A DNA stretch of 64,000 nucleotides from a virus (taxonomy: Duplodnaviria; Caudoviricetes): positions 58,737-122,736 of the IMG/VR virus record IMGVR_UViG_3300025357_000908. One strand, 5' to 3'. This document shows positions 1 to 64,000 of the stretch, piece after piece. The notes beneath the pieces are model-generated. The model had not been told where the DNA came from. It worked only from the letters and a program-made list of their open reading frames with translations, and ran no database searches. Position 1 is the first letter of the stretch. Each line of letters starts with the position of its first letter. Made by a program: the position numbers and the translations under genes.

Positions 1-1061
1 AGTTTAATATGGAACGAGCGGACACTATCCAGCACGTCATCAAGATTCTTCTCAATTCTATCTACGGGGTTTTTGCTAATAAGTTTAGCCCTATTTGTGA
101 TAGTGATCACGCTGGTAGCATTACTCTTACTGGGCAGTCGGTGGTTAAGCAAGCAAGTGATATCATTGATCAATATGCTAAAGAAAAGTTTGGCTACACT
201 GGTAAGTCGTTAACCATATATAACGACACGGATAGTACTCACGTTACTATTCAGCCGTTGTTAGACCAGATGAAACTAAACATATTAACCGATAATAAGG
301 TTAACAAAGAAGGTTTAAAATTCATCGATGATGAATTAGGAGTTTATCTTAATAATAACATTAAACAATGGGCAAAGGATAAACTAAATTCTGTAGACCC
401 TCGTTACTTCTTTAAACGTGAATCAATTTGTGATGTTGGTGTTTATCTTGAAAAGAAACGTTACATTATACATGTGTTGAACGATGAAGGCGCAGACGTT
501 AATAAGTTTAAGTACGTCGGTGTTGAAATTGCACGCTCTACTACACCTAAGAAAGCTAAAGAATTAATTAAGAAGGTTATTGAAAACAGTTTATTGGTAC
601 AAGATCAAAATAAGGCTAATGCTATTTATAGAGATGTGTATGACGGTTTTAAATCGTTAACTATTGATGACGTAGCTATTAGAGGTGGTTTAAGTGACTT
701 AGAAAAACATGAAGTTCGTTCAGAAGGCTTTAAAATAGCTAAAGGCACACCAAATCACGTAAAAGGCGCAATTTGGTATAACATGCTATTAAAGCATAGA
801 GGGTTAGAAACAAAGTACGAACGTATTACTTCAGGTGGTAAGGTAAAAAAGATTTATATTGCACCTAACAAGTATAATATTGATACTCTTTGCTACCCCG
901 TCAGTTTTCCACCAGAATTAAACGATTTTCAAGTTGATTACGAAGAAATGTTCGATACAATTATAGTACCTCCAGTAAAAGCAGTTTATGAAGCTCTTAA
1001 CTGGCAGTTACCGCAAGTAAACAATCAAGCACAAACAGATTTATTCGACCTATTCACATGA
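1..1061 (+). CDS. gp43: Family B DNA polymerase (T4 gp43-like), C-terminal part; 5' end lies outside the window
   Basis: PolB motifs Q..KILLNSIYG, SITLTGQ, YNDTDS, KKRY, GVEIARS; the frame is open upstream of the ATG at 9 to the window edge. Confidence 0.95.
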   Translation, partial: FNMERADTIQHVIKILLNSIYGVFANKFSPICDSDHAGSITLTGQSVVKQASDIIDQYAKEKFGYTGKSLTIYNDTDSTHVTIQPLLDQMKLNILTDNKVNKEGLKFIDDELGVYLNNNIKQWAKDKLNSVDPRYFFKRESICDVGVYLEKKRYIIHVLNDEGADVNKFKYVGVEIARSTTPKKAKELIKKVIENSLLVQDQNKANAIYRDVYDGFKSLTIDDVAIRGGLSDLEKHEVRSEGFKIAKGTPNHVKGAIWYNMLLKHRGLETKYERITSGGKVKKIYIAPNKYNIDTLCYPVSFPPELNDFQVDYEEMFDTIIVPPVKAVYEALNWQLPQVNNQAQTDLFDLFT

Positions 1062-1864
1062 TTAAAATATCTCACGAATCCCCTTTAAGTATGCTCGAGA
1101 TCTCTCGTACATACAACGATTACGACTACGCTCTCGTACACTTGTTCGAAGAGCACCCAGAATATTACAAGTTCTTTGAAGATAGTGTTAAAATGGGTAG
1201 ACATGTCTTATTAGATAATTCTATCTTTGAATTAGGTGAATCTTTTAACCCTAAACGCTATGCTTATTGGATTCAAAGACTTAACCCTACTGAGTTTATC
1301 GTACCAGACGTATTAGAAGATTGTCAAGGTACTATTGATTCTGCTAAGAAATGCTTGTGGCACGATTGGGACTTTGTTACTAACTCTAAAATAATGGGTG
1401 TTGTACAGGGTAAGACATATGGTGAATTAGTTAAGTGTTATGTAGCCTTAGACCAAGAGATCGGTGTAGATAAGTTAGCTATTTCATTTGACTATTCTTA
1501 TTACCTCAAACTATTCCCACACCCTAACAAATGGGTATCTTATATGATGGGTAGAGTGATGACTCTTAATCAATTAATGAATGACGGTATTATTAATAAA
1601 GATAAACCTCACCACTTATTAGGTTGCGCACACCCAAGAGAATTTAGTTTCTATCAAGGACCTGAATATAACTGGATCGAGACGTTAGATACATCATCTC
1701 CTGTTGTTCACGGTATTAAAAGAGTAAGGTACTCTGATGCTATTGGTAACTGGAAGAAGGAGTCTACCAAGCTTGTAGATCTTTTAGATGTAATACCGGA
1801 TGCAATGCAAGAAAAAATCATTGCAAATAATTTAATTGAGTTTAGAAACTACGTTAATGGATGA
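1058..1864 (+). CDS. TGT-fold guanine transglycosylase-like protein (DpdA-like, probably DpdA3 type)
   Basis: TGT-like motifs LLDNSIFE (cf. DSGGF), GVVQG, PHHLLG, LDTSSP; clustered with queF, with folE in the same operon. Confidence 0.7.
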   Translation: MIKISHESPLSMLEISRTYNDYDYALVHLFEEHPEYYKFFEDSVKMGRHVLLDNSIFELGESFNPKRYAYWIQRLNPTEFIVPDVLEDCQGTIDSAKKCLWHDWDFVTNSKIMGVVQGKTYGELVKCYVALDQEIGVDKLAISFDYSYYLKLFPHPNKWVSYMMGRVMTLNQLMNDGIINKDKPHHLLGCAHPREFSFYQGPEYNWIETLDTSSPVVHGIKRVRYSDAIGNWKKESTKLVDLLDVIPDAMQEKIIANNLIEFRNYVNG

Positions 1865-2091
1865 CAACATTAGAAGCTATAACCAACTCAGTTTATGCTA
1901 ACTATCCCCATCTTTTGGCAGATAACGTGTCTATTGTTGATTATTGTTTTTGGGATTGTTTGTCAAATACGGAGATACCAGTAAAAGAAATGAAAGAAGT
2001 CAAAAATTACTTGACTTCTAACGGAATCGTTGATTTTACACTTGTAATTTTCTTTAGTGATAATACAATAGGTTATCGTCTAAAAATATGA
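1861..2091 (+). CDS. Hypothetical protein
   Basis: 76-aa ORF overlapping both neighbours by 4 nt. Confidence 0.6.
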   Translation: MTTLEAITNSVYANYPHLLADNVSIVDYCFWDCLSNTEIPVKEMKEVKNYLTSNGIVDFTLVIFFSDNTIGYRLKI

Positions 2092-2666
2092 AACGTAACT
2101 TAATCTGGAAAGCATTCTTCTCTCAGAGTGGATCTGAAATAAATGAAATATCTAATAAGGTAGAAAGGTACCCGGATGCAATTATTACTAATAAGAGTTT
2201 TGACGATTTAGATAAAATTAACCCCGAATTACTTGAAAAGTGCTTTAATAAGTTCATATTTCTGCCGAAGAAACCAACTGTAGAAGAATACCGGGAAGCT
2301 ATTAGACATACTGATGTCATAACGTTACATGGTTATCTTCGTATTCTACCGCCAGAAATATGCGGTAAATTTAAAATATATAATGGACATCCAGGACTTA
2401 TAACCAAGTACCCAGAACTAAAAGGTAAAGACCCTCAAGCTAAAACATGGTACGCATACCCTGAAAAGAAGTACAACACACATGGACATGTTATTCATGA
2501 AGTTATACCAGAAGTAGATGCAGGTAGGGTTGTATCTGAAATGCGCTTCAGTACAGAGGATTTATATTTAGATTATAAAAGTTTAGATTTATTTACTGAA
2601 CATTTACATAGCGTAGCAATTCAAAATTGGGTTGGCTTTATGCGTAAAAGCCTATTAAATAAATAA
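2088..2666 (+). CDS. PurN-like formyltransferase (candidate preQ1 formyltransferase, DpdN-like)
   Basis: FSQSGS (cf. SGxGSN), LHGYLRIL, NGHPGL..YPELKG, HEVIPEVDAG are GAR-transformylase-fold motifs; lies between the dpdA-like gene and queF. Confidence 0.8.
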   Translation: MKRNLIWKAFFSQSGSEINEISNKVERYPDAIITNKSFDDLDKINPELLEKCFNKFIFLPKKPTVEEYREAIRHTDVITLHGYLRILPPEICGKFKIYNGHPGLITKYPELKGKDPQAKTWYAYPEKKYNTHGHVIHEVIPEVDAGRVVSEMRFSTEDLYLDYKSLDLFTEHLHSVAIQNWVGFMRKSLLNK

Positions 2667-2668
2667 TT

Positions 2669-3244
2669 ATGAGATCAAACTATAAAGCTGCAATCTGTGG
2701 CGCTCATTCACAAGGTAAGACTACATTAGTAAAAGCACTAAAAGATGATCTGTTCTTAGATGATCAGCATTTTAGTTTTAGAACTAATCTAACAAGAGGT
2801 CTTAAAGATTTAAACGTACCTATTAATGAAGGTGGTACTTCTTTAACTCAATATCTGGTAATGGCTCGTCATTTAGAGTATGCTCTAACTCCAGGTAACT
2901 GGATCTTAGATAGAGGTGCTTTAGACGGAATTGCATATACTGCTTATTTTTATGAGAAAGAACAAGTCAATAAAGATGTATATCAAGCAGCTTTATCTGT
3001 TTATGAATCACTGTTAGGTACTTACGATAAGATTTTTTATGTTGTACCCGAACTTGATATTAAAGATGACGGTGAAAGAAGTACAAATAAAGAATTCTTT
3101 GATGGTGTAGTAAAACAATTTGATTTTTATATCAAACATCATTCAATGCCTAAAGACAAACTTGTTTATGTGATAGGATCAGTAAAAGATAGAGTTAAAA
3201 TAATAACAGATACAATTAAAAAAGATTTTACCAATGAGCTATAA
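2669..3244 (+). CDS. P-loop nucleotide kinase (dNMP kinase / NadR-AAA-like)
   Basis: Walker A GAHSQGKTT, ILDRGALD, DDGER lid motif. Confidence 0.75.
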   Translation: MRSNYKAAICGAHSQGKTTLVKALKDDLFLDDQHFSFRTNLTRGLKDLNVPINEGGTSLTQYLVMARHLEYALTPGNWILDRGALDGIAYTAYFYEKEQVNKDVYQAALSVYESLLGTYDKIFYVVPELDIKDDGERSTNKEFFDGVVKQFDFYIKHHSMPKDKLVYVIGSVKDRVKIITDTIKKDFTNEL

Positions 3245-4154
3245 TACTAATAATATCGATAAAGTACTCGGTCAGAGAGTAGACTCTCCAAGTACATATA
3301 CCCCAGAGATTTTGGTGCGTGAAGAGCGCCAACGTAACCGCACATATCTTGATCTTAAGAACGGTTCTTTACCTTTCGTGGGTTATGATATCTGGAATGG
3401 CTACGAATGTAGTGCATTAACAGATAGTGGTTTACCTGTTACTTGTGTTGCTAAAGTAGTATACTCTGCTGAAAACGATTTCATTGTAGAGTCTAAGTCA
3501 ATGAAGCTTTATTGGAACTCATTTAATATGCAGAAAATGGGTAAGAATACTAAGGAAGTACTTAAGAACATTAAACAAACAGCTTCTAAAGACCTATCCT
3601 TATTATTAGAGACTGATGTTAAGGTAGAGCTATTCTCTCAAATTACTGACACTGAAACCGAAAAAGATAGAGAAGTTTGGTTTTCAGATCATAGTTCCAA
3701 AATTTGGCGCCCATTAGAACAAATTAAGAGTGCAGAAAAGATTAAGTTTACTGTATTCAACGAGAATGCTGATCTGTTAGTAGCTAATGAAACCGAATCA
3801 ACAGAACAACACTTCTATATGAGTACTCTGTTACGTTCTAACTGTAAAATTACAAAGCAACCAGATTCGGGCGATATTTTCATTTACTATAAAGGTAATA
3901 AAGCAGTAACTGAACAATCTCTATTAGAATGGATTGTTTCATTCCGTAATGAATGTCATTTCCACGAAGAAATCTGTGAAGCTGCTTATAAGCGTTTATG
4001 GGACTTGTTACAACCTGAAGAGCTTATGGTAACTTGCTACTACGCAAGACGTGGTGGTTGGGATATTGTTCCTACACGTGCTTCTCATAAGAAACTACTC
4101 AACAAGTATCTTGTTAATGTAAAAGCACCTTACTTTAAATTTCCTCGTCAATAA
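3234..4154 (+). CDS. queF: NADPH-dependent 7-cyano-7-deazaguanine reductase, bimodular QueF
   Basis: QueF motif IVESKSMKLYWNSF, catalytic SNC..TKQPD, FHEEICE, YARRGG. Confidence 0.93.
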   Translation: MSYNTNNIDKVLGQRVDSPSTYTPEILVREERQRNRTYLDLKNGSLPFVGYDIWNGYECSALTDSGLPVTCVAKVVYSAENDFIVESKSMKLYWNSFNMQKMGKNTKEVLKNIKQTASKDLSLLLETDVKVELFSQITDTETEKDREVWFSDHSSKIWRPLEQIKSAEKIKFTVFNENADLLVANETESTEQHFYMSTLLRSNCKITKQPDSGDIFIYYKGNKAVTEQSLLEWIVSFRNECHFHEEICEAAYKRLWDLLQPEELMVTCYYARRGGWDIVPTRASHKKLLNKYLVNVKAPYFKFPRQ

Positions 4155-4190
4155 ACTTGATTATAACAAAAACTATATTAATATAACTAT

Positions 4191-4544
4191 ATGAACTCAG
4201 ATCAAATCATTGTATTCCTTGATAACATTCAACGTACTATCGTTGCTACATATGTAAGCAGTGACGATAACAATATCGTTGTAACTAAGCCTGCTATTTT
4301 AAACGTAACACCCTCACAAGACAAAAAATTACAAGTACAACTCTATCCTTTAATGTTTAGAGAGTTCTTTAAAGACCGCGATGTATTTCCTACATGGACA
4401 TACAGCAAGTCACAAATTGCTTTAGCACAAGATCTTGACCTTGAAGCTAATCTTATTGCTCAATACACAGAAATGTTCAAAGTAATTAAGAACGAACCTG
4501 CTCCTACCATCAAGCTATTTGATGCTGATGACGATAAGAGCTAA
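4191..4544 (+). CDS. Hypothetical protein
   Basis: 117-aa ORF upstream of uvsX with typical codon usage. Confidence 0.7.
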   Translation: MNSDQIIVFLDNIQRTIVATYVSSDDNNIVVTKPAILNVTPSQDKKLQVQLYPLMFREFFKDRDVFPTWTYSKSQIALAQDLDLEANLIAQYTEMFKVIKNEPAPTIKLFDADDDKS

Positions 4545-4549
4545 TCTAT

Positions 4550-5695
4550 ATGGCACGCAAACCACGTACAGAAAACAATAACGATGAAACGAAAGCTTCA
4601 TCATTAAAAGATATCTTTGAAGCTGTTGATGCATTGAATCAAGATGCATCAATGCTCTCTGAAGATAATTCTTTATCTATTGTAAGCGATTGGATTGACA
4701 CTGGCTCTTATGCACTTAATGCTATCTTTTCTGGATCTCTTTATAAGGGTATTCCTGTTGGTAGGGTTACTGGTTTTTCCGGGCCTTCCGGTGCGGGTAA
4801 GACGCTTATTGTTAATAAGATCATTGCGAACGCTCAAAAGAAAGGCTACTTTGCTGCTGTCTGGGATACGGAAGCAGCGGTAGATAAGCAATCCGCAGAA
4901 GGTGTTGGTATCGATCCAAAACGCTTAAAGTACTATCCTGTAGAAACAGTAGAAGATTGCCGTAACCAAATTGCTACATTCTTAGATAAGATTATTGCAG
5001 CTAATGACCCTAACTTAAAGGTTATTGTCGCTATTGATAGTCTTGGTAATTTAGCGAGTGCTAAAGAGCTTCGTGATGTTACAGAAGGTAAGGATGCAGC
5101 AGATATGGGCACTAAGGCTAAAGCAATGAAGTCTATGATGCGCGCCTTAACCTTTAAAGCAGCTAAGGCTCGTGTGCCTATTCTGTTTACTAACCATATT
5201 TATGACAACCCAACTTCACTCTATCCTGAACTGGTTAAGCGTCAATCCGGTGGTAGTGGCCCTATTTATCTTGCTTCTCTGCTCGTACAGCTTGCGACTC
5301 GAAACGAAAAGATCGACAAAAACGAAGGAGAAGAAGCAATAGCAGTAGCCCACAACGTAAGCGGTGTTACTCTGTCAGCAATGACTGTAAAGAACCGTTT
5401 TGCACCACCTTTCTTGAAAGCTGAACTCTATAACAACTTCCGTACTGGCTTAACTCGTTATGCTGGTTTAGCTGATATGGCAATTGCGTTCGGAGTTATT
5501 CAACAAACCGGTTCTACATTCCAGTTTAATGGAGAGAAGATCGGTTATAGAAAAACATGGGAAGGTGATATTAAGTTCTGGGACGAAAAAGTAATCCCAG
5601 CATTAGAAGAAAAGCTTAAAGAGAAAGTTCGTTACGGTGGTGCACTTGATGCAGACCCGTTAGATGAGCCTAACGAAGCTGATTCAGCAGAATAA
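4550..5695 (+). CDS. uvsX: RecA-like recombinase UvsX
   Basis: DTGSYALN, Walker A GPSGAGKT, DTE, IDSLG, FTNH, SGG, KNRFAPPF. Confidence 0.95.
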   Translation: MARKPRTENNNDETKASSLKDIFEAVDALNQDASMLSEDNSLSIVSDWIDTGSYALNAIFSGSLYKGIPVGRVTGFSGPSGAGKTLIVNKIIANAQKKGYFAAVWDTEAAVDKQSAEGVGIDPKRLKYYPVETVEDCRNQIATFLDKIIAANDPNLKVIVAIDSLGNLASAKELRDVTEGKDAADMGTKAKAMKSMMRALTFKAAKARVPILFTNHIYDNPTSLYPELVKRQSGGSGPIYLASLLVQLATRNEKIDKNEGEEAIAVAHNVSGVTLSAMTVKNRFAPPFLKAELYNNFRTGLTRYAGLADMAIAFGVIQQTGSTFQFNGEKIGYRKTWEGDIKFWDEKVIPALEEKLKEKVRYGGALDADPLDEPNEADSAE

Positions 5696-5697
5696 AC

Positions 5698-5727
5698 AAA
5701 AAAGCTAAGGGAAACCTTAGCTTTTTT
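5698..5727 (+). terminator. Rho-independent terminator
   Basis: AAAAAAGCTAAGG-GAAA-CCTTAGCTTTTTT perfect hairpin with T-tract after uvsX. Confidence 0.9.
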
Positions 5728-5751
5728 AATTTAATAGATTATAATAAATAA

Positions 5752-7095
5752 GTGAAGAATAAACTTCAAGTTAACGCGGAATATTTTGAAAACGTAATTG
5801 CTTGTCAGGCTCTGACGAATGCATACTATACGTCATTAGTGTATGAGCACCTATCACCTGATAATTTTAAGAATTCAGGTAATAAGCTTATTATCAGTAT
5901 TATAAAAGACTTTTATGCTAAAAGAAAGACTTTACCTACTGTAACCGAAATTAAGACGTATATTAAATCTGAAGAAGATGCTAAGTTAATTAAAGATACA
6001 CTTATAAGCTACAAACAAATAGACTTACAAGGCAATTTTGATGAGTTAGTACAGAATACTGAAACGTACTTTAAAGAAAAGAACGTTTATAACGCTGTAC
6101 TAAAAATCGTTGATGATGTAACTAACGATAAAGCAGATTACGGTAAATTTCTTAAGATGTTTGAAAAGGCGTGTAATGTAACGCTTATTAACGATATTGG
6201 TTTAGATTTTTATGGTCAATATCAAAAGATATTAGATGAATTGGGTACACCTAATGAAACTATACCTACCGGTTGGAACTTTTTAGATGAAAAAATAGGT
6301 GGTGGTTTAGCTAAGAGAGGTAGAGCTCTCTATCTATTCTTAGGCCCTACTAACGTTGGTAAATCTATTTTCTTGGGTAATATAGCGAGTAATATGGCTG
6401 AACGTGGTTTAACTACTGTTCTCATATCTTTAGAAATGCCTGAAATGATGTATGCTAAACGTATTAGTAGTCATCTTTCTAAAATCCCTATTAAAGAGAT
6501 ACAACAGCAAATTAAACCTTTAGAAACCTATTTTCAAGAAGTATCAGAGCAACGCAAGCAAAAACTTATAATCAAGGAATTCCCACCGAAATCCATTACT
6601 ATAGGTGGTATTAGAGCCTATCTTGAGTCTTTAGTTAAGTCCGGGATAAAACCGGATATACTCGTTATAGACTATCTCGGACTAATAAAGGCGAGTAGCG
6701 GTGATAACTCTTATGAACAAGGCAAGAATACTGCTGAGGAATTAAGAGCATTATCATATTTCTTTAGTATACCTATTGTGAGCGCAATTCAAACTAACCG
6801 TGAAGGTATGGAGAAACCAAGTCTGGATACTGTTAGTGAATCCCTCGGTGTTGCATTTACGGCAGATGTTGTCTGGTCTATCTATCAAGAAGAAGGCGAT
6901 CAAGAGCTTGGAGTTATTAAAGTTGGTGGTATTAAGAATCGTGTAGGACCTAAACACGGGGCTACAGCTATGAGAATTGATTACAATACATTATCACTTT
7001 CTGAAGAAAAGAACTACGTAGGCCTTGCCAATAACGACAGGGATTTCGATGAAATGTCAAGCTTAGAAAAAAGACTGGAAAATGCAGCCAAGTAA
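5752..7095 (+). CDS. gp41: Replicative DnaB-like helicase (gp41)
   Basis: IPTGW, GPTNVGKS, ISLEM, IIKEFP, IDYLGL, SAIQTNR, KNRVG. Confidence 0.95.
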   Translation: MKNKLQVNAEYFENVIACQALTNAYYTSLVYEHLSPDNFKNSGNKLIISIIKDFYAKRKTLPTVTEIKTYIKSEEDAKLIKDTLISYKQIDLQGNFDELVQNTETYFKEKNVYNAVLKIVDDVTNDKADYGKFLKMFEKACNVTLINDIGLDFYGQYQKILDELGTPNETIPTGWNFLDEKIGGGLAKRGRALYLFLGPTNVGKSIFLGNIASNMAERGLTTVLISLEMPEMMYAKRISSHLSKIPIKEIQQQIKPLETYFQEVSEQRKQKLIIKEFPPKSITIGGIRAYLESLVKSGIKPDILVIDYLGLIKASSGDNSYEQGKNTAEELRALSYFFSIPIVSAIQTNREGMEKPSLDTVSESLGVAFTADVVWSIYQEEGDQELGVIKVGGIKNRVGPKHGATAMRIDYNTLSLSEEKNYVGLANNDRDFDEMSSLEKRLENAAK

Positions 7096-7109
7096 GTTAA
7101 ATAAGTCTT

Positions 7110-8039
7110 ATGAGTGCCAAGAATATATACGTTTTTACAGACATTGATTTAGATGGTTCTGTGAGTTTATTGGCATTACATTGGGGCCTTAAAGCTAATA
7201 CAGGCGATATAAAATATAAGGCTACCACGGTAAGCAATTTAAGAAGAGAGTTACTACGGTGGTTGGAAGAAGATAATTTTAATAATTACGATAAGGTTTA
7301 TTTTTTAGATCTTGATACAAGTAATTGTGCTGATCTTATTGATAAAAATAACGTAGAAATTATTGATCATCATTTAACACATGTTAATGCAAAAGATGTA
7401 TATAAGAACGCTATAGCTAACGTAACAGAAGATACATCTTGTGCTAAAAAGCTTTATAAATATCTTAAATTAAGTTTTCCAGGGTTTGAAAAAAATATTA
7501 CCTCTGAACAAAAACTTTTAATAGCTTTAGCTGATGATTACGATAGTTATCAATTTAAGCTGGATAACTCATACAATTTAAATTGTTTATTAACTAACAC
7601 ACAAAAGACTTTAGATAAAACACGTACTGATAGATTTGTAGAGCGGTTTTTTAATGGTTATAACGGCTTTAACAAGCAAGAACTTAATATCATTAAAGAA
7701 TATATTACTGGTAGAGACAACACTATTAAAAATTTACAGGTATTTTCAGGTAATGTGAATATCAGTAAGCAAAGTGTTAAAGTTACAGGCACTACCGGTG
7801 TAAAATATGTTAATGATGTATGCGATTTCTTAATTAAAGAATACGACTCCGATATTGTGTTTTTTGTTAATACTAATAACTCGCATGTGTCTTTTAGAAG
7901 AAAAAAAGATTGCAGTATAGATATGTCAAAGCTTGCCATAAAATTATGCGAGGGTGGCGGTCACGATTACGCTGCTGGAGGTAAAATAACAGATACGTTC
8001 ATGGAGTTTGTAAAACAATTAACCCCAGTGGAGAAATAA
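7110..8039 (+). CDS. DHH/DHHA1 family phosphoesterase
   Basis: TDIDLDG, FLDL, IIDHH, SFR, GGGHDYAAG. Confidence 0.9.
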   Translation: MSAKNIYVFTDIDLDGSVSLLALHWGLKANTGDIKYKATTVSNLRRELLRWLEEDNFNNYDKVYFLDLDTSNCADLIDKNNVEIIDHHLTHVNAKDVYKNAIANVTEDTSCAKKLYKYLKLSFPGFEKNITSEQKLLIALADDYDSYQFKLDNSYNLNCLLTNTQKTLDKTRTDRFVERFFNGYNGFNKQELNIIKEYITGRDNTIKNLQVFSGNVNISKQSVKVTGTTGVKYVNDVCDFLIKEYDSDIVFFVNTNNSHVSFRRKKDCSIDMSKLAIKLCEGGGHDYAAGGKITDTFMEFVKQLTPVEK

Positions 8040-8041
8040 TA

Positions 8042-8338
8042 ATGTCAGGAGTAATTGGCGCATTAGAATCTGCAGTCTTGGAAAACCCTCTTGATTCTTT
8101 AATTGAAGAAGAAATAGAGGCAGAGTTGATTAAATTTAGCTCGTTTTGCTCAATCATACATAACAAAAAGCTTAACAACGTAGCCGTGTTTTCATTAATT
8201 GTTAAGAACAAAATATACAAAAAAGCTTACATGCGGATGTTACAGGTTGACAACGAGAAAGAAGCTATTTTAATATTTTTAAAGTATAATTCTAACCTTT
8301 GCCGTAGCAAAGTAGTGAGAGAGGTACTACAATCGTAG
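8042..8338 (+). CDS. Hypothetical protein
   Basis: 98-aa ORF within the operon. Confidence 0.65.
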   Translation: MSGVIGALESAVLENPLDSLIEEEIEAELIKFSSFCSIIHNKKLNNVAVFSLIVKNKIYKKAYMRMLQVDNEKEAILIFLKYNSNLCRSKVVREVLQS

Positions 8339-8343
8339 TACTA

Positions 8344-9000
8344 ATGAACGTACCGGAAATATATAATACATATCTAAGTGTATCGCGTGGCTCTTTAAAC
8401 AAGCCATGGAAAGCACGTAAAGATTTTGATAATTTTGATAAAACACCAGACGGTATTATCTGTAAGCGTTTAGAGTTGTTTTTTAAGAAGTTTCCTCAAA
8501 TAGATCCGAGAGACTATTTTAAAGCTCCTTATGTAGTTTATAAAGATGAAGAACACTTTCCTCTCAACTTTTACACCACTCAAAAAGCTATAGCTATTTA
8601 TACCACGGTAGAAAAACAAAAGAAGGAAGAATTACCTGATACAGACAATCAGATTGAAGATATTAAGAAATCTTTAAAGTACATTGCCGGGGTTTGCCTT
8701 CGACAAGGAATTACACTTACTAACTACTGCAAGATAAAGGAAGGATACACTTATAAAGTGTTTAACGATTTTAACAACAAACTTATTAACATTTATGTAA
8801 TGATTAAGTTGCCTTTCTTTGAAAACCAGCTAAACTCTCTTAACCCTCAAGATAAGTTACTTTATCTAAAAGATGCTGCAAATAACATTCAAAAATACAA
8901 GATGCGATTGAATTCATCTGTTAGAGCAAAAAAACTTATTGACGAAGGTCTCAAATTAATAACAAATACAACTAATACTATTGATAAAACTAAAAACTAA
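8344..9000 (+). CDS. Hypothetical protein; positional candidate for gp59-like helicase loader
   Basis: 218-aa basic protein directly upstream of gp32, matching T4 gene 59 in size and position; no diagnostic motif recognised. Confidence 0.4.
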   Translation: MNVPEIYNTYLSVSRGSLNKPWKARKDFDNFDKTPDGIICKRLELFFKKFPQIDPRDYFKAPYVVYKDEEHFPLNFYTTQKAIAIYTTVEKQKKEELPDTDNQIEDIKKSLKYIAGVCLRQGITLTNYCKIKEGYTYKVFNDFNNKLINIYVMIKLPFFENQLNSLNPQDKLLYLKDAANNIQKYKMRLNSSVRAKKLIDEGLKLITNTTNTIDKTKN

Positions 9001-9020
9001 ACTAAAATCACAACACAATC

Positions 9021-9935
9021 ATGAAACCTACGTTTAATTCAAATATGTTCGAAAGCATTAAAAGTGCTCTCGATTCAGCTAAGACAAAGAATACTGGCAG
9101 CAGTTTTAAGAATTTATTTTCTATTGCTAAACCAGGTAACTATGTAGTACGTTTACTACCTAATATTAAGAACCCAGGTGAAACCTTTTTACATTATTAT
9201 CATCACGGCTGGAATAGCATTGCTACCGGTCAATATGTAAGCGTAACATCTCCATCTACATGGGGTGAACGTTGCCCTATTAGTGAGCTATACTTTAAGG
9301 TATTACGTGGTGGGACTCCTGACGAGCAAGAAAAGGCTAAGGCTAATCTACGTCGTAAAGAAAACTGGTACGTTAATGTATATGTAGTAAGTGATCCGGT
9401 ATCACCAGAAAACAATGGTACAGTTAAAGTACTTCGTTTCGGTAAACAATTAAATAAGATTATTGAATCAGCTATTAGTGGTGATGATTCAGCTGAATTT
9501 GGTGCTAAGATCTTTGATCTAAGTGAAAACGGCTGTAATCTACGCATTAAAGCTGAATTAGTATCTGATAAGCCAGGTGCACCTAAGTACCCAACTTATA
9601 CAGCTTCAAAGTTCTTATCACCTTCTGCTGTTGAAGGTTTAGATGAAGATAAGATCCAAGATATCTATGAAAGCATCTATGATCTTAATACTTTCGTAGA
9701 ACATAAAACACCAGCTGAGTTACAAACGTTTATTGATACTCATTACTATGGTACTGATGCAGCCCCTGTTGCAGCCTCTGTGGTTGACGAAGATGAAGAC
9801 GTACCATATGATACACCAAAAGCTGTTACTAAACCAGCTGCTAAGCCAGCAGCAAAAGCAGCTCCTGTATCAGAAGATTCCGAGGTAAATGATGATAAAG
9901 TTAAGGCTATCCTTGATGGTCTCGATAACTTATAA
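9021..9935 (+). CDS. gp32: Single-stranded DNA-binding protein (gp32)
   Basis: VRLLP, HGW, GERCPI, NVYVVSDP..PENNGTVKVLRFGK, IFD....GCN, acidic C-terminal tail. Confidence 0.93.
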   Translation: MKPTFNSNMFESIKSALDSAKTKNTGSSFKNLFSIAKPGNYVVRLLPNIKNPGETFLHYYHHGWNSIATGQYVSVTSPSTWGERCPISELYFKVLRGGTPDEQEKAKANLRRKENWYVNVYVVSDPVSPENNGTVKVLRFGKQLNKIIESAISGDDSAEFGAKIFDLSENGCNLRIKAELVSDKPGAPKYPTYTASKFLSPSAVEGLDEDKIQDIYESIYDLNTFVEHKTPAELQTFIDTHYYGTDAAPVAASVVDEDEDVPYDTPKAVTKPAAKPAAKAAPVSEDSEVNDDKVKAILDGLDNL

Positions 9936-9940
9936 TCTAA

Positions 9941-10519
9941 ATGACTGAACAACAGAGAAGAGAGCAAATTCTACAAGCACGTCAGCAGACCGCGCAACAA
10001 CGGTCTGCTGTACCCGCTATGTCTGATGCTGATGCTGAACAAATTGCATCACAACAACAAAGTCTTACCAAAGACCAAATGATTGCTATTGCTATGCTTG
10101 GTAAGATGGTACAAAATGATATTGGAGGTATTAAAAGGAATGCTATAGGGGATTCTTTAAAGGTTAGTGATGTTGATATGTCTAAAGTAATGCCTTCAGG
10201 TATTATGAAAGCATCAGGCATTCCTGTACAGCAAGTACAGCAACAAAGAGCACCTCAACCACCACCAGCGCTGCCATTGGCACCACCACCCTCTGATTTT
10301 CAGTTTGTAACATCTTCTGTACAACAGTTACAGTCAGTAAATCAGGTAGTTTCTGACCCTAACCAGTTAGAATTTGATTTAAATAAACAAGCTCGTTACG
10401 AAGATATTATAAATGCTATTGATAAATTAGAGAATAAGATTAACATATTGACCGATAAAATTAATACTCTAATAGACTCTAACAATAAAAAAAAACCGAA
10501 GATAGCAAATGGAACTTAA
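9941..10519 (+). CDS. Hypothetical Q/P-rich protein with C-terminal coiled coil
   Basis: 192-aa ORF containing QLEFDL and heptad-like C-terminus. Confidence 0.7.
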   Translation: MTEQQRREQILQARQQTAQQRSAVPAMSDADAEQIASQQQSLTKDQMIAIAMLGKMVQNDIGGIKRNAIGDSLKVSDVDMSKVMPSGIMKASGIPVQQVQQQRAPQPPPALPLAPPPSDFQFVTSSVQQLQSVNQVVSDPNQLEFDLNKQARYEDIINAIDKLENKINILTDKINTLIDSNNKKKPKIANGT

Positions 10520-11243
10520 ACTGGCTAAAAAAGATTTCGCTGATAATTTTTTAAATATTATTAGCAAAGCTGTAGATGTAGCTTGTATTAAGGTTAACAA
10601 AGACGGGTTATACGTCTTATGCAATAAACCTGATACAAGTATTATATTACTTGGTAAATATAATTACCCTATTGATATTGCTCAAGAACAATCACTTAAC
10701 ATTGGCGATATTAAAAAGTTATTACGCGTAATTGATTGTATAGAAGAGGAAGATTTTGCTTTTAAAATTAATAGTAATCATTTATTCCATAAATCAGATT
10801 CAATACAGTTTAAGTATCACTTTTTAGACGACACTGCTGTACCAAAAGCTTCGATTAAGAAAGAAAAAGTAGAAGCATTAGAACTTGATACGTTTTTTGA
10901 TATAGACTACCGCAAACTACAAGAAATACTCAAAGCAAGTTCATTTACTACTGATACTAATAAAATTTATCTTTACGGCCAACCTGATGGTGTATATTGT
11001 GAGTTAGGAGACAAAGAATCGGCTAATACTGATAGTGTTTCACTTAGAGTATCTGATAAGATTGAAGGTCAGCCTTTAAATCAAGTTATACCGTTTAACT
11101 TAGACATTTTTAGAGTACTCACCGGAGTAAAGTTTGAAACTGCAAGAGTGGGTATTAATCTTAAACTTAAAATAATGTCATTTTACGTAAAACCTACCCC
11201 TGAAACTGAATTTAAATTTATTATTTCCGGATTAGTTAAATAA
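10509..11243 (+). CDS. gp45: DNA polymerase sliding clamp (gp45-like)
   Basis: 244 aa, PCNA/gp45-like pattern (NIGDIKKLL, FKYHFLDD), replication context. Confidence 0.75.
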   Translation: MELKLAKKDFADNFLNIISKAVDVACIKVNKDGLYVLCNKPDTSIILLGKYNYPIDIAQEQSLNIGDIKKLLRVIDCIEEEDFAFKINSNHLFHKSDSIQFKYHFLDDTAVPKASIKKEKVEALELDTFFDIDYRKLQEILKASSFTTDTNKIYLYGQPDGVYCELGDKESANTDSVSLRVSDKIEGQPLNQVIPFNLDIFRVLTGVKFETARVGINLKLKIMSFYVKPTPETEFKFIISGLVK

Positions 11244-11569
11244 TGGCTAACAAGATAACAACTCAAAGTTATTTCATCAAAAGACTCAAAGATTCGGGTT
11301 ATATGGTCTATAAGATGTTTGATGGTTACGGTGAAGCAGACCCTCGTAACTGGACAGTTATGATTGATCCAGGTAATGCTTCGGTATTCTGCACGTGCTA
11401 TGTTAACCACCATGGTATGTTTGGTGAAACATTTTTTGAATTTTATGATGGCGGTCAATTTATTCCTGAGAGGTTTAAGTTGAAAACCGACTCAATTGAA
11501 GTTATAATAAGTTATTTAGTAAAATACGGCATAAACAATAAATCAGAATTATACAATAACAAGCATTGA
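11243..11569 (+). CDS. Hypothetical protein
   Basis: 108-aa ORF with TAATG coupling to the clamp gene. Confidence 0.7.
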   Translation: MANKITTQSYFIKRLKDSGYMVYKMFDGYGEADPRNWTVMIDPGNASVFCTCYVNHHGMFGETFFEFYDGGQFIPERFKLKTDSIEVIISYLVKYGINNKSELYNNKH

Positions 11570-11576
11570 TTAATTT

Positions 11577-12170
11577 ATGATTAATAATTTATTTCCTACA
11601 CCTATATACGTTACAGATCTACCATCCAATGTAATAGAAAACGTACAGAGCGAGTTCGATACGGTATATAACGAGTACAAATTAAAAAACGAATTCGGAA
11701 AACAAGAAGGCTGGAAAGGCACTCATCTATTAAGCGACCCAACGTTTAAGAGTAGTTTCATAAAAGAATATAATTTATTATATTTTCAAAACGTGTTAAA
11801 AGATCATGTAACTGTTTATCTTAAGAGTATCAAATACGGTGGTAAGATAGACTATGATATACCTGGATCCTGGATGACATTATCCCGGAAAAATGAATAT
11901 GCATATACCCACACGCATGGTTCGTATGATATATCGGGAGTGTATTATTACAAAACTAATAGTTCAGACGGTGATATATATTTTAGAACCCCTAACCCCT
12001 TACCGTATGCGACATATTGTTATAGCGGGTTAACTACTGATGTATACTACAAGCCAGTAGTTGGCAGGTTAATATTGTTCCCGTCATGGCTTAATCATGG
12101 CACTATACCTAACACTACCGATAATGAAAGGGTAAGTGTATCCTTTAATTTAAGATTTACTAAAAAATAA
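11577..12170 (+). CDS. 2OG-Fe(II) oxygenase-like protein (TIGR02466 type)
   Basis: LFPTPI, SW, HTH...ISGVYY, LILFPSWLNH, RVSVSFN. Confidence 0.85.
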   Translation: MINNLFPTPIYVTDLPSNVIENVQSEFDTVYNEYKLKNEFGKQEGWKGTHLLSDPTFKSSFIKEYNLLYFQNVLKDHVTVYLKSIKYGGKIDYDIPGSWMTLSRKNEYAYTHTHGSYDISGVYYYKTNSSDGDIYFRTPNPLPYATYCYSGLTTDVYYKPVVGRLILFPSWLNHGTIPNTTDNERVSVSFNLRFTKK

Positions 12171-12173
12171 AAT

Positions 12174-12896
12174 ATGAAAAACACACAAACAACAGGTGAT
12201 AATTTTCAAAATTATAATATTATAAACGATATGAGCACACAACCGAATAATAACCTTGAGCACCCAACACTTCCTACAGCTAATAGTAGTATGATTACTA
12301 CAGAAGAAGACAGGAAAGCAATTATTGAAAAAGCTGCAGAAGCGTATTCATCTTTTCTTGATGCACTACGTATTGATTGGCGTAATGACGTCAATAGTGC
12401 TGATACACCCCGTCGTGTAGCTAAGGCTTATGTATGTGACCTTATCAAAGGTTGCTATGAAGGCCCGCCTAAGATTACTACATTCCCTTCAGACGGTTAT
12501 GATGGTATTGTTAGTCAGATGAATATACCTGTAGTGTCTATGTGTTCCCATCACCATTTATCTTTTACTGGTGTTGCACACGTAGCCTATATTCCAGATA
12601 AGAACGGTCAAGTTATTGGCTTGTCTAAGCTCAATCGTATTGTAGAGCATTATGCCCGCCGCCCTCAAATCCAAGAAGGCCTAACAGTTCAAATACATCA
12701 AGCAATCGATCAACTCTGTGTTGGTAATCAAGGTGTTGCAGTTATTCTTAAATGTTCTCATACCTGTGCTTGTCATCGTGGTGTAAAGCATCATGGCTGT
12801 GCAATGATTACTTCTAAGTTATCTGGGGATTTTATGAATGAACCACAAACTCGTAAAGAATTTTACGATTTCGTTGCATCTGCTGAACGCGAATAA
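12174..12896 (+). CDS. folE: GTP cyclohydrolase I
   Basis: TPRRVAK, SMCSHHHL, GLSKLNRIV, RRPQIQE, HTCACHRG; true start may be the Met at 12231. Confidence 0.95.
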   Translation: MKNTQTTGDNFQNYNIINDMSTQPNNNLEHPTLPTANSSMITTEEDRKAIIEKAAEAYSSFLDALRIDWRNDVNSADTPRRVAKAYVCDLIKGCYEGPPKITTFPSDGYDGIVSQMNIPVVSMCSHHHLSFTGVAHVAYIPDKNGQVIGLSKLNRIVEHYARRPQIQEGLTVQIHQAIDQLCVGNQGVAVILKCSHTCACHRGVKHHGCAMITSKLSGDFMNEPQTRKEFYDFVASAERE

Positions 12897-12905
12897 TAAA
12901 TAAAT

Positions 12906-13316
12906 ATGGTGAGCAAAGAACAGAAAAACTCTAAACCTTCTAAGAAGAGCTCTTCTAAAAAGAAAGCACAAACAGTAGATGTTCCTTCTTTGCCCGCCGT
13001 ATTATCTGAAGATCAAAAAAGAATTAAAGACTTAATTTTACATGCTCAAGTAGAGTTTGCTAAAATTAAAAACAATATTGTAAAAGATAAGCAAAATGAA
13101 ATTGCTGCACTTGAAAGTCAAATAAAGGAATTCATGGGGCCTTTCTTGCTAATTGGATATGATATTAATAATAACCCTGTTGAGATGGTATCTGCTAACT
13201 CAACAGCGGAGCATGACGCTTTACTGGAACGGTTCAGAAGAGTTATGTATAAGATAAATCAAAATATCGCTAATTCTGGTGGGGAAGACCCGTATGGTCA
13301 CCAAAATACTGACTAA
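12906..13316 (+). CDS. Hypothetical protein
   Basis: 136-aa ORF with basic N-terminus. Confidence 0.65.
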   Translation: MVSKEQKNSKPSKKSSSKKKAQTVDVPSLPAVLSEDQKRIKDLILHAQVEFAKIKNNIVKDKQNEIAALESQIKEFMGPFLLIGYDINNNPVEMVSANSTAEHDALLERFRRVMYKINQNIANSGGEDPYGHQNTD

Positions 13317-13611
13317 GCTTAAGCTTTACTTTCTACCCAAAAATCGCCGTATTTATGTTGTTCTTGAAGGGCAATATAAAGGAGAGTGGTTGGTAAAAGT
13401 AAGAGAAGATAAAAACAATATTATGTTTTTTTCATTACCTGATAAACATATTCGTACTATACCTTTAGATGATTATAATTGGGGTATACAAAATAAAGTT
13501 TTGGAACCAGTAGATGTTTTACCTGAAAAGGTATATAATGTCTGTTTAGCAGAATACAACCTTAAGGCTACAGATGTCCAAAAAAATAACGCTTTTAATA
13601 GACGGAAATAA
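13279..13611 (+). CDS. Hypothetical protein
   Basis: ORF within the operon. Confidence 0.6.
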   Translation: MGKTRMVTKILTKLKLYFLPKNRRIYVVLEGQYKGEWLVKVREDKNNIMFFSLPDKHIRTIPLDDYNWGIQNKVLEPVDVLPEKVYNVCLAEYNLKATDVQKNNAFNRRK

Positions 13612-14497
13612 CACCCTTCATCGTACCCACTGGGTAGCTAACATAGGGGGTCGTCAATTAATTAATTCAAAAGGTATTAATACGGGCAGCACATTTACCT
13701 TTCTTAAGACTATAAAGTCGTACGTGGATCAATTTAATGCTGATGAAGTTTATATTGCGTGGGATAAAAAACTAACAACAGGTGCGGTTAATTTTCGCAA
13801 CACTCTAACTGAAGGTACATATAAAGCGGGTAGGAATCAAGAACGCAATAAAGCAGTTTATGATGGGGCAAACGAAATAATTGAAATCACTAAAACTCTT
13901 GGTATTAAAAACATATTCCCAGGAGAATTAGAAGCAGATGATGTTATTAGCTGGTTTAGTGAAAAGATTCAAGGTAAGAAGATTATTGTTAGTGTTGATA
14001 ATGATTTTGCACAATTAGTTAACGAGAGTATATCCCTTTATAACCCAATCAAAAAGGTTCTTATAGATATTAGTAATTTCGAAGAACACTATGGATTAAC
14101 ACCAGAAGAATACCTCTATTATAAGTGTATAGTTGGAGATAAGTCCGACAACATACAAGGTATTGAAGGTATTGGTAAAATAAGAGGACAAAAACTTGCT
14201 AAAGCTTTTGTTGCTAAAGATGTTAAAGCCCGGGAACAATGCAACGCGCAGGTTTCATTAAATATGCCGCTTGTGTGCCTGACTTATGGCTTTGCAACGC
14301 ATCCAAATGAGATAAAAATATATGAAGAACAGCTTTATAACACAAAAGATGTTAAAGCTAATTTTACACGGTTTATTGAATACTGCACTGAACTTGAATT
14401 CAATTCTATCATTGATAAAATGAGTAATTGGCAAGCTTCTTTTAACAAAACATCGAATAATGATGTTTTAGCCGGGTATTTTAAAACATTTGAGTAA
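13574..14497 (+). CDS. rnh: 5'-3' exonuclease / T4 RNase H-like flap nuclease
   Basis: LIDGNN, YKAGR, EADDVI, SVDNDFAQL, GDKSDNIQGIEGIG. Confidence 0.92.
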   Translation: MSKKITLLIDGNNTLHRTHWVANIGGRQLINSKGINTGSTFTFLKTIKSYVDQFNADEVYIAWDKKLTTGAVNFRNTLTEGTYKAGRNQERNKAVYDGANEIIEITKTLGIKNIFPGELEADDVISWFSEKIQGKKIIVSVDNDFAQLVNESISLYNPIKKVLIDISNFEEHYGLTPEEYLYYKCIVGDKSDNIQGIEGIGKIRGQKLAKAFVAKDVKAREQCNAQVSLNMPLVCLTYGFATHPNEIKIYEEQLYNTKDVKANFTRFIEYCTELEFNSIIDKMSNWQASFNKTSNNDVLAGYFKTFE

Positions 14498-14501
14498 ATA
14501 A

Positions 14502-14702
14502 TTGATTATGTTACCAAATACAGTAGAACCACGTCCATCTTCTTGTAGTACATGTGGTCAACCAGCAGTACATCCACGTATTTCACAGGTTAAACGTGGT
14601 AAAGACATTGTAACTGAAGCACATTGGATTTGTCCAAGATGTAACAGTAGATTCATGTCCGGAACAGTAAGTATAGTCAACGGTGAAACCAAGAAAAACT
14701 AA
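14502..14702 (+). CDS. Small zinc-ribbon protein
   Basis: CSTC...CPRC. Confidence 0.65.
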   Translation: MIMLPNTVEPRPSSCSTCGQPAVHPRISQVKRGKDIVTEAHWICPRCNSRFMSGTVSIVNGETKKN

Positions 14703-15078
14703 GAAAATCCTCGACGAAGCGTCTTTTTACACTGGCAGCTACTCCGGTCAACAAGCACCAGAGACAACATCTGCATATGAATTTAGTAAAGACAGTGTTC
14801 CTACACTAAACAAGATTGAGGAACTTAGAAATAAGGGAAATAGTATGGGTGTTCCTGAAGAGCTACCTTTTCCTTTTCAAAACTCCGTTAAAGATCTTGC
14901 TGATTTATATTTAAAAGCTCAAGATCTAAGAAACAAAGCCCGGGATGCTGCTAAACTACCGTTTTTTAAAGGCAGAGAAGCAAAACTCGAAGAATTTCGC
15001 GGTAAATTAAACGGTATAATGGTTGAGTGTAAAAAATTAGCAGCTGATTTACACAATTTTTCTCTTGCACCTAAGTGA
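14683..15078 (+). CDS. Hypothetical protein
   Basis: 131-aa ORF. Confidence 0.6.
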   Translation: MKPRKTKKILDEASFYTGSYSGQQAPETTSAYEFSKDSVPTLNKIEELRNKGNSMGVPEELPFPFQNSVKDLADLYLKAQDLRNKARDAAKLPFFKGREAKLEEFRGKLNGIMVECKKLAADLHNFSLAPK

Positions 15079-15103
15079 ATAAGTTCCTCTAATAGGGGAT
15101 CTT

Positions 15104-15529
15104 ATGAGAGACAAATTAATACTATTAGTTAAATCTTTAGCCGTAACAGCGGCAATATCTGCCTTGATAGGTGGAACTGTTGTATACTTCGGTCACCCGT
15201 TTTGGTTGTGGTTTGTAGTATCATTTATTGCTCAGTTTTTAGTGTCTTATATTTCAAATATGTTTTTAGAGTATAAGGCGTTAAGAGAAGCACGGGCAAT
15301 TAAATTAAAAGAGGCTGAAATCGCAGAACAAAACACAATACGTGTTGCGTGTGCTTCCTGCAAAAAGGAAAGCGATGTAATCGTGCGTACAAATCAAGAA
15401 AATAGGTTTACTTGTGGTTTTTGTAATACAAAAAATTCTGTTTATTTAGTTGCAGAAACAGCTGTAGTAACTGATCCTATTTACGACGCACCTTCACTTA
15501 AAAATATTTCATTAAATGGAAACGATTAA
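15104..15529 (+). CDS. Membrane protein with zinc ribbon
   Basis: Two N-terminal hydrophobic helices; CASC...CGFC. Confidence 0.65.
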   Translation: MRDKLILLVKSLAVTAAISALIGGTVVYFGHPFWLWFVVSFIAQFLVSYISNMFLEYKALREARAIKLKEAEIAEQNTIRVACASCKKESDVIVRTNQENRFTCGFCNTKNSVYLVAETAVVTDPIYDAPSLKNISLNGND

Positions 15530-15815
15530 TACAATTACAAATAATAAATTATCACTTTACGAGTTTGCTCGATGGGCAGCTTTATTAGAAGCTGTAAACA
15601 TTATAGCAGATAAATGCGAAGATAGAGGTATAGACTTTGATAGCCCGGGAGGTATAAAGTATATTAAACCTCTTGATATTCAAGATTATGTTAATATTCG
15701 TACTGATGCTTTAATGATAAAAATTAAAACCGCTCGAGAGATCGAAAAAAACTTAAATAACATCAAATGCCTACAAATCGAAAAACAGCTAAAACGCTTG
15801 GAAGTAGTAGAATAA
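15516..15815 (+). CDS. Hypothetical protein
   Basis: 99-aa ORF. Confidence 0.6.
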   Translation: METINTITNNKLSLYEFARWAALLEAVNIIADKCEDRGIDFDSPGGIKYIKPLDIQDYVNIRTDALMIKIKTAREIEKNLNNIKCLQIEKQLKRLEVVE

Positions 15816-16330
15816 TTCGTTTATTTGGAGAAATCAATGAAGAGCTGGCTAATAAAGTCATTGACCAGCTTATAAAATTTGATAAAAAAGGTAGAAACGA
15901 TATACTACTAATTATTGATTCTCCAGGCGGGGATTTAGATGCAACCATCTCAATGTATCAAGTCACGCAGCTATTAAGATGTAATGTTGCTACATTAGCA
16001 TTATCTAATGCCGCTTCTGCAGCAGGTGTACTTTTAGCGTGTGGTGCAAGTGGTAAGCGTATGGTAATGGAGCAAAGCATTGTAATGCTTCATGATATCA
16101 GTCAAGAAATGTCAGAAGATTACCATCGGTGCTTAGAAAGCGAGTTATTAAGTTTAAGAATTTCCAAAAAAATTCTAAATGATATACTTTCAAAACAAAA
16201 TGTGAAGGATCCTGATACCTTTTTAAAGGCTGAAGCGACGTACGTGTGTGGTGAAGAAGCTATTAAATGTGGTTTAGCAGACCACGTTGTAAAAAACTTT
16301 GATGACGTACTTAAAATAGTTAAAATATAA
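15767..16330 (+). CDS. clpP: ClpP-like protease subunit
   Basis: RIIRLFGEI, IDSPGG, AASAA (Ser), MLHD (His), EEAIKCGLAD. Confidence 0.88.
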   Translation: MPTNRKTAKTLGSSRIIRLFGEINEELANKVIDQLIKFDKKGRNDILLIIDSPGGDLDATISMYQVTQLLRCNVATLALSNAASAAGVLLACGASGKRMVMEQSIVMLHDISQEMSEDYHRCLESELLSLRISKKILNDILSKQNVKDPDTFLKAEATYVCGEEAIKCGLADHVVKNFDDVLKIVKI

Positions 16331-16334
16331 TATT

Positions 16335-16586
16335 ATGCCTCAAGAATATATAGTAGTGGATGCATCAATAAAATACATGAATGCGCGTAACCCGCTGGAA
16401 GAAGGACTTTTTTACTGTAATGAATCCCACTGGTCTCGAAAACTTGATTTGGCAATAAAATATTCTGATGCAAATAGTGCAATACAAATTGCCAAAAAAA
16501 TAACTGAAGAAGAAAAATTGCCAAAAAAAGTCTTAATAATTGAGCGTAACGGTAATAACATAGGTGTTGGAGAAATTAAGTTTTAA
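16335..16586 (+). CDS. Hypothetical protein
   Basis: 83-aa ORF. Confidence 0.6.
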   Translation: MPQEYIVVDASIKYMNARNPLEEGLFYCNESHWSRKLDLAIKYSDANSAIQIAKKITEEEKLPKKVLIIERNGNNIGVGEIKF

Positions 16587-16627
16587 GAGTTGATTACTTG
16601 TATATGTAATCATAAATATTTTTAACT

Positions 16628-16951
16628 ATGCTTATTAAATTAACCAACGCACTACCACAGTATAAAGGACTAACTGTATTATTAAATGCAAACATTATAC
16701 AGTCTGCAATGCAAAACACTGTAACAAGAGATGACGGCACTCTTGAAACGGTCACAACCGTACACTGCCCACCACACGGTACATGGGAAATTACTGAGAC
16801 ACCTGAAGAAATTTACGATCAGGCTAAATCGCTTAAGTTAGATACTAACACATCAGCTAATTTAGCACAACTTCTCAGTGAAAATCAATCCGGCGCTGGT
16901 GCACCTAAAAAGAATCGCAAAAACAAAGATCAAGATCAAGAACAGGCATAA
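16628..16951 (+). CDS. FlbD/SwrD-like small protein
   Basis: MLIKLT...LLNANII...T.V......W.ITETPEEI resembles the FlbD pattern. Confidence 0.45.
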   Translation: MLIKLTNALPQYKGLTVLLNANIIQSAMQNTVTRDDGTLETVTTVHCPPHGTWEITETPEEIYDQAKSLKLDTNTSANLAQLLSENQSGAGAPKKNRKNKDQDQEQA

Positions 16952-16976
16952 AGCATAATATTGCCTTTAAAAACTT

Positions 16977-17007
16977 ACCCATCAATTTAAATATTGATGG
17001 GTTTTTT
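16977..17007. terminator. Terminator between convergent genes
   Basis: ACCCATCAAT-TTAAAT-ATTGATGGGT followed by a T-run. Confidence 0.8.
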
Positions 17008-17602
17008 ATGTCATACGGAAATTCATAGCAATACTAATTCTATTTTCATTGCTTTTATTTTTTTCTACCATGTGAGCAAGATTTGATCTAAAAACTATTA
17101 CGTCCCCTTCTTGAGGTTGTATGTGGTATGTTTTGAAGTTAGGCATGACGAACTGCTCGGGTGGTGGTAGTGGGAACATATCTTTATCTGCTTCGTGACT
17201 TCTAAAAATAATTTTACCACAGTTTATAGGTATTTTAACATAGTACACTAAACTGAAATGATTAAGTGTATGTACATGGTATTCTTGAAAGTTACCAGGC
17301 TCTGCAATATTTATCCATGCCTCGCTACAAGCCGGTACCCTATTGTTTATACCATACTCTTTAGCAAATTCTTTTACCTCTATTTTACAATCATTAATTA
17401 AATTGTTAAAAAGCGGGTCATTGATTAAATTATACGAAGATAGTGTATTGTACGTGTCTCCAATCCAATCAGAATTTAATTTATTGTTTTTCTTTAACTC
17501 GTATGCTTTAGCAATATAACGCTCGTTATTGTCTTTATGTTCTAACAAGTTTTTCTTGTAAACAAGTTCCGCAAACATTATACCAGTATTAGAGTTGCTC
17601 AT
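17006..17602 (-). CDS. 2OG-Fe(II) oxygenase-like protein (TIGR02466 type)
   Basis: AWIN, HVH...FSLVYY, VFRSNLAH, RISIAMN. Confidence 0.85.
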   Translation of the reverse strand: MSNSNTGIMFAELVYKKNLLEHKDNNERYIAKAYELKKNNKLNSDWIGDTYNTLSSYNLINDPLFNNLINDCKIEVKEFAKEYGINNRVPACSEAWINIAEPGNFQEYHVHTLNHFSLVYYVKIPINCGKIIFRSHEADKDMFPLPPPEQFVMPNFKTYHIQPQEGDVIVFRSNLAHMVEKNKSNENRISIAMNFRMT

Positions 17603-17624
17603 CTATTAATAATACATACAATAT

Positions 17625-17846
17625 GTGCTAAATCTACACAATAAAATAAATATTATAATGGTTTTAATACGTAGAGCATCTAAAAACGGTAAAGATTACA
17701 CTGTTATTATGTTAAAAGGGGAAGAACCTAAATGGATACCCACTACTAATTACGAACACAATCGGATATTAGAGATATATAAACAAGATAAACCATACGA
17801 AGGTATTGAGAACGATTTTGTGGATTTTAAAGATTTGTACCGTTAA
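17625..17846 (+). CDS. Hypothetical protein
   Basis: Short ORF; probable start at 17658. Confidence 0.5.
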   Translation: MLNLHNKINIIMVLIRRASKNGKDYTVIMLKGEEPKWIPTTNYEHNRILEIYKQDKPYEGIENDFVDFKDLYR

Positions 17847-17855
17847 TATATAGTA

Positions 17856-18419
17856 ATGGAGCATTATCACTATAAAGTACCGGGTTGGTTTTCGTACCCG
17901 TATTTGTATTCAAATATGGTTAATTTACACGCCGACGGAGCACACTTTGTAGAGGTAGGTTCGTGGATGGGTGCTTCTGCTGCCTATATGGGTGTGGAGA
18001 TTATAAATTCTGGTAAAAAAATCGTCTTTGACTGTGTTGATGAGTGGTCTGATTATGTAGCGGATGGATTATATATGAAAGAAGTACCTAAGAATCCTGG
18101 AGATTTTGTATACAATCTTTTTAAAGAAAATACAGCACCAGTGAAAAATTATATTAACCCGGTAAGACTTACTTCAGGGGAGGCAGCAGCTACATACAAG
18201 GATAACTCTTTAGATTTTGTTTTTATAGATGCCAACCATGTTTATGAAGCAGTAATAGATGATTTGAGTGCGTGGTTTAAAAAAGTTAAAATTGGTGGTT
18301 TTATTGGTGGTCACGATTATAAAGACGAAGATGTTAAAAAAGCAGTTGACCAGTTTTTTGGAAAAGATAATTATATCTTTGATTACAAAGAAAATTGTTG
18401 GTTACATCGCAAACAATGA
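17856..18419 (+). CDS. Class I SAM-dependent methyltransferase (Methyltransf_24-like)
   Basis: VEVGSWMGAS, DFVFIDANHVYE, GGFIGGHDY. Confidence 0.88.
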   Translation: MEHYHYKVPGWFSYPYLYSNMVNLHADGAHFVEVGSWMGASAAYMGVEIINSGKKIVFDCVDEWSDYVADGLYMKEVPKNPGDFVYNLFKENTAPVKNYINPVRLTSGEAAATYKDNSLDFVFIDANHVYEAVIDDLSAWFKKVKIGGFIGGHDYKDEDVKKAVDQFFGKDNYIFDYKENCWLHRKQ

Positions 18420-18781
18420 CACGTTTAACTGGTTTAGTAAAAAAGGGTTGGGGTAGTGAATATATATGGGCTACAAGCGACAAGTATTGTGGCAAGCTTA
18501 TGAATTTTAATACCGGTGCTAAATTTAGTATGCATTTTCATTCAGTTAAAGATGAGTCTTGGTATATATTATCTGGAGAATTTATAGTAAAAACAATAGA
18601 CCCTAAGGATGCAAGTATAACAGAAACTAATCTTTTACCAGGAGATATGTGGCATAATGAACCGTTGTACCCGCATCAATTAATATGCATATCTGCTGGC
18701 TCTGTAATAGAAGTATCAACACCTGATAGTGTTGAAGACAATTATAGGGTTATACCTGGAGATAGTCAAAACACGAAGTAA
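18395..18781 (+). CDS. Cupin-domain protein (sugar isomerase-like)
   Basis: KGWGSE, SMHFH..KDESWY, PHQL, EVST. Confidence 0.8.
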   Translation: MLVTSQTMTRLTGLVKKGWGSEYIWATSDKYCGKLMNFNTGAKFSMHFHSVKDESWYILSGEFIVKTIDPKDASITETNLLPGDMWHNEPLYPHQLICISAGSVIEVSTPDSVEDNYRVIPGDSQNTK

Positions 18782-18791
18782 TTAACTAAAA

Positions 18792-19466
18792 ATGAATTAT
18801 ACTGATATTATTAAACAAGCAGTTGAAAATGCTAATGCAGGTAAGAGCAAGCTCACTCAAAGTATTTTAGACTTAGAAGGTATGTCCAGTAATAAGATAA
18901 GACACTTTCTTAATAATATTATTTCCTTACAGGAAGGTAAAGCTCGATATCTTGAAGTAGGTGTATGGAAAGGTTCAACTACTATTTCTGCTCTTTATAA
19001 GAACAATCCAGAGTATCATACTGCGATAGATAACTTTGTTCAGTTTAATGGGCCTCGTTTAGAATTTCAAAAGAATTGCAGAAAGTGGTTAGATTATGAA
19101 AATAGAGTTAATTTTGCTGATATAGGATGTTTTGATATAGATCCTGTACACGATCTTAATATTACTAATATTAATACGTATCTTTACGATGGTGAACATA
19201 GCTACGACTCTCAGTACAAAGCTATTACTCATTATGAGGGTGCTTTAGCGGATGAGTTTATTTTAATTGTAGATGATTACAATTGGGATGAAGTACAAAG
19301 AGGCACACAAGATGGTATTAGAGATATGAAATTTAACGTACATTACCAAGTACATTTACCGGCTAACCCTGTAACAGTTCCAGGTCGCTGGGGTCCAGAA
19401 ATATTTGGTGACAAGGCACTATGGTGGAATGGGTACTATGTTGCACATTGCACTAAAACAACTTAA
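18792..19466 (+). CDS. Class I SAM-dependent methyltransferase
   Basis: YLEVGVWKGST, YDGEH, IVDDYNW. Confidence 0.85.
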   Translation: MNYTDIIKQAVENANAGKSKLTQSILDLEGMSSNKIRHFLNNIISLQEGKARYLEVGVWKGSTTISALYKNNPEYHTAIDNFVQFNGPRLEFQKNCRKWLDYENRVNFADIGCFDIDPVHDLNITNINTYLYDGEHSYDSQYKAITHYEGALADEFILIVDDYNWDEVQRGTQDGIRDMKFNVHYQVHLPANPVTVPGRWGPEIFGDKALWWNGYYVAHCTKTT

Positions 19467-19467
19467 C

Positions 19468-19542
<75 letters not shown>

Positions 19543-19546
19543 TTTT

Positions 19547-19747
19547 ATGAACATACATGTTATATCACTACTAAAAGCTATTTCCTGGAGAATATCTGGC
19601 AGTATAACTACGTTTTTAGTGAGCTGGTATTTTACTAAACGAGTAAGTCTTTCCTTAGGTATAGCATCAATAGAGTTTTTTGGAAAAATCGGGCTGTATT
19701 ATATACATGAACGAATTTGGCATAAAGCACTATCTAATAAATCTTAA
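19547..19747 (+). CDS. Small membrane protein (DUF2061-like)
   Basis: SLLKAISWR...YYIHERIW pattern with two TM segments. Confidence 0.8.
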   Translation: MNIHVISLLKAISWRISGSITTFLVSWYFTKRVSLSLGIASIEFFGKIGLYYIHERIWHKALSNKS

Positions 19748-19783
19748 TAGTTTAAAAATATGTTATGTTAAATAAATTTTAAT

Positions 19784-20467
19784 ATGCAACTCTCCGATTT
19801 AGTAGGTATATTTCCTAATGCTTTAAGTACGAGTATGTGCGACAGATTACTTGATTGTTACGATAAAGCTATAGCAGGGGGTATTACACATGAAGGTACT
19901 ATAGGAAAAACCGCAGCGGTTACTAACAGAAATATAAAGGATAGTTTAGATTTTGATTTTTATAAAGCCCGTAAAATAATCCCTGATGCAGAGTCTCTAA
20001 CATTCACAATAAGGAACACACTCAATACTCACTTTAAGAAATATTTGCAAAGTCTTCCAAGACAAGATGAGTATGATAGCACTAAAACATTATATAATAG
20101 TGGGGGTTTTTGTTGGCCTATACTTCAAATACAAAGATATAAAAAAGGTGAAGGGCATTATAATGCGTGGCATCATGAAGGGGGTATATTGGGAAATATG
20201 CCCGGGGCAGGAGAAAGACTGTTTGCTTTTTTAACATATTTAGACGATGTTGAAGAAGGTGGTGAAACCGAATTTTTATACACCAATCAAAAAATTAAAC
20301 CAGAAAAAGGCAAAATGATAATCCATCCAGCTGGTTTTCCTTTTGTTCATAAAGGAAACCTTCCAGTGACTTCCGATAAAACAATCCTTATCACCTGGAT
20401 ATGTCAGATGCCCCCGCCCCCTGTGCTACATCCGCACGCAATGAAGCAATCTACTTATTTAGTTTAA
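19784..20467 (+). CDS. 2OG-Fe(II) oxygenase (prolyl-4-hydroxylase-like)
   Basis: IQRY, WHHE, YLDDVEEGGETEF, HKG..P....K. Confidence 0.88.
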   Translation: MQLSDLVGIFPNALSTSMCDRLLDCYDKAIAGGITHEGTIGKTAAVTNRNIKDSLDFDFYKARKIIPDAESLTFTIRNTLNTHFKKYLQSLPRQDEYDSTKTLYNSGGFCWPILQIQRYKKGEGHYNAWHHEGGILGNMPGAGERLFAFLTYLDDVEEGGETEFLYTNQKIKPEKGKMIIHPAGFPFVHKGNLPVTSDKTILITWICQMPPPPVLHPHAMKQSTYLV

Positions 20468-20877
20468 ATCTTTAAACTCTCAGGTTTGGTAGCGCGTATA
20501 TAAACCTCACCCCAAACTTCTAACTCACCCATAAGAGCTTGAAACTCTTTTTGAGATAATTTATCTAAGTCTGCTAACTTTGCATAAACTTCTTCTGCCA
20601 TTTTTTTGTAATGAGCATTAGCCTTATCACAATCTTTATCAGGAGCGTTTTCCATCTTTTCAGCTTCAGCATAAGGTTTAGCTTTAGCAGCAAAGTGAAT
20701 AGCTGTTAATGTAGCGAAACCACCTTTTTCTTTTGAATTGTGAGCAATCTTAGCAGCACCGGCAGCTCTCTTATCTAAGAACTGTTTAAGAGATTCTTCT
20801 GTAGTAGGATCAGGCTGAACACGTTTTTCTAACATTAATTGGTAGTGTTCTGCTAAAACTTTAAGCTGGCTATTCAT
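20464..20877 (-). CDS. Hypothetical protein, possible internal head protein
   Basis: N-terminal LKVLAEHY motif shared with other ORFs; upstream TAAGTA. Confidence 0.65.
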   Translation of the reverse strand: MNSQLKVLAEHYQLMLEKRVQPDPTTEESLKQFLDKRAAGAAKIAHNSKEKGGFATLTAIHFAAKAKPYAEAEKMENAPDKDCDKANAHYKKMAEEVYAKLADLDKLSQKEFQALMGELEVWGEVYIRATKPESLKI

Positions 20878-20920
20878 AGTAAATATCTTATATTACTTAT
20901 TGTTATTTGACATATTTTAT

Positions 20921-21303
20921 GGGCCTGTACCAGATTCGACTCTGTGACAGATGTATTAGAAGCAAGCAGGATTAGTAAATCCTTTATAAATTACTACAAA
21001 AACAAACGGCATTATTCAAAGCCTCAAGAACGCAGTCGCTTCTGTAATGGATTCATTCAATACAAGCGAAAGCTTCGCACTCGTAGCTGCTTAAGCTCGA
21101 TCGGTTGTAGTATAGATTCTCGCTATATATTATAATCGTCATTCAGCGAGACTGACTATTCAATGGTAGTAGAATAGCAGGAACACTACCAAACAACTTG
21201 TATATCAGCACTATGGGTATACATTTTATTAATAGTGCTAAGCTTGTAGAAACTGATAAGAACGTTACGGAACACAGGGGTGCAACTCCCCTCAGGTCCA
21301 CCA
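20921..21303 (+). ncRNA. ssrA: tmRNA
   Basis: 5' GGGCCTG..GATTCGAC; 3' T-arm AGGGG-TGCAACT-CCCCT and CAGGTCC-A-CCA; G3.U70 alanine identity pair; internal tag frame ending FALVAA* at 21094. Confidence 0.92.
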
Positions 21304-21311
21304 CTTTTTTC

Positions 21312-21386
21312 GCCCTCATAGGATAATGGTTAGTCTACCGCACTTTCACTGCGGGCATCCCGGTTCAAATCCGGGTGGGGGTACCA
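21312..21386 (+). tRNA. tRNA-Glu(TTC)
   Basis: Acceptor GCCCTCA/TGGGGGT, anticodon arm CCGCA-CTTTCAC-TGCGG, T-loop TTCAAAT, encoded CCA. Confidence 0.95.
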
Positions 21387-21430
21387 GTTTATTGCAGTAT
21401 TACCGGTAGTAAGTAAATAATAAAACTAAT

Positions 21431-22969
21431 ATGCATAAAGTAGTCATAGTTGGTGGTGGTACTGCTGGTATTATGTCAGCAGCAATAGTTAAATCAGCGT
21501 TTAAAGAAAACGTTGAAGTGACTTTAATTTATGACCATAAAAACCCGGGTATTGGAGTAGGGGAAAGCTTAACACCATCATTAAGAACGTTTATGCAACA
21601 AACAGGTCTCAAGGAAGGAGAGCTAATAAGAAATGTTAATGCTACAATTAAAATAGGTTTAAAATTTAAAAACTGGTTAAATGACGGCAAGTATTACTAT
21701 CATGGGTTTAGTCAAATTAGTGTAGCAGCGCATAATAATTTATCTGCAGCATACGCCATAGCTAATAATATATATGACATGGATAATATGTTTCCGAATT
21801 ATTATTTTGAAAACCATTTAGTCCCTAAACATACATCTTTTTTACCTAAACCCGCTGGAGCTATAGAAAACCCCGTACAAGCGGACATATTAAACAGTAC
21901 CACTTTACACTTAGATGCCACGTTACTGAGTTCTTTTTTAATAAGCAAATTTAAAAACAGTCTTAAAATTATCGATGATGTAGTTTTAGACGTAACCCTT
22001 AAAGATGAAAGCAATATTGCTGAGCTTATACTTAAAAATAACGGTAAAATTTCTGGAGATGTTTATATCGATGCAACAGGGTTCAGCCGGGTGTTAATGA
22101 AACGACTAAAAAACAAATGGAACGATATGTCTGATTGGTTACCTATTGATAAATTTATACCTAACCCTGTACCCACCACACACACTGAATTACAACCTTA
22201 TACAACTGCTGAGGCAACTGATAACGGGTGGATACTGCAAGTACCTTTACAAAATAGATGGGGTACTGGCTATTTATATAGTTCTCAGTTTACTTCTGAT
22301 GATGAAGCGTATGAAAAATTTGATAAGTGGTCTAAGTTGACATACGGTAAAAATATAAATAGCAACAAGTCACTGAGTTTTAAAAGTGGCTACTGGGAAG
22401 ACCAGTGGGTAGGTAATTGTTTAGTGGTAGGCTTAGCCAGCGGTTTTGCAGAGCCATTAGAAGCAACAAACATACATCATACTATTAATCAGATTAGTCA
22501 GTTCTGCAAATATTATAACCCTCCAATGTTAGAATGGGATCGAATACCTTATAATAAAATTCAAAAAATTTCATATGAAAACATTTATCTTTATTTGAGA
22601 TTCTGTTATACAACAGGAAGAACAGACTCTGAATTTTGGAAGTACATGACCAGTACCACACCTGTTATAGTAAAACATTTAGATGATAAATTAAAAAGCG
22701 GCTATTTAAACGTACTGGATAACGCAAGCGGTATTATGTTTAACGCTATTAATTTTACTTGTATAGGGCATGGTCTAAATAAGTTTAATGCTGATAAAGT
22801 AAAAGATGCACTTATAAAAAACGGTCAATACACTCGATCTGAAAATTTATACAAAAAGCTTATGCGGGCAAGAGACCTGGAAAAGAATAACGTTATTACC
22901 AGTAATAATTACATTGATGCCATCCGCGGTAGACGTGGAATAGATGGCAAGTATTTTAAAATACTATAG
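21431..22969 (+). CDS. Tryptophan halogenase-like flavoprotein
   Basis: GGGTAG, GVGES, ATIK.G..F.NW, DATGF, GWILQVPL, FAEPLEAT. Confidence 0.88.
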   Translation: MHKVVIVGGGTAGIMSAAIVKSAFKENVEVTLIYDHKNPGIGVGESLTPSLRTFMQQTGLKEGELIRNVNATIKIGLKFKNWLNDGKYYYHGFSQISVAAHNNLSAAYAIANNIYDMDNMFPNYYFENHLVPKHTSFLPKPAGAIENPVQADILNSTTLHLDATLLSSFLISKFKNSLKIIDDVVLDVTLKDESNIAELILKNNGKISGDVYIDATGFSRVLMKRLKNKWNDMSDWLPIDKFIPNPVPTTHTELQPYTTAEATDNGWILQVPLQNRWGTGYLYSSQFTSDDEAYEKFDKWSKLTYGKNINSNKSLSFKSGYWEDQWVGNCLVVGLASGFAEPLEATNIHHTINQISQFCKYYNPPMLEWDRIPYNKIQKISYENIYLYLRFCYTTGRTDSEFWKYMTSTTPVIVKHLDDKLKSGYLNVLDNASGIMFNAINFTCIGHGLNKFNADKVKDALIKNGQYTRSENLYKKLMRARDLEKNNVITSNNYIDAIRGRRGIDGKYFKIL

Positions 22970-23099
22970 AAGTGATAGTTTATTCCTATAGATTTTTCTT
23001 ATATTATATGAAAAAGCTTAACTAAGTATTTGTGCTGGTGACAACATCCAGCATAACAACCAAAGCCCCCGGGCGGCGGTTCTAAACAAAACAACACAT

Positions 23100-23285
23100 A
23101 TGCAAGCAATAATAATAACAAGTTATCTTGCTGTTGGTGGTCTTGTTAGACTCGCATACGAGGACTATAAGATAGGTAACAGTAAGGTAAAGTCAGAGTT
23201 CGTTGAAAGTGTTAAAAAGTTTTGGGTAGGGTTTAAAAAAGCTTGGAAAGAAGCTATTTCAGCCCCACATCAACATCTATTTTAA
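23100..23285 (+). CDS. Small protein with hydrophobic N-terminus
   Basis: 61-aa ORF flanked by a structured leader and a terminator. Confidence 0.55.
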   Translation: MQAIIITSYLAVGGLVRLAYEDYKIGNSKVKSEFVESVKKFWVGFKKAWKEAISAPHQHLF

Positions 23286-23306
23286 TGCTATATGTTAGAA
23301 TAATAA

Positions 23307-23343
23307 CGCCCGGTTTGGAGCAATCTGAACCGGGTTTCTTTTT
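23307..23343 (+). terminator. Rho-independent terminator
   Basis: CCCGGTTTGGA-GCAA-TCTGAACCGGG hairpin followed by a T-rich tract. Confidence 0.8.
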
Positions 23344-23383
23344 AATTGTAAAAACGTAAGATAGTTATAAATATTTATACTTT

Positions 23384-24613
23384 ATGAAAATATGTGTATT
23401 GGGGGGAGGTACAGTCGGGTCAATGACACTGCTAACTATATTTAGATATATTCCGTTCATTGATTTACGTCAATACCCTCAAGCTCATAAAGACGTTGAC
23501 GTTACATGTATATACGACTCGAATATACCGCACTTACAGGTTGGAGAAAGTGCATCCAGTATTGTAAACAAAACACTCAGTACAGTGTTTAACACCCCTG
23601 TAACGGAATTAATAAAAGAATTTGATGCTACAATTAAAACGGGTACGAGATATTTTTGGACTAAAGCTAATGGAAACGTATTTGATGTACAGGTATTATT
23701 AGATGATAAAACACCAGCAAAGAGCTTACATATCGATAGTAGTGAGTTCTCTAAATTTGTTATAAACAAACTAAAAACATGCAAATCAAATTTTACTACC
23801 ATAGATGATACAATAACCGATGTAACGCAAGATAGTAAATCAGTAAAGTTAAAAGGTAATAAAGGGCTATATGAATTTGATTTTTTAATTGATTGTAGAG
23901 GTACACCGTCAAAAGAAGATTTAGCTAATAAGGACATTTATACCCCACCCAAATTCGAATATGTAAATTCAGTTATACTGTATCCAGAGTATAAAACTTA
24001 TAACGAAAGCTATACATCAGTTCATGTACATGAAAATGGCTGGATGTTTGGTGTACCTTTAAGAAAACGAAAGGGATGGGGGTTTTTGTATAATAATAAT
24101 TTTTTAACTACCGAAGAAGCGATTAAACAATTTTCTACAATAAAAAATATTGATGCGTCTACTCTTAAAAGAATGACATGGAAGCCTTATTATAGAAACA
24201 AAGCATTAGATAATAAAATCCTGTATTTAGGTAGTAAATTATACTTCTTTGACCCGCACGGGGCATTACCATTACATTTTTATAATTCTATTGTTTCGTT
24301 CGTACTTAGAGGAGTACTTTTAAACGTACAAGACTATGATGAATTTGTTAAAAGTTCAAATACATGGTATTTAAAAAATTTACAGTCAATTCAGGATTTA
24401 ATCTCTATAAATTACTGTGGACCTAATGATATTAAAAGTGATTTTTGGGACTACGCTAAATCAAGTTCAACTAAATTTTTAAAAGAATCTACACATTTTA
24501 ATAATGCTATTAAAATGCATAAAAAAGGGTTATTAGCTGGTTACTGGGCATACCCTAAGGAATATTTTTATAGTATTATTAACGGATATAAAATAGATTT
24601 AAGTAATTTTTAA
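23384..24613 (+). CDS. Shorter tryptophan halogenase-like flavoprotein
   Basis: GGGTVG, VGES, DATIK, IDCRG, GWMFGVPL. Confidence 0.8.
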   Translation: MKICVLGGGTVGSMTLLTIFRYIPFIDLRQYPQAHKDVDVTCIYDSNIPHLQVGESASSIVNKTLSTVFNTPVTELIKEFDATIKTGTRYFWTKANGNVFDVQVLLDDKTPAKSLHIDSSEFSKFVINKLKTCKSNFTTIDDTITDVTQDSKSVKLKGNKGLYEFDFLIDCRGTPSKEDLANKDIYTPPKFEYVNSVILYPEYKTYNESYTSVHVHENGWMFGVPLRKRKGWGFLYNNNFLTTEEAIKQFSTIKNIDASTLKRMTWKPYYRNKALDNKILYLGSKLYFFDPHGALPLHFYNSIVSFVLRGVLLNVQDYDEFVKSSNTWYLKNLQSIQDLISINYCGPNDIKSDFWDYAKSSSTKFLKESTHFNNAIKMHKKGLLAGYWAYPKEYFYSIINGYKIDLSNF

Positions 24614-24620
24614 ACTATAC

Positions 24621-25256
24621 ATGAACAAATCAACATCAATAGATATTAATTATCTTTCGTATGCATGCGACTTACAAGGCAATTGTGCTTGGTCCTTAAA
24701 AGCAGGTAGTCCTGATATTAAGCAGGTACCTACGCCAACCGATAACAGTACTGCTTTTTTACCCGATAATCCTACTCAATATGCAAGTATTCTTAAACTT
24801 GCTGATAGAGCTAATATTACATTAAATGACTTAGTAGTTGCTCAAGGTAGTGAATGCACTGTAGACGTAAACAATAATGTAACTGCTACAGTTACTGGAA
24901 CATTTGGCAACCCCACACCCAATATTGGCAATCAGGTTTTTAGTGTAAAGGGTAATTGCAACGTTACCATTAATGGTACACTAAAAGGAGCAGGTAATAG
25001 AATGAATGCAGATATTCTTGTAGATAACTGGTCTGACCAGGACTATTCCGGTAGCACAGTCGATCTTACTAATGCTAAACACGAAACCGGTAGAAAGTTA
25101 AATGTAGTGTATCGTATTGGTTCAAGTAAGATAAAAGGTGATTGTAATAAACTTTTATTACCGTCAATTGGTTTAACAGCTTATTATTATCTTAAACTAT
25201 TAGTGCGTAAAGTAATGAGAATCAAGCAAGGACAGAAAGGCCCAAGTTTTTTGTAA
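24621..25256 (+). CDS. Hypothetical beta-rich protein
   Basis: N/T/V-rich, beta-helix-like; hydrophobic and basic C-terminus. Confidence 0.65.
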   Translation: MNKSTSIDINYLSYACDLQGNCAWSLKAGSPDIKQVPTPTDNSTAFLPDNPTQYASILKLADRANITLNDLVVAQGSECTVDVNNNVTATVTGTFGNPTPNIGNQVFSVKGNCNVTINGTLKGAGNRMNADILVDNWSDQDYSGSTVDLTNAKHETGRKLNVVYRIGSSKIKGDCNKLLLPSIGLTAYYYLKLLVRKVMRIKQGQKGPSFL

Positions 25257-25324
25257 AATCCTTTTACAAAAAAAAAAACTAATAAAAGTTGCTTTATTTT
25301 AGCAATAATATATAAATATAGAGT

Positions 25325-26065
25325 ATGAAGAAACTATTAACATTCCTCACATTAACCTTAATCGCAATCGTAGCAAAAGCTGCTCCAGTTAGCGGTGACT
25401 TAGACGTTGGATTTACTTCAAAGTTAATCCAACAAGGTCTATTAGTCGGTACTAACTACGCAACTGCTGGCGTTGGTACAAATGTATACGGCATTGATCT
25501 TGCTGTAACAGCATTTGACAAAGTTAGCTCTACAACCACGTACTCAACTGCTGTAGTTGCTGGTAAATCAGTAACAACTGCAACAACCGATGCTTCTGGT
25601 CTAAAACGCGTTTATCTTGATGCAGGCTATAAGTTCACGTCTCCTCTCGCTGACTTAACACTCGGTGCAGAATTAAGACATATTAGCTCGACTGAAACCA
25701 CAGGTGCTAATCACAACCTACTACCATTCGTTAAATTAAGTGGTAGTTGGTTCGGTGGCCATCTTAACTGGCAGGGTCGTGCACTTAACGATACAGTTAA
25801 TCGTAGCAACAATTATGAATTCGGTGTCAACACACCAATTAATACATTCGGTGCTCTTAAAGTTGTTCCAGCACTTGTTGTTGGCTTTAATGACCCAGGC
25901 GCTGCTACCATTGCTGCTCTTAAGAACGTTAAGAAGTATTATCAACCAGGTGTTGGTCTTGAGTTTCACGGCGTAACAGCAAATCTATTTGCTCAACGTA
26001 CTGACTTAACAAGCTCAGCTAACCAAATTACTGGTTATAACGTTGGTTATAAGTTCAAATTCTAA
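25325..26065 (+). CDS. Outer-membrane beta-barrel protein with signal peptide
   Basis: Sec signal MKKLL...AKA, alternating amphipathic strands, C-terminal beta-signal YNVGYKFKF. Confidence 0.85.
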   Translation: MKKLLTFLTLTLIAIVAKAAPVSGDLDVGFTSKLIQQGLLVGTNYATAGVGTNVYGIDLAVTAFDKVSSTTTYSTAVVAGKSVTTATTDASGLKRVYLDAGYKFTSPLADLTLGAELRHISSTETTGANHNLLPFVKLSGSWFGGHLNWQGRALNDTVNRSNNYEFGVNTPINTFGALKVVPALVVGFNDPGAATIAALKNVKKYYQPGVGLEFHGVTANLFAQRTDLTSSANQITGYNVGYKFKF

Positions 26066-26088
26066 GCTTAAATAAAGCTTAAACAATT

Positions 26089-26119
26089 AAATCTCTCACT
26101 TCTGTGAGAGATTTTTTTT
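26089..26119 (+). terminator. Rho-independent terminator after the OMP gene
   Basis: AAATCTCTCAC-TTCT-GTGAGAGATTT followed by a T-run. Confidence 0.85.
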
Positions 26120-26320
26120 GTGTTCTGAGATATGGAATTGCATTGCTCTGTTAAGCTTATGCAGAAATTTATCCGGTGCTATACCGGCTTTTTCTTGTAG
26201 AATTAATTCTTCTTTTAACACACTTAAAAACTTTTTAGAAAGATTAAAATCTCTCGGATAAAATATCCGTTTTTCTTGTCTTATCATGCCATAGCTTTCC
26301 ATTAATTCTTGAAATTTCAT
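26096..26320 (-). CDS. Hypothetical protein
   Basis: 74 aa, N-terminal MKFQELMESY, upstream TAAATA. Confidence 0.55.
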   Translation of the reverse strand: MKFQELMESYGMIRQEKRIFYPRDFNLSKKFLSVLKEELILQEKAGIAPDKFLHKLNRAMQFHISEHKKNLSQK

Positions 26321-26434
26321 AATAATTTAAATATATTTACTACATTTACATGATAGTTATATAATATTAGTTAATTAACAGGATATATTTGTTTTAAACT
26401 TGATTTAAACCGAATTTATAGTATTATTATATAA

Positions 26435-27154
26435 ATGAAAGCTGAAACAAGTACATCTTCCGAACAACTCGCTATTAATGCTCCTTTTAAAGGAGAAGTA
26501 CTCGGGTTTTTTCCTATACCGGTAGCTAAATGCAATCTCAGCAAATATTCTGTGTTCAATACAGCCGCTACACAGCTTAAATCCACGAAACTTAAAACAC
26601 ATAATCAAATTTCTTCAAAAAAATTAGCGCATGCGTTTAGTCAAGAAAACTATCTTTTAGAAAAAGAAGAATTTTTTAATATTAAAAATATTATTACTGA
26701 AAAGTGTACGCAGTATTTAAATCAAGTGCTAAATTTCGAAGGCATGGCAAAGGTCACTCAAAGCTGGGTGAATTGTAATGCTCCGGGTGATATAACCCAC
26801 ACCCACAATCATCCTAATTCAGTTGTTTCAGGTGTACTTTACCTGGAAACTGATAGTATCAACGGGAATATAACATTTTATAAACATGCTCAAGACAATG
26901 GTGCTGGCCATTCCTATTCTTTACTACCATCTATAATAGATAAACCTATTAACCCGTCTTTTTTTAAAGCTTTTGCTACAACACAACACACAGTTAATGT
27001 AGTTCCAGGGGATCTTGTCTTGTTTCCTTCTTATCTTTTACATTCAGTGCCTGTTAACAATAGCGCTACAGACAGATGGAGTTTAGCATTCAACTCAATA
27101 CCCACCCCACGTCTGGGAGCAAGTGAACATTTAACAGAATTAAAGCTAAACTAA
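26435..27154 (+). CDS. 2OG-Fe(II) oxygenase-like protein (TIGR02466 type)
   Basis: FFPIPV, QSWVN, HNHPNSVVSGVLY, LFPSYLLH, RWSLAFN. Confidence 0.88.
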   Translation: MKAETSTSSEQLAINAPFKGEVLGFFPIPVAKCNLSKYSVFNTAATQLKSTKLKTHNQISSKKLAHAFSQENYLLEKEEFFNIKNIITEKCTQYLNQVLNFEGMAKVTQSWVNCNAPGDITHTHNHPNSVVSGVLYLETDSINGNITFYKHAQDNGAGHSYSLLPSIIDKPINPSFFKAFATTQHTVNVVPGDLVLFPSYLLHSVPVNNSATDRWSLAFNSIPTPRLGASEHLTELKLN

Positions 27155-27197
27155 TTTTATACTTGAATAACAATAAAAATAACTTATAATATAATAT

Positions 27198-27686
27198 ATG
27201 TCAAAAGAAGAATACGTTAAACTACAAGCTGTTATTGCAGCTTTACAAAAAACCGTGGAAGACCAAGAAAAGATTAATGAAATTATTGATCTACTAAGCA
27301 ATAACACGGTTGCTGTAGACGAGTCTGCTTCACCTGAAGAAGCATTGCAGGAAGAAACAACGGATACAGATGAATCCGATGAACCTAAAGTAAAAAAACA
27401 ATACGTTATGCTTGTTTCTGATACAACCGGTATTATCGACAGAGATCTTACTGGGTGGGTTCTTCAGATGCCTGAAGATGAAGACGTAAGAGATGTAGTT
27501 GATTGTATAAAAAAGGGCGCATACAACTTTAATGCTTCGAAAAAAGGCCAAAAATACCCGGTTTCCTCAATAGGACAAGCGATCGCTAATGTTGGTAATA
27601 AGTTCTTTAAACCATATAACGTGAGTATTAAGACTAAAGAACCAATTCTTATCGTTACAACAAACAACATTCTACCTAAAGGTTGA
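27198..27686 (+). CDS. Hypothetical protein
   Basis: 162 aa; preceded by TTGAAT-N16-TATAAT (27163-27190). Confidence 0.7.
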   Translation: MSKEEYVKLQAVIAALQKTVEDQEKINEIIDLLSNNTVAVDESASPEEALQEETTDTDESDEPKVKKQYVMLVSDTTGIIDRDLTGWVLQMPEDEDVRDVVDCIKKGAYNFNASKKGQKYPVSSIGQAIANVGNKFFKPYNVSIKTKEPILIVTTNNILPKG

Positions 27687-27880
27687 TTATGTCTGGCAAA
27701 GGCAGTAAACCACGTCCTTTCTCGGTTTCTCAAGATACATACGGGGAAAATTGGGATAATATTTTTAAAAAAAAGCAACCTGACCATGATAAGCACATGG
27801 CTGCTACCGATTGGTCTCAAATGTTAGGAGAGCTACCCGAAGATTACAAAGAAAACAAGAAAAAACGCTCAAAAAACTAA
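27683..27880 (+). CDS. Small hypothetical protein
   Basis: GKGSKPRP...WDNIF motif of the kind seen in small phage proteins. Confidence 0.6.
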   Translation: MIMSGKGSKPRPFSVSQDTYGENWDNIFKKKQPDHDKHMAATDWSQMLGELPEDYKENKKKRSKN

Positions 27881-28722
27881 GCAGGAAGTATGAAACCGGA
27901 CGGGTCATAAACAGCTGGGCACTTAACCCACCCGTCACAGTATACATCTTTAGGGTTTAAGTCAAATAGTGCGTCTGGCCCAAACCAGACGCCTGGTATA
28001 ATTACCTTTTTTTCGGGATAATTTGAAAGATAAGCACCCCACCACGTAAAAGTTGAATTAGAAATAACGAAATTTTGACATAAAGACAGGAACCAGAGTG
28101 CTTTATGTCGTTCGTAGTTTATAAATACAGTATTAGGTAATTTAATATTTTCTCTACACCACTGTAGGTCGTCGCTAACTACAAAAATAGTATCTACTTT
28201 AGGTAACATTTCTGCTGCTTTGTGTATATAGCTTGCAGAAATAACTGGATGACGCCGTGGAAAGTTTAAAAAATCACCCCTTCTTACATTAATTACGGCA
28301 TTTGTTCCGTTTTTTAATTGCGGGTAGTCTTGATATGCCTGGTTAATAAACTCTTCTGTAGGGCCAAATAGCTCTTTTACCTCTTTTGCATAATCTTTAA
28401 AATATTTTTCACTTTCAAAATAACCTCTAAATACGGTTGGTTTAGAAGGGTGCGGAGTGTACTGGTTATAATGATATGTTGCGTGTATAGTGTGTACATT
28501 TTCACCAGGCTCAGGGGATTTATCCAATAAAAACTGTAGTTTTCTATGTACAGTATCATAATAGTCACTCACTGAAGTATCATGGCGGGGTAATACTAAC
28601 TGTCTTTTATGTCTTAACGATTGTGCATATACATTAGCTATTTGAAACATTTGATTGCCTAAACGACCAACCATATGACAGGTAACAAAATTGGGTTCAA
28701 ATTGAGAAGAATATGTACTCAT
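27877..28722 (-). CDS. Alpha-1,2-fucosyltransferase-like (GT11)
   Basis: GRLGNQMFQ, GYFESEKYF, NVRRGD, VSDD..WC, SNSTFTWWGAYL. Confidence 0.9.
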   Translation of the reverse strand: MSTYSSQFEPNFVTCHMVGRLGNQMFQIANVYAQSLRHKRQLVLPRHDTSVSDYYDTVHRKLQFLLDKSPEPGENVHTIHATYHYNQYTPHPSKPTVFRGYFESEKYFKDYAKEVKELFGPTEEFINQAYQDYPQLKNGTNAVINVRRGDFLNFPRRHPVISASYIHKAAEMLPKVDTIFVVSDDLQWCRENIKLPNTVFINYERHKALWFLSLCQNFVISNSTFTWWGAYLSNYPEKKVIIPGVWFGPDALFDLNPKDVYCDGWVKCPAVYDPSGFILPA

Positions 28723-29405
28723 TATACTTTAACAATATTTAATCTCTTATAAGACTCTTCCCAGTGAGTAATACCGGGAGCTCTACCATAAGCATCTAAA
28801 TCACTTGCACCATCTCTCTGTGCAACAGCTAATGGATACACAAAATACTTCTGTATATCTTTTTGTTGGCCTAACCACCCGTCAAGTACTGCATCCTTAG
28901 CTGGAGCATATCTTAGTAGTTTTTTAAAGGCTTTTTTATTATAACCAACAGCATGTGTAGTCAAAACAGTGTTAGCTTTAAGTAGGTTTTCTGAAACTTG
29001 CTGTACAGGGTTATCAAAAACATACCCTCCAAAATAAATCATATCCCAGTCCGGAAAATTTTGTAGTTGATCTAAAGCCTTTTCTACGATCTGTAAACCA
29101 GTCTCCGGTCCCTTATTATAAAACAGTATATCGTCTTCAAAGACTAATATACGCTCAAAGCCGCTTTGATCCATTTTTAAAAATAAATTATATAGTGACT
29201 CGCTAAACGCATAAAAAGATTTAACGAATTCTGGCTCATGAGCAGGAAGTACATAATTTTTTTCTTTAACGTCTATACATTTATGTCTTTCAAAAAAACC
29301 TTCGAGTCCAATCGCTTTAATATCTTTTTCAAGCTGGATTCTACGATCAGTTCGTCGATCGAGATTCATATAATATCCTTTTTGAAAAAATTCGTTAATT
29401 TTCAT
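28722..29405 (-). CDS. Glycosyltransferase family 25-like
   Basis: MNLDRRTDRR, LVFEDD, WDMIYFGG, TTHA. Confidence 0.82.
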   Translation of the reverse strand: MKINEFFQKGYYMNLDRRTDRRIQLEKDIKAIGLEGFFERHKCIDVKEKNYVLPAHEPEFVKSFYAFSESLYNLFLKMDQSGFERILVFEDDILFYNKGPETGLQIVEKALDQLQNFPDWDMIYFGGYVFDNPVQQVSENLLKANTVLTTHAVGYNKKAFKKLLRYAPAKDAVLDGWLGQQKDIQKYFVYPLAVAQRDGASDLDAYGRAPGITHWEESYKRLNIVKV

Positions 29406-29413
29406 TTATATTA

Positions 29414-30595
29414 TCAAGCTGTTATAGTTTGAATAAAGTCTTCCCACATTTGCCCGACTTTATGTGCATTAAATTTGTTTAGTATATAATCTTTACCTCT
29501 ATTTTGTAAATCTGCTTTTACTTCTGGGTTGCTTTCAAGGTAATTAACTGCGTCAGCAATTTTTGCTGTATTGTCTCTAAATATACCCTGTTCATCTTTA
29601 GTTAAAGATTCTTTTTGTATTTTTTCTGGGTCTGCACCGTTTGGAAAATCAATCCATTTGCAGTAACCATCAAAGTTTTCAGGTAATGCTCCTAAAGGAT
29701 ACGTAATTGGTATAGCACCTAATGCAATTGCTTCAGCTACTACACAAGAAAATGTATCTTTATGAACATCTTGGTAAGGAGTGTACAGCGGGTAGATAAA
29801 ATACTCACTTTCAGCTATGTGCGTAAATAATGTTTTTTTATCTACCCCCTCATGCTTATAAAAAAACGAATCCTCGTGAGGGTGAGTACAAAGCAAGTAA
29901 TCAAAAGCGTGTAACTCAGCATCAGGCCAATTCAATTCTCTTAATGTTTGAACCGCTACGTTACCACCTCTTGGCCATGCAGCATGATAAACTACCTTAT
30001 GCTTCTTTTTTACTGGTTTAATATCTAAAACCTCGTTAATAATATCGTCCATTACTGGGTTAGGTATTAGAGTACTAATAGTGTTATCATAGCGACTTTT
30101 TGTAGCTTGAATAGTATGTTGATTCATACTTTTTTCCCAATTAGATATATTAACAAACCCCAGTCTGAGCTTATTGTTTTTTGCGTATGATATTAACTCG
30201 TCAATGCCGTATATCCACTGCATATGGCACCAGTATATTAAAGCTTTACTGACTGTTATCGGTAGTTTAACATAATCATGAAACCAAAGACTACTAATAA
30301 CTATATCAAAATCTTTATTTGCAATATTAGTAAAATCAATGTCTGTGTAATACACACCTCTAACCTTTTTACCAGCATTAAAATACAATCCCTTCTCGGC
30401 ATATGCTTTTTCAAGTTGCGGCTCAAGTTTATCTGATGTAACCACCACTTCATGTCCGAGCAATGCCAGTTGTTCTGCAACAATTATAGTACTACCATCA
30501 GTACCAGAACCACCACCATTACCGTACCGTAACGTGTCTCCGTCTAAATAATTACTTCTACGACTGTTACCTATTAATATAAATGCTATTCTCAT
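29414..30595 (-). CDS. GT-B fold glycosyltransferase (GT4-like)
   Basis: GGSGT....AEQLA..GHEV, DTFSCVVAEAIALG, GALPE. Confidence 0.8.
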   Translation of the reverse strand: MRIAFILIGNSRRSNYLDGDTLRYGNGGGSGTDGSTIIVAEQLALLGHEVVVTSDKLEPQLEKAYAEKGLYFNAGKKVRGVYYTDIDFTNIANKDFDIVISSLWFHDYVKLPITVSKALIYWCHMQWIYGIDELISYAKNNKLRLGFVNISNWEKSMNQHTIQATKSRYDNTISTLIPNPVMDDIINEVLDIKPVKKKHKVVYHAAWPRGGNVAVQTLRELNWPDAELHAFDYLLCTHPHEDSFFYKHEGVDKKTLFTHIAESEYFIYPLYTPYQDVHKDTFSCVVAEAIALGAIPITYPLGALPENFDGYCKWIDFPNGADPEKIQKESLTKDEQGIFRDNTAKIADAVNYLESNPEVKADLQNRGKDYILNKFNAHKVGQMWEDFIQTITA

Positions 30596-30598
30596 AGT

Positions 30599-31870
30599 TT
30601 AACTATTTAAGTTCTTTTCGTATCTTTCGCTCCACCCTTTATTTTTCCAGTGCGCGTACATTACTATTTTATATGGTTTGTCAATACTACGAAAAGTAGC
30701 GTTATGTGTGGTTATTTTAAAACTAATATAATCAGGATCCTTTTCTGTATTAAAATCTTTACGGTATAAACTACCACCACTCTGTGTCTCAATACCAAAT
30801 GTTATAAACTCGAGTGTATCGTTTTCTGGAGCTTGTTTTTTAAAGAATTCAGCATCCCAACTACATGTAAATCTGTGCTCTCTGGATATAAACTGATTAT
30901 CATAATCAATTGGATTTGGTGGTTCTTGTACCTTTAAAGTGTAGTCTTGAATACGACAGTTTTTAAAATCAAACCCACCGTATATTTCATACTCCCGCAA
31001 TGTACGTTCTTTACCTAAACCATACACTCCCATATCAATACCATGTTCTTCCTGTCCGAACAACTGACGAGTCTTATTACGCGCGTATATATCTCTTTCT
31101 CCTGAAGTCTTGCCGGTATATTTTTCTGTACCGTGATCATCCCAGTGCTTTACTCTATAGTTACGTGTGTATTCATGCCAAATGTATTGACGGTACGGGC
31201 TAAAGATGTCATACCCGTTTGTCCATGCTCTCACACTCATTGTAGTTTCCTCTGTATAACCACCGAAATATATGTCCGGATCATATGGTACTTCGGCAAT
31301 AAATTTACCAGGTGCTAAAAAGAAATGACCACTAATGGTACGCGCACGTATAACTTTATTACGTTCTTTATAATCTTGTATATAGTATGGCATGCTCATT
31401 AACAGTTTATCCGAACTAAACTCATACTGAGACATTAAACATGGCCCCATATCTGTTATAGGTTTTTCCGGGTCAAACGGTGTACAATAAGTAGAAATTA
31501 TAGGTTTTTTAGAAACCGCTAACGCTTGCTCATAGTCTTCTAACAACATTTTATCCCAATCTTGAGCAAACCGGTGATGTGAGTCTAATTGTAGAGTGAG
31601 TTCTTCTCCATCATATAGAGAGTTAGTTAAATTACGTGCCCACCCTAACCCCTCACTTTCAGTGTATTTCTTTTTAATAACTCTATAATTTGGTTTACCA
31701 TCATAGTAGTTAGGGTCTTCATCTGGACCGTACTGCCAGCAAATACCAAATGAAAATTGTTCCGGGTTAGCAGCTTTTGCTAACATATCGTTAATTGTTG
31801 GTATTAGTTGCGGGTCTCTATAAGAAGCAAATTGTACAAAAATACGAGGTTTCTTGGTTTTCTTAGCCAT
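30599..31870 (-). CDS. GT60-like polypeptide alpha-GlcNAc transferase
   Basis: IFVQFASYRDP, GLGWAR, QLDSHHRF..DWD, VPYDP..YFGG.EE...SVRAWTNGYD. Confidence 0.85.
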   Translation of the reverse strand: MAKKTKKPRIFVQFASYRDPQLIPTINDMLAKAANPEQFSFGICWQYGPDEDPNYYDGKPNYRVIKKKYTESEGLGWARNLTNSLYDGEELTLQLDSHHRFAQDWDKMLLEDYEQALAVSKKPIISTYCTPFDPEKPITDMGPCLMSQYEFSSDKLLMSMPYYIQDYKERNKVIRARTISGHFFLAPGKFIAEVPYDPDIYFGGYTEETTMSVRAWTNGYDIFSPYRQYIWHEYTRNYRVKHWDDHGTEKYTGKTSGERDIYARNKTRQLFGQEEHGIDMGVYGLGKERTLREYEIYGGFDFKNCRIQDYTLKVQEPPNPIDYDNQFISREHRFTCSWDAEFFKKQAPENDTLEFITFGIETQSGGSLYRKDFNTEKDPDYISFKITTHNATFRSIDKPYKIVMYAHWKNKGWSERYEKNLNS

Positions 31871-31878
31871 AAAAGTAA

Positions 31879-32991
31879 TTACGAGTTGTTTACAGTATTA
31901 CCACTGTTTTCTTTTTCAAAATCATGTAAAGCTGCTGCTATAACCTGGTGCATATCATAGTATTTGTATTCTGCCAATCTACCACCAAATAATACATTAG
32001 GTAATGCTTTAGTAAGCTCTTTGTATTGATTATATATTTTAGTATTTTTTTCATTATTAATCGGATAATAAGGCGTTAGATCTCGTTTCCATTCTTCTGG
32101 ATACTCTCTTGTAATTAATGTATGGGGTACATTTACCCAATCAAAATGCTTATGTTCAATAATACGAGTGTAAGGTATATCTGCAGCTGTGTAATTAATT
32201 AATGCATTGCCTTGATAGTCCTTAACTGGAACTACTTCATGCTCAAATCTTGTAGTTCTATAATCTAAGTCTCCAAACTGGTAACTAAAGTATGCATCAA
32301 TCGGACCAGTATATAGTACTTTCTTAGCTATTTTATCCCAGTTATCTTTATCCGCTAAATAATCGGTATTAAGTTTTACCTCGATACCGGTGAGCATTTT
32401 TTCTATAATTTGTGTATAACCACCTATTGGTATACCCTGGTACGTATCAAAGTAATAATTATCGTCAAAATTAGTTCTTATTGGAATACGTTTAATAATA
32501 AACGTTGGTAACTCTTTAGGATCGGTTTTCCATTGCTTTTGAGTATAACCCTTAATAAACGTCTCGTAAAGCTCTGTACCTATTTCATTGAGACACCACT
32601 CTTCCAGATTTTGCGGGTTATCTATTTTTACTTTACTTGCAAGGAGTTTTTTAATTGCTTCTTCTGGTGTTTTTACACCCCACAGTTGATACAAAGTTAA
32701 CAAATTAATTGGAAACGAATAAAGCTTATCTTTATAACTTACCTTTGGTCTATTAACAAAGCTATTAAATGTAGCAAACTGATTAACATAGTCCCAGATC
32801 CTTTTATTAGATGTGTGAAATATATGCGGACCATATTCATGTACATTAATACCATTAACATTTCTTGTATAAATGTTACCACCTATATGTTCTTTCTTCT
32901 CAAGTACTAAGCATTTTTTACCTGCTTTAGTAGCTTCATGTGCAAAGACTGAACCGTATAAGCCAGATCCAACTATAAGATAATCGTACAT
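31879..32991 (-). CDS. glf: UDP-galactopyranose mutase
   Basis: VGSGLYG, HIGGN, HEYGPHIFHT, YQGIP, PYYP, GRLAEYKYYDM. Confidence 0.96.
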   Translation of the reverse strand: MYDYLIVGSGLYGSVFAHEATKAGKKCLVLEKKEHIGGNIYTRNVNGINVHEYGPHIFHTSNKRIWDYVNQFATFNSFVNRPKVSYKDKLYSFPINLLTLYQLWGVKTPEEAIKKLLASKVKIDNPQNLEEWCLNEIGTELYETFIKGYTQKQWKTDPKELPTFIIKRIPIRTNFDDNYYFDTYQGIPIGGYTQIIEKMLTGIEVKLNTDYLADKDNWDKIAKKVLYTGPIDAYFSYQFGDLDYRTTRFEHEVVPVKDYQGNALINYTAADIPYTRIIEHKHFDWVNVPHTLITREYPEEWKRDLTPYYPINNEKNTKIYNQYKELTKALPNVLFGGRLAEYKYYDMHQVIAAALHDFEKENSGNTVNNS

Positions 32992-32999
32992 TCAGTATT

Positions 33000-33027
33000 A
33001 TTATATAATAATACCGTAGTTATTCAA
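33000..33027 (-). promoter_or_regulatory. Sigma70-like promoter for the glycosylation cluster
   Basis: Minus strand reads TTGAAT-N16-TATAAT just upstream of glf. Confidence 0.5.
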
Positions 33028-33028
33028 C

Positions 33029-34969
33029 TTATGGTCCGTTAATCGGTGTAGATATTGATCCAGCAGAATTATGATGTGTTGTTGGGCTGCTTGCTGCTAC
33101 AGCTGCATTAGGTCCATTTACAGCTGCTGCTGCATTATTTAACGTTGCAGGATCTGCTACTAATTGAAGTGGTAAGTTCTTAAAGTAATGAGTATGTGCT
33201 TGATTGATTACCAGCGTAACCGTATCACCACTATAAATTATACCACCGCCTGGCTTGCTAATTTGAGCACCTGTATCTGTAATTTTAGTAGACTCAGTAA
33301 CTTGAAATTCTACAGGTGCAGTAACATGTTGTAAGTATGTTTCACCTTTAAGATATTGACCACCACCAATAACTACATTTTGACTTACACCCAAATTATC
33401 GTCAATAACTACTTGTTGACGGTTACGCGTTCTTAAAGTCATTATATTAGCTATAACAGACAAATTAGTACCACCATCAATATTGGTATCATCTGAAGAA
33501 GCAATATTGACCTGTTTACCAGCTAATGCCATTATAGTACCACCCATATTAATAGGGCCGGTTGTCTTGATGTCTATACCACCTGAACCTACCAATAAAT
33601 TGTAACGATTACCAGCAGTTACTGTATAATTACCACCAGGCATATCATCAATATGTGTATACTCAATAGCAGGTATTGTAGTAGTAACTTTACCGTTATT
33701 GTTATTATATTGCGTTATTGTTTTTGCAGTACCATTATATCTTGTACTTGCAAATTGATTGAATACTAAACCTACATTGACGAGTTTGTGCTTGGTAATT
33801 GTTTCAATATAATTTCCACCAAAACCGAGTGCAGCTTCAGCTTCTGCTAACGCATTTGCTTGAGTAGCTATTGTACCTGCAAGTTCGTTCTTAGTAGCTG
33901 TACTTTCTGGTAAAGCTAAAAGATTAGCTATAGAAGTATAATAACTAACCCACGTATTCATTGCAGCGGTATTCAAGGAACCAGTTTTAACATAATAGTT
34001 ACCTTGTATGATATTATCAAAATCTCTACCCACCCACAAATTATTGTGTCCTTTTACTGTTTCAAATTTATCTCTAAGTGTTAACAGCTGTAAATTCTCA
34101 GGAGTAAACAAAGAGTTGTATTTGTTATTAAATTCTAAAAACCCTCCAGCAAAGTGTGTAACTTTAAATGATTCTCTATCTGTGGTGTTAATGATTTCTA
34201 TTGCTGCACCGCGCTGATTAACAACCATTTTATTACGGTATGTTTCAGTGTTAACGTCGTTTGCATTTCTGACATCTTTACCCACACTTTCAAACGTTTG
34301 AGGGTAGTCTTGAAATGTACCATCATCGGAACCAAATATACTTGCAAAATCATCTTGACCTAAAGAAGTTCCCATATACACTGGGTAAGTTGGAACCCCA
34401 TCCCTAAAAAATACCCAAACATGAGCACCTACATTAGGTATGGCAAATACACCTTTAGCTGCATTTGAGTACGTCGAAGGTCTGTATTGAGTACCAGTAG
34501 GGTTTATATTATTGGTACCGTTAGCTACAGTATCAGTAAAAGCGTCTGTTAATTTAGTAGCATACTTTTCATAAACAAACCCAGGCTTTTCACCCATACG
34601 CTCGTTGTTTAAATTGAACTGAGTATAAGAGTTTGAAAAATTTGTACCAGATAAACTATAAGGATACGTAGCATCCGAAACGGTAGCTTTGTCTGCGTAT
34701 GCATTATATGTACCAGATGAACTTTCCCCTGCAATAGGCCCACAATACTCTGCCCAAGGTAAACTATCTCTTAAGTCATTAATAATTAAACTTAAGTCTG
34801 AATTTATATTGATACCTGGAAACTTAAAATTTCGATCCTGTTGTGTGATTTCCCATTTACTATATACGCCAGCATTAGCATGCGGTACCCACACTTTTAT
34901 ACGCCCACGATGTTCCGGGTCGTTATTAGCTATTACTATACCAAGATAAATTGACGGAAAAGTTTTCAT
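33029..34969 (-). CDS. Baseplate central spike (gp5/VgrG-like, no lysozyme domain recognised)
   Basis: OB-fold NNDPEHRGRIKVWVP and IPNVGAHVWVFF; beta-helix repeats; C-terminal HTH metal-binding tip motif. Confidence 0.8.
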   Translation of the reverse strand: MKTFPSIYLGIVIANNDPEHRGRIKVWVPHANAGVYSKWEITQQDRNFKFPGININSDLSLIINDLRDSLPWAEYCGPIAGESSSGTYNAYADKATVSDATYPYSLSGTNFSNSYTQFNLNNERMGEKPGFVYEKYATKLTDAFTDTVANGTNNINPTGTQYRPSTYSNAAKGVFAIPNVGAHVWVFFRDGVPTYPVYMGTSLGQDDFASIFGSDDGTFQDYPQTFESVGKDVRNANDVNTETYRNKMVVNQRGAAIEIINTTDRESFKVTHFAGGFLEFNNKYNSLFTPENLQLLTLRDKFETVKGHNNLWVGRDFDNIIQGNYYVKTGSLNTAAMNTWVSYYTSIANLLALPESTATKNELAGTIATQANALAEAEAALGFGGNYIETITKHKLVNVGLVFNQFASTRYNGTAKTITQYNNNNGKVTTTIPAIEYTHIDDMPGGNYTVTAGNRYNLLVGSGGIDIKTTGPINMGGTIMALAGKQVNIASSDDTNIDGGTNLSVIANIMTLRTRNRQQVVIDDNLGVSQNVVIGGGQYLKGETYLQHVTAPVEFQVTESTKITDTGAQISKPGGGIIYSGDTVTLVINQAHTHYFKNLPLQLVADPATLNNAAAAVNGPNAAVAASSPTTHHNSAGSISTPINGP

Positions 34970-35772
34970 GTTATTGCAGCCATTGTCAGTTGGGTCTGGT
35001 TACCTATTGTTGAATTAGTTAAATCTACATTTATTTTTGTATCTCCAATAGTAGATGTATCTTCGTATTCTATTTGAGTGGTCCAGTTGTACGGTACTAC
35101 TAAATTACCTATAACAGTATTATTGAAAGGTAGGTACGCATTTAGTACAGGGTAAGTACTGTTAATACTTGCAATAAGAATATTATTAGTGTTTATAATA
35201 CGAGTTAAATCCGTATCTGCCATTATTAGGTTACCGTTGTTTGGACTTGTATCTGTACCGGTGGGCCCAATATTAGCAATATTATTAACAAACAAGGTAT
35301 TAGCTGCTTTGTAGAAGTTCTTTATTGTTGTGGATATTCCTGCAGGTAATAGGTTATCTATAATAGTATTATAAGGAACTGTATTTGTATTGTTTTGATT
35401 GTTTACCCGGGATATATACACTAAGCTACCTACTGATTCAGAGAAAGGCTGATAGTACGTGGGTTGTGTTTGAGATATAGCACTTAACACTAATGTATTT
35501 GAATAATACATTGCTTCATCCCACCAATATTTGCTCCAAAAATATGGTAAATTACCCAAATTAATACCATCTAAATTAAACGCTGGATTATTAGCAGAAG
35601 CGCCTGCTAATTGTGTAAAAAAATCAATTTGTGAACCAATTGGATTTGACGAATGATGAGTAGCATAATATGCTTCTGTAACTTGCATCTGCACATCAAA
35701 GCCAGAAACACTATATCCTTTCCAGTAAAAGGTAGTGTTGTATAAATCATACGTTCTGACAAATGTAGCCAT
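34966..35772 (-). CDS. Hypothetical structural protein
   Basis: N/T-rich ORF in the baseplate operon. Confidence 0.6.
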   Translation of the reverse strand: MATFVRTYDLYNTTFYWKGYSVSGFDVQMQVTEAYYATHHSSNPIGSQIDFFTQLAGASANNPAFNLDGINLGNLPYFWSKYWWDEAMYYSNTLVLSAISQTQPTYYQPFSESVGSLVYISRVNNQNNTNTVPYNTIIDNLLPAGISTTIKNFYKAANTLFVNNIANIGPTGTDTSPNNGNLIMADTDLTRIINTNNILIASINSTYPVLNAYLPFNNTVIGNLVVPYNWTTQIEYEDTSTIGDTKINVDLTNSTIGNQTQLTMAAIT

Positions 35773-35801
35773 TGTTATTACTTATCCCTGTTGTTCAGTT
35801 G

Positions 35802-37334
35802 TTACAGTACATCATCTGCAATACGTGTGTTTTTATCCGCATGCGGTTTTACAGCTGTAATGTTATTAATATAATTGTTTTGTGTAAAAACGTGCTCAAC
35901 TTTTATAATATACCATTGTCCTAAGAACTTTTCATCAAAATCAGAATCTACTGCTCCTGTTTTGCGATCCAAACCAATAAACCTATTACATTTACGGAGC
36001 GTTGTACCGGGTGCTGTAAAATGTAAACACTGATTTAAAAAGAACCCCGATTTTAGTATAGCGTTTCTTGCTTCAGGATAACGTTCAAGCTTTGTACTAC
36101 CATATGAATACGGTTGTTTAAACGCAACGTTTTCGGTTTTAGTTTTATTTAAAGATAGCAGTGCAGTGGGTTCTTGATTATATGAAAACTTTTTAACATA
36201 GTTGTCCTGAAAATAACTCTTGATACTATCTACTGTATTATCGGCGTAATCTATATTAAAACGTTTATCTTTTATGCTATTACTTGCGCACGGCATATTA
36301 ATAAGCATAAACGCATTATCAATAGCAGACATATCAACGAATTGATAATTATCTATAGCACTTTTGCCACCAAAATTTAAGTTAAGATAGGTAGTATTAG
36401 ATTGAGGGGTTTTATATAATGAAGGTATTATAACACCGGTTTGTGTAGCCGTTGTTAAATAAAATTGTTCAAGTTGATAGGGACCGGCTACCTTGTTAAC
36501 AACTGCCAGTGAGAGTTCATTAGATAAAGAAGTTAAGTTCCATTCTTTAGTATAACGATCTCTATACAATAAAGGCACATCACCATCTATTTGACCAGAT
36601 TTCTTACTGGCCACGTGTCTATTGAAAAGATATTCTAAGTCATCAATAGAATTATTGTTTGTGGGTGGTGTATAAAAAATATTACTCGCACCAGGGTCCC
36701 AGAATTGATTAAACTTTTGTTCACCGCTTCTTTTATTAAGAGTGTATTGTATTAGACCTTTTATTGCTTCCCCTGTAGGAACCTTTCTTTTATTATCAGG
36801 CAATACACTCGACTTACCGTTTAGTTCAGGATAAAGAGAGTATAACACATTGTTAGTATTCCATCCAGAAGAAGTAGACTCTGCAAACAATTGATAATCG
36901 AGTTCCCAGAAATATAACTTTACAAGTTTTTCATTTGGTTTCGTGTTAGGTATATCTTCTATATCATATACAGAGAAAATATAGTTAAGCTCCCAACCTG
37001 CTGACGGAAACGGGTCTGAATCGATACCCGCTGTAGAATCATCATAAACTGGTTTAATATTAACCAACAATAAATCTCTACCATCGTTACGAAACTTATA
37101 ATTAGCAGCAGCTGATACCCGCTCATTAGGGCGTCGCTCAATCATATTTTCGTTGTTATTAACAATTAAGTAACCCCTTTTAAACCATTCCCGGGAATCT
37201 TCTTCAATTGATAGTTCAACTAACGCAGCTGTATTAATACCAAAAAAAGTGTCTTTGGAGTTAAATAAAGCCACGCCAAACTCGTACGTTTGATCATTAA
37301 CGCGTAGTTTTGTAGTTGTTGGTGCTGCAGCCAT
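35802..37334 (-). CDS. Baseplate hub protein (gp27-like)
   Basis: LSIEED...GYL at N-terminus, GQWYIIKVEHVF at C-terminus; next to the spike gene. Confidence 0.6.
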   Translation of the reverse strand: MAAAPTTTKLRVNDQTYEFGVALFNSKDTFFGINTAALVELSIEEDSREWFKRGYLIVNNNENMIERRPNERVSAAANYKFRNDGRDLLLVNIKPVYDDSTAGIDSDPFPSAGWELNYIFSVYDIEDIPNTKPNEKLVKLYFWELDYQLFAESTSSGWNTNNVLYSLYPELNGKSSVLPDNKRKVPTGEAIKGLIQYTLNKRSGEQKFNQFWDPGASNIFYTPPTNNNSIDDLEYLFNRHVASKKSGQIDGDVPLLYRDRYTKEWNLTSLSNELSLAVVNKVAGPYQLEQFYLTTATQTGVIIPSLYKTPQSNTTYLNLNFGGKSAIDNYQFVDMSAIDNAFMLINMPCASNSIKDKRFNIDYADNTVDSIKSYFQDNYVKKFSYNQEPTALLSLNKTKTENVAFKQPYSYGSTKLERYPEARNAILKSGFFLNQCLHFTAPGTTLRKCNRFIGLDRKTGAVDSDFDEKFLGQWYIIKVEHVFTQNNYINNITAVKPHADKNTRIADDVL

Positions 37335-37705
37335 TAAATCTTAGTATTTTGTAGTTCAGCTATAACCAAACGAGCATATGTAGGTGTTAAATACTTTAAA
37401 CGTGTTCCTGCTACAGGAAAATGTACTGGGTTTTGTATCTTATTAAGAGAACATATTACCCACCACAATAATGTGGTTCCGTATAACTTATATGATATTA
37501 ATGTCCATGGCATGTTGTTTACAGGCACAGTATATGTACTATAATAAGCCTGTTCAATATCATCCGGGAAGTTAACTTTAGCTAATATATTGTAAAAATA
37601 ATCGCTATTGTCGTTTTGATAAACATTAAAAATATTTTCATAACGAAAGCTTTCGAGGGCCGGTAAGTTACTAATATTATTTTGTACTAAAGGTGTTTGA
37701 TTCAT
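37334..37705 (-). CDS. Baseplate wedge protein (gp53/LysM-like)
   Basis: ISYKLYG...LWWVI...N.I.NP. Confidence 0.75.
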   Translation of the reverse strand: MNQTPLVQNNISNLPALESFRYENIFNVYQNDNSDYFYNILAKVNFPDDIEQAYYSTYTVPVNNMPWTLISYKLYGTTLLWWVICSLNKIQNPVHFPVAGTRLKYLTPTYARLVIAELQNTKI

Positions 37706-37709
37706 ATTT

Positions 37710-39041
37710 TTATGTTACAGTAGAAGCACTTGTTGTTATTGTTATTTTTTGAGCGGGGTCAGCGTTTGATAGAAACGTATTACGTGTGTTTTTTAGTACG
37801 CTCTTAAATTTAAGAGATACACTATAAGCTTCAGGCATTAATTTTACATCGGGGCTACTATCACTATAATTTGTAATTATTTCCCCTGTATTAAGATTAA
37901 TAAGTCTTGTATTGCCTACGTTTTTAATAGAAATACCTTCAAGTGTTGCTAATGATAATAATTTGAATCCAGGTATATCCACTCTGTATAAACAAGGGGC
38001 ATCTAAAAAGTTTATACCTTTTCTATTTGGTAAATTTTGATAAGTTAATATAAAGCACAATTCCCAATTTTTACGTAATGAATTTGAAGTTTTGGGATCT
38101 CCGTCATCAATAGTATTATAAAGATAAAAAGAAAATTCTGCTTCTTCTTCTCCAGAGGAGCCACCATACGCTTTAAGCTCTTCTGTTTGTTTTGCGCCTG
38201 CAGTTGCAGCAAACGCGGCGTCCACTAAACCGCTTGCAACATCGAAACCACCTGAAATTACACCTTCAGCTTTATTTGCAAGCGTTGTGGTTAAAGATCC
38301 ACCCCCACCCCCACCTGCAGGAGCAGCAGGTGGTTTTGATCTTGCTGTAACAGACTTAAAAATCTCTCCTAAACCACCAGCAACTTTACCTACTGCCTGA
38401 CCGAAAGCTCCTGTAGGTGCAGCCCAAGTATTCTGTACTTTGGCCATATTATCTTGAGTAAAGTACGGCAATGTATATACAAAACCTGTATTTTCTACCG
38501 CATACAACCCTTTATATGGATCCATAAAGTCAGAGTCGGTTGGAGTAAAATCGAATTTTTTAGCTTCATCTAAAGCTGAAGTTGCAACTTGTGTAGCCTT
38601 ATCAACTGTTGCGTTAGTAGCTTCTTGTATAGCACTACCTATTTGTCCTTGTCCGGTCACTGTAGCTGCTGTCTTGATAGATTGTCCTGCAGCATTTGTA
38701 AAGCCTTGAGCCGACTCTATACCACCTACTTTATTTGCTATTGATAGGTTGCTAACTTGACCACGTATACTATACAAATAACCACGTAGTTCACTCGACT
38801 GTGTTTGTCTGTATTCAGTTAAAATCGCGCGTGGTATGTGTTTACGTCCTGGGCCTGGTGGTGTTAATGTCCACGGGAAATTTTCAAAAACATCTATACT
38901 CGAGTTACTTTTTGGAGTTAATAAAGGTGCTCCTAACTTATCCGGAGACTGTACCCAATCAAACAACACACCAGTGTAACCTGGTGGTTGAAAATTATCA
39001 TCATCGGTGTCTTGATCAACTGTATATGTAGATGCTGGCAT
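37710..39041 (-). CDS. Baseplate/tube junction protein (gp48-like)
   Basis: FSFYLYNT...PCLYRV.IPG...MPEAYSVSLKF; context. Confidence 0.5.
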   Translation of the reverse strand: MPASTYTVDQDTDDDNFQPPGYTGVLFDWVQSPDKLGAPLLTPKSNSSIDVFENFPWTLTPPGPGRKHIPRAILTEYRQTQSSELRGYLYSIRGQVSNLSIANKVGGIESAQGFTNAAGQSIKTAATVTGQGQIGSAIQEATNATVDKATQVATSALDEAKKFDFTPTDSDFMDPYKGLYAVENTGFVYTLPYFTQDNMAKVQNTWAAPTGAFGQAVGKVAGGLGEIFKSVTARSKPPAAPAGGGGGGSLTTTLANKAEGVISGGFDVASGLVDAAFAATAGAKQTEELKAYGGSSGEEEAEFSFYLYNTIDDGDPKTSNSLRKNWELCFILTYQNLPNRKGINFLDAPCLYRVDIPGFKLLSLATLEGISIKNVGNTRLINLNTGEIITNYSDSSPDVKLMPEAYSVSLKFKSVLKNTRNTFLSNADPAQKITITTSASTVT

Positions 39042-39042
39042 T

Positions 39043-41733
39043 TTATAATAAACCTCTCGAATATATCATATCTTGTCTATACTTATTACGTTCTATGTAA
39101 GGTACATCTCTACTACCTGTTGTTTGTCCGGATTGTGTAGGTACAACGCTGTTTACAACTGTTGTGCTATTACTATTTGCACTGCTAACTGTATTGGTTG
39201 CTCCTATAGCGCTTTTTTCAATTACTCCGCGTAACTGTATTAACTCGGTTTTTATGTTAGTTAAAAGATCTATTTGAGAATCATAATAACCTTCCGGAAC
39301 GGCTTTTTCTAAATTTGTTTCTGACGTAGTTGTTGCTTTTACTGTAGATAACTTAGCAGCTTCAGTAGTAGTAACCCCGGCTTTTGTTTTTTTCTCAGCT
39401 TTTTGTTTATCATACTGAGCCATTACATCTGGCGGATAAACATTACCAAAGCTAATTGCTTGATCCATTACAGCTATTTGTTTATCTGATAACGGGCCGT
39501 TCGGCTTTACTTCTTCGTTAGCAATTAAAAACCTTGTTGTTTTTGTTGTAAATGAACCGTTAGCAGCTGTTGATGTTGTTGTGGCTGCAGAAGCACCTTT
39601 AGTAGATGCCTGCGCAGTAGTGCTGGTAGTAGCCGCTACAGAAGCTACTAATGCTGCAGAAAAAGCTACCGATTTAGCTAAGCCAGTAATAGATTTAGAT
39701 GCACTTGAAAGTATATCTGAGAATAAGTTATCTCCGGTAGGTGATAAAACGTCTTTAAGATCTCTAAGAACGTTTATAAACATCTTAATTGGATCTAAGT
39801 CAACCTTCACACTACCAAAATCTGACATGCTTTGTTTTATAGCATTTAAAGCTGCAGGTATAGTACTAAAGTCGACCGCTTTATCTGCAATCTTGGCTAA
39901 TTGTTTTAACGGATTATTATCACCCGTAAAAAACCCAACCACACCAGCCATTGCTCCAGAAGCTGAAAAACCTAATAAAGAAGCAGCAATAGCCCCAATA
40001 CCTAATGATACTGAAATTAATTTTGCTCCACTAATTGCTGCTATACGTTCAAGTGTGTCTGCTACAGTAGTTAAAACACCGGAAACAGTATCCCCGATAG
40101 TCTTTATTACATTTTGAACTGTATTCCCTATAACAGATATTATGCCTTTAATACCGTCGATACCCTTTACAAATATTGTACGAATAGTGTCAATTATATT
40201 ACCAGCAAGATCTATAATACCTACTAATACATCGGAAATACCTTGTACAGCTGTTTTTAGAGTTTCTGCAAGATCTTTAAGTACGGGCCCGACTATGTTT
40301 AATGCTTTGATAAGGGCATTACCTAAAAATGTTATAAGTTTATCTATAATAGGTAATAATCCCAATAGTACAGGTTTTAATAAATTAAATGCACCCACTA
40401 ATACGTCTTTAATAATTCTACCGAGTTCAACAAGTTGTGGCACTATTACCTTTACAGCTTCCATTACTGCTTGTACAATTTGCGTTACATAAGGAGCAAT
40501 TGCAATTACTGCTTCTTTAATTAAAGTTACTAATTGCACTACAAACGGAGCTAATTGAATAAGAGCATCCTTAACCGTCTTTACAATCTCTATAATAATA
40601 GGACCAGCAATTTTAGCGAGATTAGTAATAGTGGTTCCTACTTCTTTTATAACAGCAATTACATACGTACCTATTACTTTAGCTAATTCAATAATAGTAG
40701 GTCCAGCCATTTTCAATACTGTACCTATTGCAACACCAATTGCTTTAAGCATATCTGGTATTTTATCTATAGCGTGCATCAGTACTTTACCTATTACATC
40801 AGCTATCCTTATAAAAAACGGCATTGCTGCTTGTATTGCAGGTACCGCCAATCTAAATGCAAGTGCAATACCATTAATTGCAAGTATTATTAAACCTAAC
40901 CCTATAGCAACTTGTGGATTAGCTAACGCAGCTAACCCCGGTCCGAGTACCTTTAAACCAGCACCGATACCGCTAAGAAAATTACCAATACCCTTACCTA
41001 AAGCTTCTATACCAGTACCAACACCTTCTGCAAGCGCTTTAATACCTGTACCTAAACTTTTACCGAAAGCTGCAATTATACCTGTACCCTCTGCAGTTGC
41101 AGATGCACCTTCTGGGCCAGCCTTAGCCTTTTCTTTTTCTTTATCGACTCCAGCAGCAGCACCAGGCGCAAGTATAGATTTTAAAGCATTTAATGCTCCT
41201 GGGTTTATTGAATCAAGAATAACAGGTTGAGGTTTACTCTCTTTTAAAGCTGCTTCTGCTGCAGCAGCGCCCTCGAGATCTGTATTTGGAGCTGTACCAG
41301 TAGCTGTAGAAGCAATATTATCTTTTAATTGAGTAGCTGTTTCAGAAGCTAATTTTTTATTTCTATCAGATGCATCTTTGTCATCTTTAGCTTTACGGTC
41401 TGTATGTTTTTTCTCTTCTTCCTTTGCACCGTAATCTTTATCATACTTTTTAAGAGCATCAATAAAAGTGTTTTGAAAATTTAAACCTATAGACTTGTTT
41501 AAAGTACTAAGTGCATCGCTTTCGGAATTCAAACTCGCAACTATTTTTTCATGACCTTGTATGGTTGCATTCTTTAAAGCTTCAATTTCTGCTGGTAGAA
41601 CGTTTTTAGAAACGTTAAGCATTTCATCTAACCATTTTTGAGGTATTGGGCCAGAATCCTTAGGCTTTAATGTATTCATTAAAGACGCAATAAATCCCGG
41701 ATTGTTAGTTTGGTTGCTGCCCTCGTCAGCCAT
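39043..41733 (-). CDS. Tape-measure-like protein
   Basis: 896 aa with long amphipathic helical repeats and hydrophobic stretches, in the tail operon. Confidence 0.65.
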   Translation of the reverse strand: MADEGSNQTNNPGFIASLMNTLKPKDSGPIPQKWLDEMLNVSKNVLPAEIEALKNATIQGHEKIVASLNSESDALSTLNKSIGLNFQNTFIDALKKYDKDYGAKEEEKKHTDRKAKDDKDASDRNKKLASETATQLKDNIASTATGTAPNTDLEGAAAAEAALKESKPQPVILDSINPGALNALKSILAPGAAAGVDKEKEKAKAGPEGASATAEGTGIIAAFGKSLGTGIKALAEGVGTGIEALGKGIGNFLSGIGAGLKVLGPGLAALANPQVAIGLGLIILAINGIALAFRLAVPAIQAAMPFFIRIADVIGKVLMHAIDKIPDMLKAIGVAIGTVLKMAGPTIIELAKVIGTYVIAVIKEVGTTITNLAKIAGPIIIEIVKTVKDALIQLAPFVVQLVTLIKEAVIAIAPYVTQIVQAVMEAVKVIVPQLVELGRIIKDVLVGAFNLLKPVLLGLLPIIDKLITFLGNALIKALNIVGPVLKDLAETLKTAVQGISDVLVGIIDLAGNIIDTIRTIFVKGIDGIKGIISVIGNTVQNVIKTIGDTVSGVLTTVADTLERIAAISGAKLISVSLGIGAIAASLLGFSASGAMAGVVGFFTGDNNPLKQLAKIADKAVDFSTIPAALNAIKQSMSDFGSVKVDLDPIKMFINVLRDLKDVLSPTGDNLFSDILSSASKSITGLAKSVAFSAALVASVAATTSTTAQASTKGASAATTTSTAANGSFTTKTTRFLIANEEVKPNGPLSDKQIAVMDQAISFGNVYPPDVMAQYDKQKAEKKTKAGVTTTEAAKLSTVKATTTSETNLEKAVPEGYYDSQIDLLTNIKTELIQLRGVIEKSAIGATNTVSSANSNSTTVVNSVVPTQSGQTTGSRDVPYIERNKYRQDMIYSRGLL

Positions 41734-41772
41734 ATACTATATACTTAGGTACTGAATGTACCTTAGTTATTA

Positions 41773-42618
41773 TTAACTAACAACAAACAAAGCGCTGTCC
41801 ACTACAACAGTAATATCATCTACACTTTCGTTAGTATCTATATCAGTACCAGTTACTGTTAACAAATCCTTCTGTAAAATAACATAACTTTCCATATATT
41901 TCATAATGCCTTTTACTACAGAGCTTGGAAGCTTTTCGAGTATAGCAAGACGTTTAGTAAACGGTAAAGTTGTATAATCTAATTGTTGTTCTTGATTATT
42001 GTAGTTAACGGTGATACTCTTAATAAATTTTGATACCTCACCCACAAACGCATCACCTAATGTGTCTGTCAGTTGAGCGTTAAGTACTTGTTGATCATTG
42101 ATTGTTTTTTCTCTAAGCTGCTTTTCTAAGTTATATTGATCAACAAATAAAGGTGTACCTACTGAAACGGTAAATTGGGAATCAGTAACTGTATCTGCCG
42201 CTAAAATATAAGATTTAGCTTTGAGTCTATCTACTATGTTTTGTAGATTAACTTTAAGTCTACGATTGTTTTGAGTTGTGGTATAGTCCACACCAGAAGT
42301 TGCTACTCGTAACTGTATAGCAATTGCTGCACTATCAATTGTAGTTAAAAGTGGTATAATGTCTTTCTCTAAACAATTTTCTTGTAATAAATTAAAATAT
42401 GCAATAGTAAAACGAGTTTGAAATACAGGGTTGTCTACAGCTGCTTTTAAAATATTTTTCTGTTGACCTGTACTAATACTTTTAAATTTTACTTCTCTTT
42501 GAAGGCTTGGAACATATACCGAAATAGATACTTCTTTATTAATTGTATCCAATACGGATAGAATGTCGTTGTAATTATTGCTCATATAAAGACTTATAGT
42601 GAGAATATTGTTTATCAA
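41773..42618 (-). CDS. Baseplate hub assembly protein (gp26-like)
   Basis: VPSL..EVKFKSI..GQQK.IL, LTTID; probable start at 42585. Confidence 0.6.
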   Translation of the reverse strand: MINNILTISLYMSNNYNDILSVLDTINKEVSISVYVPSLQREVKFKSISTGQQKNILKAAVDNPVFQTRFTIAYFNLLQENCLEKDIIPLLTTIDSAAIAIQLRVATSGVDYTTTQNNRRLKVNLQNIVDRLKAKSYILAADTVTDSQFTVSVGTPLFVDQYNLEKQLREKTINDQQVLNAQLTDTLGDAFVGEVSKFIKSITVNYNNQEQQLDYTTLPFTKRLAILEKLPSSVVKGIMKYMESYVILQKDLLTVTGTDIDTNESVDDITVVVDSALFVVS

Positions 42619-43562
42619 GCAAACTCATTAGGTATATTACTTGGTATTGTTGCCGGTTTGCCGTCGAATCCAGGGCCTGATTTTGTTTGAGAGGTATGTG
42701 CACTGTTTTCTTTTTCAGTTTGCTGTACAAACAAGGTCCAATATAGAAGCTGTTCTGCAGGTGTTATTCCATCAACATATTCTGCAGAAAAATTAGCTTT
42801 GCTTACTAAATTTAAATTTAACTTATACAAGTTAATTAAATCATCATTGAAAATAAGCTTGCAAAATTCAAGTAATACTGTTGTATCAGTTGATACAGGT
42901 AAATCTATTACACCAATATTAGTATAGGGTGACGTAATTTTTAATAAATTTATTTTTGTTATATTTTCTTCTACTACTGTTAAAGACTCAATAACTTTAG
43001 TTGCCAAAGTAAGAGGTAGTTTTTCTATAACTTCTACTCTTTCCAAAAAATTAATGTTTTTAAAAAGCAATGCTTTGTCATTAACGGTTATCGAGTCTAT
43101 ACAAGATGCTAATTGATAGCTAAACTTTTTTTCAGGTACTATGTTAACAAAATAAATTTCATCTTTAGCTTTTATAATACTATGCGTTATAGTAATGCTT
43201 TCATGTATAAGTGTTTTGGTATAATTTATATTTTCCAGCTTTACTATTAAATCTTCTATTTTTATAGTGTAATCAAACTCTTTTTTTGTATCCGGGCAAG
43301 TTGCTTTGAGATTTAAGTCCGGACTTATGCAAATAGAACGCGCCTGTAACAATAGCATAATCTTATCTACAACATTAAGTCCTTCCTGTAATATCCCGGG
43401 AGAAACGTGTTCAATTACTTGATTTAGATGATATATAAACTCCGTTGTATCATTATTATATAAGGATTTAACCAAGTCTTTATATAACTTGGATGTAATT
43501 TCATTTACTTGGATTTTTTTATTATTAAATCCAGGTAGCTTAACTCCGTACGTAAAAGCCAT
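42615..43562 (-). CDS. Baseplate hub assembly protein (gp26-like with gp51-like tail)
   Basis: LNVVDK..LLLQARSI, TCP; C-terminal F....VD.ITPAE...Y. Confidence 0.55.
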   Translation of the reverse strand: MAFTYGVKLPGFNNKKIQVNEITSKLYKDLVKSLYNNDTTEFIYHLNQVIEHVSPGILQEGLNVVDKIMLLLQARSICISPDLNLKATCPDTKKEFDYTIKIEDLIVKLENINYTKTLIHESITITHSIIKAKDEIYFVNIVPEKKFSYQLASCIDSITVNDKALLFKNINFLERVEVIEKLPLTLATKVIESLTVVEENITKINLLKITSPYTNIGVIDLPVSTDTTVLLEFCKLIFNDDLINLYKLNLNLVSKANFSAEYVDGITPAEQLLYWTLFVQQTEKENSAHTSQTKSGPGFDGKPATIPSNIPNEFA

Positions 43563-43583
43563 TATAAGAACTTACTTTAGATA

Positions 43584-44303
43584 TTATGTTTGTCCCTGTC
43601 TATACGTTAATTGGTAGTTATTAAATACAAATTTTACTGCCTCTATTCTTATTTCTGCTTTACCGTAAGAGTATGAAGTTTCTCCTAACGATACCGGAGC
43701 ACATTGAGTGAATTTGAAGATTTTTCTAATACTCTTGTTAGAAGTATCATTGTTGTTTTTATCAAAAAACACTACAGATATATCTGTTCTTACGTTTTGT
43801 GTTGAACCAGACGCCCTTGAAATTAAACCATAATGCCCTACTAATGTTATCCACGGCCGCACCACGAAGTCAATAAAAGACTTATTTGTTTCTAAAAAAC
43901 TTACTGTTATATCACTATATTGTGCGCGTCCTGTACTAACAACACCAGATAATAAACCGCCACTGGGTCCTGCAAGAGGGTCATTACGTTGCGTGCCTAC
44001 ACTCTCTCCCGGAACGTTGATACCTTGTGCAAATAAACACACATCATTACCTATTGTTTTGTTTTTTTGAGAATCTAATTCATTTTGTAAGTCTTTAAGC
44101 GTAGAAAAAACTCCCCATCTATTTTCGAGTGTGTTCCACACATCTTGCCCAGCAGTTAATGCACCTGGCAAATTAAACGTTATAAAAAAATTAGAATCAA
44201 CCGGTATTTGAGTAGCTGGGTTACTCAAAAACTTTATATAGGTGTTTACCTCGGAAGGTAAGGAACTACTATTAGCTTTAGGGCCTATTATTGTTGTAGC
44301 CAT
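43584..44303 (-). CDS. Tail tube-fold protein (gp54/gp19-like)
   Basis: INVPGE, ITVSFLET, F.F..CAPVSLG...YSY. Confidence 0.65.
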   Translation of the reverse strand: MATTIIGPKANSSSLPSEVNTYIKFLSNPATQIPVDSNFFITFNLPGALTAGQDVWNTLENRWGVFSTLKDLQNELDSQKNKTIGNDVCLFAQGINVPGESVGTQRNDPLAGPSGGLLSGVVSTGRAQYSDITVSFLETNKSFIDFVVRPWITLVGHYGLISRASGSTQNVRTDISVVFFDKNNNDTSNKSIRKIFKFTQCAPVSLGETSYSYGKAEIRIEAVKFVFNNYQLTYRQGQT

Positions 44304-44306
44304 TTA

Positions 44307-45005
44307 TTAGCCTTTAAATAAACCATTTACTATGTCGCCAACCTCGTTAGTGACAGCTTGTGTAGCTGTGTTAACTAAATTATCTGCTACGCCCTCAAGT
44401 GCACCTGCTACGCCGTTAGCTAAGTTAAGGCCACCTATACCAAGACCAAACGATACTCCCGAATCAAAACCCGGTTCCCAATATTGATAAGCTAAAGTAG
44501 CTTTTATTTCTTGTATAGCCCCGGCTTTAGTTAAATCGTATGAAGTGTCTTCGATCTTTGTGATAAAAGCCCCTAATAAAGAATACACTCTTACTTCCTG
44601 TAATTGATCATCAATAAGAGAAATTTGTATAAGATTTGAATGTAAATCTCTTGGTTCCATGTTACCTTGCGATGTTCGTTCATCAAAAGTAACCCTCATC
44701 ATATCTTCTAAAAACTTCCTTAAGTCATAATCTTGAGTACAATAAAATGTTACTTGCCAATTATTATTACCATCAAACTTTACCGTACCAGGTATTTGAA
44801 AATCTAATCCCATGAATGGAGCGGTTGTAGTACTAATTGTTTTACCAGGTAAACTTGCGGTTTTTAAAAATACTAAATTATCAGGACCGAGTGAAACGCC
44901 ATTTACTCTAAACGTTGTTATTCTAAATTGAAAATCCCGCGCAAATCCGCGTTGTGTGGATTGTTTGTAAAAGTCCCTAATTGATTGTCCGTAAACGGCG
45001 CCCAT
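44307..45005 (-). CDS. Tail tube paralog (gp19-like)
   Basis: IRDFY...QRGFARDF, ASLPG, WQVTFY, LAYQYW. Confidence 0.75.
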   Translation of the reverse strand: MGAVYGQSIRDFYKQSTQRGFARDFQFRITTFRVNGVSLGPDNLVFLKTASLPGKTISTTTAPFMGLDFQIPGTVKFDGNNNWQVTFYCTQDYDLRKFLEDMMRVTFDERTSQGNMEPRDLHSNLIQISLIDDQLQEVRVYSLLGAFITKIEDTSYDLTKAGAIQEIKATLAYQYWEPGFDSGVSFGLGIGGLNLANGVAGALEGVADNLVNTATQAVTNEVGDIVNGLFKG

Positions 45006-45024
45006 ATATAATATATACTTACAC

Positions 45025-45621
45025 TCAAGAAGGTAATAAATCTTCTGATGTTATATATTGAAAACCTAATGTTGCTGTCATTTTAGCTATTTCTCCCGTA
45101 GAGCCTAAGTTATAGGTCATGCTACCTATGTTTTGTAAAAATGCTCCCACTAATTTATATTTGCGTACAGCTGGATAAGTGTTAGGATCATTTGGCCCTG
45201 AGTTGTTTAATAAATCTAACTCTACATTACAATCCCACCAATTAGGGACAGCAGATTGAGAGGTATGTTCATTAAAGGTATCTACAGACCACTTTTCAAA
45301 TACATTTCTCAATATATAATCTCTATCACAATAAAACGTTACACTCCATGAACCAGCTGCTTCTGGGTAGTTAGCTACCATAGGTATATTATATTTAAAC
45401 GATTTAAAGTCTACTGAAGTTGTAGTTATAGTGCGAGATGGAATAGTACCATCTGTAGCATATAAAAAGAGATTTTCGGAACCGTTAGATGCCGGTGCAT
45501 ATATATCCGTACTACCGCCAGTACCGTTTCTGGATATAGTGTTTACTCTAAACAGATTAGTACGAGCAAATCCTCGAGTAGTAACTGTTTTATAAAAGTC
45601 TTGTATGCCTTGTCCAGCCAT
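45025..45621 (-). CDS. Tail tube paralog (gp19-like)
   Basis: IQDFY....RGFAR, IPSR, WSVTFY, FEKW, YKLVGAF. Confidence 0.75.
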   Translation of the reverse strand: MAGQGIQDFYKTVTTRGFARTNLFRVNTISRNGTGGSTDIYAPASNGSENLFLYATDGTIPSRTITTTSVDFKSFKYNIPMVANYPEAAGSWSVTFYCDRDYILRNVFEKWSVDTFNEHTSQSAVPNWWDCNVELDLLNNSGPNDPNTYPAVRKYKLVGAFLQNIGSMTYNLGSTGEIAKMTATLGFQYITSEDLLPS

Positions 45622-45645
45622 TGATAATACTTAATGTACGAACAT

Positions 45646-45676
45646 AAAAAAAGCCCTGCTTTTTATACAGGGCTTT
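45646..45676 (-). terminator. Terminator after the major tail tube gene
   Basis: Minus strand AAAGCCCTG-loop-CAGGGCTTTTTTT. Confidence 0.85.
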
Positions 45677-45693
45677 GAGTTAAATTTTAACTA

Positions 45694-46215
45694 TTAAACG
45701 TGTCTCCAATATTGGTAAGCTAATTTAGCTTCGAAATCGAGAGGCTTACCTGGACCAGCGTTATCATATGCTGGTGCACCTAAGCTTACGATATAAACAC
45801 CAAATAGCTTATATGTATTGAGTACGTTTTGGCTTTCATCGATTAAGTCAAGTTGAATGACTTTATCTGGGCCACGTAGTGCAAGATTACCTGTGCTTGT
45901 AGCATCATCAAATACACCGTTAATTTGCCAGTTTTCAAGTTTCTTACGAATGACACCGTTAAGGTCATTATAGAACTTTACAGACCAGCTATCTGAACCG
46001 GTGTAATCGACAGTACCAGGTACATTGAAGTTTAATCCCATGTAAGGTACTTTTTGATTTTGAATTGTGCGATCTGGAAGATTTTTTGTTGTGATGTAAA
46101 CGAAGTCGTCTTCATTAAACGTATCTTCACCAATCGAACGGACACGCATCATGAAATCACGTGCGAATCCGCGCTGTTGTGCTACTCTGTAGAAGTCTTG
46201 TATTGTCTGTGCCAT
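45694..46215 (-). CDS. gp19: Major tail tube protein
   Basis: Follows the sheath gene; LPDR, VPG, WSVKFYND, YKLFGVY, LAYQYW. Confidence 0.88.
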   Translation of the reverse strand: MAQTIQDFYRVAQQRGFARDFMMRVRSIGEDTFNEDDFVYITTKNLPDRTIQNQKVPYMGLNFNVPGTVDYTGSDSWSVKFYNDLNGVIRKKLENWQINGVFDDATSTGNLALRGPDKVIQLDLIDESQNVLNTYKLFGVYIVSLGAPAYDNAGPGKPLDFEAKLAYQYWRHV

Positions 46216-46235
46216 ATAATTATTTAGTGTTTAGA

Positions 46236-48587
46236 TTATAATAGCTCGTTAAAGTTTTGAGATGTCTTAGTAGCATAGAAGTTTACTAAGATAAACTCAG
46301 CAGTACGAACCGGTTTAATGTAGATATCAACAACTAATGTATTGTCGTCAACAACTGCAGGTGTATTGTTTGTACTGTTACAAACGATCTTATAGTCATA
46401 TAAACCTTGAGTGTTACGAGCTAACTCAAATACAGGAGTTAATGTATTGACCACTCTACTTTGTGTGAAAGTAGTATTTGGTTCGAATACAAAGAACTTC
46501 ATAGTTTGGTTAGTTGTCTTTTCTAAGAAGAGGAATAAGCGACGTACGTTAATACGATCAAATGCGCTTGGGTTCTTTAAGAGAGTCTTTTGACCAAATA
46601 CTGAGTAACCTTCATTTGGGAAGTATACTACAGGGTTAAGAGCAATCTTGTAGAGTAAGTCGCGTTGCTTTTGTTGTGGGTTAACTGCAATGTCAGCAAG
46701 ACCGTTAACGATACCACGATTTAAACCAGCTGGTGCCGTCCAAACGTAATTGTTTGCATCACTTGCTGTAATCATTGCTGCTGCAAAACCAGAGAATGGT
46801 AACCATACAGCTTGTGATGTGTATGTGTCTTGTACCTTAGCCCAGTTTGCATAAGCTGTAGCATAGCTTGAATTAAATGAACCATAACAGTTACGTAATG
46901 GCCAGTAAATGTTTTGTGAGAAGTTATTAGCCTTGTTGTCAAGGGTCTTATAATTCTTACCAGTTACGAAAATATGACGAATTGGGTCAGAAATAAAAAT
47001 ATGATCTTTACGACGTGTACGTGCAAATGTTTCGAACTTATTAGTAATATCAACCCAAGCATCGACTAAATCGTTGCTTACTGGGTTACCGCTTGAATCT
47101 GTTAAGTCGCTAAGTGCACTTGTAATTGCTGTTGAGATGAATGTATCATCGTATTCAGCAGTTGAACCTGCAGTAGCTTGAACAGCTGCAATTGTAGAAA
47201 GACCTGCATCAATTGTAATGTCGATATCTACTACATCAGTGTTTTCAGCTTGATTTAAAACATAATCAAGTTTTGCACTTAAATCACCGATAGACTTAAG
47301 ACTGTTAGTTGGTAGGCTATCTGCATATACGCCTAATGCATAAAGGTTATTAGCAGGTAAGAACGAAGTGGACTTTACTGCAAGATAAGCAGAAGCAACC
47401 GAGTAGAACGTATCACCGTCTGTACCGGTTGAATCTTTAAATACTCTAACTGTCTTAGTTGAATTACCGTTATTATCTAACCAATTTGTTAAGGAAGAGA
47501 TATTTGGGTTAACAAAAACTTCAATGTTGTTAGAAGCATTATTTGCTACAGTTTGTAGATATAGGGACTTAGGAGCACCACCGTTTACATCTTGTACTGT
47601 ACGTTGTGCATATAATGAACCTGTATAACCTTCTTGTAATACATACTGTAATGTTGTTGTGTTAACTGAGAACGGGGAAGGACGTAATTTGAACAACGAA
47701 AGAATAACTGTATCACCGTAGCCTGAAGCAGCGATATTAAATGTTGGAATATTTTCGATATCGTGTGATAAGCTATCTACTGAAGGAAGGTATGGTGCAC
47801 TTAATGTGAAACCGATACGTGTTTGAGGTACTTCAATGTAAAGAGCATCTGAAGCTGTTTGTGCATCTACGAAATATGTGCTACCGATTGTTTTTACATT
47901 AACTGCATCATCATAATCTGATGTTGGGTTGTTGCTGAACGAATCAGCTAAATTGAGATAGTAGCCTTCAAACTTTTCATTGATTGTTGACTTAGCTGTA
48001 TTAACTACAACTAAACCAGCTTTACCAAGATCTGTTACAGCGTTTGTACCAGAAACAACAAAGCTACCTAAACCAACGTTACCGCCTGTTGTTGACCAGT
48101 TAATACCGCCTTGACTAATTTCAGCATATTGATCGCTTGTTAGAGCAACTAACGCCGGTTCACCGAAATAGTAACCTTTAGCTGATTGTAAAGGAATCGT
48201 ACCTGCTGTAGCAGCCGAAGCTGGATAAGCTGTTGTATTACCAGGAATTGGTAATACAGGGAATGCTAATGCACTATAATTACTTGTTGTACCTTCACCA
48301 CTACCATCACCATAAGGTAAGCGAACTGCTTTAATTGTCGGATTGTTACCAGCCGTAAATAGTTGATTTACTGCATAATAAAAATAGCGTTCTGCTGCAT
48401 TTGTAGGTGTACCGAATACTGTTTGGAAATCGCTTAGTGAAGCGAGTTCAACGATTTCGTAAGTCGGTCCTTGTGGAGCAAAGCCGGTTACTAATACGTT
48501 AGTACCGACAGGAGTTACTGCTCTTGTAGAAAGATCGATCTCGCGAATTTCTACACCTGGAGATTGGATAGTACGTGTGGATGCCAT
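46236..48587 (-). CDS. gp18: Tail sheath protein
   Basis: SPGVEIREID, WTAPAGLNRG, FGQKTL, FDRINVRRLF, FEPN, IYIKP...AEFI. Confidence 0.96.
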   Translation of the reverse strand: MASTRTIQSPGVEIREIDLSTRAVTPVGTNVLVTGFAPQGPTYEIVELASLSDFQTVFGTPTNAAERYFYYAVNQLFTAGNNPTIKAVRLPYGDGSGEGTTSNYSALAFPVLPIPGNTTAYPASAATAGTIPLQSAKGYYFGEPALVALTSDQYAEISQGGINWSTTGGNVGLGSFVVSGTNAVTDLGKAGLVVVNTAKSTINEKFEGYYLNLADSFSNNPTSDYDDAVNVKTIGSTYFVDAQTASDALYIEVPQTRIGFTLSAPYLPSVDSLSHDIENIPTFNIAASGYGDTVILSLFKLRPSPFSVNTTTLQYVLQEGYTGSLYAQRTVQDVNGGAPKSLYLQTVANNASNNIEVFVNPNISSLTNWLDNNGNSTKTVRVFKDSTGTDGDTFYSVASAYLAVKSTSFLPANNLYALGVYADSLPTNSLKSIGDLSAKLDYVLNQAENTDVVDIDITIDAGLSTIAAVQATAGSTAEYDDTFISTAITSALSDLTDSSGNPVSNDLVDAWVDITNKFETFARTRRKDHIFISDPIRHIFVTGKNYKTLDNKANNFSQNIYWPLRNCYGSFNSSYATAYANWAKVQDTYTSQAVWLPFSGFAAAMITASDANNYVWTAPAGLNRGIVNGLADIAVNPQQKQRDLLYKIALNPVVYFPNEGYSVFGQKTLLKNPSAFDRINVRRLFLFLEKTTNQTMKFFVFEPNTTFTQSRVVNTLTPVFELARNTQGLYDYKIVCNSTNNTPAVVDDNTLVVDIYIKPVRTAEFILVNFYATKTSQNFNELL

Positions 48588-48643
48588 AATAGTTAAGTTT
48601 CTAATATTATTTAGGAGATTTTAGCCCTAAATTACGAACTTTA

Positions 48644-49228
48644 TCAAAGTAATTGAGTATTAAGCTGATTAAACGCGAACGTAAATGAAGATTCGATCTG
48701 TTCTCCATCTCTATAATTATACGTTATCTCGCCTAAATTAGTAATAAAAGCTTTTATGTAATCCCACTGAATTTTTTTGTTATTGTATTCATCTAAACCA
48801 TAAACTGTAATATTAGTTTGATAGTTATTTGTGTTAACAAATTTGTCAGGAGATGCTAATTGATTAAAATTATATGTACTCTCCTTAGAGTCATTAATAG
48901 TGTTTAACCAATACCACAGAACCCACCAATTATTAAATTGATTGTCCACCGTAAAATTTACTGTTACGGATTTATACGCAGCTCTTGTGTAGCTTGTAAA
49001 TTTAGCTGTTTGTGCAGAATATGGTAGATCTACTTCAGCAATAGTGGTTTCTGGAACTACAGTACCATAAATAGAATACTGTAAAGAATCCAGATTAAGA
49101 AAATTTATTGACCTGTTTCCAGGAGTATTATCATTAGCTGTTTTGAGTATAGGTGGCAAGTTTAAGACAAGTAAAAACTTGTCTTTTCTATTCTTATTAA
49201 GAATTGATTGCTGTATGTCTACGCTCAT
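48644..49228 (-). CDS. Tail completion / tube terminator (gp3-like)
   Basis: VTVNFTVD..F.NW...YW, FITNLG.I.Y; upstream of the sheath gene. Confidence 0.6.
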   Translation of the reverse strand: MSVDIQQSILNKNRKDKFLLVLNLPPILKTANDNTPGNRSINFLNLDSLQYSIYGTVVPETTIAEVDLPYSAQTAKFTSYTRAAYKSVTVNFTVDNQFNNWWVLWYWLNTINDSKESTYNFNQLASPDKFVNTNNYQTNITVYGLDEYNNKKIQWDYIKAFITNLGEITYNYRDGEQIESSFTFAFNQLNTQLL

Positions 49229-49235
49229 CCATCAC

Positions 49236-50381
49236 TTACTTACGGAAGTGTTTGTTATTGATAATATAGTATTCTTTAATAACGTTTTTTTCGGTTGCAA
49301 GACCATTACTACCAGCCCATGGGTGGGCGTTAGCATCATTAGCTTTTGGGTTATTAACAGGCATATCGCCTTTAGGGTTGTTATTAGGTGCACCCGAACC
49401 AGGGCCCTGGTTCGTAGCGCCTGGTGCATTTGTGCCAGGAGCTTGATCAGGCTTCACACCTAATTGAGTTAATCTTGCTTGAATAGTCTTTAAAACGCTT
49501 TTAGCATCTCGCGCGTTTAATGCTTTTACTGCTGCAGTAATCTGACCTGTTGTAATTTTACCTGGAGTTGCTGGAGCTGGATTACCACCACCTTGTTGAG
49601 GTGGTGTAGTAGCTGCTGGAGCTGGCGGTGTAGTAGCTGCTGGAGCTGGATTACCACCACCTTGTTGAGGCGGAGTATTAGCTGCTGGAGCTGGATTACC
49701 ACCACCTTGTTGAGGTGGAGTGTTAGCATCTGGTTGCTGGTAGTTTGGATGATTACCATAAATGGCAGATGTTTCATTACCGCCTTGTTGGTTCATATAA
49801 GGAGCTGTATTACGAGCATTATTGTATGCACCTTGAGCACCGCCAACTAAACCACCTGCAAGCCCGCCTACTGCCCCACCAACTGTTTGACCTACATACT
49901 TGCCTGTAGCAGCTGCCCCTTTAGCGATTGCACCTGGAGCAGCTTTTAAACCATTACCAATAGCTGTAGCGGCTTTGCCTGCGTACTTTTTAATACCTTG
50001 ACCTAACTTACTCATAAACCCCTGCTTTTGTGGAGCAGGAGCAGCTTCATTTAAACTTTTACCACTAATAAAATTTTCAAACATTACGCAATATTCTTCG
50101 TCTTGTGTTTTGTCGTAATGTGCTAATACTTTTTCAAGAGCTAAAATTGCGAGTCTAAGTTCTTGGTCTTCGAACTTAACACTCTCTTGTATCATTGATA
50201 CACCGCGTTCACGAGCTCTAATTGCGTGCTCAAACGACACTAATACGCTGTGTTCATCTGTTCTTGATAGAGCAGAAAAACACTCTACTAATTCAGCAGG
50301 AGAAACATTTTCAATTAATTGTTCTGCAGTTGGGTTGAGAACCTCGTTATATTTTTCAGCTAAAAGCTTTACGTTTGGCAT
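49236..50381 (-). CDS. Low-complexity protein, possible prohead core/internal protein
   Basis: N-terminal KLLAEKY, several (I/L/F)xE sites, glycine-zipper segment, P/Q/G/A repeats. Confidence 0.7.
   Translation of the reverse strand: MPNVKLLAEKYNEVLNPTAEQLIENVSPAELVECFSALSRTDEHSVLVSFEHAIRARERGVSMIQESVKFEDQELRLAILALEKVLAHYDKTQDEEYCVMFENFISGKSLNEAAPAPQKQGFMSKLGQGIKKYAGKAATAIGNGLKAAPGAIAKGAAATGKYVGQTVGGAVGGLAGGLVGGAQGAYNNARNTAPYMNQQGGNETSAIYGNHPNYQQPDANTPPQQGGGNPAPAANTPPQQGGGNPAPAATTPPAPAATTPPQQGGGNPAPATPGKITTGQITAAVKALNARDAKSVLKTIQARLTQLGVKPDQAPGTNAPGATNQGPGSGAPNNNPKGDMPVNNPKANDANAHPWAGSNGLATEKNVIKEYYIINNKHFRK
49570..49730 (-). repeat. Three copies of a ~32-bp coding repeat (PPQQGGGNPAPA)
   Basis: GCTGGAGCTGGATTACCACCACCTTGTTGAGG at ~49570, 49639 and 49684. 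Confidence 0.9.
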
Positions 50382-50389
50382 AATGTATC

Positions 50390-51451
50390 TTAATACTTAC
50401 GCAAATAGAAGGTATTTCTCTGTGGATCAAATCCAATCTCTATATTACTTGTACTAAGTTTGCGAGGTTGTCCGGACTTAATTTTGTTTATATCCAATCC
50501 ATAACGCATAATAATTTCTTGTGCTTTATCATGTGTGATAGGGCCTGCACCAAATTCCTTCTTTTTAAGATTGTGTACGGGTACTGTATCTTCTTTCTTT
50601 TTCTTGTGCATTTGTGCTACCATACCAATACTCTTAATCTTATCTGAACCAAGATTGCCTAATTTATTCATACCGGCACCAAGTTGCTGATGACGAGGTC
50701 CGCGTTTATTGGTGATTCCCATAAACGACTTAAAATTCATTTCTTGCAAACGTTGTATACTATCTAATGAAAGTTTTTTATCTTTCTTTGCAAGTATGCC
50801 TTGCACAAGTCTTTCTACGTCTCCTGATCTACGTAATTCTTTAAAAGCAAGATTTTCAGGTGAAAACTCTCCACCTTTATCTAAACCAGCTTTTCTGAGT
50901 TCCATGAATTTGTCTTTAGCTTTTTCAGCGCATTCTACATCGCATTCATCACTTAAAGCAAATTTAATCATATCTAACATTGCTTGTTTCTTTTTACCAA
51001 CAAGTGAAAGATCTATTTCTGCTTTTTCTTTAGTAGCATTTGGTTTCTTTAACCAATCATCGTTTTTGAGAGAATAAACACCTGTTGAATGGTGTGGTTC
51101 ATTTATATCTTGTATATAAACCTCTACATCGTAACCTTTTATAGTAATATCACGTGTTGTGTTCCAAACTGTTTTTTTAGCATTAAAATAGTCTTTAAGT
51201 AGTTCAGTATCAACTTTATACTCAGTTAAATCTGTAATTACATGTAAGTCGAAATCACTATACTTTGTGTAATTATAGTTTGCTAATGAACCAGTTAGAG
51301 TAATATCTTCAACATCAACTGTAATGTCAATTGTATCTAAAAATGCTTGAGCAATTTCCAGAAGCTTATCTTTAATTTCTGGCTTTAGCTTGCCGTTTTC
51401 CCACAATTGCGGGTTAAGCTCGTTATGAAACTCAAACGTTAGGTTCTCCAT
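50390..51451 (-). CDS. Pol-beta superfamily nucleotidyltransferase
   Basis: LTGSLANYNY..YSDFDLH (hGS..DxD) with third acidic residue in DVEVY. Confidence 0.8.
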   Translation of the reverse strand: MENLTFEFHNELNPQLWENGKLKPEIKDKLLEIAQAFLDTIDITVDVEDITLTGSLANYNYTKYSDFDLHVITDLTEYKVDTELLKDYFNAKKTVWNTTRDITIKGYDVEVYIQDINEPHHSTGVYSLKNDDWLKKPNATKEKAEIDLSLVGKKKQAMLDMIKFALSDECDVECAEKAKDKFMELRKAGLDKGGEFSPENLAFKELRRSGDVERLVQGILAKKDKKLSLDSIQRLQEMNFKSFMGITNKRGPRHQQLGAGMNKLGNLGSDKIKSIGMVAQMHKKKKEDTVPVHNLKKKEFGAGPITHDKAQEIIMRYGLDINKIKSGQPRKLSTSNIEIGFDPQRNTFYLRKY

Positions 51452-51467
51452 GTAAGTTATTACTTAC

Positions 51468-51971
51468 TTAAAACCTATAACTTAGCCTTGTAAAAAAGTC
51501 TCCAATAAAGTACAAAGCTTCATGTATACGTCTACGTACCCAACGTACAGGTTTAGTATAAAAGAAATACTTATTAATCCAACGGCTTCTTTCATACAGC
51601 ATTTCTGCTTTTACTTGATTCCATTTTTCAATACGTTCAGTATTGTCTACCTTCTCAAACTTAGACACTTCAATTATATCGATTTGCCCTTTGGTAAATG
51701 TTGCAGTAAACTCTACCCAGCAATCATTATTACCTATTTTCTCATTCGGAACATATTCATAAAAGCTAAGCTTACCGTGGTAATTTTGATCTTCCCAATT
51801 CTTTTCGGAAACTTGCAACAATAGTCTACCGTTTTCGATCTTGTAGTTAGCTAAACACTCTATTAAGCCTTTAGCCTGGAATGACGTACAATTATTAGGC
51901 AATCCTTCTTCCCACATTTCGTCGGTCCAAGGCAATTTATCTTTTACTGTTATTGTATCGAACATTCCCAT
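51468..51971 (-). CDS. Hypothetical phage protein
   Basis: MGMFDTI...FQAK...Y.I..G.L pattern. Confidence 0.65.
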   Translation of the reverse strand: MGMFDTITVKDKLPWTDEMWEEGLPNNCTSFQAKGLIECLANYKIENGRLLLQVSEKNWEDQNYHGKLSFYEYVPNEKIGNNDCWVEFTATFTKGQIDIIEVSKFEKVDNTERIEKWNQVKAEMLYERSRWINKYFFYTKPVRWVRRRIHEALYFIGDFFTRLSYRF

Positions 51972-52024
51972 AAAACTAATATAGTGTAATTTTGCTGATA
52001 ATCCATAAGTATTTAGTCTATAGT

Positions 52025-52414
52025 ATGCCTAACGAACTTAAACTGTTATCAGAGAAGTACACTCAAATTTTCAAAGAATATGATGCTTCGTGGGCAACTG
52101 GTGGTATGGGCGGCACTGCTTATGCAGGTAGCGAACAGATGGCAGAAGATGAAGAGAGTGTATTAGACCCACTACAGCCAAGTACAGCTTTAAGTTCTCA
52201 GCTTGTCGGTCTATTTGATCCAGTTACTTCTGATGAAAAGAAACAAACCGATGAGGCTTTAAAAGAACTTGAGACTGTTTTAAATAAAATCGCGAAAGAT
52301 ATAGAAAGCTGGCAACACAAATACACAAAGCTCGGCGCCACTGATACTGTTTCAAGAGAACAGTTGTTTCAATATATAGCTAAATCGGTTTTAGGTTTAA
52401 AGAAACTCGATTAA
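52025..52414 (+). CDS. Hypothetical protein, possible internal head protein
   Basis: ATG at 52025 lies 13 nt after TAAGTA; N-terminal MPNELKLLSEKY. Confidence 0.65.
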   Translation: MPNELKLLSEKYTQIFKEYDASWATGGMGGTAYAGSEQMAEDEESVLDPLQPSTALSSQLVGLFDPVTSDEKKQTDEALKELETVLNKIAKDIESWQHKYTKLGATDTVSREQLFQYIAKSVLGLKKLD

Positions 52415-52415
52415 T

Positions 52416-54059
52416 ATGTTTTCGTTTAAACAATTTTTTCTTTTAAATGAAGGTGGTGCTGGTGGGCACATGCTACACCCTCTCAATTTGCCTGAAATTA
52501 AAACCGGTAAAGAGCTTTTAGAGTTATATGAAAAGTCAGCTTATTATCTTGCACTAAAAGGTGCTCCGGTTAAAATTGATGGTACTAACGTTAGTGTACG
52601 GTTAGTAGATACCGAACATGGTAAAGAGTTTGCTATTTATAGAGGTGCTAAAATAGACATGGAAGGGCCTCCTGCTACGTTAGCTTACTTAAACACTCGT
52701 TTTGCAGAGAACCCAGGTGCAATTAAATCATACGAACAGGTATTAAATATTTTTAACAAAGCTTTACCACAGACAACAAGAGAGTTAAAAGAGTTAGGTT
52801 TGTATAATGATCCAAATATTTTCTTTAACACCGAATTTGTAGCTGGTACTTCTAATATAATAGGGTACAATAATAAATTTTTAGCTATTCATTACCCCGC
52901 TAAAATTACAGAAAAGTTTAGTACTAAAAAGGGTACAAAGAGTTATGGTAGCGAGCATTTGCCTTTTAATACTGATGTTTTAAACGCGTATGTTAAAAAA
53001 GTAAATGCAGTAGCACAAGAATTTGATTTTAATGTTATACATCAGTCATTAGCTAAAATGACTGGTAAGCCTGATTTTAATGCAACATTAAAATCAGAGT
53101 TAACCATTAATGGTAAAACTAAAACTTTAAAACAATGGTTAAGTACAGCTGTTAACCCGGTTAACAAAGTAATTAAAAAATTAGGTGGCGCTAAACCGGT
53201 AGCTGGTATCAACCAAGCTCTGTATTTAGATATAGTACAAAATGGTGTTGATATTAATAGTATAGTTGCTCCAGAGAGTTTACCGGTAGCTACAAACTGT
53301 ATTGTATTTTGGCATGCAACAAGATTACTTGGTAAAGCAATACTCGATGCAATGGACTCAGATTTAGGTAAGCCTTCTCAACAAGAAGGTGTTGTTATAA
53401 ATAACCCAGCTGTATCAGCTTATCAATTTAAAATAACGGGCGATTTCTTTGTAAGAAACGCTGAAGCAAGTCCTTACAGAAAAGAACCTGTAGGTCCTGT
53501 TAAAACAGCTGTCATAACTTATGGTAGATTCAATCCACCTACAGTTGGGCATCAATCTTTACTACAAACACTTTCTCAAACGGGTATACAAAATAAAGCT
53601 CAATTAATAGCATTATTCCCTACACATACAGTTAATAAAGATAATCCTTTACCTTTTGATCTTAAAGCTCAGGTACTACAAGCTATATCCCCTAAGAATG
53701 TTCAAGTATTATCAGAAGGTAGAACTTTATTTGCTGTACTTAATTTCTTAAGTAAAAACGGATATAACAGGGTTATTCATATAGCTGGTTCAGATCGTTT
53801 ACCCGAATACGAACGTTTAATTAAACAATACGTAAACAAGCCAGATGCACATGGGGATATTGCATATAATATACCTGATTACACGTTTGTAAGCTCTGGT
53901 GATAGAGATCCAGATGCTGAAGGTGTTACTGGTATGAGTGCCTCTAAAGTAAGAGCTGCAGCTCGTGCTAATGATTATAAGTCTTTTAGTGCTGGTATAG
54001 CTCAAGGCTTACCTGAACAACTAAAACAATTAGTATTTAATACTATTAAAAATAGTTAA
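52416..54059 (+). CDS. Fusion of an ATP-dependent ligase-like NTase domain and a HIGH-family cytidylyltransferase-like domain
   Basis: N-terminal VKIDGTN, NTEFV, QEGVVI, FKITG; C-terminal YGRFNPPTVGH, AGSDR, MSASKVR. Confidence 0.72.
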   Translation: MFSFKQFFLLNEGGAGGHMLHPLNLPEIKTGKELLELYEKSAYYLALKGAPVKIDGTNVSVRLVDTEHGKEFAIYRGAKIDMEGPPATLAYLNTRFAENPGAIKSYEQVLNIFNKALPQTTRELKELGLYNDPNIFFNTEFVAGTSNIIGYNNKFLAIHYPAKITEKFSTKKGTKSYGSEHLPFNTDVLNAYVKKVNAVAQEFDFNVIHQSLAKMTGKPDFNATLKSELTINGKTKTLKQWLSTAVNPVNKVIKKLGGAKPVAGINQALYLDIVQNGVDINSIVAPESLPVATNCIVFWHATRLLGKAILDAMDSDLGKPSQQEGVVINNPAVSAYQFKITGDFFVRNAEASPYRKEPVGPVKTAVITYGRFNPPTVGHQSLLQTLSQTGIQNKAQLIALFPTHTVNKDNPLPFDLKAQVLQAISPKNVQVLSEGRTLFAVLNFLSKNGYNRVIHIAGSDRLPEYERLIKQYVNKPDAHGDIAYNIPDYTFVSSGDRDPDAEGVTGMSASKVRAAARANDYKSFSAGIAQGLPEQLKQLVFNTIKNS

Positions 54060-54082
54060 GTTTTATTTTTTAGTTTAAACAT

Positions 54083-54117
54083 AAAAAAAGCGCACCGGAG
54101 TGCGCTTTTGTTTTTTT
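54083..54117. terminator. Bidirectional terminator
   Basis: A7-GCGCAC-CGGA-GTGCGC-T-rich between convergent genes. Confidence 0.9.
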
Positions 54118-54133
54118 ATAATGTTTGTATATT

Positions 54134-57100
54134 TTACTTGAATGTTGCGAGCGAGCCCATTACTACATATGTACTTGATCCCGTCTTTAACACCGTAAAC
54201 GTATATACGTCAACACTGTTTGCATTACCTGAGCTTGGCGCAGAACCACCCTGCCATTTTACTGTTTGGTTAGTACCGTCAACTTGGAAACCAGTTACAT
54301 AGTAGCCAACACCACCGTTTGTTTGCATATATGCTACGGTAATTGCTTGACCTGTAGACAATGTGCTATTTAATGCAGTACTGCTGTTACCACGTACGTT
54401 TATTGTAAGGTTACTTGTTGAAGCAGCCGAATTGTATATAACACTATCTGATAATACGTCGTAGGTATATGTTGCACCTGCTGCAGTACCAACAATAGTA
54501 GTTGGTTCATATTCTGTTTGTATAGTTACTATACCATTGAATGTAGCATTGTTAAACGTTACATTGCTTGTAGTATTGAGTGTTTGATTAGCACCTGGAC
54601 CAGAGTAACCAGAGATACCAGAGTATCCTGAAATACCAGACCAGCCACTATAACCAGATATACCAGACCAGCCTGAGATACCGCTATAACCGCTAATACC
54701 AGACCAACCGCTAATACCAGACCAACCAGAGTAACCAGAAATACCAGAGTAGCCTGAAATACCACTGAAGCCTGATTGACCGGAATAACCGCTATAACCT
54801 GAAATACCGCTATAACCAGATATACCGGAGTAGCCTGAAATACCAGACCAGCCAGATATACCAGAGTAGCCTGAAATACCGCTGTAACCGCTAATACCAG
54901 ACCAACCAGAGTAGCCTGAGATACCGCTGTAACCGCTGATACCGCTAAAGCCTGATTGACCAGAATAGCCAGAGTATCCGGAAATACCAGAGTAGCCTGA
55001 AATACCGCTGTAACCGCTAATACCAGACCAACCCGATATACCACTGTAACCGCTTATACCAGAGTAGCCAGAGATACCAGAGAAACCTGAAGTACCAGTA
55101 GCACCACGATATATACCAGTTGAAATAAAGCTGTAGTGGTCTGTACCACCATAATAGAATTCAACTGTTACACCGTCTGTATCGGTTGTTTGAGCTTGTA
55201 CTCTATAAACTAATCTATCAGTTATATCAAGAGCTATCGGTGTAGTAATTGTGTACTGTGTAATGCTTAGCGCTGGGTTAGCAGTATCTGTATTAACAAG
55301 CGGATCACTAATAACATTAAATAATAATGTTTCAGTACCACCTGGGTATGATCTCTTATATATAGAGTGCTTTAAGGTTGTTGTAGTTGTTGATGGGTTA
55401 GTACCTGTTAATGCATAGTATGCATTGAACTGCCATGTACCTTTACCGAGTTCAATTTCACCTGGATCACTGATTGGTGTTACAACTTGACCTAATGTTA
55501 TTAAACCATCTGAAGCACTTAATGTATAAGCTGTAAACGTTTGTGCTGTAGATTGAGGTACTTCGCTTAATATACCGTATTGTATGCTGAATTCAGAAGC
55601 TGAAGTTGTTGGGTAATATGTTATACCAACTGCAGGGAAGCCTGAGAAACCAGATACACCTGAACCGCTAAAGCCAGAGATACCAGAGTAGCCAGATATA
55701 CCAGAGTAGCCTGAAATACCGGAGTAACCAGAAATACCAGACCAGCCACTATAGCCGCTTATACCGGAGTAACCAGATATACCGGAGTATCCTGAAATAC
55801 CAGACCAACCAGAGTAACCTGAAATACCGGAGTAACCAGAAATACCAGACCAGCCAGATATACCAGAGTAGCCAGATATACCAGAGTAGCCTGAAATACC
55901 GGAGTAACCAGAAATACCAGACCAGCCACTATAGCCGCTTATACCGGAGTAACCAGATATACCGGAGTATCCTGAAATACCAGACCAACCAGAGTAACCT
56001 GAAATACCAGACCAGCCAGAAATACCAGAGTAACCTGAAATACCAGACCAGCCAGAAATACCAGAGTAACCTGAGATACCACTATAACCTGAGATACCAC
56101 TATAACCTGAAATACCAGACCAACCAGAGTAACCAGATATACCAGAGTAGCCAGAAATACCAGAGTAACCTGAAATACCAGACCAGCCAGAGTAACCGCT
56201 ATAACCAGACCAGCCGCTAATACCGCTATAACCGGACCAGCCAGAGTAACCAGAGATACCAGAGTAACCACTTACACCACTGTAACCAGAGTAGCCTGAA
56301 ATACCAGACCAACCAGAAATACCTGATGTACCGGAATAACCAGAGAAGCCGCTTAAACCAGAATAACCTGAGTAACCGCTAATACCAGAATCTCCTGAAT
56401 AACCAGAGAAACCAGAAGCACCATCTGTACCAGCAAAGCCGGAAACACCTGGGTCACCTTGAGGACCGCTATAACCAGACATACCAGATGTACCGGAATA
56501 GCCTGAATAACCGCTATAACCTGAAGATGAAGCTGCACCATTTCTACCCGAGAAACCAGAATAACCAGAATAACCTTGAAGGTTACCACCGCTCATTGAT
56601 ATAATACCAGTTACTGCAAAATTACCATTAAATACAACTGTATTATCAAATTGCTGAATCAAGCTATTACCAAGTGTTTGGTTGCTTGTCCACATTGCAA
56701 TATAACCTGATGTGCCGTTGTTTGTTGCGCCAATTTGTGTTGCTGGATATTCAACTACAACACCTGTTGTAGTACCTGTAGCAATTAACATTGGTTTAAT
56801 AAACGAACCACTTGCTGTAGGGGCTGTTGTTGTTAATTGACCGGCAACTGTATCAGAAAGGTAATAGCCGTAACCGTCAGATAAACCAGAAAGATTGCTA
56901 ATTTGACCGTTGTATACAATAGTAAATGTAGCACCATCTGAAGATTTAATAATACCGATTGCATCAACAGTATTAATACTATCAGCTTTAGCTAATGCAT
57001 AGCCACCATCTGTCTTGTATATTACTTGACCAGGTGTAAAGCTGTTTGAATATGTAATTCTTAGTTCTGTTGTAGCACTATCACCAGAGTAACCAGAAAT

Positions 57101-59797
57101 ACCGCTATAACCGGAAATACCACTATAGCCTGACGTACCGCTAAAGCCGCTAATGCCGCTATAACCTGAAATACCGCTGAAGCCTGAAATACCAGAATCA
57201 CCAGAGTAACCTGAAATACCAGACCAGCCACTGAAGCCTGATTGACCAGAATAGCCTGAGTAACCAGAGATACCAGAGAAGCCAGACCAGCCACTGATAC
57301 CACTAAAGCCTGATTGACCGGAGTAGCCAGAAATACCAGACCAGCCGCTATAGCCCGAAATACCGCTAAAGCCTGAAATACCGGAATCACCAGACCAACC
57401 ACTAATACCACTAAAGCCTGATTGACCGGAGTAGCCAGAAATACCAGACCAGCCGCTAATACCAGAGAAGCCTGAAATACCTGAGAAACCAGATATACCG
57501 CTATAACCGCTAATACCGGAGTAGCCAGAGATACCTGAATAACCGCTTATACCTGAATCACCAGAATAACCGGATATACCGCTAAAGCCTGACCAACCTG
57601 AAATACCAGACCAACCAGAGTAGCCTGAGTAACCTGATATACCGCTATAGCCAGAAATACCACTAAAGCCACTTATACCAGAAGTACCAGAGTAACCTGA
57701 AATACCGGACCAGCCACTATAACCTGAAATACCGCTAAAGCCGCTTATGCCGGAATCACCAGAGTAACCCGATATACCGCTGAAGCCTGACCAACCGCTG
57801 ATACCAGACCAGCCAGAGTAGCCTGAAATACCAGACCAACCGCTAATGCCACTAAAACCTGAAATACCAGACCAGCCACTAATACCTGAGTAGCCAGAAA
57901 TACCTGACCAACCGGAGTAACCTGAAATACCAGAGTAACCAGAGATACCAGAATCGCCTGAGAAGCCAGACCAACCTGAAATACCAGAGAAGCCTGATTG
58001 ACCGGAGTAGCCGCTATAGCCAGACCAGCCTGATACACCACTAAAGCCAGAAATACCACTAAAACCAGATATACCAGAATCACCAGACCAGCCAGAAATA
58101 CCAGAGAAGCCTGACTGACCGGAATAACCTGAAGTACCGGAATAACCGGAAATACCAGACCAACCAGAGGTACCAGAATCGCCCTTTACCTGACCAACGT
58201 TATTCCAGGTACCACCTGCATGAATTTGAATTGTTGTTGGAGCCGAGAAGTCTGTAGCGGTTGCTAATGTTAAAGTATAATATGTACCGTTACCATCAGA
58301 ACCAGATACTACATTTGTAATCTCTGTTTGAGATTTACCATCTGTAACCTTTGAACCTGTTACTGGTGGATTTGAAGGAACCGTATCGTATACTTTTAAG
58401 TGAGTAGAATCACTTTGATTTGTACTACCGTAATACTTTGCTGTATCGTATACAGTTATTACTTCACCACTATATACCCATAAATCACCGGTTGTTTCAT
58501 CGATGATACCATCACCATTGACAGCATATGGTTCTGCATTGTTTAAAGTTGTTTGCGGGTTGTTTGGTGGGTTTACGTTAGCATCAGGTACAGATGTTAA
58601 GATCTTTACTGAAGTACCATCTTGACCAGAATAACCTGAGTAACCAGAAATACCTGATTCACCCGAAATACCAGACCAGCCGGAGTAACCGGAAATACCG
58701 CTAAAACCGGACCAGCCTGAAATGCCAGACCAGCCACTAAAGCCTGAAATACCACTATAACCGCTTATACCGGAATCACCAGAGTAACCAGAAATACCAG
58801 AATAACCAGATATACCACTAAAGCCTGACCAACCGCTAATACCTGACCAACCAGAGAAGCCTGATTGACCAGAATAACCGGAGTAGCCGGAAATACCACT
58901 AAAGCCTGAAATACCAGAGAAGCCACTATAACCAGATATACCAGAATCGCCTGAGTAACCTGAAATACCAGACCAACCTGAAATACCGCTAAAGCCGCTA
59001 ATACCGCTAAAGCCTGAAATACCAGACCAACCTGAAATACCAGAGAAGCCTGATTGACCAGAATAACCTGAATAGCCACTTATACCAGAGTAGCCTGAAA
59101 TACCAGAGTAACCGCTTATACCTGAAGTACCGGAATAACCTGAAATACCAGAGAAGCCACTAATACCACTAAAACCTGAAATACCAGAATCGCCGGAGTA
59201 ACCACTAATACCTGACCAACCGCTAATACCTGAAAAGCCAGATTGACCAGAATAGCCTGAATAACCAGAAATACCGCTAAAACCACTAAAGCCCGATATA
59301 CCGCTAAAACCGCTTATACCAGAATCACCTGAGTAACCGGAAATACCGCTAAAGCCACTGATACCACTAAAGCCCGATATACCAGAAAAACCAGACCAAC
59401 CGCTAATACCTGAAAAGCCAGATTGACCGCTATAACCACTGTAACCTGAAATACCACTAAAGCCGCTAATACCACTAAAACCTGATATACCGGAATCGCC
59501 AGAATAACCGGAGATACCAGACCAGCCAGAGTAACCTGAAATACCGCTAAAGCCTGAAATGCCTGAAAAACCGCTTATACCAGACCAACCACTAATACCA
59601 CTATAGCCTGATATACCAGATGTACCTGAAAAACCGCTTATGCCTGAGGTACCGGAATAGCCTGAAATACCAGACCAGCCGCTATAACCTGATATGCCGG
59701 AGTCACCGCTGTAACCAGACCAGCCAGAGACACCTGAGCCGGAAAAGCCTGAATAACCTGAGACACCGATTGGATTGTATACGTTGAAAAATGCCAT
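54134..59797 (-). CDS. Giant fibre protein with (Gly-X-Ser)n collagen-like blocks
   Basis: 1887 aa; four long GXS blocks separated by globular inserts; C-terminal fibre-like domain (VKWQGGSAP...VDVYTF). Confidence 0.85.
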   Translation of the reverse strand: MAFFNVYNPIGVSGYSGFSGSGVSGWSGYSGDSGISGYSGWSGISGYSGTSGISGFSGTSGISGYSGISGWSGISGFSGISGFSGISGYSGWSGISGYSGDSGISGFSGISGFSGISGYSGYSGQSGFSGISGWSGFSGISGFSGISGFSGISGYSGDSGISGFSGISGFSGFSGISGYSGYSGQSGFSGISGWSGISGYSGDSGISGFSGISGFSGISGYSGTSGISGYSGISGYSGISGYSGYSGQSGFSGISGWSGISGFSGISGFSGISGWSGISGYSGDSGISGYSGFSGISGFSGISGYSGYSGQSGFSGWSGISGWSGFSGISGYSGISGYSGDSGISGYSGISGFSGWSGISGWSGFSGISGYSGWSGISGESGISGYSGYSGQDGTSVKILTSVPDANVNPPNNPQTTLNNAEPYAVNGDGIIDETTGDLWVYSGEVITVYDTAKYYGSTNQSDSTHLKVYDTVPSNPPVTGSKVTDGKSQTEITNVVSGSDGNGTYYTLTLATATDFSAPTTIQIHAGGTWNNVGQVKGDSGTSGWSGISGYSGTSGYSGQSGFSGISGWSGDSGISGFSGISGFSGVSGWSGYSGYSGQSGFSGISGWSGFSGDSGISGYSGISGYSGWSGISGYSGISGWSGISGFSGISGWSGISGYSGWSGISGWSGFSGISGYSGDSGISGFSGISGYSGWSGISGYSGTSGISGFSGISGYSGISGYSGYSGWSGISGWSGFSGISGYSGDSGISGYSGISGYSGISGYSGISGFSGISGFSGISGWSGISGYSGQSGFSGISGWSGDSGISGFSGISGYSGWSGISGYSGQSGFSGISGWSGFSGISGYSGYSGQSGFSGWSGISGYSGDSGISGFSGISGYSGISGFSGTSGYSGISGYSGISGYSGDSATTELRITYSNSFTPGQVIYKTDGGYALAKADSINTVDAIGIIKSSDGATFTIVYNGQISNLSGLSDGYGYYLSDTVAGQLTTTAPTASGSFIKPMLIATGTTTGVVVEYPATQIGATNNGTSGYIAMWTSNQTLGNSLIQQFDNTVVFNGNFAVTGIISMSGGNLQGYSGYSGFSGRNGAASSSGYSGYSGYSGTSGMSGYSGPQGDPGVSGFAGTDGASGFSGYSGDSGISGYSGYSGLSGFSGYSGTSGISGWSGISGYSGYSGVSGYSGISGYSGWSGYSGISGWSGYSGYSGWSGISGYSGISGYSGISGYSGWSGISGYSGISGYSGISGYSGISGWSGISGYSGISGWSGISGYSGWSGISGYSGISGYSGISGYSGWSGISGYSGISGYSGISGYSGISGWSGISGYSGISGYSGWSGISGYSGISGYSGISGYSGWSGISGYSGISGYSGISGYSGISGFSGSGVSGFSGFPAVGITYYPTTSASEFSIQYGILSEVPQSTAQTFTAYTLSASDGLITLGQVVTPISDPGEIELGKGTWQFNAYYALTGTNPSTTTTTLKHSIYKRSYPGGTETLLFNVISDPLVNTDTANPALSITQYTITTPIALDITDRLVYRVQAQTTDTDGVTVEFYYGGTDHYSFISTGIYRGATGTSGFSGISGYSGISGYSGISGWSGISGYSGISGYSGISGYSGYSGQSGFSGISGYSGISGYSGWSGISGYSGISGYSGISGWSGISGYSGISGYSGISGYSGYSGQSGFSGISGYSGISGYSGWSGISGWSGISGYSGISGWSGISGYSGWSGISGYSGISGYSGPGANQTLNTTSNVTFNNATFNGIVTIQTEYEPTTIVGTAAGATYTYDVLSDSVIYNSAASTSNLTINVRGNSSTALNSTLSTGQAITVAYMQTNGGVGYYVTGFQVDGTNQTVKWQGGSAPSSGNANSVDVYTFTVLKTGSSTYVVMGSLATFK
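54600..59770 (-). repeat. Degenerate 9-bp coding tandem repeats (four blocks)
   Basis: ACCAGA/ACCGCT/ACCTGA periodic units encoding SG(I/Y/F/W). Confidence 0.95.
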
Positions 59798-59904
59798 AAT
59801 ATTAGTGGTTACAGATTATTTATAATTCTCGCTTCTATTTTAGAAACGTTTAACCAATAATAGTACTAATTTTTATTAAACTTAACTTATCTCGGATTTA
59901 TTTA

Positions 59905-61086
59905 TTATACCAGCCTTTCAATACAAATCATATTGTTATTATAACTTGTACCAACTATCATGGTAATACGCCAAGCTATGCCAGCTGTGGTGTCCATAAG
60001 CGTCCAAGTATTACTTTGACCACCTGCACCAAAATTATAACCAGAATTGATATATGCGGGAGTGGTAGTAATGGACAATTTAGAAACATCCCCAATAACT
60101 GTACCGTTAACACCACCGGTGGTATACACGTCACTACCATATACCGTATATGTACCTGAAACTGTAGACACTTGTAGGCTACGATTACCAGAAGTAGCCA
60201 TTCTTACCTTAAGATTACCTAAAATTACATCTGTACCTGCATTGACAAAAGCACTCGCTTTTGTTACAATGTTGCTTGCGGATACGCTCTGAAACACTAC
60301 ACTACTTGTTGTATTAAGTGTTTGATCAGCGCCCGGACCAGAATAGCCACTATAACCTGAATTACCATATGCTATTAAGTGAGCGCTGAAATATGTACCT
60401 TGACCGGAACTACCACCGGATTGTAATTGTTGATTAGATGGATTACCGGTATAGACTGTAAAGTCCATATAATCAGTTGTACCGTTTAAATAAACTATCT
60501 TTGATTCGGTTTGTGTATAACCATTACCTGATAAAATTTGTGTTTGAGTAATAGCCTGGGTGGACCCATTCTTTCTCATTTGAATGTTGGATTGATTGGT
60601 TACTGTAGAACCAATTGTCCACCATACCTGATATGTTACATTATAATAACCAGCTATTGTTGGTGTAAATTTGTATGTAGAAGGATTATACCAATTATTA
60701 GGGTCAACAGCATCTATAAAAGGCAAAATCCTATCAGCACCAGAAGTAACAACCAAGTCTCCGCTTAACTGTGCTACTACAACGTAATTACTTGCAGCAA
60801 GTGTTGATATACCAGAATAACCTGAAATACCGCTATATCCAGAAATACCACTGTAACCAGAAGTACTGTTACCAGAGTAACCTGAAACACCGCCACGGCC
60901 AGCCACTTCAATTTCAAACCAAGGATCATCATTACCGCCAAAATCTGTATTAGAGTTTACTCCGACAGAACCACCAGCAAGACTTGTTAGTTGCAACGCG
61001 ACTTGTGTATTTACACCTGGTGTGATTGTTGCTTGTGCTATACCACCGAAAGCTGCAAAACCAGCTGCATCAGAAGCACTGTTACA
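59905..61086 (-). CDS. C-terminal part of the second GXS fibre gene (frameshifted)
   Basis: Frame stays open upstream of the TTG at 60996 to 61086; C1q-like domain (FTPTIAGYY.V...YLNGTTDY); GXS segments. Confidence 0.7.
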   Translation of the reverse strand, partial: CNSASDAAGFAAFGGIAQATITPGVNTQVALQLTSLAGGSVGVNSNTDFGGNDDPWFEIEVAGRGGVSGYSGNSTSGYSGISGYSGISGYSGISTLAASNYVVVAQLSGDLVVTSGADRILPFIDAVDPNNWYNPSTYKFTPTIAGYYNVTYQVWWTIGSTVTNQSNIQMRKNGSTQAITQTQILSGNGYTQTESKIVYLNGTTDYMDFTVYTGNPSNQQLQSGGSSGQGTYFSAHLIAYGNSGYSGYSGPGADQTLNTTSSVVFQSVSASNIVTKASAFVNAGTDVILGNLKVRMATSGNRSLQVSTVSGTYTVYGSDVYTTGGVNGTVIGDVSKLSITTTPAYINSGYNFGAGGQSNTWTLMDTTAGIAWRITMIVGTSYNNNMICIERLV

Positions 61087-62711
61087 TCAGCAACACTACC
61101 TATAGCTGTAGAAGTTGTTACATTGTACCAACCGAAACCTGGTCGGTTGATACCACCGGAAGCAGAAAGTGAAGGGACTTGAGCTTTTAATGAATACGTA
61201 TAACCAGCAGATAAAGTTACAACACCTGTAGATGTGTTAAGCGTAATATAACCTTGACCAAGATCGGTATCAGCTGAATTAAATTTTAATGTTTGCCCGG
61301 TTGCTGTAAAGCCTTGACCTGTTGTTTTACTACCTCTAAAATAAGGTACGGGAGCAGCTACTCCAGTAGCACCAGAGTAGCCTGAAGCACCAGAATAGCC
61401 TGAAGCACCGTTTGAACCTATTGTTCCGTTTTGTCCGGAATAACCGCTGTAACCTGAAATACCGGAACCAGAGTAGCCTGAACGACCAGAATAACCAGAT
61501 GCACCGTCGTTACCGTTATTACCTGAATAACCACTTATACCGCAATAACCTGAACGACCTGAATAACCAGAAACGCCATCATTACCATTATTACCTGAGT
61601 AACCAGAAACCCCTGAGCCACTATAACCTGAATAACCAGAAATACCTGAATAACCTGACCAACCAGATATACCTGAAAAACCTGATTGCCCAGATGCACC
61701 ATCGATACCTGAAAAACCTGAAAAACCGCTATAACCTGACCTACCTGAATAACCAGAACCACCTATGCCGGAATATCCAGAAAAACCAGAACCTGCATAT
61801 TGGCCATCTTTACCAGAAAAACCCGAAAAACCAGAGTAACCAGAATAACCACTCAAACCAGAATAACCAGACGCACCGTTACTTCCAGCAGTACCGTTTA
61901 TACCACTATAACCTGAATATCCAGATAAACCTAAACCTGAATAGCCAGATATACCTGAATACCCAGATCTGCCAGAAAAACCTGACCACCCGCTCATGCC
62001 ACTATAACCAGATACACCTCCACCGCCACCGTTAAAAGGAGCACCACTTAAAAAATACGTTCCTGTTATGTTAATGTTACCAGTAATTGTTACATCAGCG
62101 TCAATTGTAACGTCTGGTCCTGTATCAAATATACTACTATTACCTAATGCATGCGGACCGGTCCATCTTGCAAGATAACCACTGGACCCGTTATTAGTAC
62201 TACCTATAACAACACCTGGGTATTCAACGACAATACCTTTATTTGTACCTACCGCTATTAAAACTGGTTTTATAACACTACCACTTGCTATAGGTGCTGT
62301 GGTTGTTAACAACCCTGGTGTTGTATCAGAAAGATAATAACATGCAGCATCTGTTAACCCAGATAAGTTTGAAATATAACCGTTAATAACTAACGTAAAA
62401 TTATTACCATCTGAGTCTTGCACAACCCCTATAATTTCAGAAGTACTGACATCATTTGCCAAAGCTAAATCATAACCACCAACGGTTTTATATATTGCTT
62501 GCCCAGGAGTATACGAATTAGTATATGCTATTCTTTGTATTAGCGGTGCGTTTGTTCCAGCTACACCTGAATAACCTGAACTACCAGAGTAACCAGAATA
62601 ACCGGATGCTCCATCTGCACCAATGATACCGTCTTTACCGGAATATCCAGAATATCCAGAAAATCCAACTGGGTTATACGTATAAGCAAATGGCGTTGAA
62701 ACAATAGACAT
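61038..62711 (-). CDS. Second GXS fibre protein, N-terminal part
   Basis: YNPVGFSGYSG start and a globular domain paralogous to the 1887-aa protein; the last ~14 codons look out of frame. Confidence 0.8.
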   Translation of the reverse strand: MSIVSTPFAYTYNPVGFSGYSGYSGKDGIIGADGASGYSGYSGSSGYSGVAGTNAPLIQRIAYTNSYTPGQAIYKTVGGYDLALANDVSTSEIIGVVQDSDGNNFTLVINGYISNLSGLTDAACYYLSDTTPGLLTTTAPIASGSVIKPVLIAVGTNKGIVVEYPGVVIGSTNNGSSGYLARWTGPHALGNSSIFDTGPDVTIDADVTITGNINITGTYFLSGAPFNGGGGGVSGYSGMSGWSGFSGRSGYSGISGYSGLGLSGYSGYSGINGTAGSNGASGYSGLSGYSGYSGFSGFSGKDGQYAGSGFSGYSGIGGSGYSGRSGYSGFSGFSGIDGASGQSGFSGISGWSGYSGISGYSGYSGSGVSGYSGNNGNDGVSGYSGRSGYCGISGYSGNNGNDGASGYSGRSGYSGSGISGYSGYSGQNGTIGSNGASGYSGASGYSGATGVAAPVPYFRGSKTTGQGFTATGQTLKFNSADTDLGQGYITLNTSTGVVTLSAGYTYSLKAQVPSLSASGGINRPGFGWYNVTTSTAIGSVADVTVLLMQLVLQLSVV

Positions 62712-62774
62712 AATACTTTACATACTTATCAAAGAATGTTAATAAATCGCATGTAAGATTAGCTATTTAAAAGC

Positions 62775-64000
62775 TTAGAAATACATTTGATACCAAGTTG
62801 GTACACCGCCTATTAACCCTGCATATACCCAAGTAATAGGTTGTGCTCCAAATTGCCCACCGAGTGGAACGTAAGCTGCAATATAAGAAGTACCTTGACC
62901 GAATGGGTATACTGGACCACCGCCTTGGAATTGTAGCATACCTACTTGACCTGCAGCAGGTTTGTATATCAAATAATTTACACCATTTGGAGTTGAAGCC
63001 GTGCCTGCTCCTGGATCCCACGTACCGGCACTGGTAGCTGTAAAAGAAAAGCCTGGGTAACTTTGCGAAGCTCCTACAGCAGACCAATTAGTATCCCCGG
63101 TTGTTACAATCGTGTATACTTTACCAGGAACAAAATAACCTGCACTAACTATAGTAGTTAATGTAATACTTGGAGCACAAACAACATCACCTACGTTTGG
63201 ACTTGAAGGAAATTCAACTACTATACCATATGTACTGTTAGTGTGTATCGGGCCGTCATTTATAATGAGTGTTTTAGTACCACTGCTAAATTGTTTACCA
63301 TATACAATCTGAGAACTTAAACCAGATAGAGTCGGGTTATTATATAAACCTTCGATATCTCCGGTTAGAGTGTATGTAGTCCAATAACTATCAGCTTTTG
63401 CACTTATAGATATAACATCAGAGTAGTTAATAGAACCACCTCCAGTACCTGCTGCACCAGAATAACCAGATATACCACTCGCACCAGTAGCACCACTATA
63501 ACCTGATGTACCGTTGTTGCCATTAGCACCAGAATAACCAGATATACCACTGTAGCCTGATTGACCGGTAATATTTGATTGTAAATACCAGGTGCTTATA
63601 CCAGCACTGTACTGCCAAACCGTGTTGCTTACGTTTTGGAAATACATATCTTTATCTTGTAAACCTGGAATTGTACTTAACGGATCACTGCTACCAGTAA
63701 ACCATACTGTACCTCTTGTACCTGAAACACCGCTATAACCGGAAATACCATCATTACCGTTAGTACCGTTAGCGCCGGTAGCACCAGAGTAACCAGATAT
63801 ACCACTGTAACCAGAAGCTCCCGTACCACCGCTACCAGTGTAAGCAGTTGTTTGTATAGTACCGTCAGGGAACACTAACGTACCACTTAAAGTACTGTTA
63901 GGTAAGGTTAATGCACCGCTTGTATCAAATGTCCACCGCGAGCCGTACCCAGCCACATCAGGATATGAATCTCCTGTACCAATAACCATAGCACCATCGG
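62775..64000 (-). CDS. Third GXS-containing fibre protein, 5' end outside the window
   Basis: FPDGTIQTTA, GXS repeats, GTVWFTGSSDP..GLQDKDMY fibre motifs. Confidence 0.8.
   Translation of the reverse strand, partial: DGAMVIGTGDSYPDVAGYGSRWTFDTSGALTLPNSTLSGTLVFPDGTIQTTAYTGSGGTGASGYSGISGYSGATGANGTNGNDGISGYSGVSGTRGTVWFTGSSDPLSTIPGLQDKDMYFQNVSNTVWQYSAGISTWYLQSNITGQSGYSGISGYSGANGNNGTSGYSGATGASGISGYSGAAGTGGGSINYSDVISISAKADSYWTTYTLTGDIEGLYNNPTLSGLSSQIVYGKQFSSGTKTLIINDGPIHTNSTYGIVVEFPSSPNVGDVVCAPSITLTTIVSAGYFVPGKVYTIVTTGDTNWSAVGASQSYPGFSFTATSAGTWDPGAGTASTPNGVNYLIYKPAAGQVGMLQFQGGGPVYPFGQGTSYIAAYVPLGGQFGAQPITWVYAGLIGGVPTWYQMYF

Follow-up and report, generated by a model that had tools for sequence, protein, structure and literature searches.

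A five-gene glycosyltransferase operon behind the tail genes of a large T4-like phage is a candidate module for O-glycosylation of the phage's own proteins

The stretch of DNA analysed here (64,000 nucleotides, referred to as the window) derives from an uncultured large T4-like phage, whose record spans 122 kb and is 58% complete. The ORF list and family searches place five genes in a run on the minus strand, at 27877-32991. These are glf, encoding a UDP-galactopyranose mutase (31879-32991, 370 aa), and the genes for a GT60-like (PF11397) GT-A glycosyltransferase (30599-31870, 423 aa), a GT4-like retaining GT-B glycosyltransferase (29414-30595, 393 aa), a GT25-like inverting GT-A glycosyltransferase (28722-29405, 227 aa) and a GT11-like alpha-1,2-fucosyltransferase homologue (27877-28722, 281 aa). 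The genes are separated by 8, 3 and 8 nt along the operon, with the final pair overlapping by 1 nt.

Directly upstream of glf on the same strand is a baseplate central spike or hub gene (33029-34969). Since its 646-residue product contains a Phage_base_V OB domain (8e-10) and the gene trails the tape-measure and baseplate genes, the initial annotation was right to place the operon directly downstream of the spike. The same order, spike followed by glf and GT60, is found in eight related IMG/VR contigs (L005-L011, L025) and is therefore not due to chance. The position behind the tail genes is, however, specific to this clade; in other records the GT60 gene follows a helicase-like gene in one lineage and stands alone in others. 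Nor is the operon just the end of the tail operon, as it appears to have its own promoter. A predicted sigma70-like element, TTGAAT-N16-TATAAT (33000-33027, minus strand), lies within the 37-nt gap between the spike gene and the start of glf, with its -10 box ending 8 nt ahead of the glf ATG, and it is kept in seven related contigs even though the coding sequence on either side has diverged (alignment A4). A different motif, TAAGTA, which is putatively a late motif, is found upstream of 25 of the 129 ORFs, mostly structural genes, but not at this element. The use of a sigma70-like promoter instead suggests that the operon may be expressed before the virion proteins.

The operon is one part of a larger repertoire, with at least 15 glycosyltransferase genes in several clusters in the record, including members of GT2, GT9 and GT10. 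Amongst close relatives its content varies, with an extra FkbM methyltransferase or a gene of unknown function in some and from one to three GT25 copies, as expected of an exposed glycan under diversifying selection.

Glf matches PF03275 (1e-80), NAD_binding_8 (PF13450, 2e-22) and the TIGR00031 equivalog, for which it scores 393.9 bits against a cut-off of 303.75 with residues 1-360 covered. The match is full-length, and the N-terminal FAD-binding Rossmann region carries a GSGLYG motif. By homology it is a UDP-galactopyranose mutase and the predicted source of UDP-galactofuranose. Homologues are present in 17 of 30 related loci, though their place within the cluster varies.

The GT60-like protein belongs to PF11397 (7e-57; 194 bits, cut-off 21), the match being made up of two stretches at profile positions 2-45 and 100-351, and it also matches phrog_24687 (7e-82). 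A DSH motif, D96-S-H98, is invariant across 19 homologues. While the structure model has a pLDDT of only 67 overall, a GT-A core is present and the top folds are the mucin-type polypeptide GalNAc-transferases GalNAc-T1 and GalNAc-T2 (Foldseek 5e-8; VIA Z 16.0 over 249 residues), with other GT-A enzymes nearly tied. There is an extra C-terminal beta domain at about residues 329-423. Amongst the protist GT60 alpha-GlcNAc-transferases, Dictyostelium Gnt1 acts on the hydroxyproline of Skp1, and Dictyostelium Gnt2 and Trypanosoma cruzi OGNT act on Thr/Ser of mucin-like repeats. To our knowledge every characterised GT60 enzyme uses a polypeptide acceptor (CAZy; Pfam PF11397). We therefore propose the GT60-like protein as the initiating polypeptide HexNAc transferase, which by analogy to its family would transfer alpha-GlcNAc from UDP-GlcNAc to Thr or Ser. 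A search with two peptide patterns across 185,579 prokaryote species, one genome each, yielded only two loci of this subfamily, each on a short MAG contig and one of them nearly identical to a contig from a virus, so the close subfamily seems to be essentially absent from cellular genomes.

The GT4-like protein has no Pfam or NCBIfam match and only a weak match to a group-1 glycosyltransferase profile (E 0.23). Its AF2 model (pLDDT 91.5) has a GT-B fold, with the retaining GT4 enzymes MshA, PimA, BshA and PglA found by Foldseek at about 1e-12 to 1e-10 (MshA: 3e-12, TM about 0.6), and on this fold we class it as a probable retaining GT-B glycosyltransferase, GT4-like. Within this subfamily it is GT60's fixed partner, lying alongside it at 24 of 30 related loci, immediately next to it and in the same orientation at nearly all of them, but it is found in only one of ten independently sampled PF11397 records. 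For the GT25-like protein the copy in the window falls below threshold for PF01755 (1e-4; 22.6 bits, cut-off 24), and the assignment is to the family as a whole, in which 16 of 19 members match, the best at 2e-10. The family profile is nearer to the collagen galactosyltransferase COLGALT1 (4e-10) and mimivirus R655 (3e-8) than to the bacterial LOS enzymes (bacterial GT25, 0.009). The protein contains the FEDD motif that is invariant in the family, and is probably a beta-Gal or beta-Glc transferase; relatives carry from none to three copies. The GT11-like protein matches PF01531 (6e-26; 91.8 bits, cut-off 23.9) and phrog_2644 (2e-52). Its NVRRGDF motif keeps the RRGD, the Arg-Arg-x-Asp core of HxRRxD, with the usual His replaced by Asn. 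We propose it as an alpha-1,2-fucose capping enzyme with GDP-fucose as the predicted donor. The family calls of the initial annotation were borne out for Glf (TIGR00031), GT60 (PF11397), GT25 (the PF01755 family) and GT11 (PF01531), and its GT4-like call agrees with the fold.

The acceptors first suggested fared less well. These were the serines of GXS fibres, hydroxyprolines made by a P4H-like oxygenase encoded at 19784 and a P/T-rich protein at 49236. A lack of association between GT60 and GXS fibres had been named in advance as evidence against the idea, and no association was found: PF11397 is present in just 2 of 22 large GXS-fibre records, neither of them near-complete, and no more than 4 of 29 GT60 records contain a GXS run, those 4 being closely related. 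Nor did comparison of the GT60 records reveal any association of the module with collagen-like repeats. Hydroxyproline also lacked support; PF13640 was detected in 1 of 27 GT60 records, by a search of limited sensitivity that missed a partial homologue in L010, and the PF13640 gene at 19784 lies about 11 kb from the operon on the opposite strand. The protein at 49236 is rich in Pro, Ala, Gly and Gln with few Thr and has no (Thr-Pro)n linker.

Runs encoding (Thr-Pro)x4.5, on the other hand, are found in 15 of 27 GT60-bearing IMG/VR records and in none of the 22 records of comparable size that served as controls (Fisher 2e-5), where the contigs are fragmentary, the controls a convenience set and kinship amongst records only partly removed. 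At least six records have the run no more than about 6 kb from GT60. In two loci (L015 and L034) the next gene upstream of GT60 encodes a protein of 1300-1400 aa full of TPTPT linkers, and in a third (L024) such a protein, in the same size range, is one small ORF away. In the reverse direction, and subject to the same limits of sampling, PF11397 was found in 8 of 32 records picked solely for a TP run; this was not significant with all genome sizes included (p = 0.17), but for estimated genomes of at least 150 kb the gene was present in 7 of 15 TP-run records and in 2 of 20 controls (p = 0.02). The association extends over loci of 29-54% GC and to PF11397 genes whose partner genes differ. This co-occurrence points to direct mucin-type glycosylation of Thr rather than to a Skp1-like hydroxyproline pathway. 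In the phage studied here the most likely acceptor, as judged from sequence, would be an InlB-repeat protein with (Thr-Pro)n linkers. Its gene (genome positions 6-1304, minus strand) is outside the window, about 85 kb from the operon, and adjoins collagen-like and baseplate genes.

A similar arrangement exists in a cultured phage. When a phage collection was searched with tblastn, GT60-like genes were found only in four Xanthomonas/Stenotrophomonas phages (XacN1, Xoo-sp13, CM1 and RAS14). ORF334 of XacN1 is 33% identical to the GT60-like protein of the window over 97% of its length. It lies no more than about 9 kb from the giant ORF325, which comes after the baseplate wedge genes and has a TP run inside it. 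XacN1 differs in that the partner of its GT60-like gene is a carbamoyltransferase rather than a GT4-like enzyme, and glf, GT25 and GT11 are missing from the neighbourhood. At least two glycoprotein bands of XacN1 virions are Schiff-positive (Yoshikawa et al, 2018; PMC5852040), though the bands were not assigned to proteins and the connection with ORF334 is a suggestion of those authors.

None of the five operon proteins has a predicted transmembrane segment and all look soluble. In the 122-kb record, 58% of the genome, we found no Wzx-, Wzy- or WecA-like polytopic protein; a crude hydropathy scan of all ORFs of at least 60 aa gave more than three TM-like segments only for the tape-measure protein. 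The initiating phosphoglycosyltransferase, flippase and polymerase of a lipid-carrier Wzx/Wzy or ABC-type pathway are thus not seen. Because the enzymes look soluble, because neither these components nor a route to a hydroxylated base is found, because the GT60 subfamily is nearly absent from cells and because virion proteins of XacN1 are Schiff-positive, protein O-glycosylation is the best reading. We put at about 0.5 the probability that the operon is a cytoplasmic, lipid-carrier-independent module that attaches a short oligosaccharide of variable make-up to Ser/Thr residues in proteins of the phage itself, probably those on the virion surface. The GT60-like enzyme would put the first HexNAc, alpha-GlcNAc by family analogy, on Thr/Ser in extended Thr/Pro-rich linkers; the GT4-like enzyme would then attach an alpha-linked sugar and the GT25-like enzyme a beta-hexose, before the GT11-like enzyme capped the chain with alpha-1,2-fucose. 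Glf would provide UDP-galactofuranose for one of these steps. What we observed is gene content, folds, motifs, synteny and the statistics of co-occurrence, while this initiator-extender-capper order, the donor sugars, the acceptor and any role of the glycan, for example in shielding, stability or adhesion, are inferred. The interpretation in the initial annotation is partly supported, with its named acceptors replaced.

Working at the cytoplasmic face of infected cells, the transferases might instead remodel the host envelope by extending intermediates of LPS/LOS core, O-antigen or capsule, which would be a means, for example, of blocking superinfection or keeping progeny off debris. GT4, GT25 and GT11 enzymes, like those of GT2, GT9 and GT10 encoded elsewhere in the record, are typical of LPS/LOS synthesis; soluble transferases can use lipid-linked intermediates that host machinery later exports, and the sigma70-like promoter would permit early expression. 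It is also the usual reading for glycosyltransferase-rich T4-like cyanophages as given in PMC12801897, where the at least ten transferases of the cyanomyoviruses S-SCSM2R, S-SCSM1 and P-SSM2, GT10, GT11, GT25 and GT2 included, are taken as host-surface modifiers. Those are likewise large aquatic T4-like phages with many transferases of shared families, but GT60 and Glf are not amongst the transferases named for them in that account. We regard envelope remodelling as possible but rather doubtful, as the four glycosyltransferases of the operon match no NCBIfam bacterial family, the close GT60 subfamily was confined in the species-genome collection to the two MAG contigs, and no ligase, like no initiating transferase, flippase or polymerase, was found in the 122 kb. 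It would also leave both the co-occurrence of GT60 with TP linkers and the adjacency of their genes unexplained, and we know of no GT60 enzyme with a lipid or polysaccharide acceptor.

Alternatively, the targets could be host proteins, modified for takeover or anti-defence, or non-structural phage proteins, or the product could be a free or small-molecule glycoconjugate. The promoter type, unlike that of the structural genes, and the location of the cluster away from structural genes in several lineages would fit such targets. We think them unlikely given the glycoproteins in XacN1 virions, the giant TP-linker proteins that adjoin the cluster in some lineages and the baseplate genes that do so in others, and the variable cluster content, which suggests an exposed structure. 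A glycan on a hydroxylated base of DNA, like those of T4, RB69/DLP3 and the 5mYOX-linked pathways, is very improbable. Phage GT-A and GT-B enzymes can make di- and trisaccharides on DNA (bioRxiv 10.1101/2023.12.21.572611; PMC13326640), and the record is incomplete. A hydroxylated base would call for a ThyA homologue or for a C5-methyltransferase plus a 5mYOX/TET enzyme. However, no thymidylate-synthase homologue (PF00303) was found in the 122-kb, 58%-complete record; a scan of four 2OG oxygenases of the window gave matches to PF13640 or PF13759 and to no Tet/JBP family, and GT60, GT25, GT11 and Glf are not families of known DNA glycosyltransferases.

The proposed protein O-glycosylation can be compared with known systems. 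The phage protein resembles the protist GT60 enzymes in its strong PF11397 match, in having a GT-A fold with a DxH-type motif, in its predicted action in a compartment free of lipid carriers and, as for the mucin-type members, in an association with Thr/Pro-rich repeats; it differs in being viral and in its extra C-terminal beta domain. The likeness to the eukaryotic Skp1 chain drawn by the initial annotation survives for the GT60 family, and an alpha-1,2-fucose added later as a cap would make the product look like the core of the Skp1 glycan, but the likeness does not hold for the remainder of the pathway (P4H, Gnt1, PgtA, AgtA). The phage GT60 has no link to a prolyl hydroxylase, and its companions for Gal and Fuc are different enzymes: extension in Dictyostelium is by PgtA (GT2/GT74) and AgtA (GT77), whereas the phage has GT4-, GT25- and GT11-like enzymes. 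Mimivirus L230, R699 and R655 glycosylate collagen-like or fibril proteins on hydroxylysine in collagen repeats (PMC9546862). These enzymes and those of chlorovirus capsid glycosylation are similar to the phage module in being virus-encoded cytoplasmic transferases acting on the virus's own structural proteins, although they serve eukaryotic viruses and the phage module is not associated with collagen-like or GXS repeats. In mycobacteriophages, O-glycosylation of structural proteins by soluble transferases of the same phage has been proposed or shown (Freeman et al, 2023, as described in PMC12619734). As far as that description goes, the transferases are of other families, the hosts are Actinobacteria, the evidence is experimental where ours is from genes, and the sugars go onto capsid and tail-tube subunits at their C-termini, not onto TP linkers as proposed here. 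Both systems nevertheless have soluble, phage-encoded transferases, and a methyltransferase accompanies the operon in some relatives of this phage.

The five open reading frames of the glycosylation operon lie on the minus strand from 32991 to 27877, with successive gaps of 8, 3 and 8 nt and a 1-nt overlap between the last pair. The first, glf, encodes a UDP-galactopyranose mutase (TIGR00031 equivalog, 394 bits against a cut-off of 303.75; PF03275, 1e-80). It is followed by the GT60-like gene, which matches PF11397 (the ‘GlcNAc’ family, 7e-57) and the phage family phrog_24687 (7e-82), and whose product has a D-S-H motif that is invariant across 19 homologues. The third gene product has no Pfam match and is placed as GT4-like through the GT-B fold of its AlphaFold model (pLDDT 91.5), which resembles the retaining GT4 enzymes MshA, PimA, BshA and PglA (E 1e-10 to 3e-12). 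For the fourth, GT25-like, gene the window copy alone is below threshold; 16 of 19 family members match PF01755, and a profile of the family hits bacterial GT25 (0.009) more weakly than it does mimivirus R655 (3e-8) and human COLGALT1, a collagen galactosyltransferase (4e-10). The fifth gene is GT11-like (6e-26), and its product retains RRGD, the core of the GDP-fucose motif. Taking Pfam, TIGR00031, PHROGs, model fold and family-profile matches together, all five family calls of the initial annotation therefore hold.

The GT60 profile found nothing among PDB sequences at E values up to 1. The model of the GT60-like protein is of moderate quality (pLDDT 67), with both the N-terminal GT-A half and the C-terminal beta domain confident. 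Its top fold matches are the mucin-type polypeptide GalNAc-transferases (Foldseek 5e-8; VIA Z 16.0 over 249 residues), with other GT-A enzymes within 1–2 Z units of this match. The modelled fold is consistent with a protein acceptor, without being decisive.

By its sequence, the source phage is a large myovirus of the T4-like kind; its genes include those for a tail sheath (46236–48587), a tape-measure protein (39043–41733) and a spike that carries a Phage_base_V domain (33029–34969). The window is the final 64 kb of a 122,736-bp record with an estimated completeness of 58% (CheckV). No close cultured relative was found, the best matches of the sheath being to cyanophages and one pelagiphage at ~35% identity across the C-terminal 40%. 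At least ten additional transferases are encoded outside the window, between 20124 and 57200 of the genome (loci L035 and L036), comprising several GT2-like, GT9-like, a second GT11, a GT10 fucosyltransferase-like, a GT7C/GT2-like and one GT4-like enzyme. This brings the whole record to at least 15 glycosyltransferase genes, so the operon makes up a single module in a far larger glycan toolkit. The count is comparable to or greater than that of S-SCSM2R, whose 13 transferases have been termed a possible record among marine phages (PMC12801897). Two flavoenzymes of the tryptophan-halogenase family (21431–22969 and 23384–24613, plus strand; PF04820, 2e-86 and 1e-27) are convergent with the transferase operon.

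The 37 nt that separate the spike gene from glf contain a sigma70-like element, TTGAAT-N16-TATAAT, which ends 8 nt before the ATG; this element is kept in seven relatives in which the flanking coding sequence diverges. Elsewhere in the record the hexamer TAAGTA is found no more than 45 nt upstream of 25 of the 129 open reading frames against ~1.7 expected, mostly before structural genes and at distances of 6–44 nt, most often 11–22 nt (for example in the regions upstream of window positions 39043, 44307, 48644, 49236, 50390 and 61038). The T4 late motif TATAAATA shows no enrichment, and TAAGTA is a candidate late-promoter element distinct from it. No TAAGTA precedes the glf operon. With a conserved sigma70-like promoter of its own and without this hexamer, the operon is not merely the end of the late tail operon; we infer that it is a separate transcription unit whose expression may precede that of the tail genes. 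Generic scans for promoters and terminators performed no better than shuffles, and some read-through from the spike gene may occur, since the search for a terminator gave no convincing candidate.

Searching IMG/VR with the GT60 protein gave 30 loci at 52–83% identity. The order spike, glf, GT60, GT4-like, GT25, GT11 is common to eight close relatives, which vary in the number of GT25 paralogues (one to three) or in having an additional unknown gene. The tandem GT25-like paralogues, two or three in number and 49–61% identical to the window copy, are at 12500–14556 of L005, 12424–13769 of L007 and 12454–13799 of L025; in other relatives the inserted unknown gene (c14) encodes 234–245 residues. 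The putative glycan-extension step turns over rapidly. In the more distant loci, with GC contents of 29–54%, the GT60 and GT4-like genes remain adjacent and co-oriented; 24 of the 30 loci have a GT4-like gene next to GT60, with GT25, GT11, glf, an FkbM methyltransferase and a DUF3431 gene variably present. The FkbM-type gene (PF05050, 3e-10), which belongs to another lineage, lies between the GT4-like and GT25-like genes at 4087–4791 of L017 and has homologues in L014, L019, L020, L021 and L030, suggests sugar O-methylation. The placement of the cluster after the tail operon, to which the initial annotation drew attention, is a feature of the present clade only: the five genes follow the spike in the eight close relatives, but in other lineages the flanks are wholly different. 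Nor is the GT60 and GT4-like pair universal. The GT4-like partner was present in just one of ten independently sampled PF11397 records, so the pair defines a close subfamily rather than phage GT60 genes generally.

Which molecule the pathway acts on is suggested by the neighbours of GT60 in one of these lineages. In L015, L024 and L034 a protein of 1300–1400 residues is encoded directly upstream of GT60 (in L024, one small reading frame away), and consists of globular segments joined by long TPTPTATPxP linkers, with up to 21% Thr and 18% Pro. These giant proteins have no PHROGs annotation. In a comparison made on fragmentary records against a convenience sample (22 GXS-selected records, ~2.3 Mb), and with kinship broken only in part by diverse flanks and GC, a (Thr-Pro)x4.5 coding run was present in 15 of 27 GT60 records and in none of the 22 (Fisher 2e-5), or in 15 of 21 against 0 of 22 outside the window's own clade (Fisher 1e-6). 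In at least six records the run is within ~6 kb of GT60. The reverse test, subject to the same limits of sampling and kinship, found PF11397 in 8 of 32 records chosen solely for a (Thr-Pro)x5.5 run (p = 0.17 with no size filter); where the estimated genome was at least 150 kb, PF11397 was in 7 of 15 of these and in 2 of 20 comparison records (p = 0.02). The source phage has a Thr-Pro-linker protein of its own, 57–58 kb before the window start (genome 6–1304, minus strand, locus L037; 432 aa), with two InlB B-repeat domains and a long poly-Pro tail besides the linkers. Its gene is next to those of a 928-aa canonical collagen triple-helix protein (genome 1317–4103, minus strand; PF01391, 9e-82) and a 785-aa PKD-domain protein.

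Among cultured phages, a GT60-like gene was found in four alone, XacN1, Xoo-sp13, CM1 and RAS14, which infect Xanthomonas or Stenotrophomonas (~33% identity over 97% of the length). In XacN1 the gene is ORF334, ~9 kb from the giant ORF325 (3,313 aa; AP018399.1, 203370–213311), which comes after the baseplate wedge genes and has a Thr-Pro run near its C-terminus. Staining of XacN1 virions by Yoshikawa et al gave at least two glycoprotein bands that were Schiff-positive; the authors attributed them to ORF328 and ORF334, as a suggestion without further test (PMC5852040). At 219791–223508 of AP018399.1, ORF334 is paired with a gene for a 765-aa carbamoyltransferase.

The acceptors initially proposed fared less well. 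The case for the GXS fibres had been staked beforehand on their co-occurrence with GT60, and on this they are rejected. Eight Gly-X-Ser/Thr triplets in a row, searched for as a DNA pattern, were present in only 4 of 29 GT60 records, all close kin, and absent from GT60 records of 381 kb (79% complete) and 136 kb. GYS-type fibres occur widely (at least 120 stretches in IMG/VR); PF11397 is present in 2 of 22 such records of at least 40 kb and absent from those rated 99% and 100% complete. Hydroxyproline made by the P4H-like oxygenase was abandoned as well, PF13640 being present in one of 27 GT60 records, and the supposedly P/T-rich protein at 49236 proved to be rich in Pro, Ala, Gly and Gln, with no Thr-Pro linker. 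Generic collagen-like repeats were also rejected, being found in one of 25 further GT60 records and in neither XacN1 nor Xoo-sp13. The single instance, at the end of the contig of L026 (bases 9–1430, minus strand), is a proline-free protein of Gly-Thr/Ile-Gln and Gly-Thr-Thr triplets.

We consider the most likely function, with a probability of about 0.5, to be cytoplasmic O-glycosylation of the phage's own Thr/Pro-linker proteins, which are probably on the virion surface. The GT60-like enzyme would initiate the glycan, the GT4-like, GT25-like and GT11-like enzymes would extend and cap it, and Glf would supply UDP-galactofuranose; such is the order of steps, with its sugars and acceptor, that we infer. 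It is very improbable that the transferases modify DNA. Known DNA glycan pathways require a thymidylate-synthase homologue or a Tet/JBP-type oxygenase (bioRxiv 10.1101/2023.12.21.572611; PMC13326640), but the record, 58% complete by estimate, has no thymidylate-synthase homologue, and the four 2OG-Fe(II) oxygenases of the window (11577–12170; 17006–17602, minus strand; 19784–20467; 26435–27154) belong to PF13759 in three cases and PF13640 in one, with no match to a Tet/JBP family. Remodelling of the host envelope is a more credible alternative, though still an unlikely one: none of the five enzymes has a transmembrane segment, no Wzx/Wzy/WecA-like polytopic protein is encoded within the 122 kb, and the curated bacterial families of NCBIfam include no match to any of the four transferases. 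Other protein or small-molecule targets seem rather improbable.

Glycosylation of the Thr/Pro linkers would work much as protist mucin-type GT60 glycosylation and mycobacteriophage virion glycosylation do, though with other enzymes and another type of acceptor, and would not be of the Skp1 hydroxyproline type. Mucin-like O-glycosylation chemistry is known from protists. To our knowledge, phage-encoded virion glycosylation is proven solely in mycobacteriophages and hinted at in XacN1, and our literature search, which extended to phage O-glycoproteomics, found no description of GT60 enzymes in phage protein glycosylation. A broader proposal, which we make tentatively and at somewhat less than even odds, is that large environmental phages run a virus-specific, cytoplasmic mucin-type O-glycosylation. 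A protist-type GT60 would place HexNAc on the Thr of (Thr-Pro)n in fibres or adhesins, and lineage-specific cassettes, here the GT4-like, GT25-like and GT11-like enzymes with Glf, would elaborate it into a variable glycan containing fucose and galactofuranose. The resulting ‘phage glycocalyx’ may tune adhesion, stability or recognition. If GT60-type enzymes do glycosylate Thr/Pro linkers, mucin-like O-glycosylation would be widespread in aquatic jumbo and T4-like phages, with a bearing on adsorption and particle stability, on particle stickiness and carbon export, on antigenicity and on how the eukaryotic GT60/GT27 enzymes originated in evolution. Glyco-engineering in bacteria would then also gain a soluble, lipid-independent O-glycosylation toolkit.

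The GT60 family is abundant in metagenomes, with 5,985 proteins at E ≤ 1e-10. Among the genomes of 185,579 prokaryote species, a scan for close relatives found them on two short MAG contigs only, one of these being near-identical to a viral contig. This 4.7-kb contig (L282; JBILNK010000340.1, from a ‘Planctomycetota’ MAG) has 99–100% protein identity to the IMG/VR viral contig L019, including a helicase-like gene and GT60, and is probably a phage contig that was binned into a bacterial MAG.
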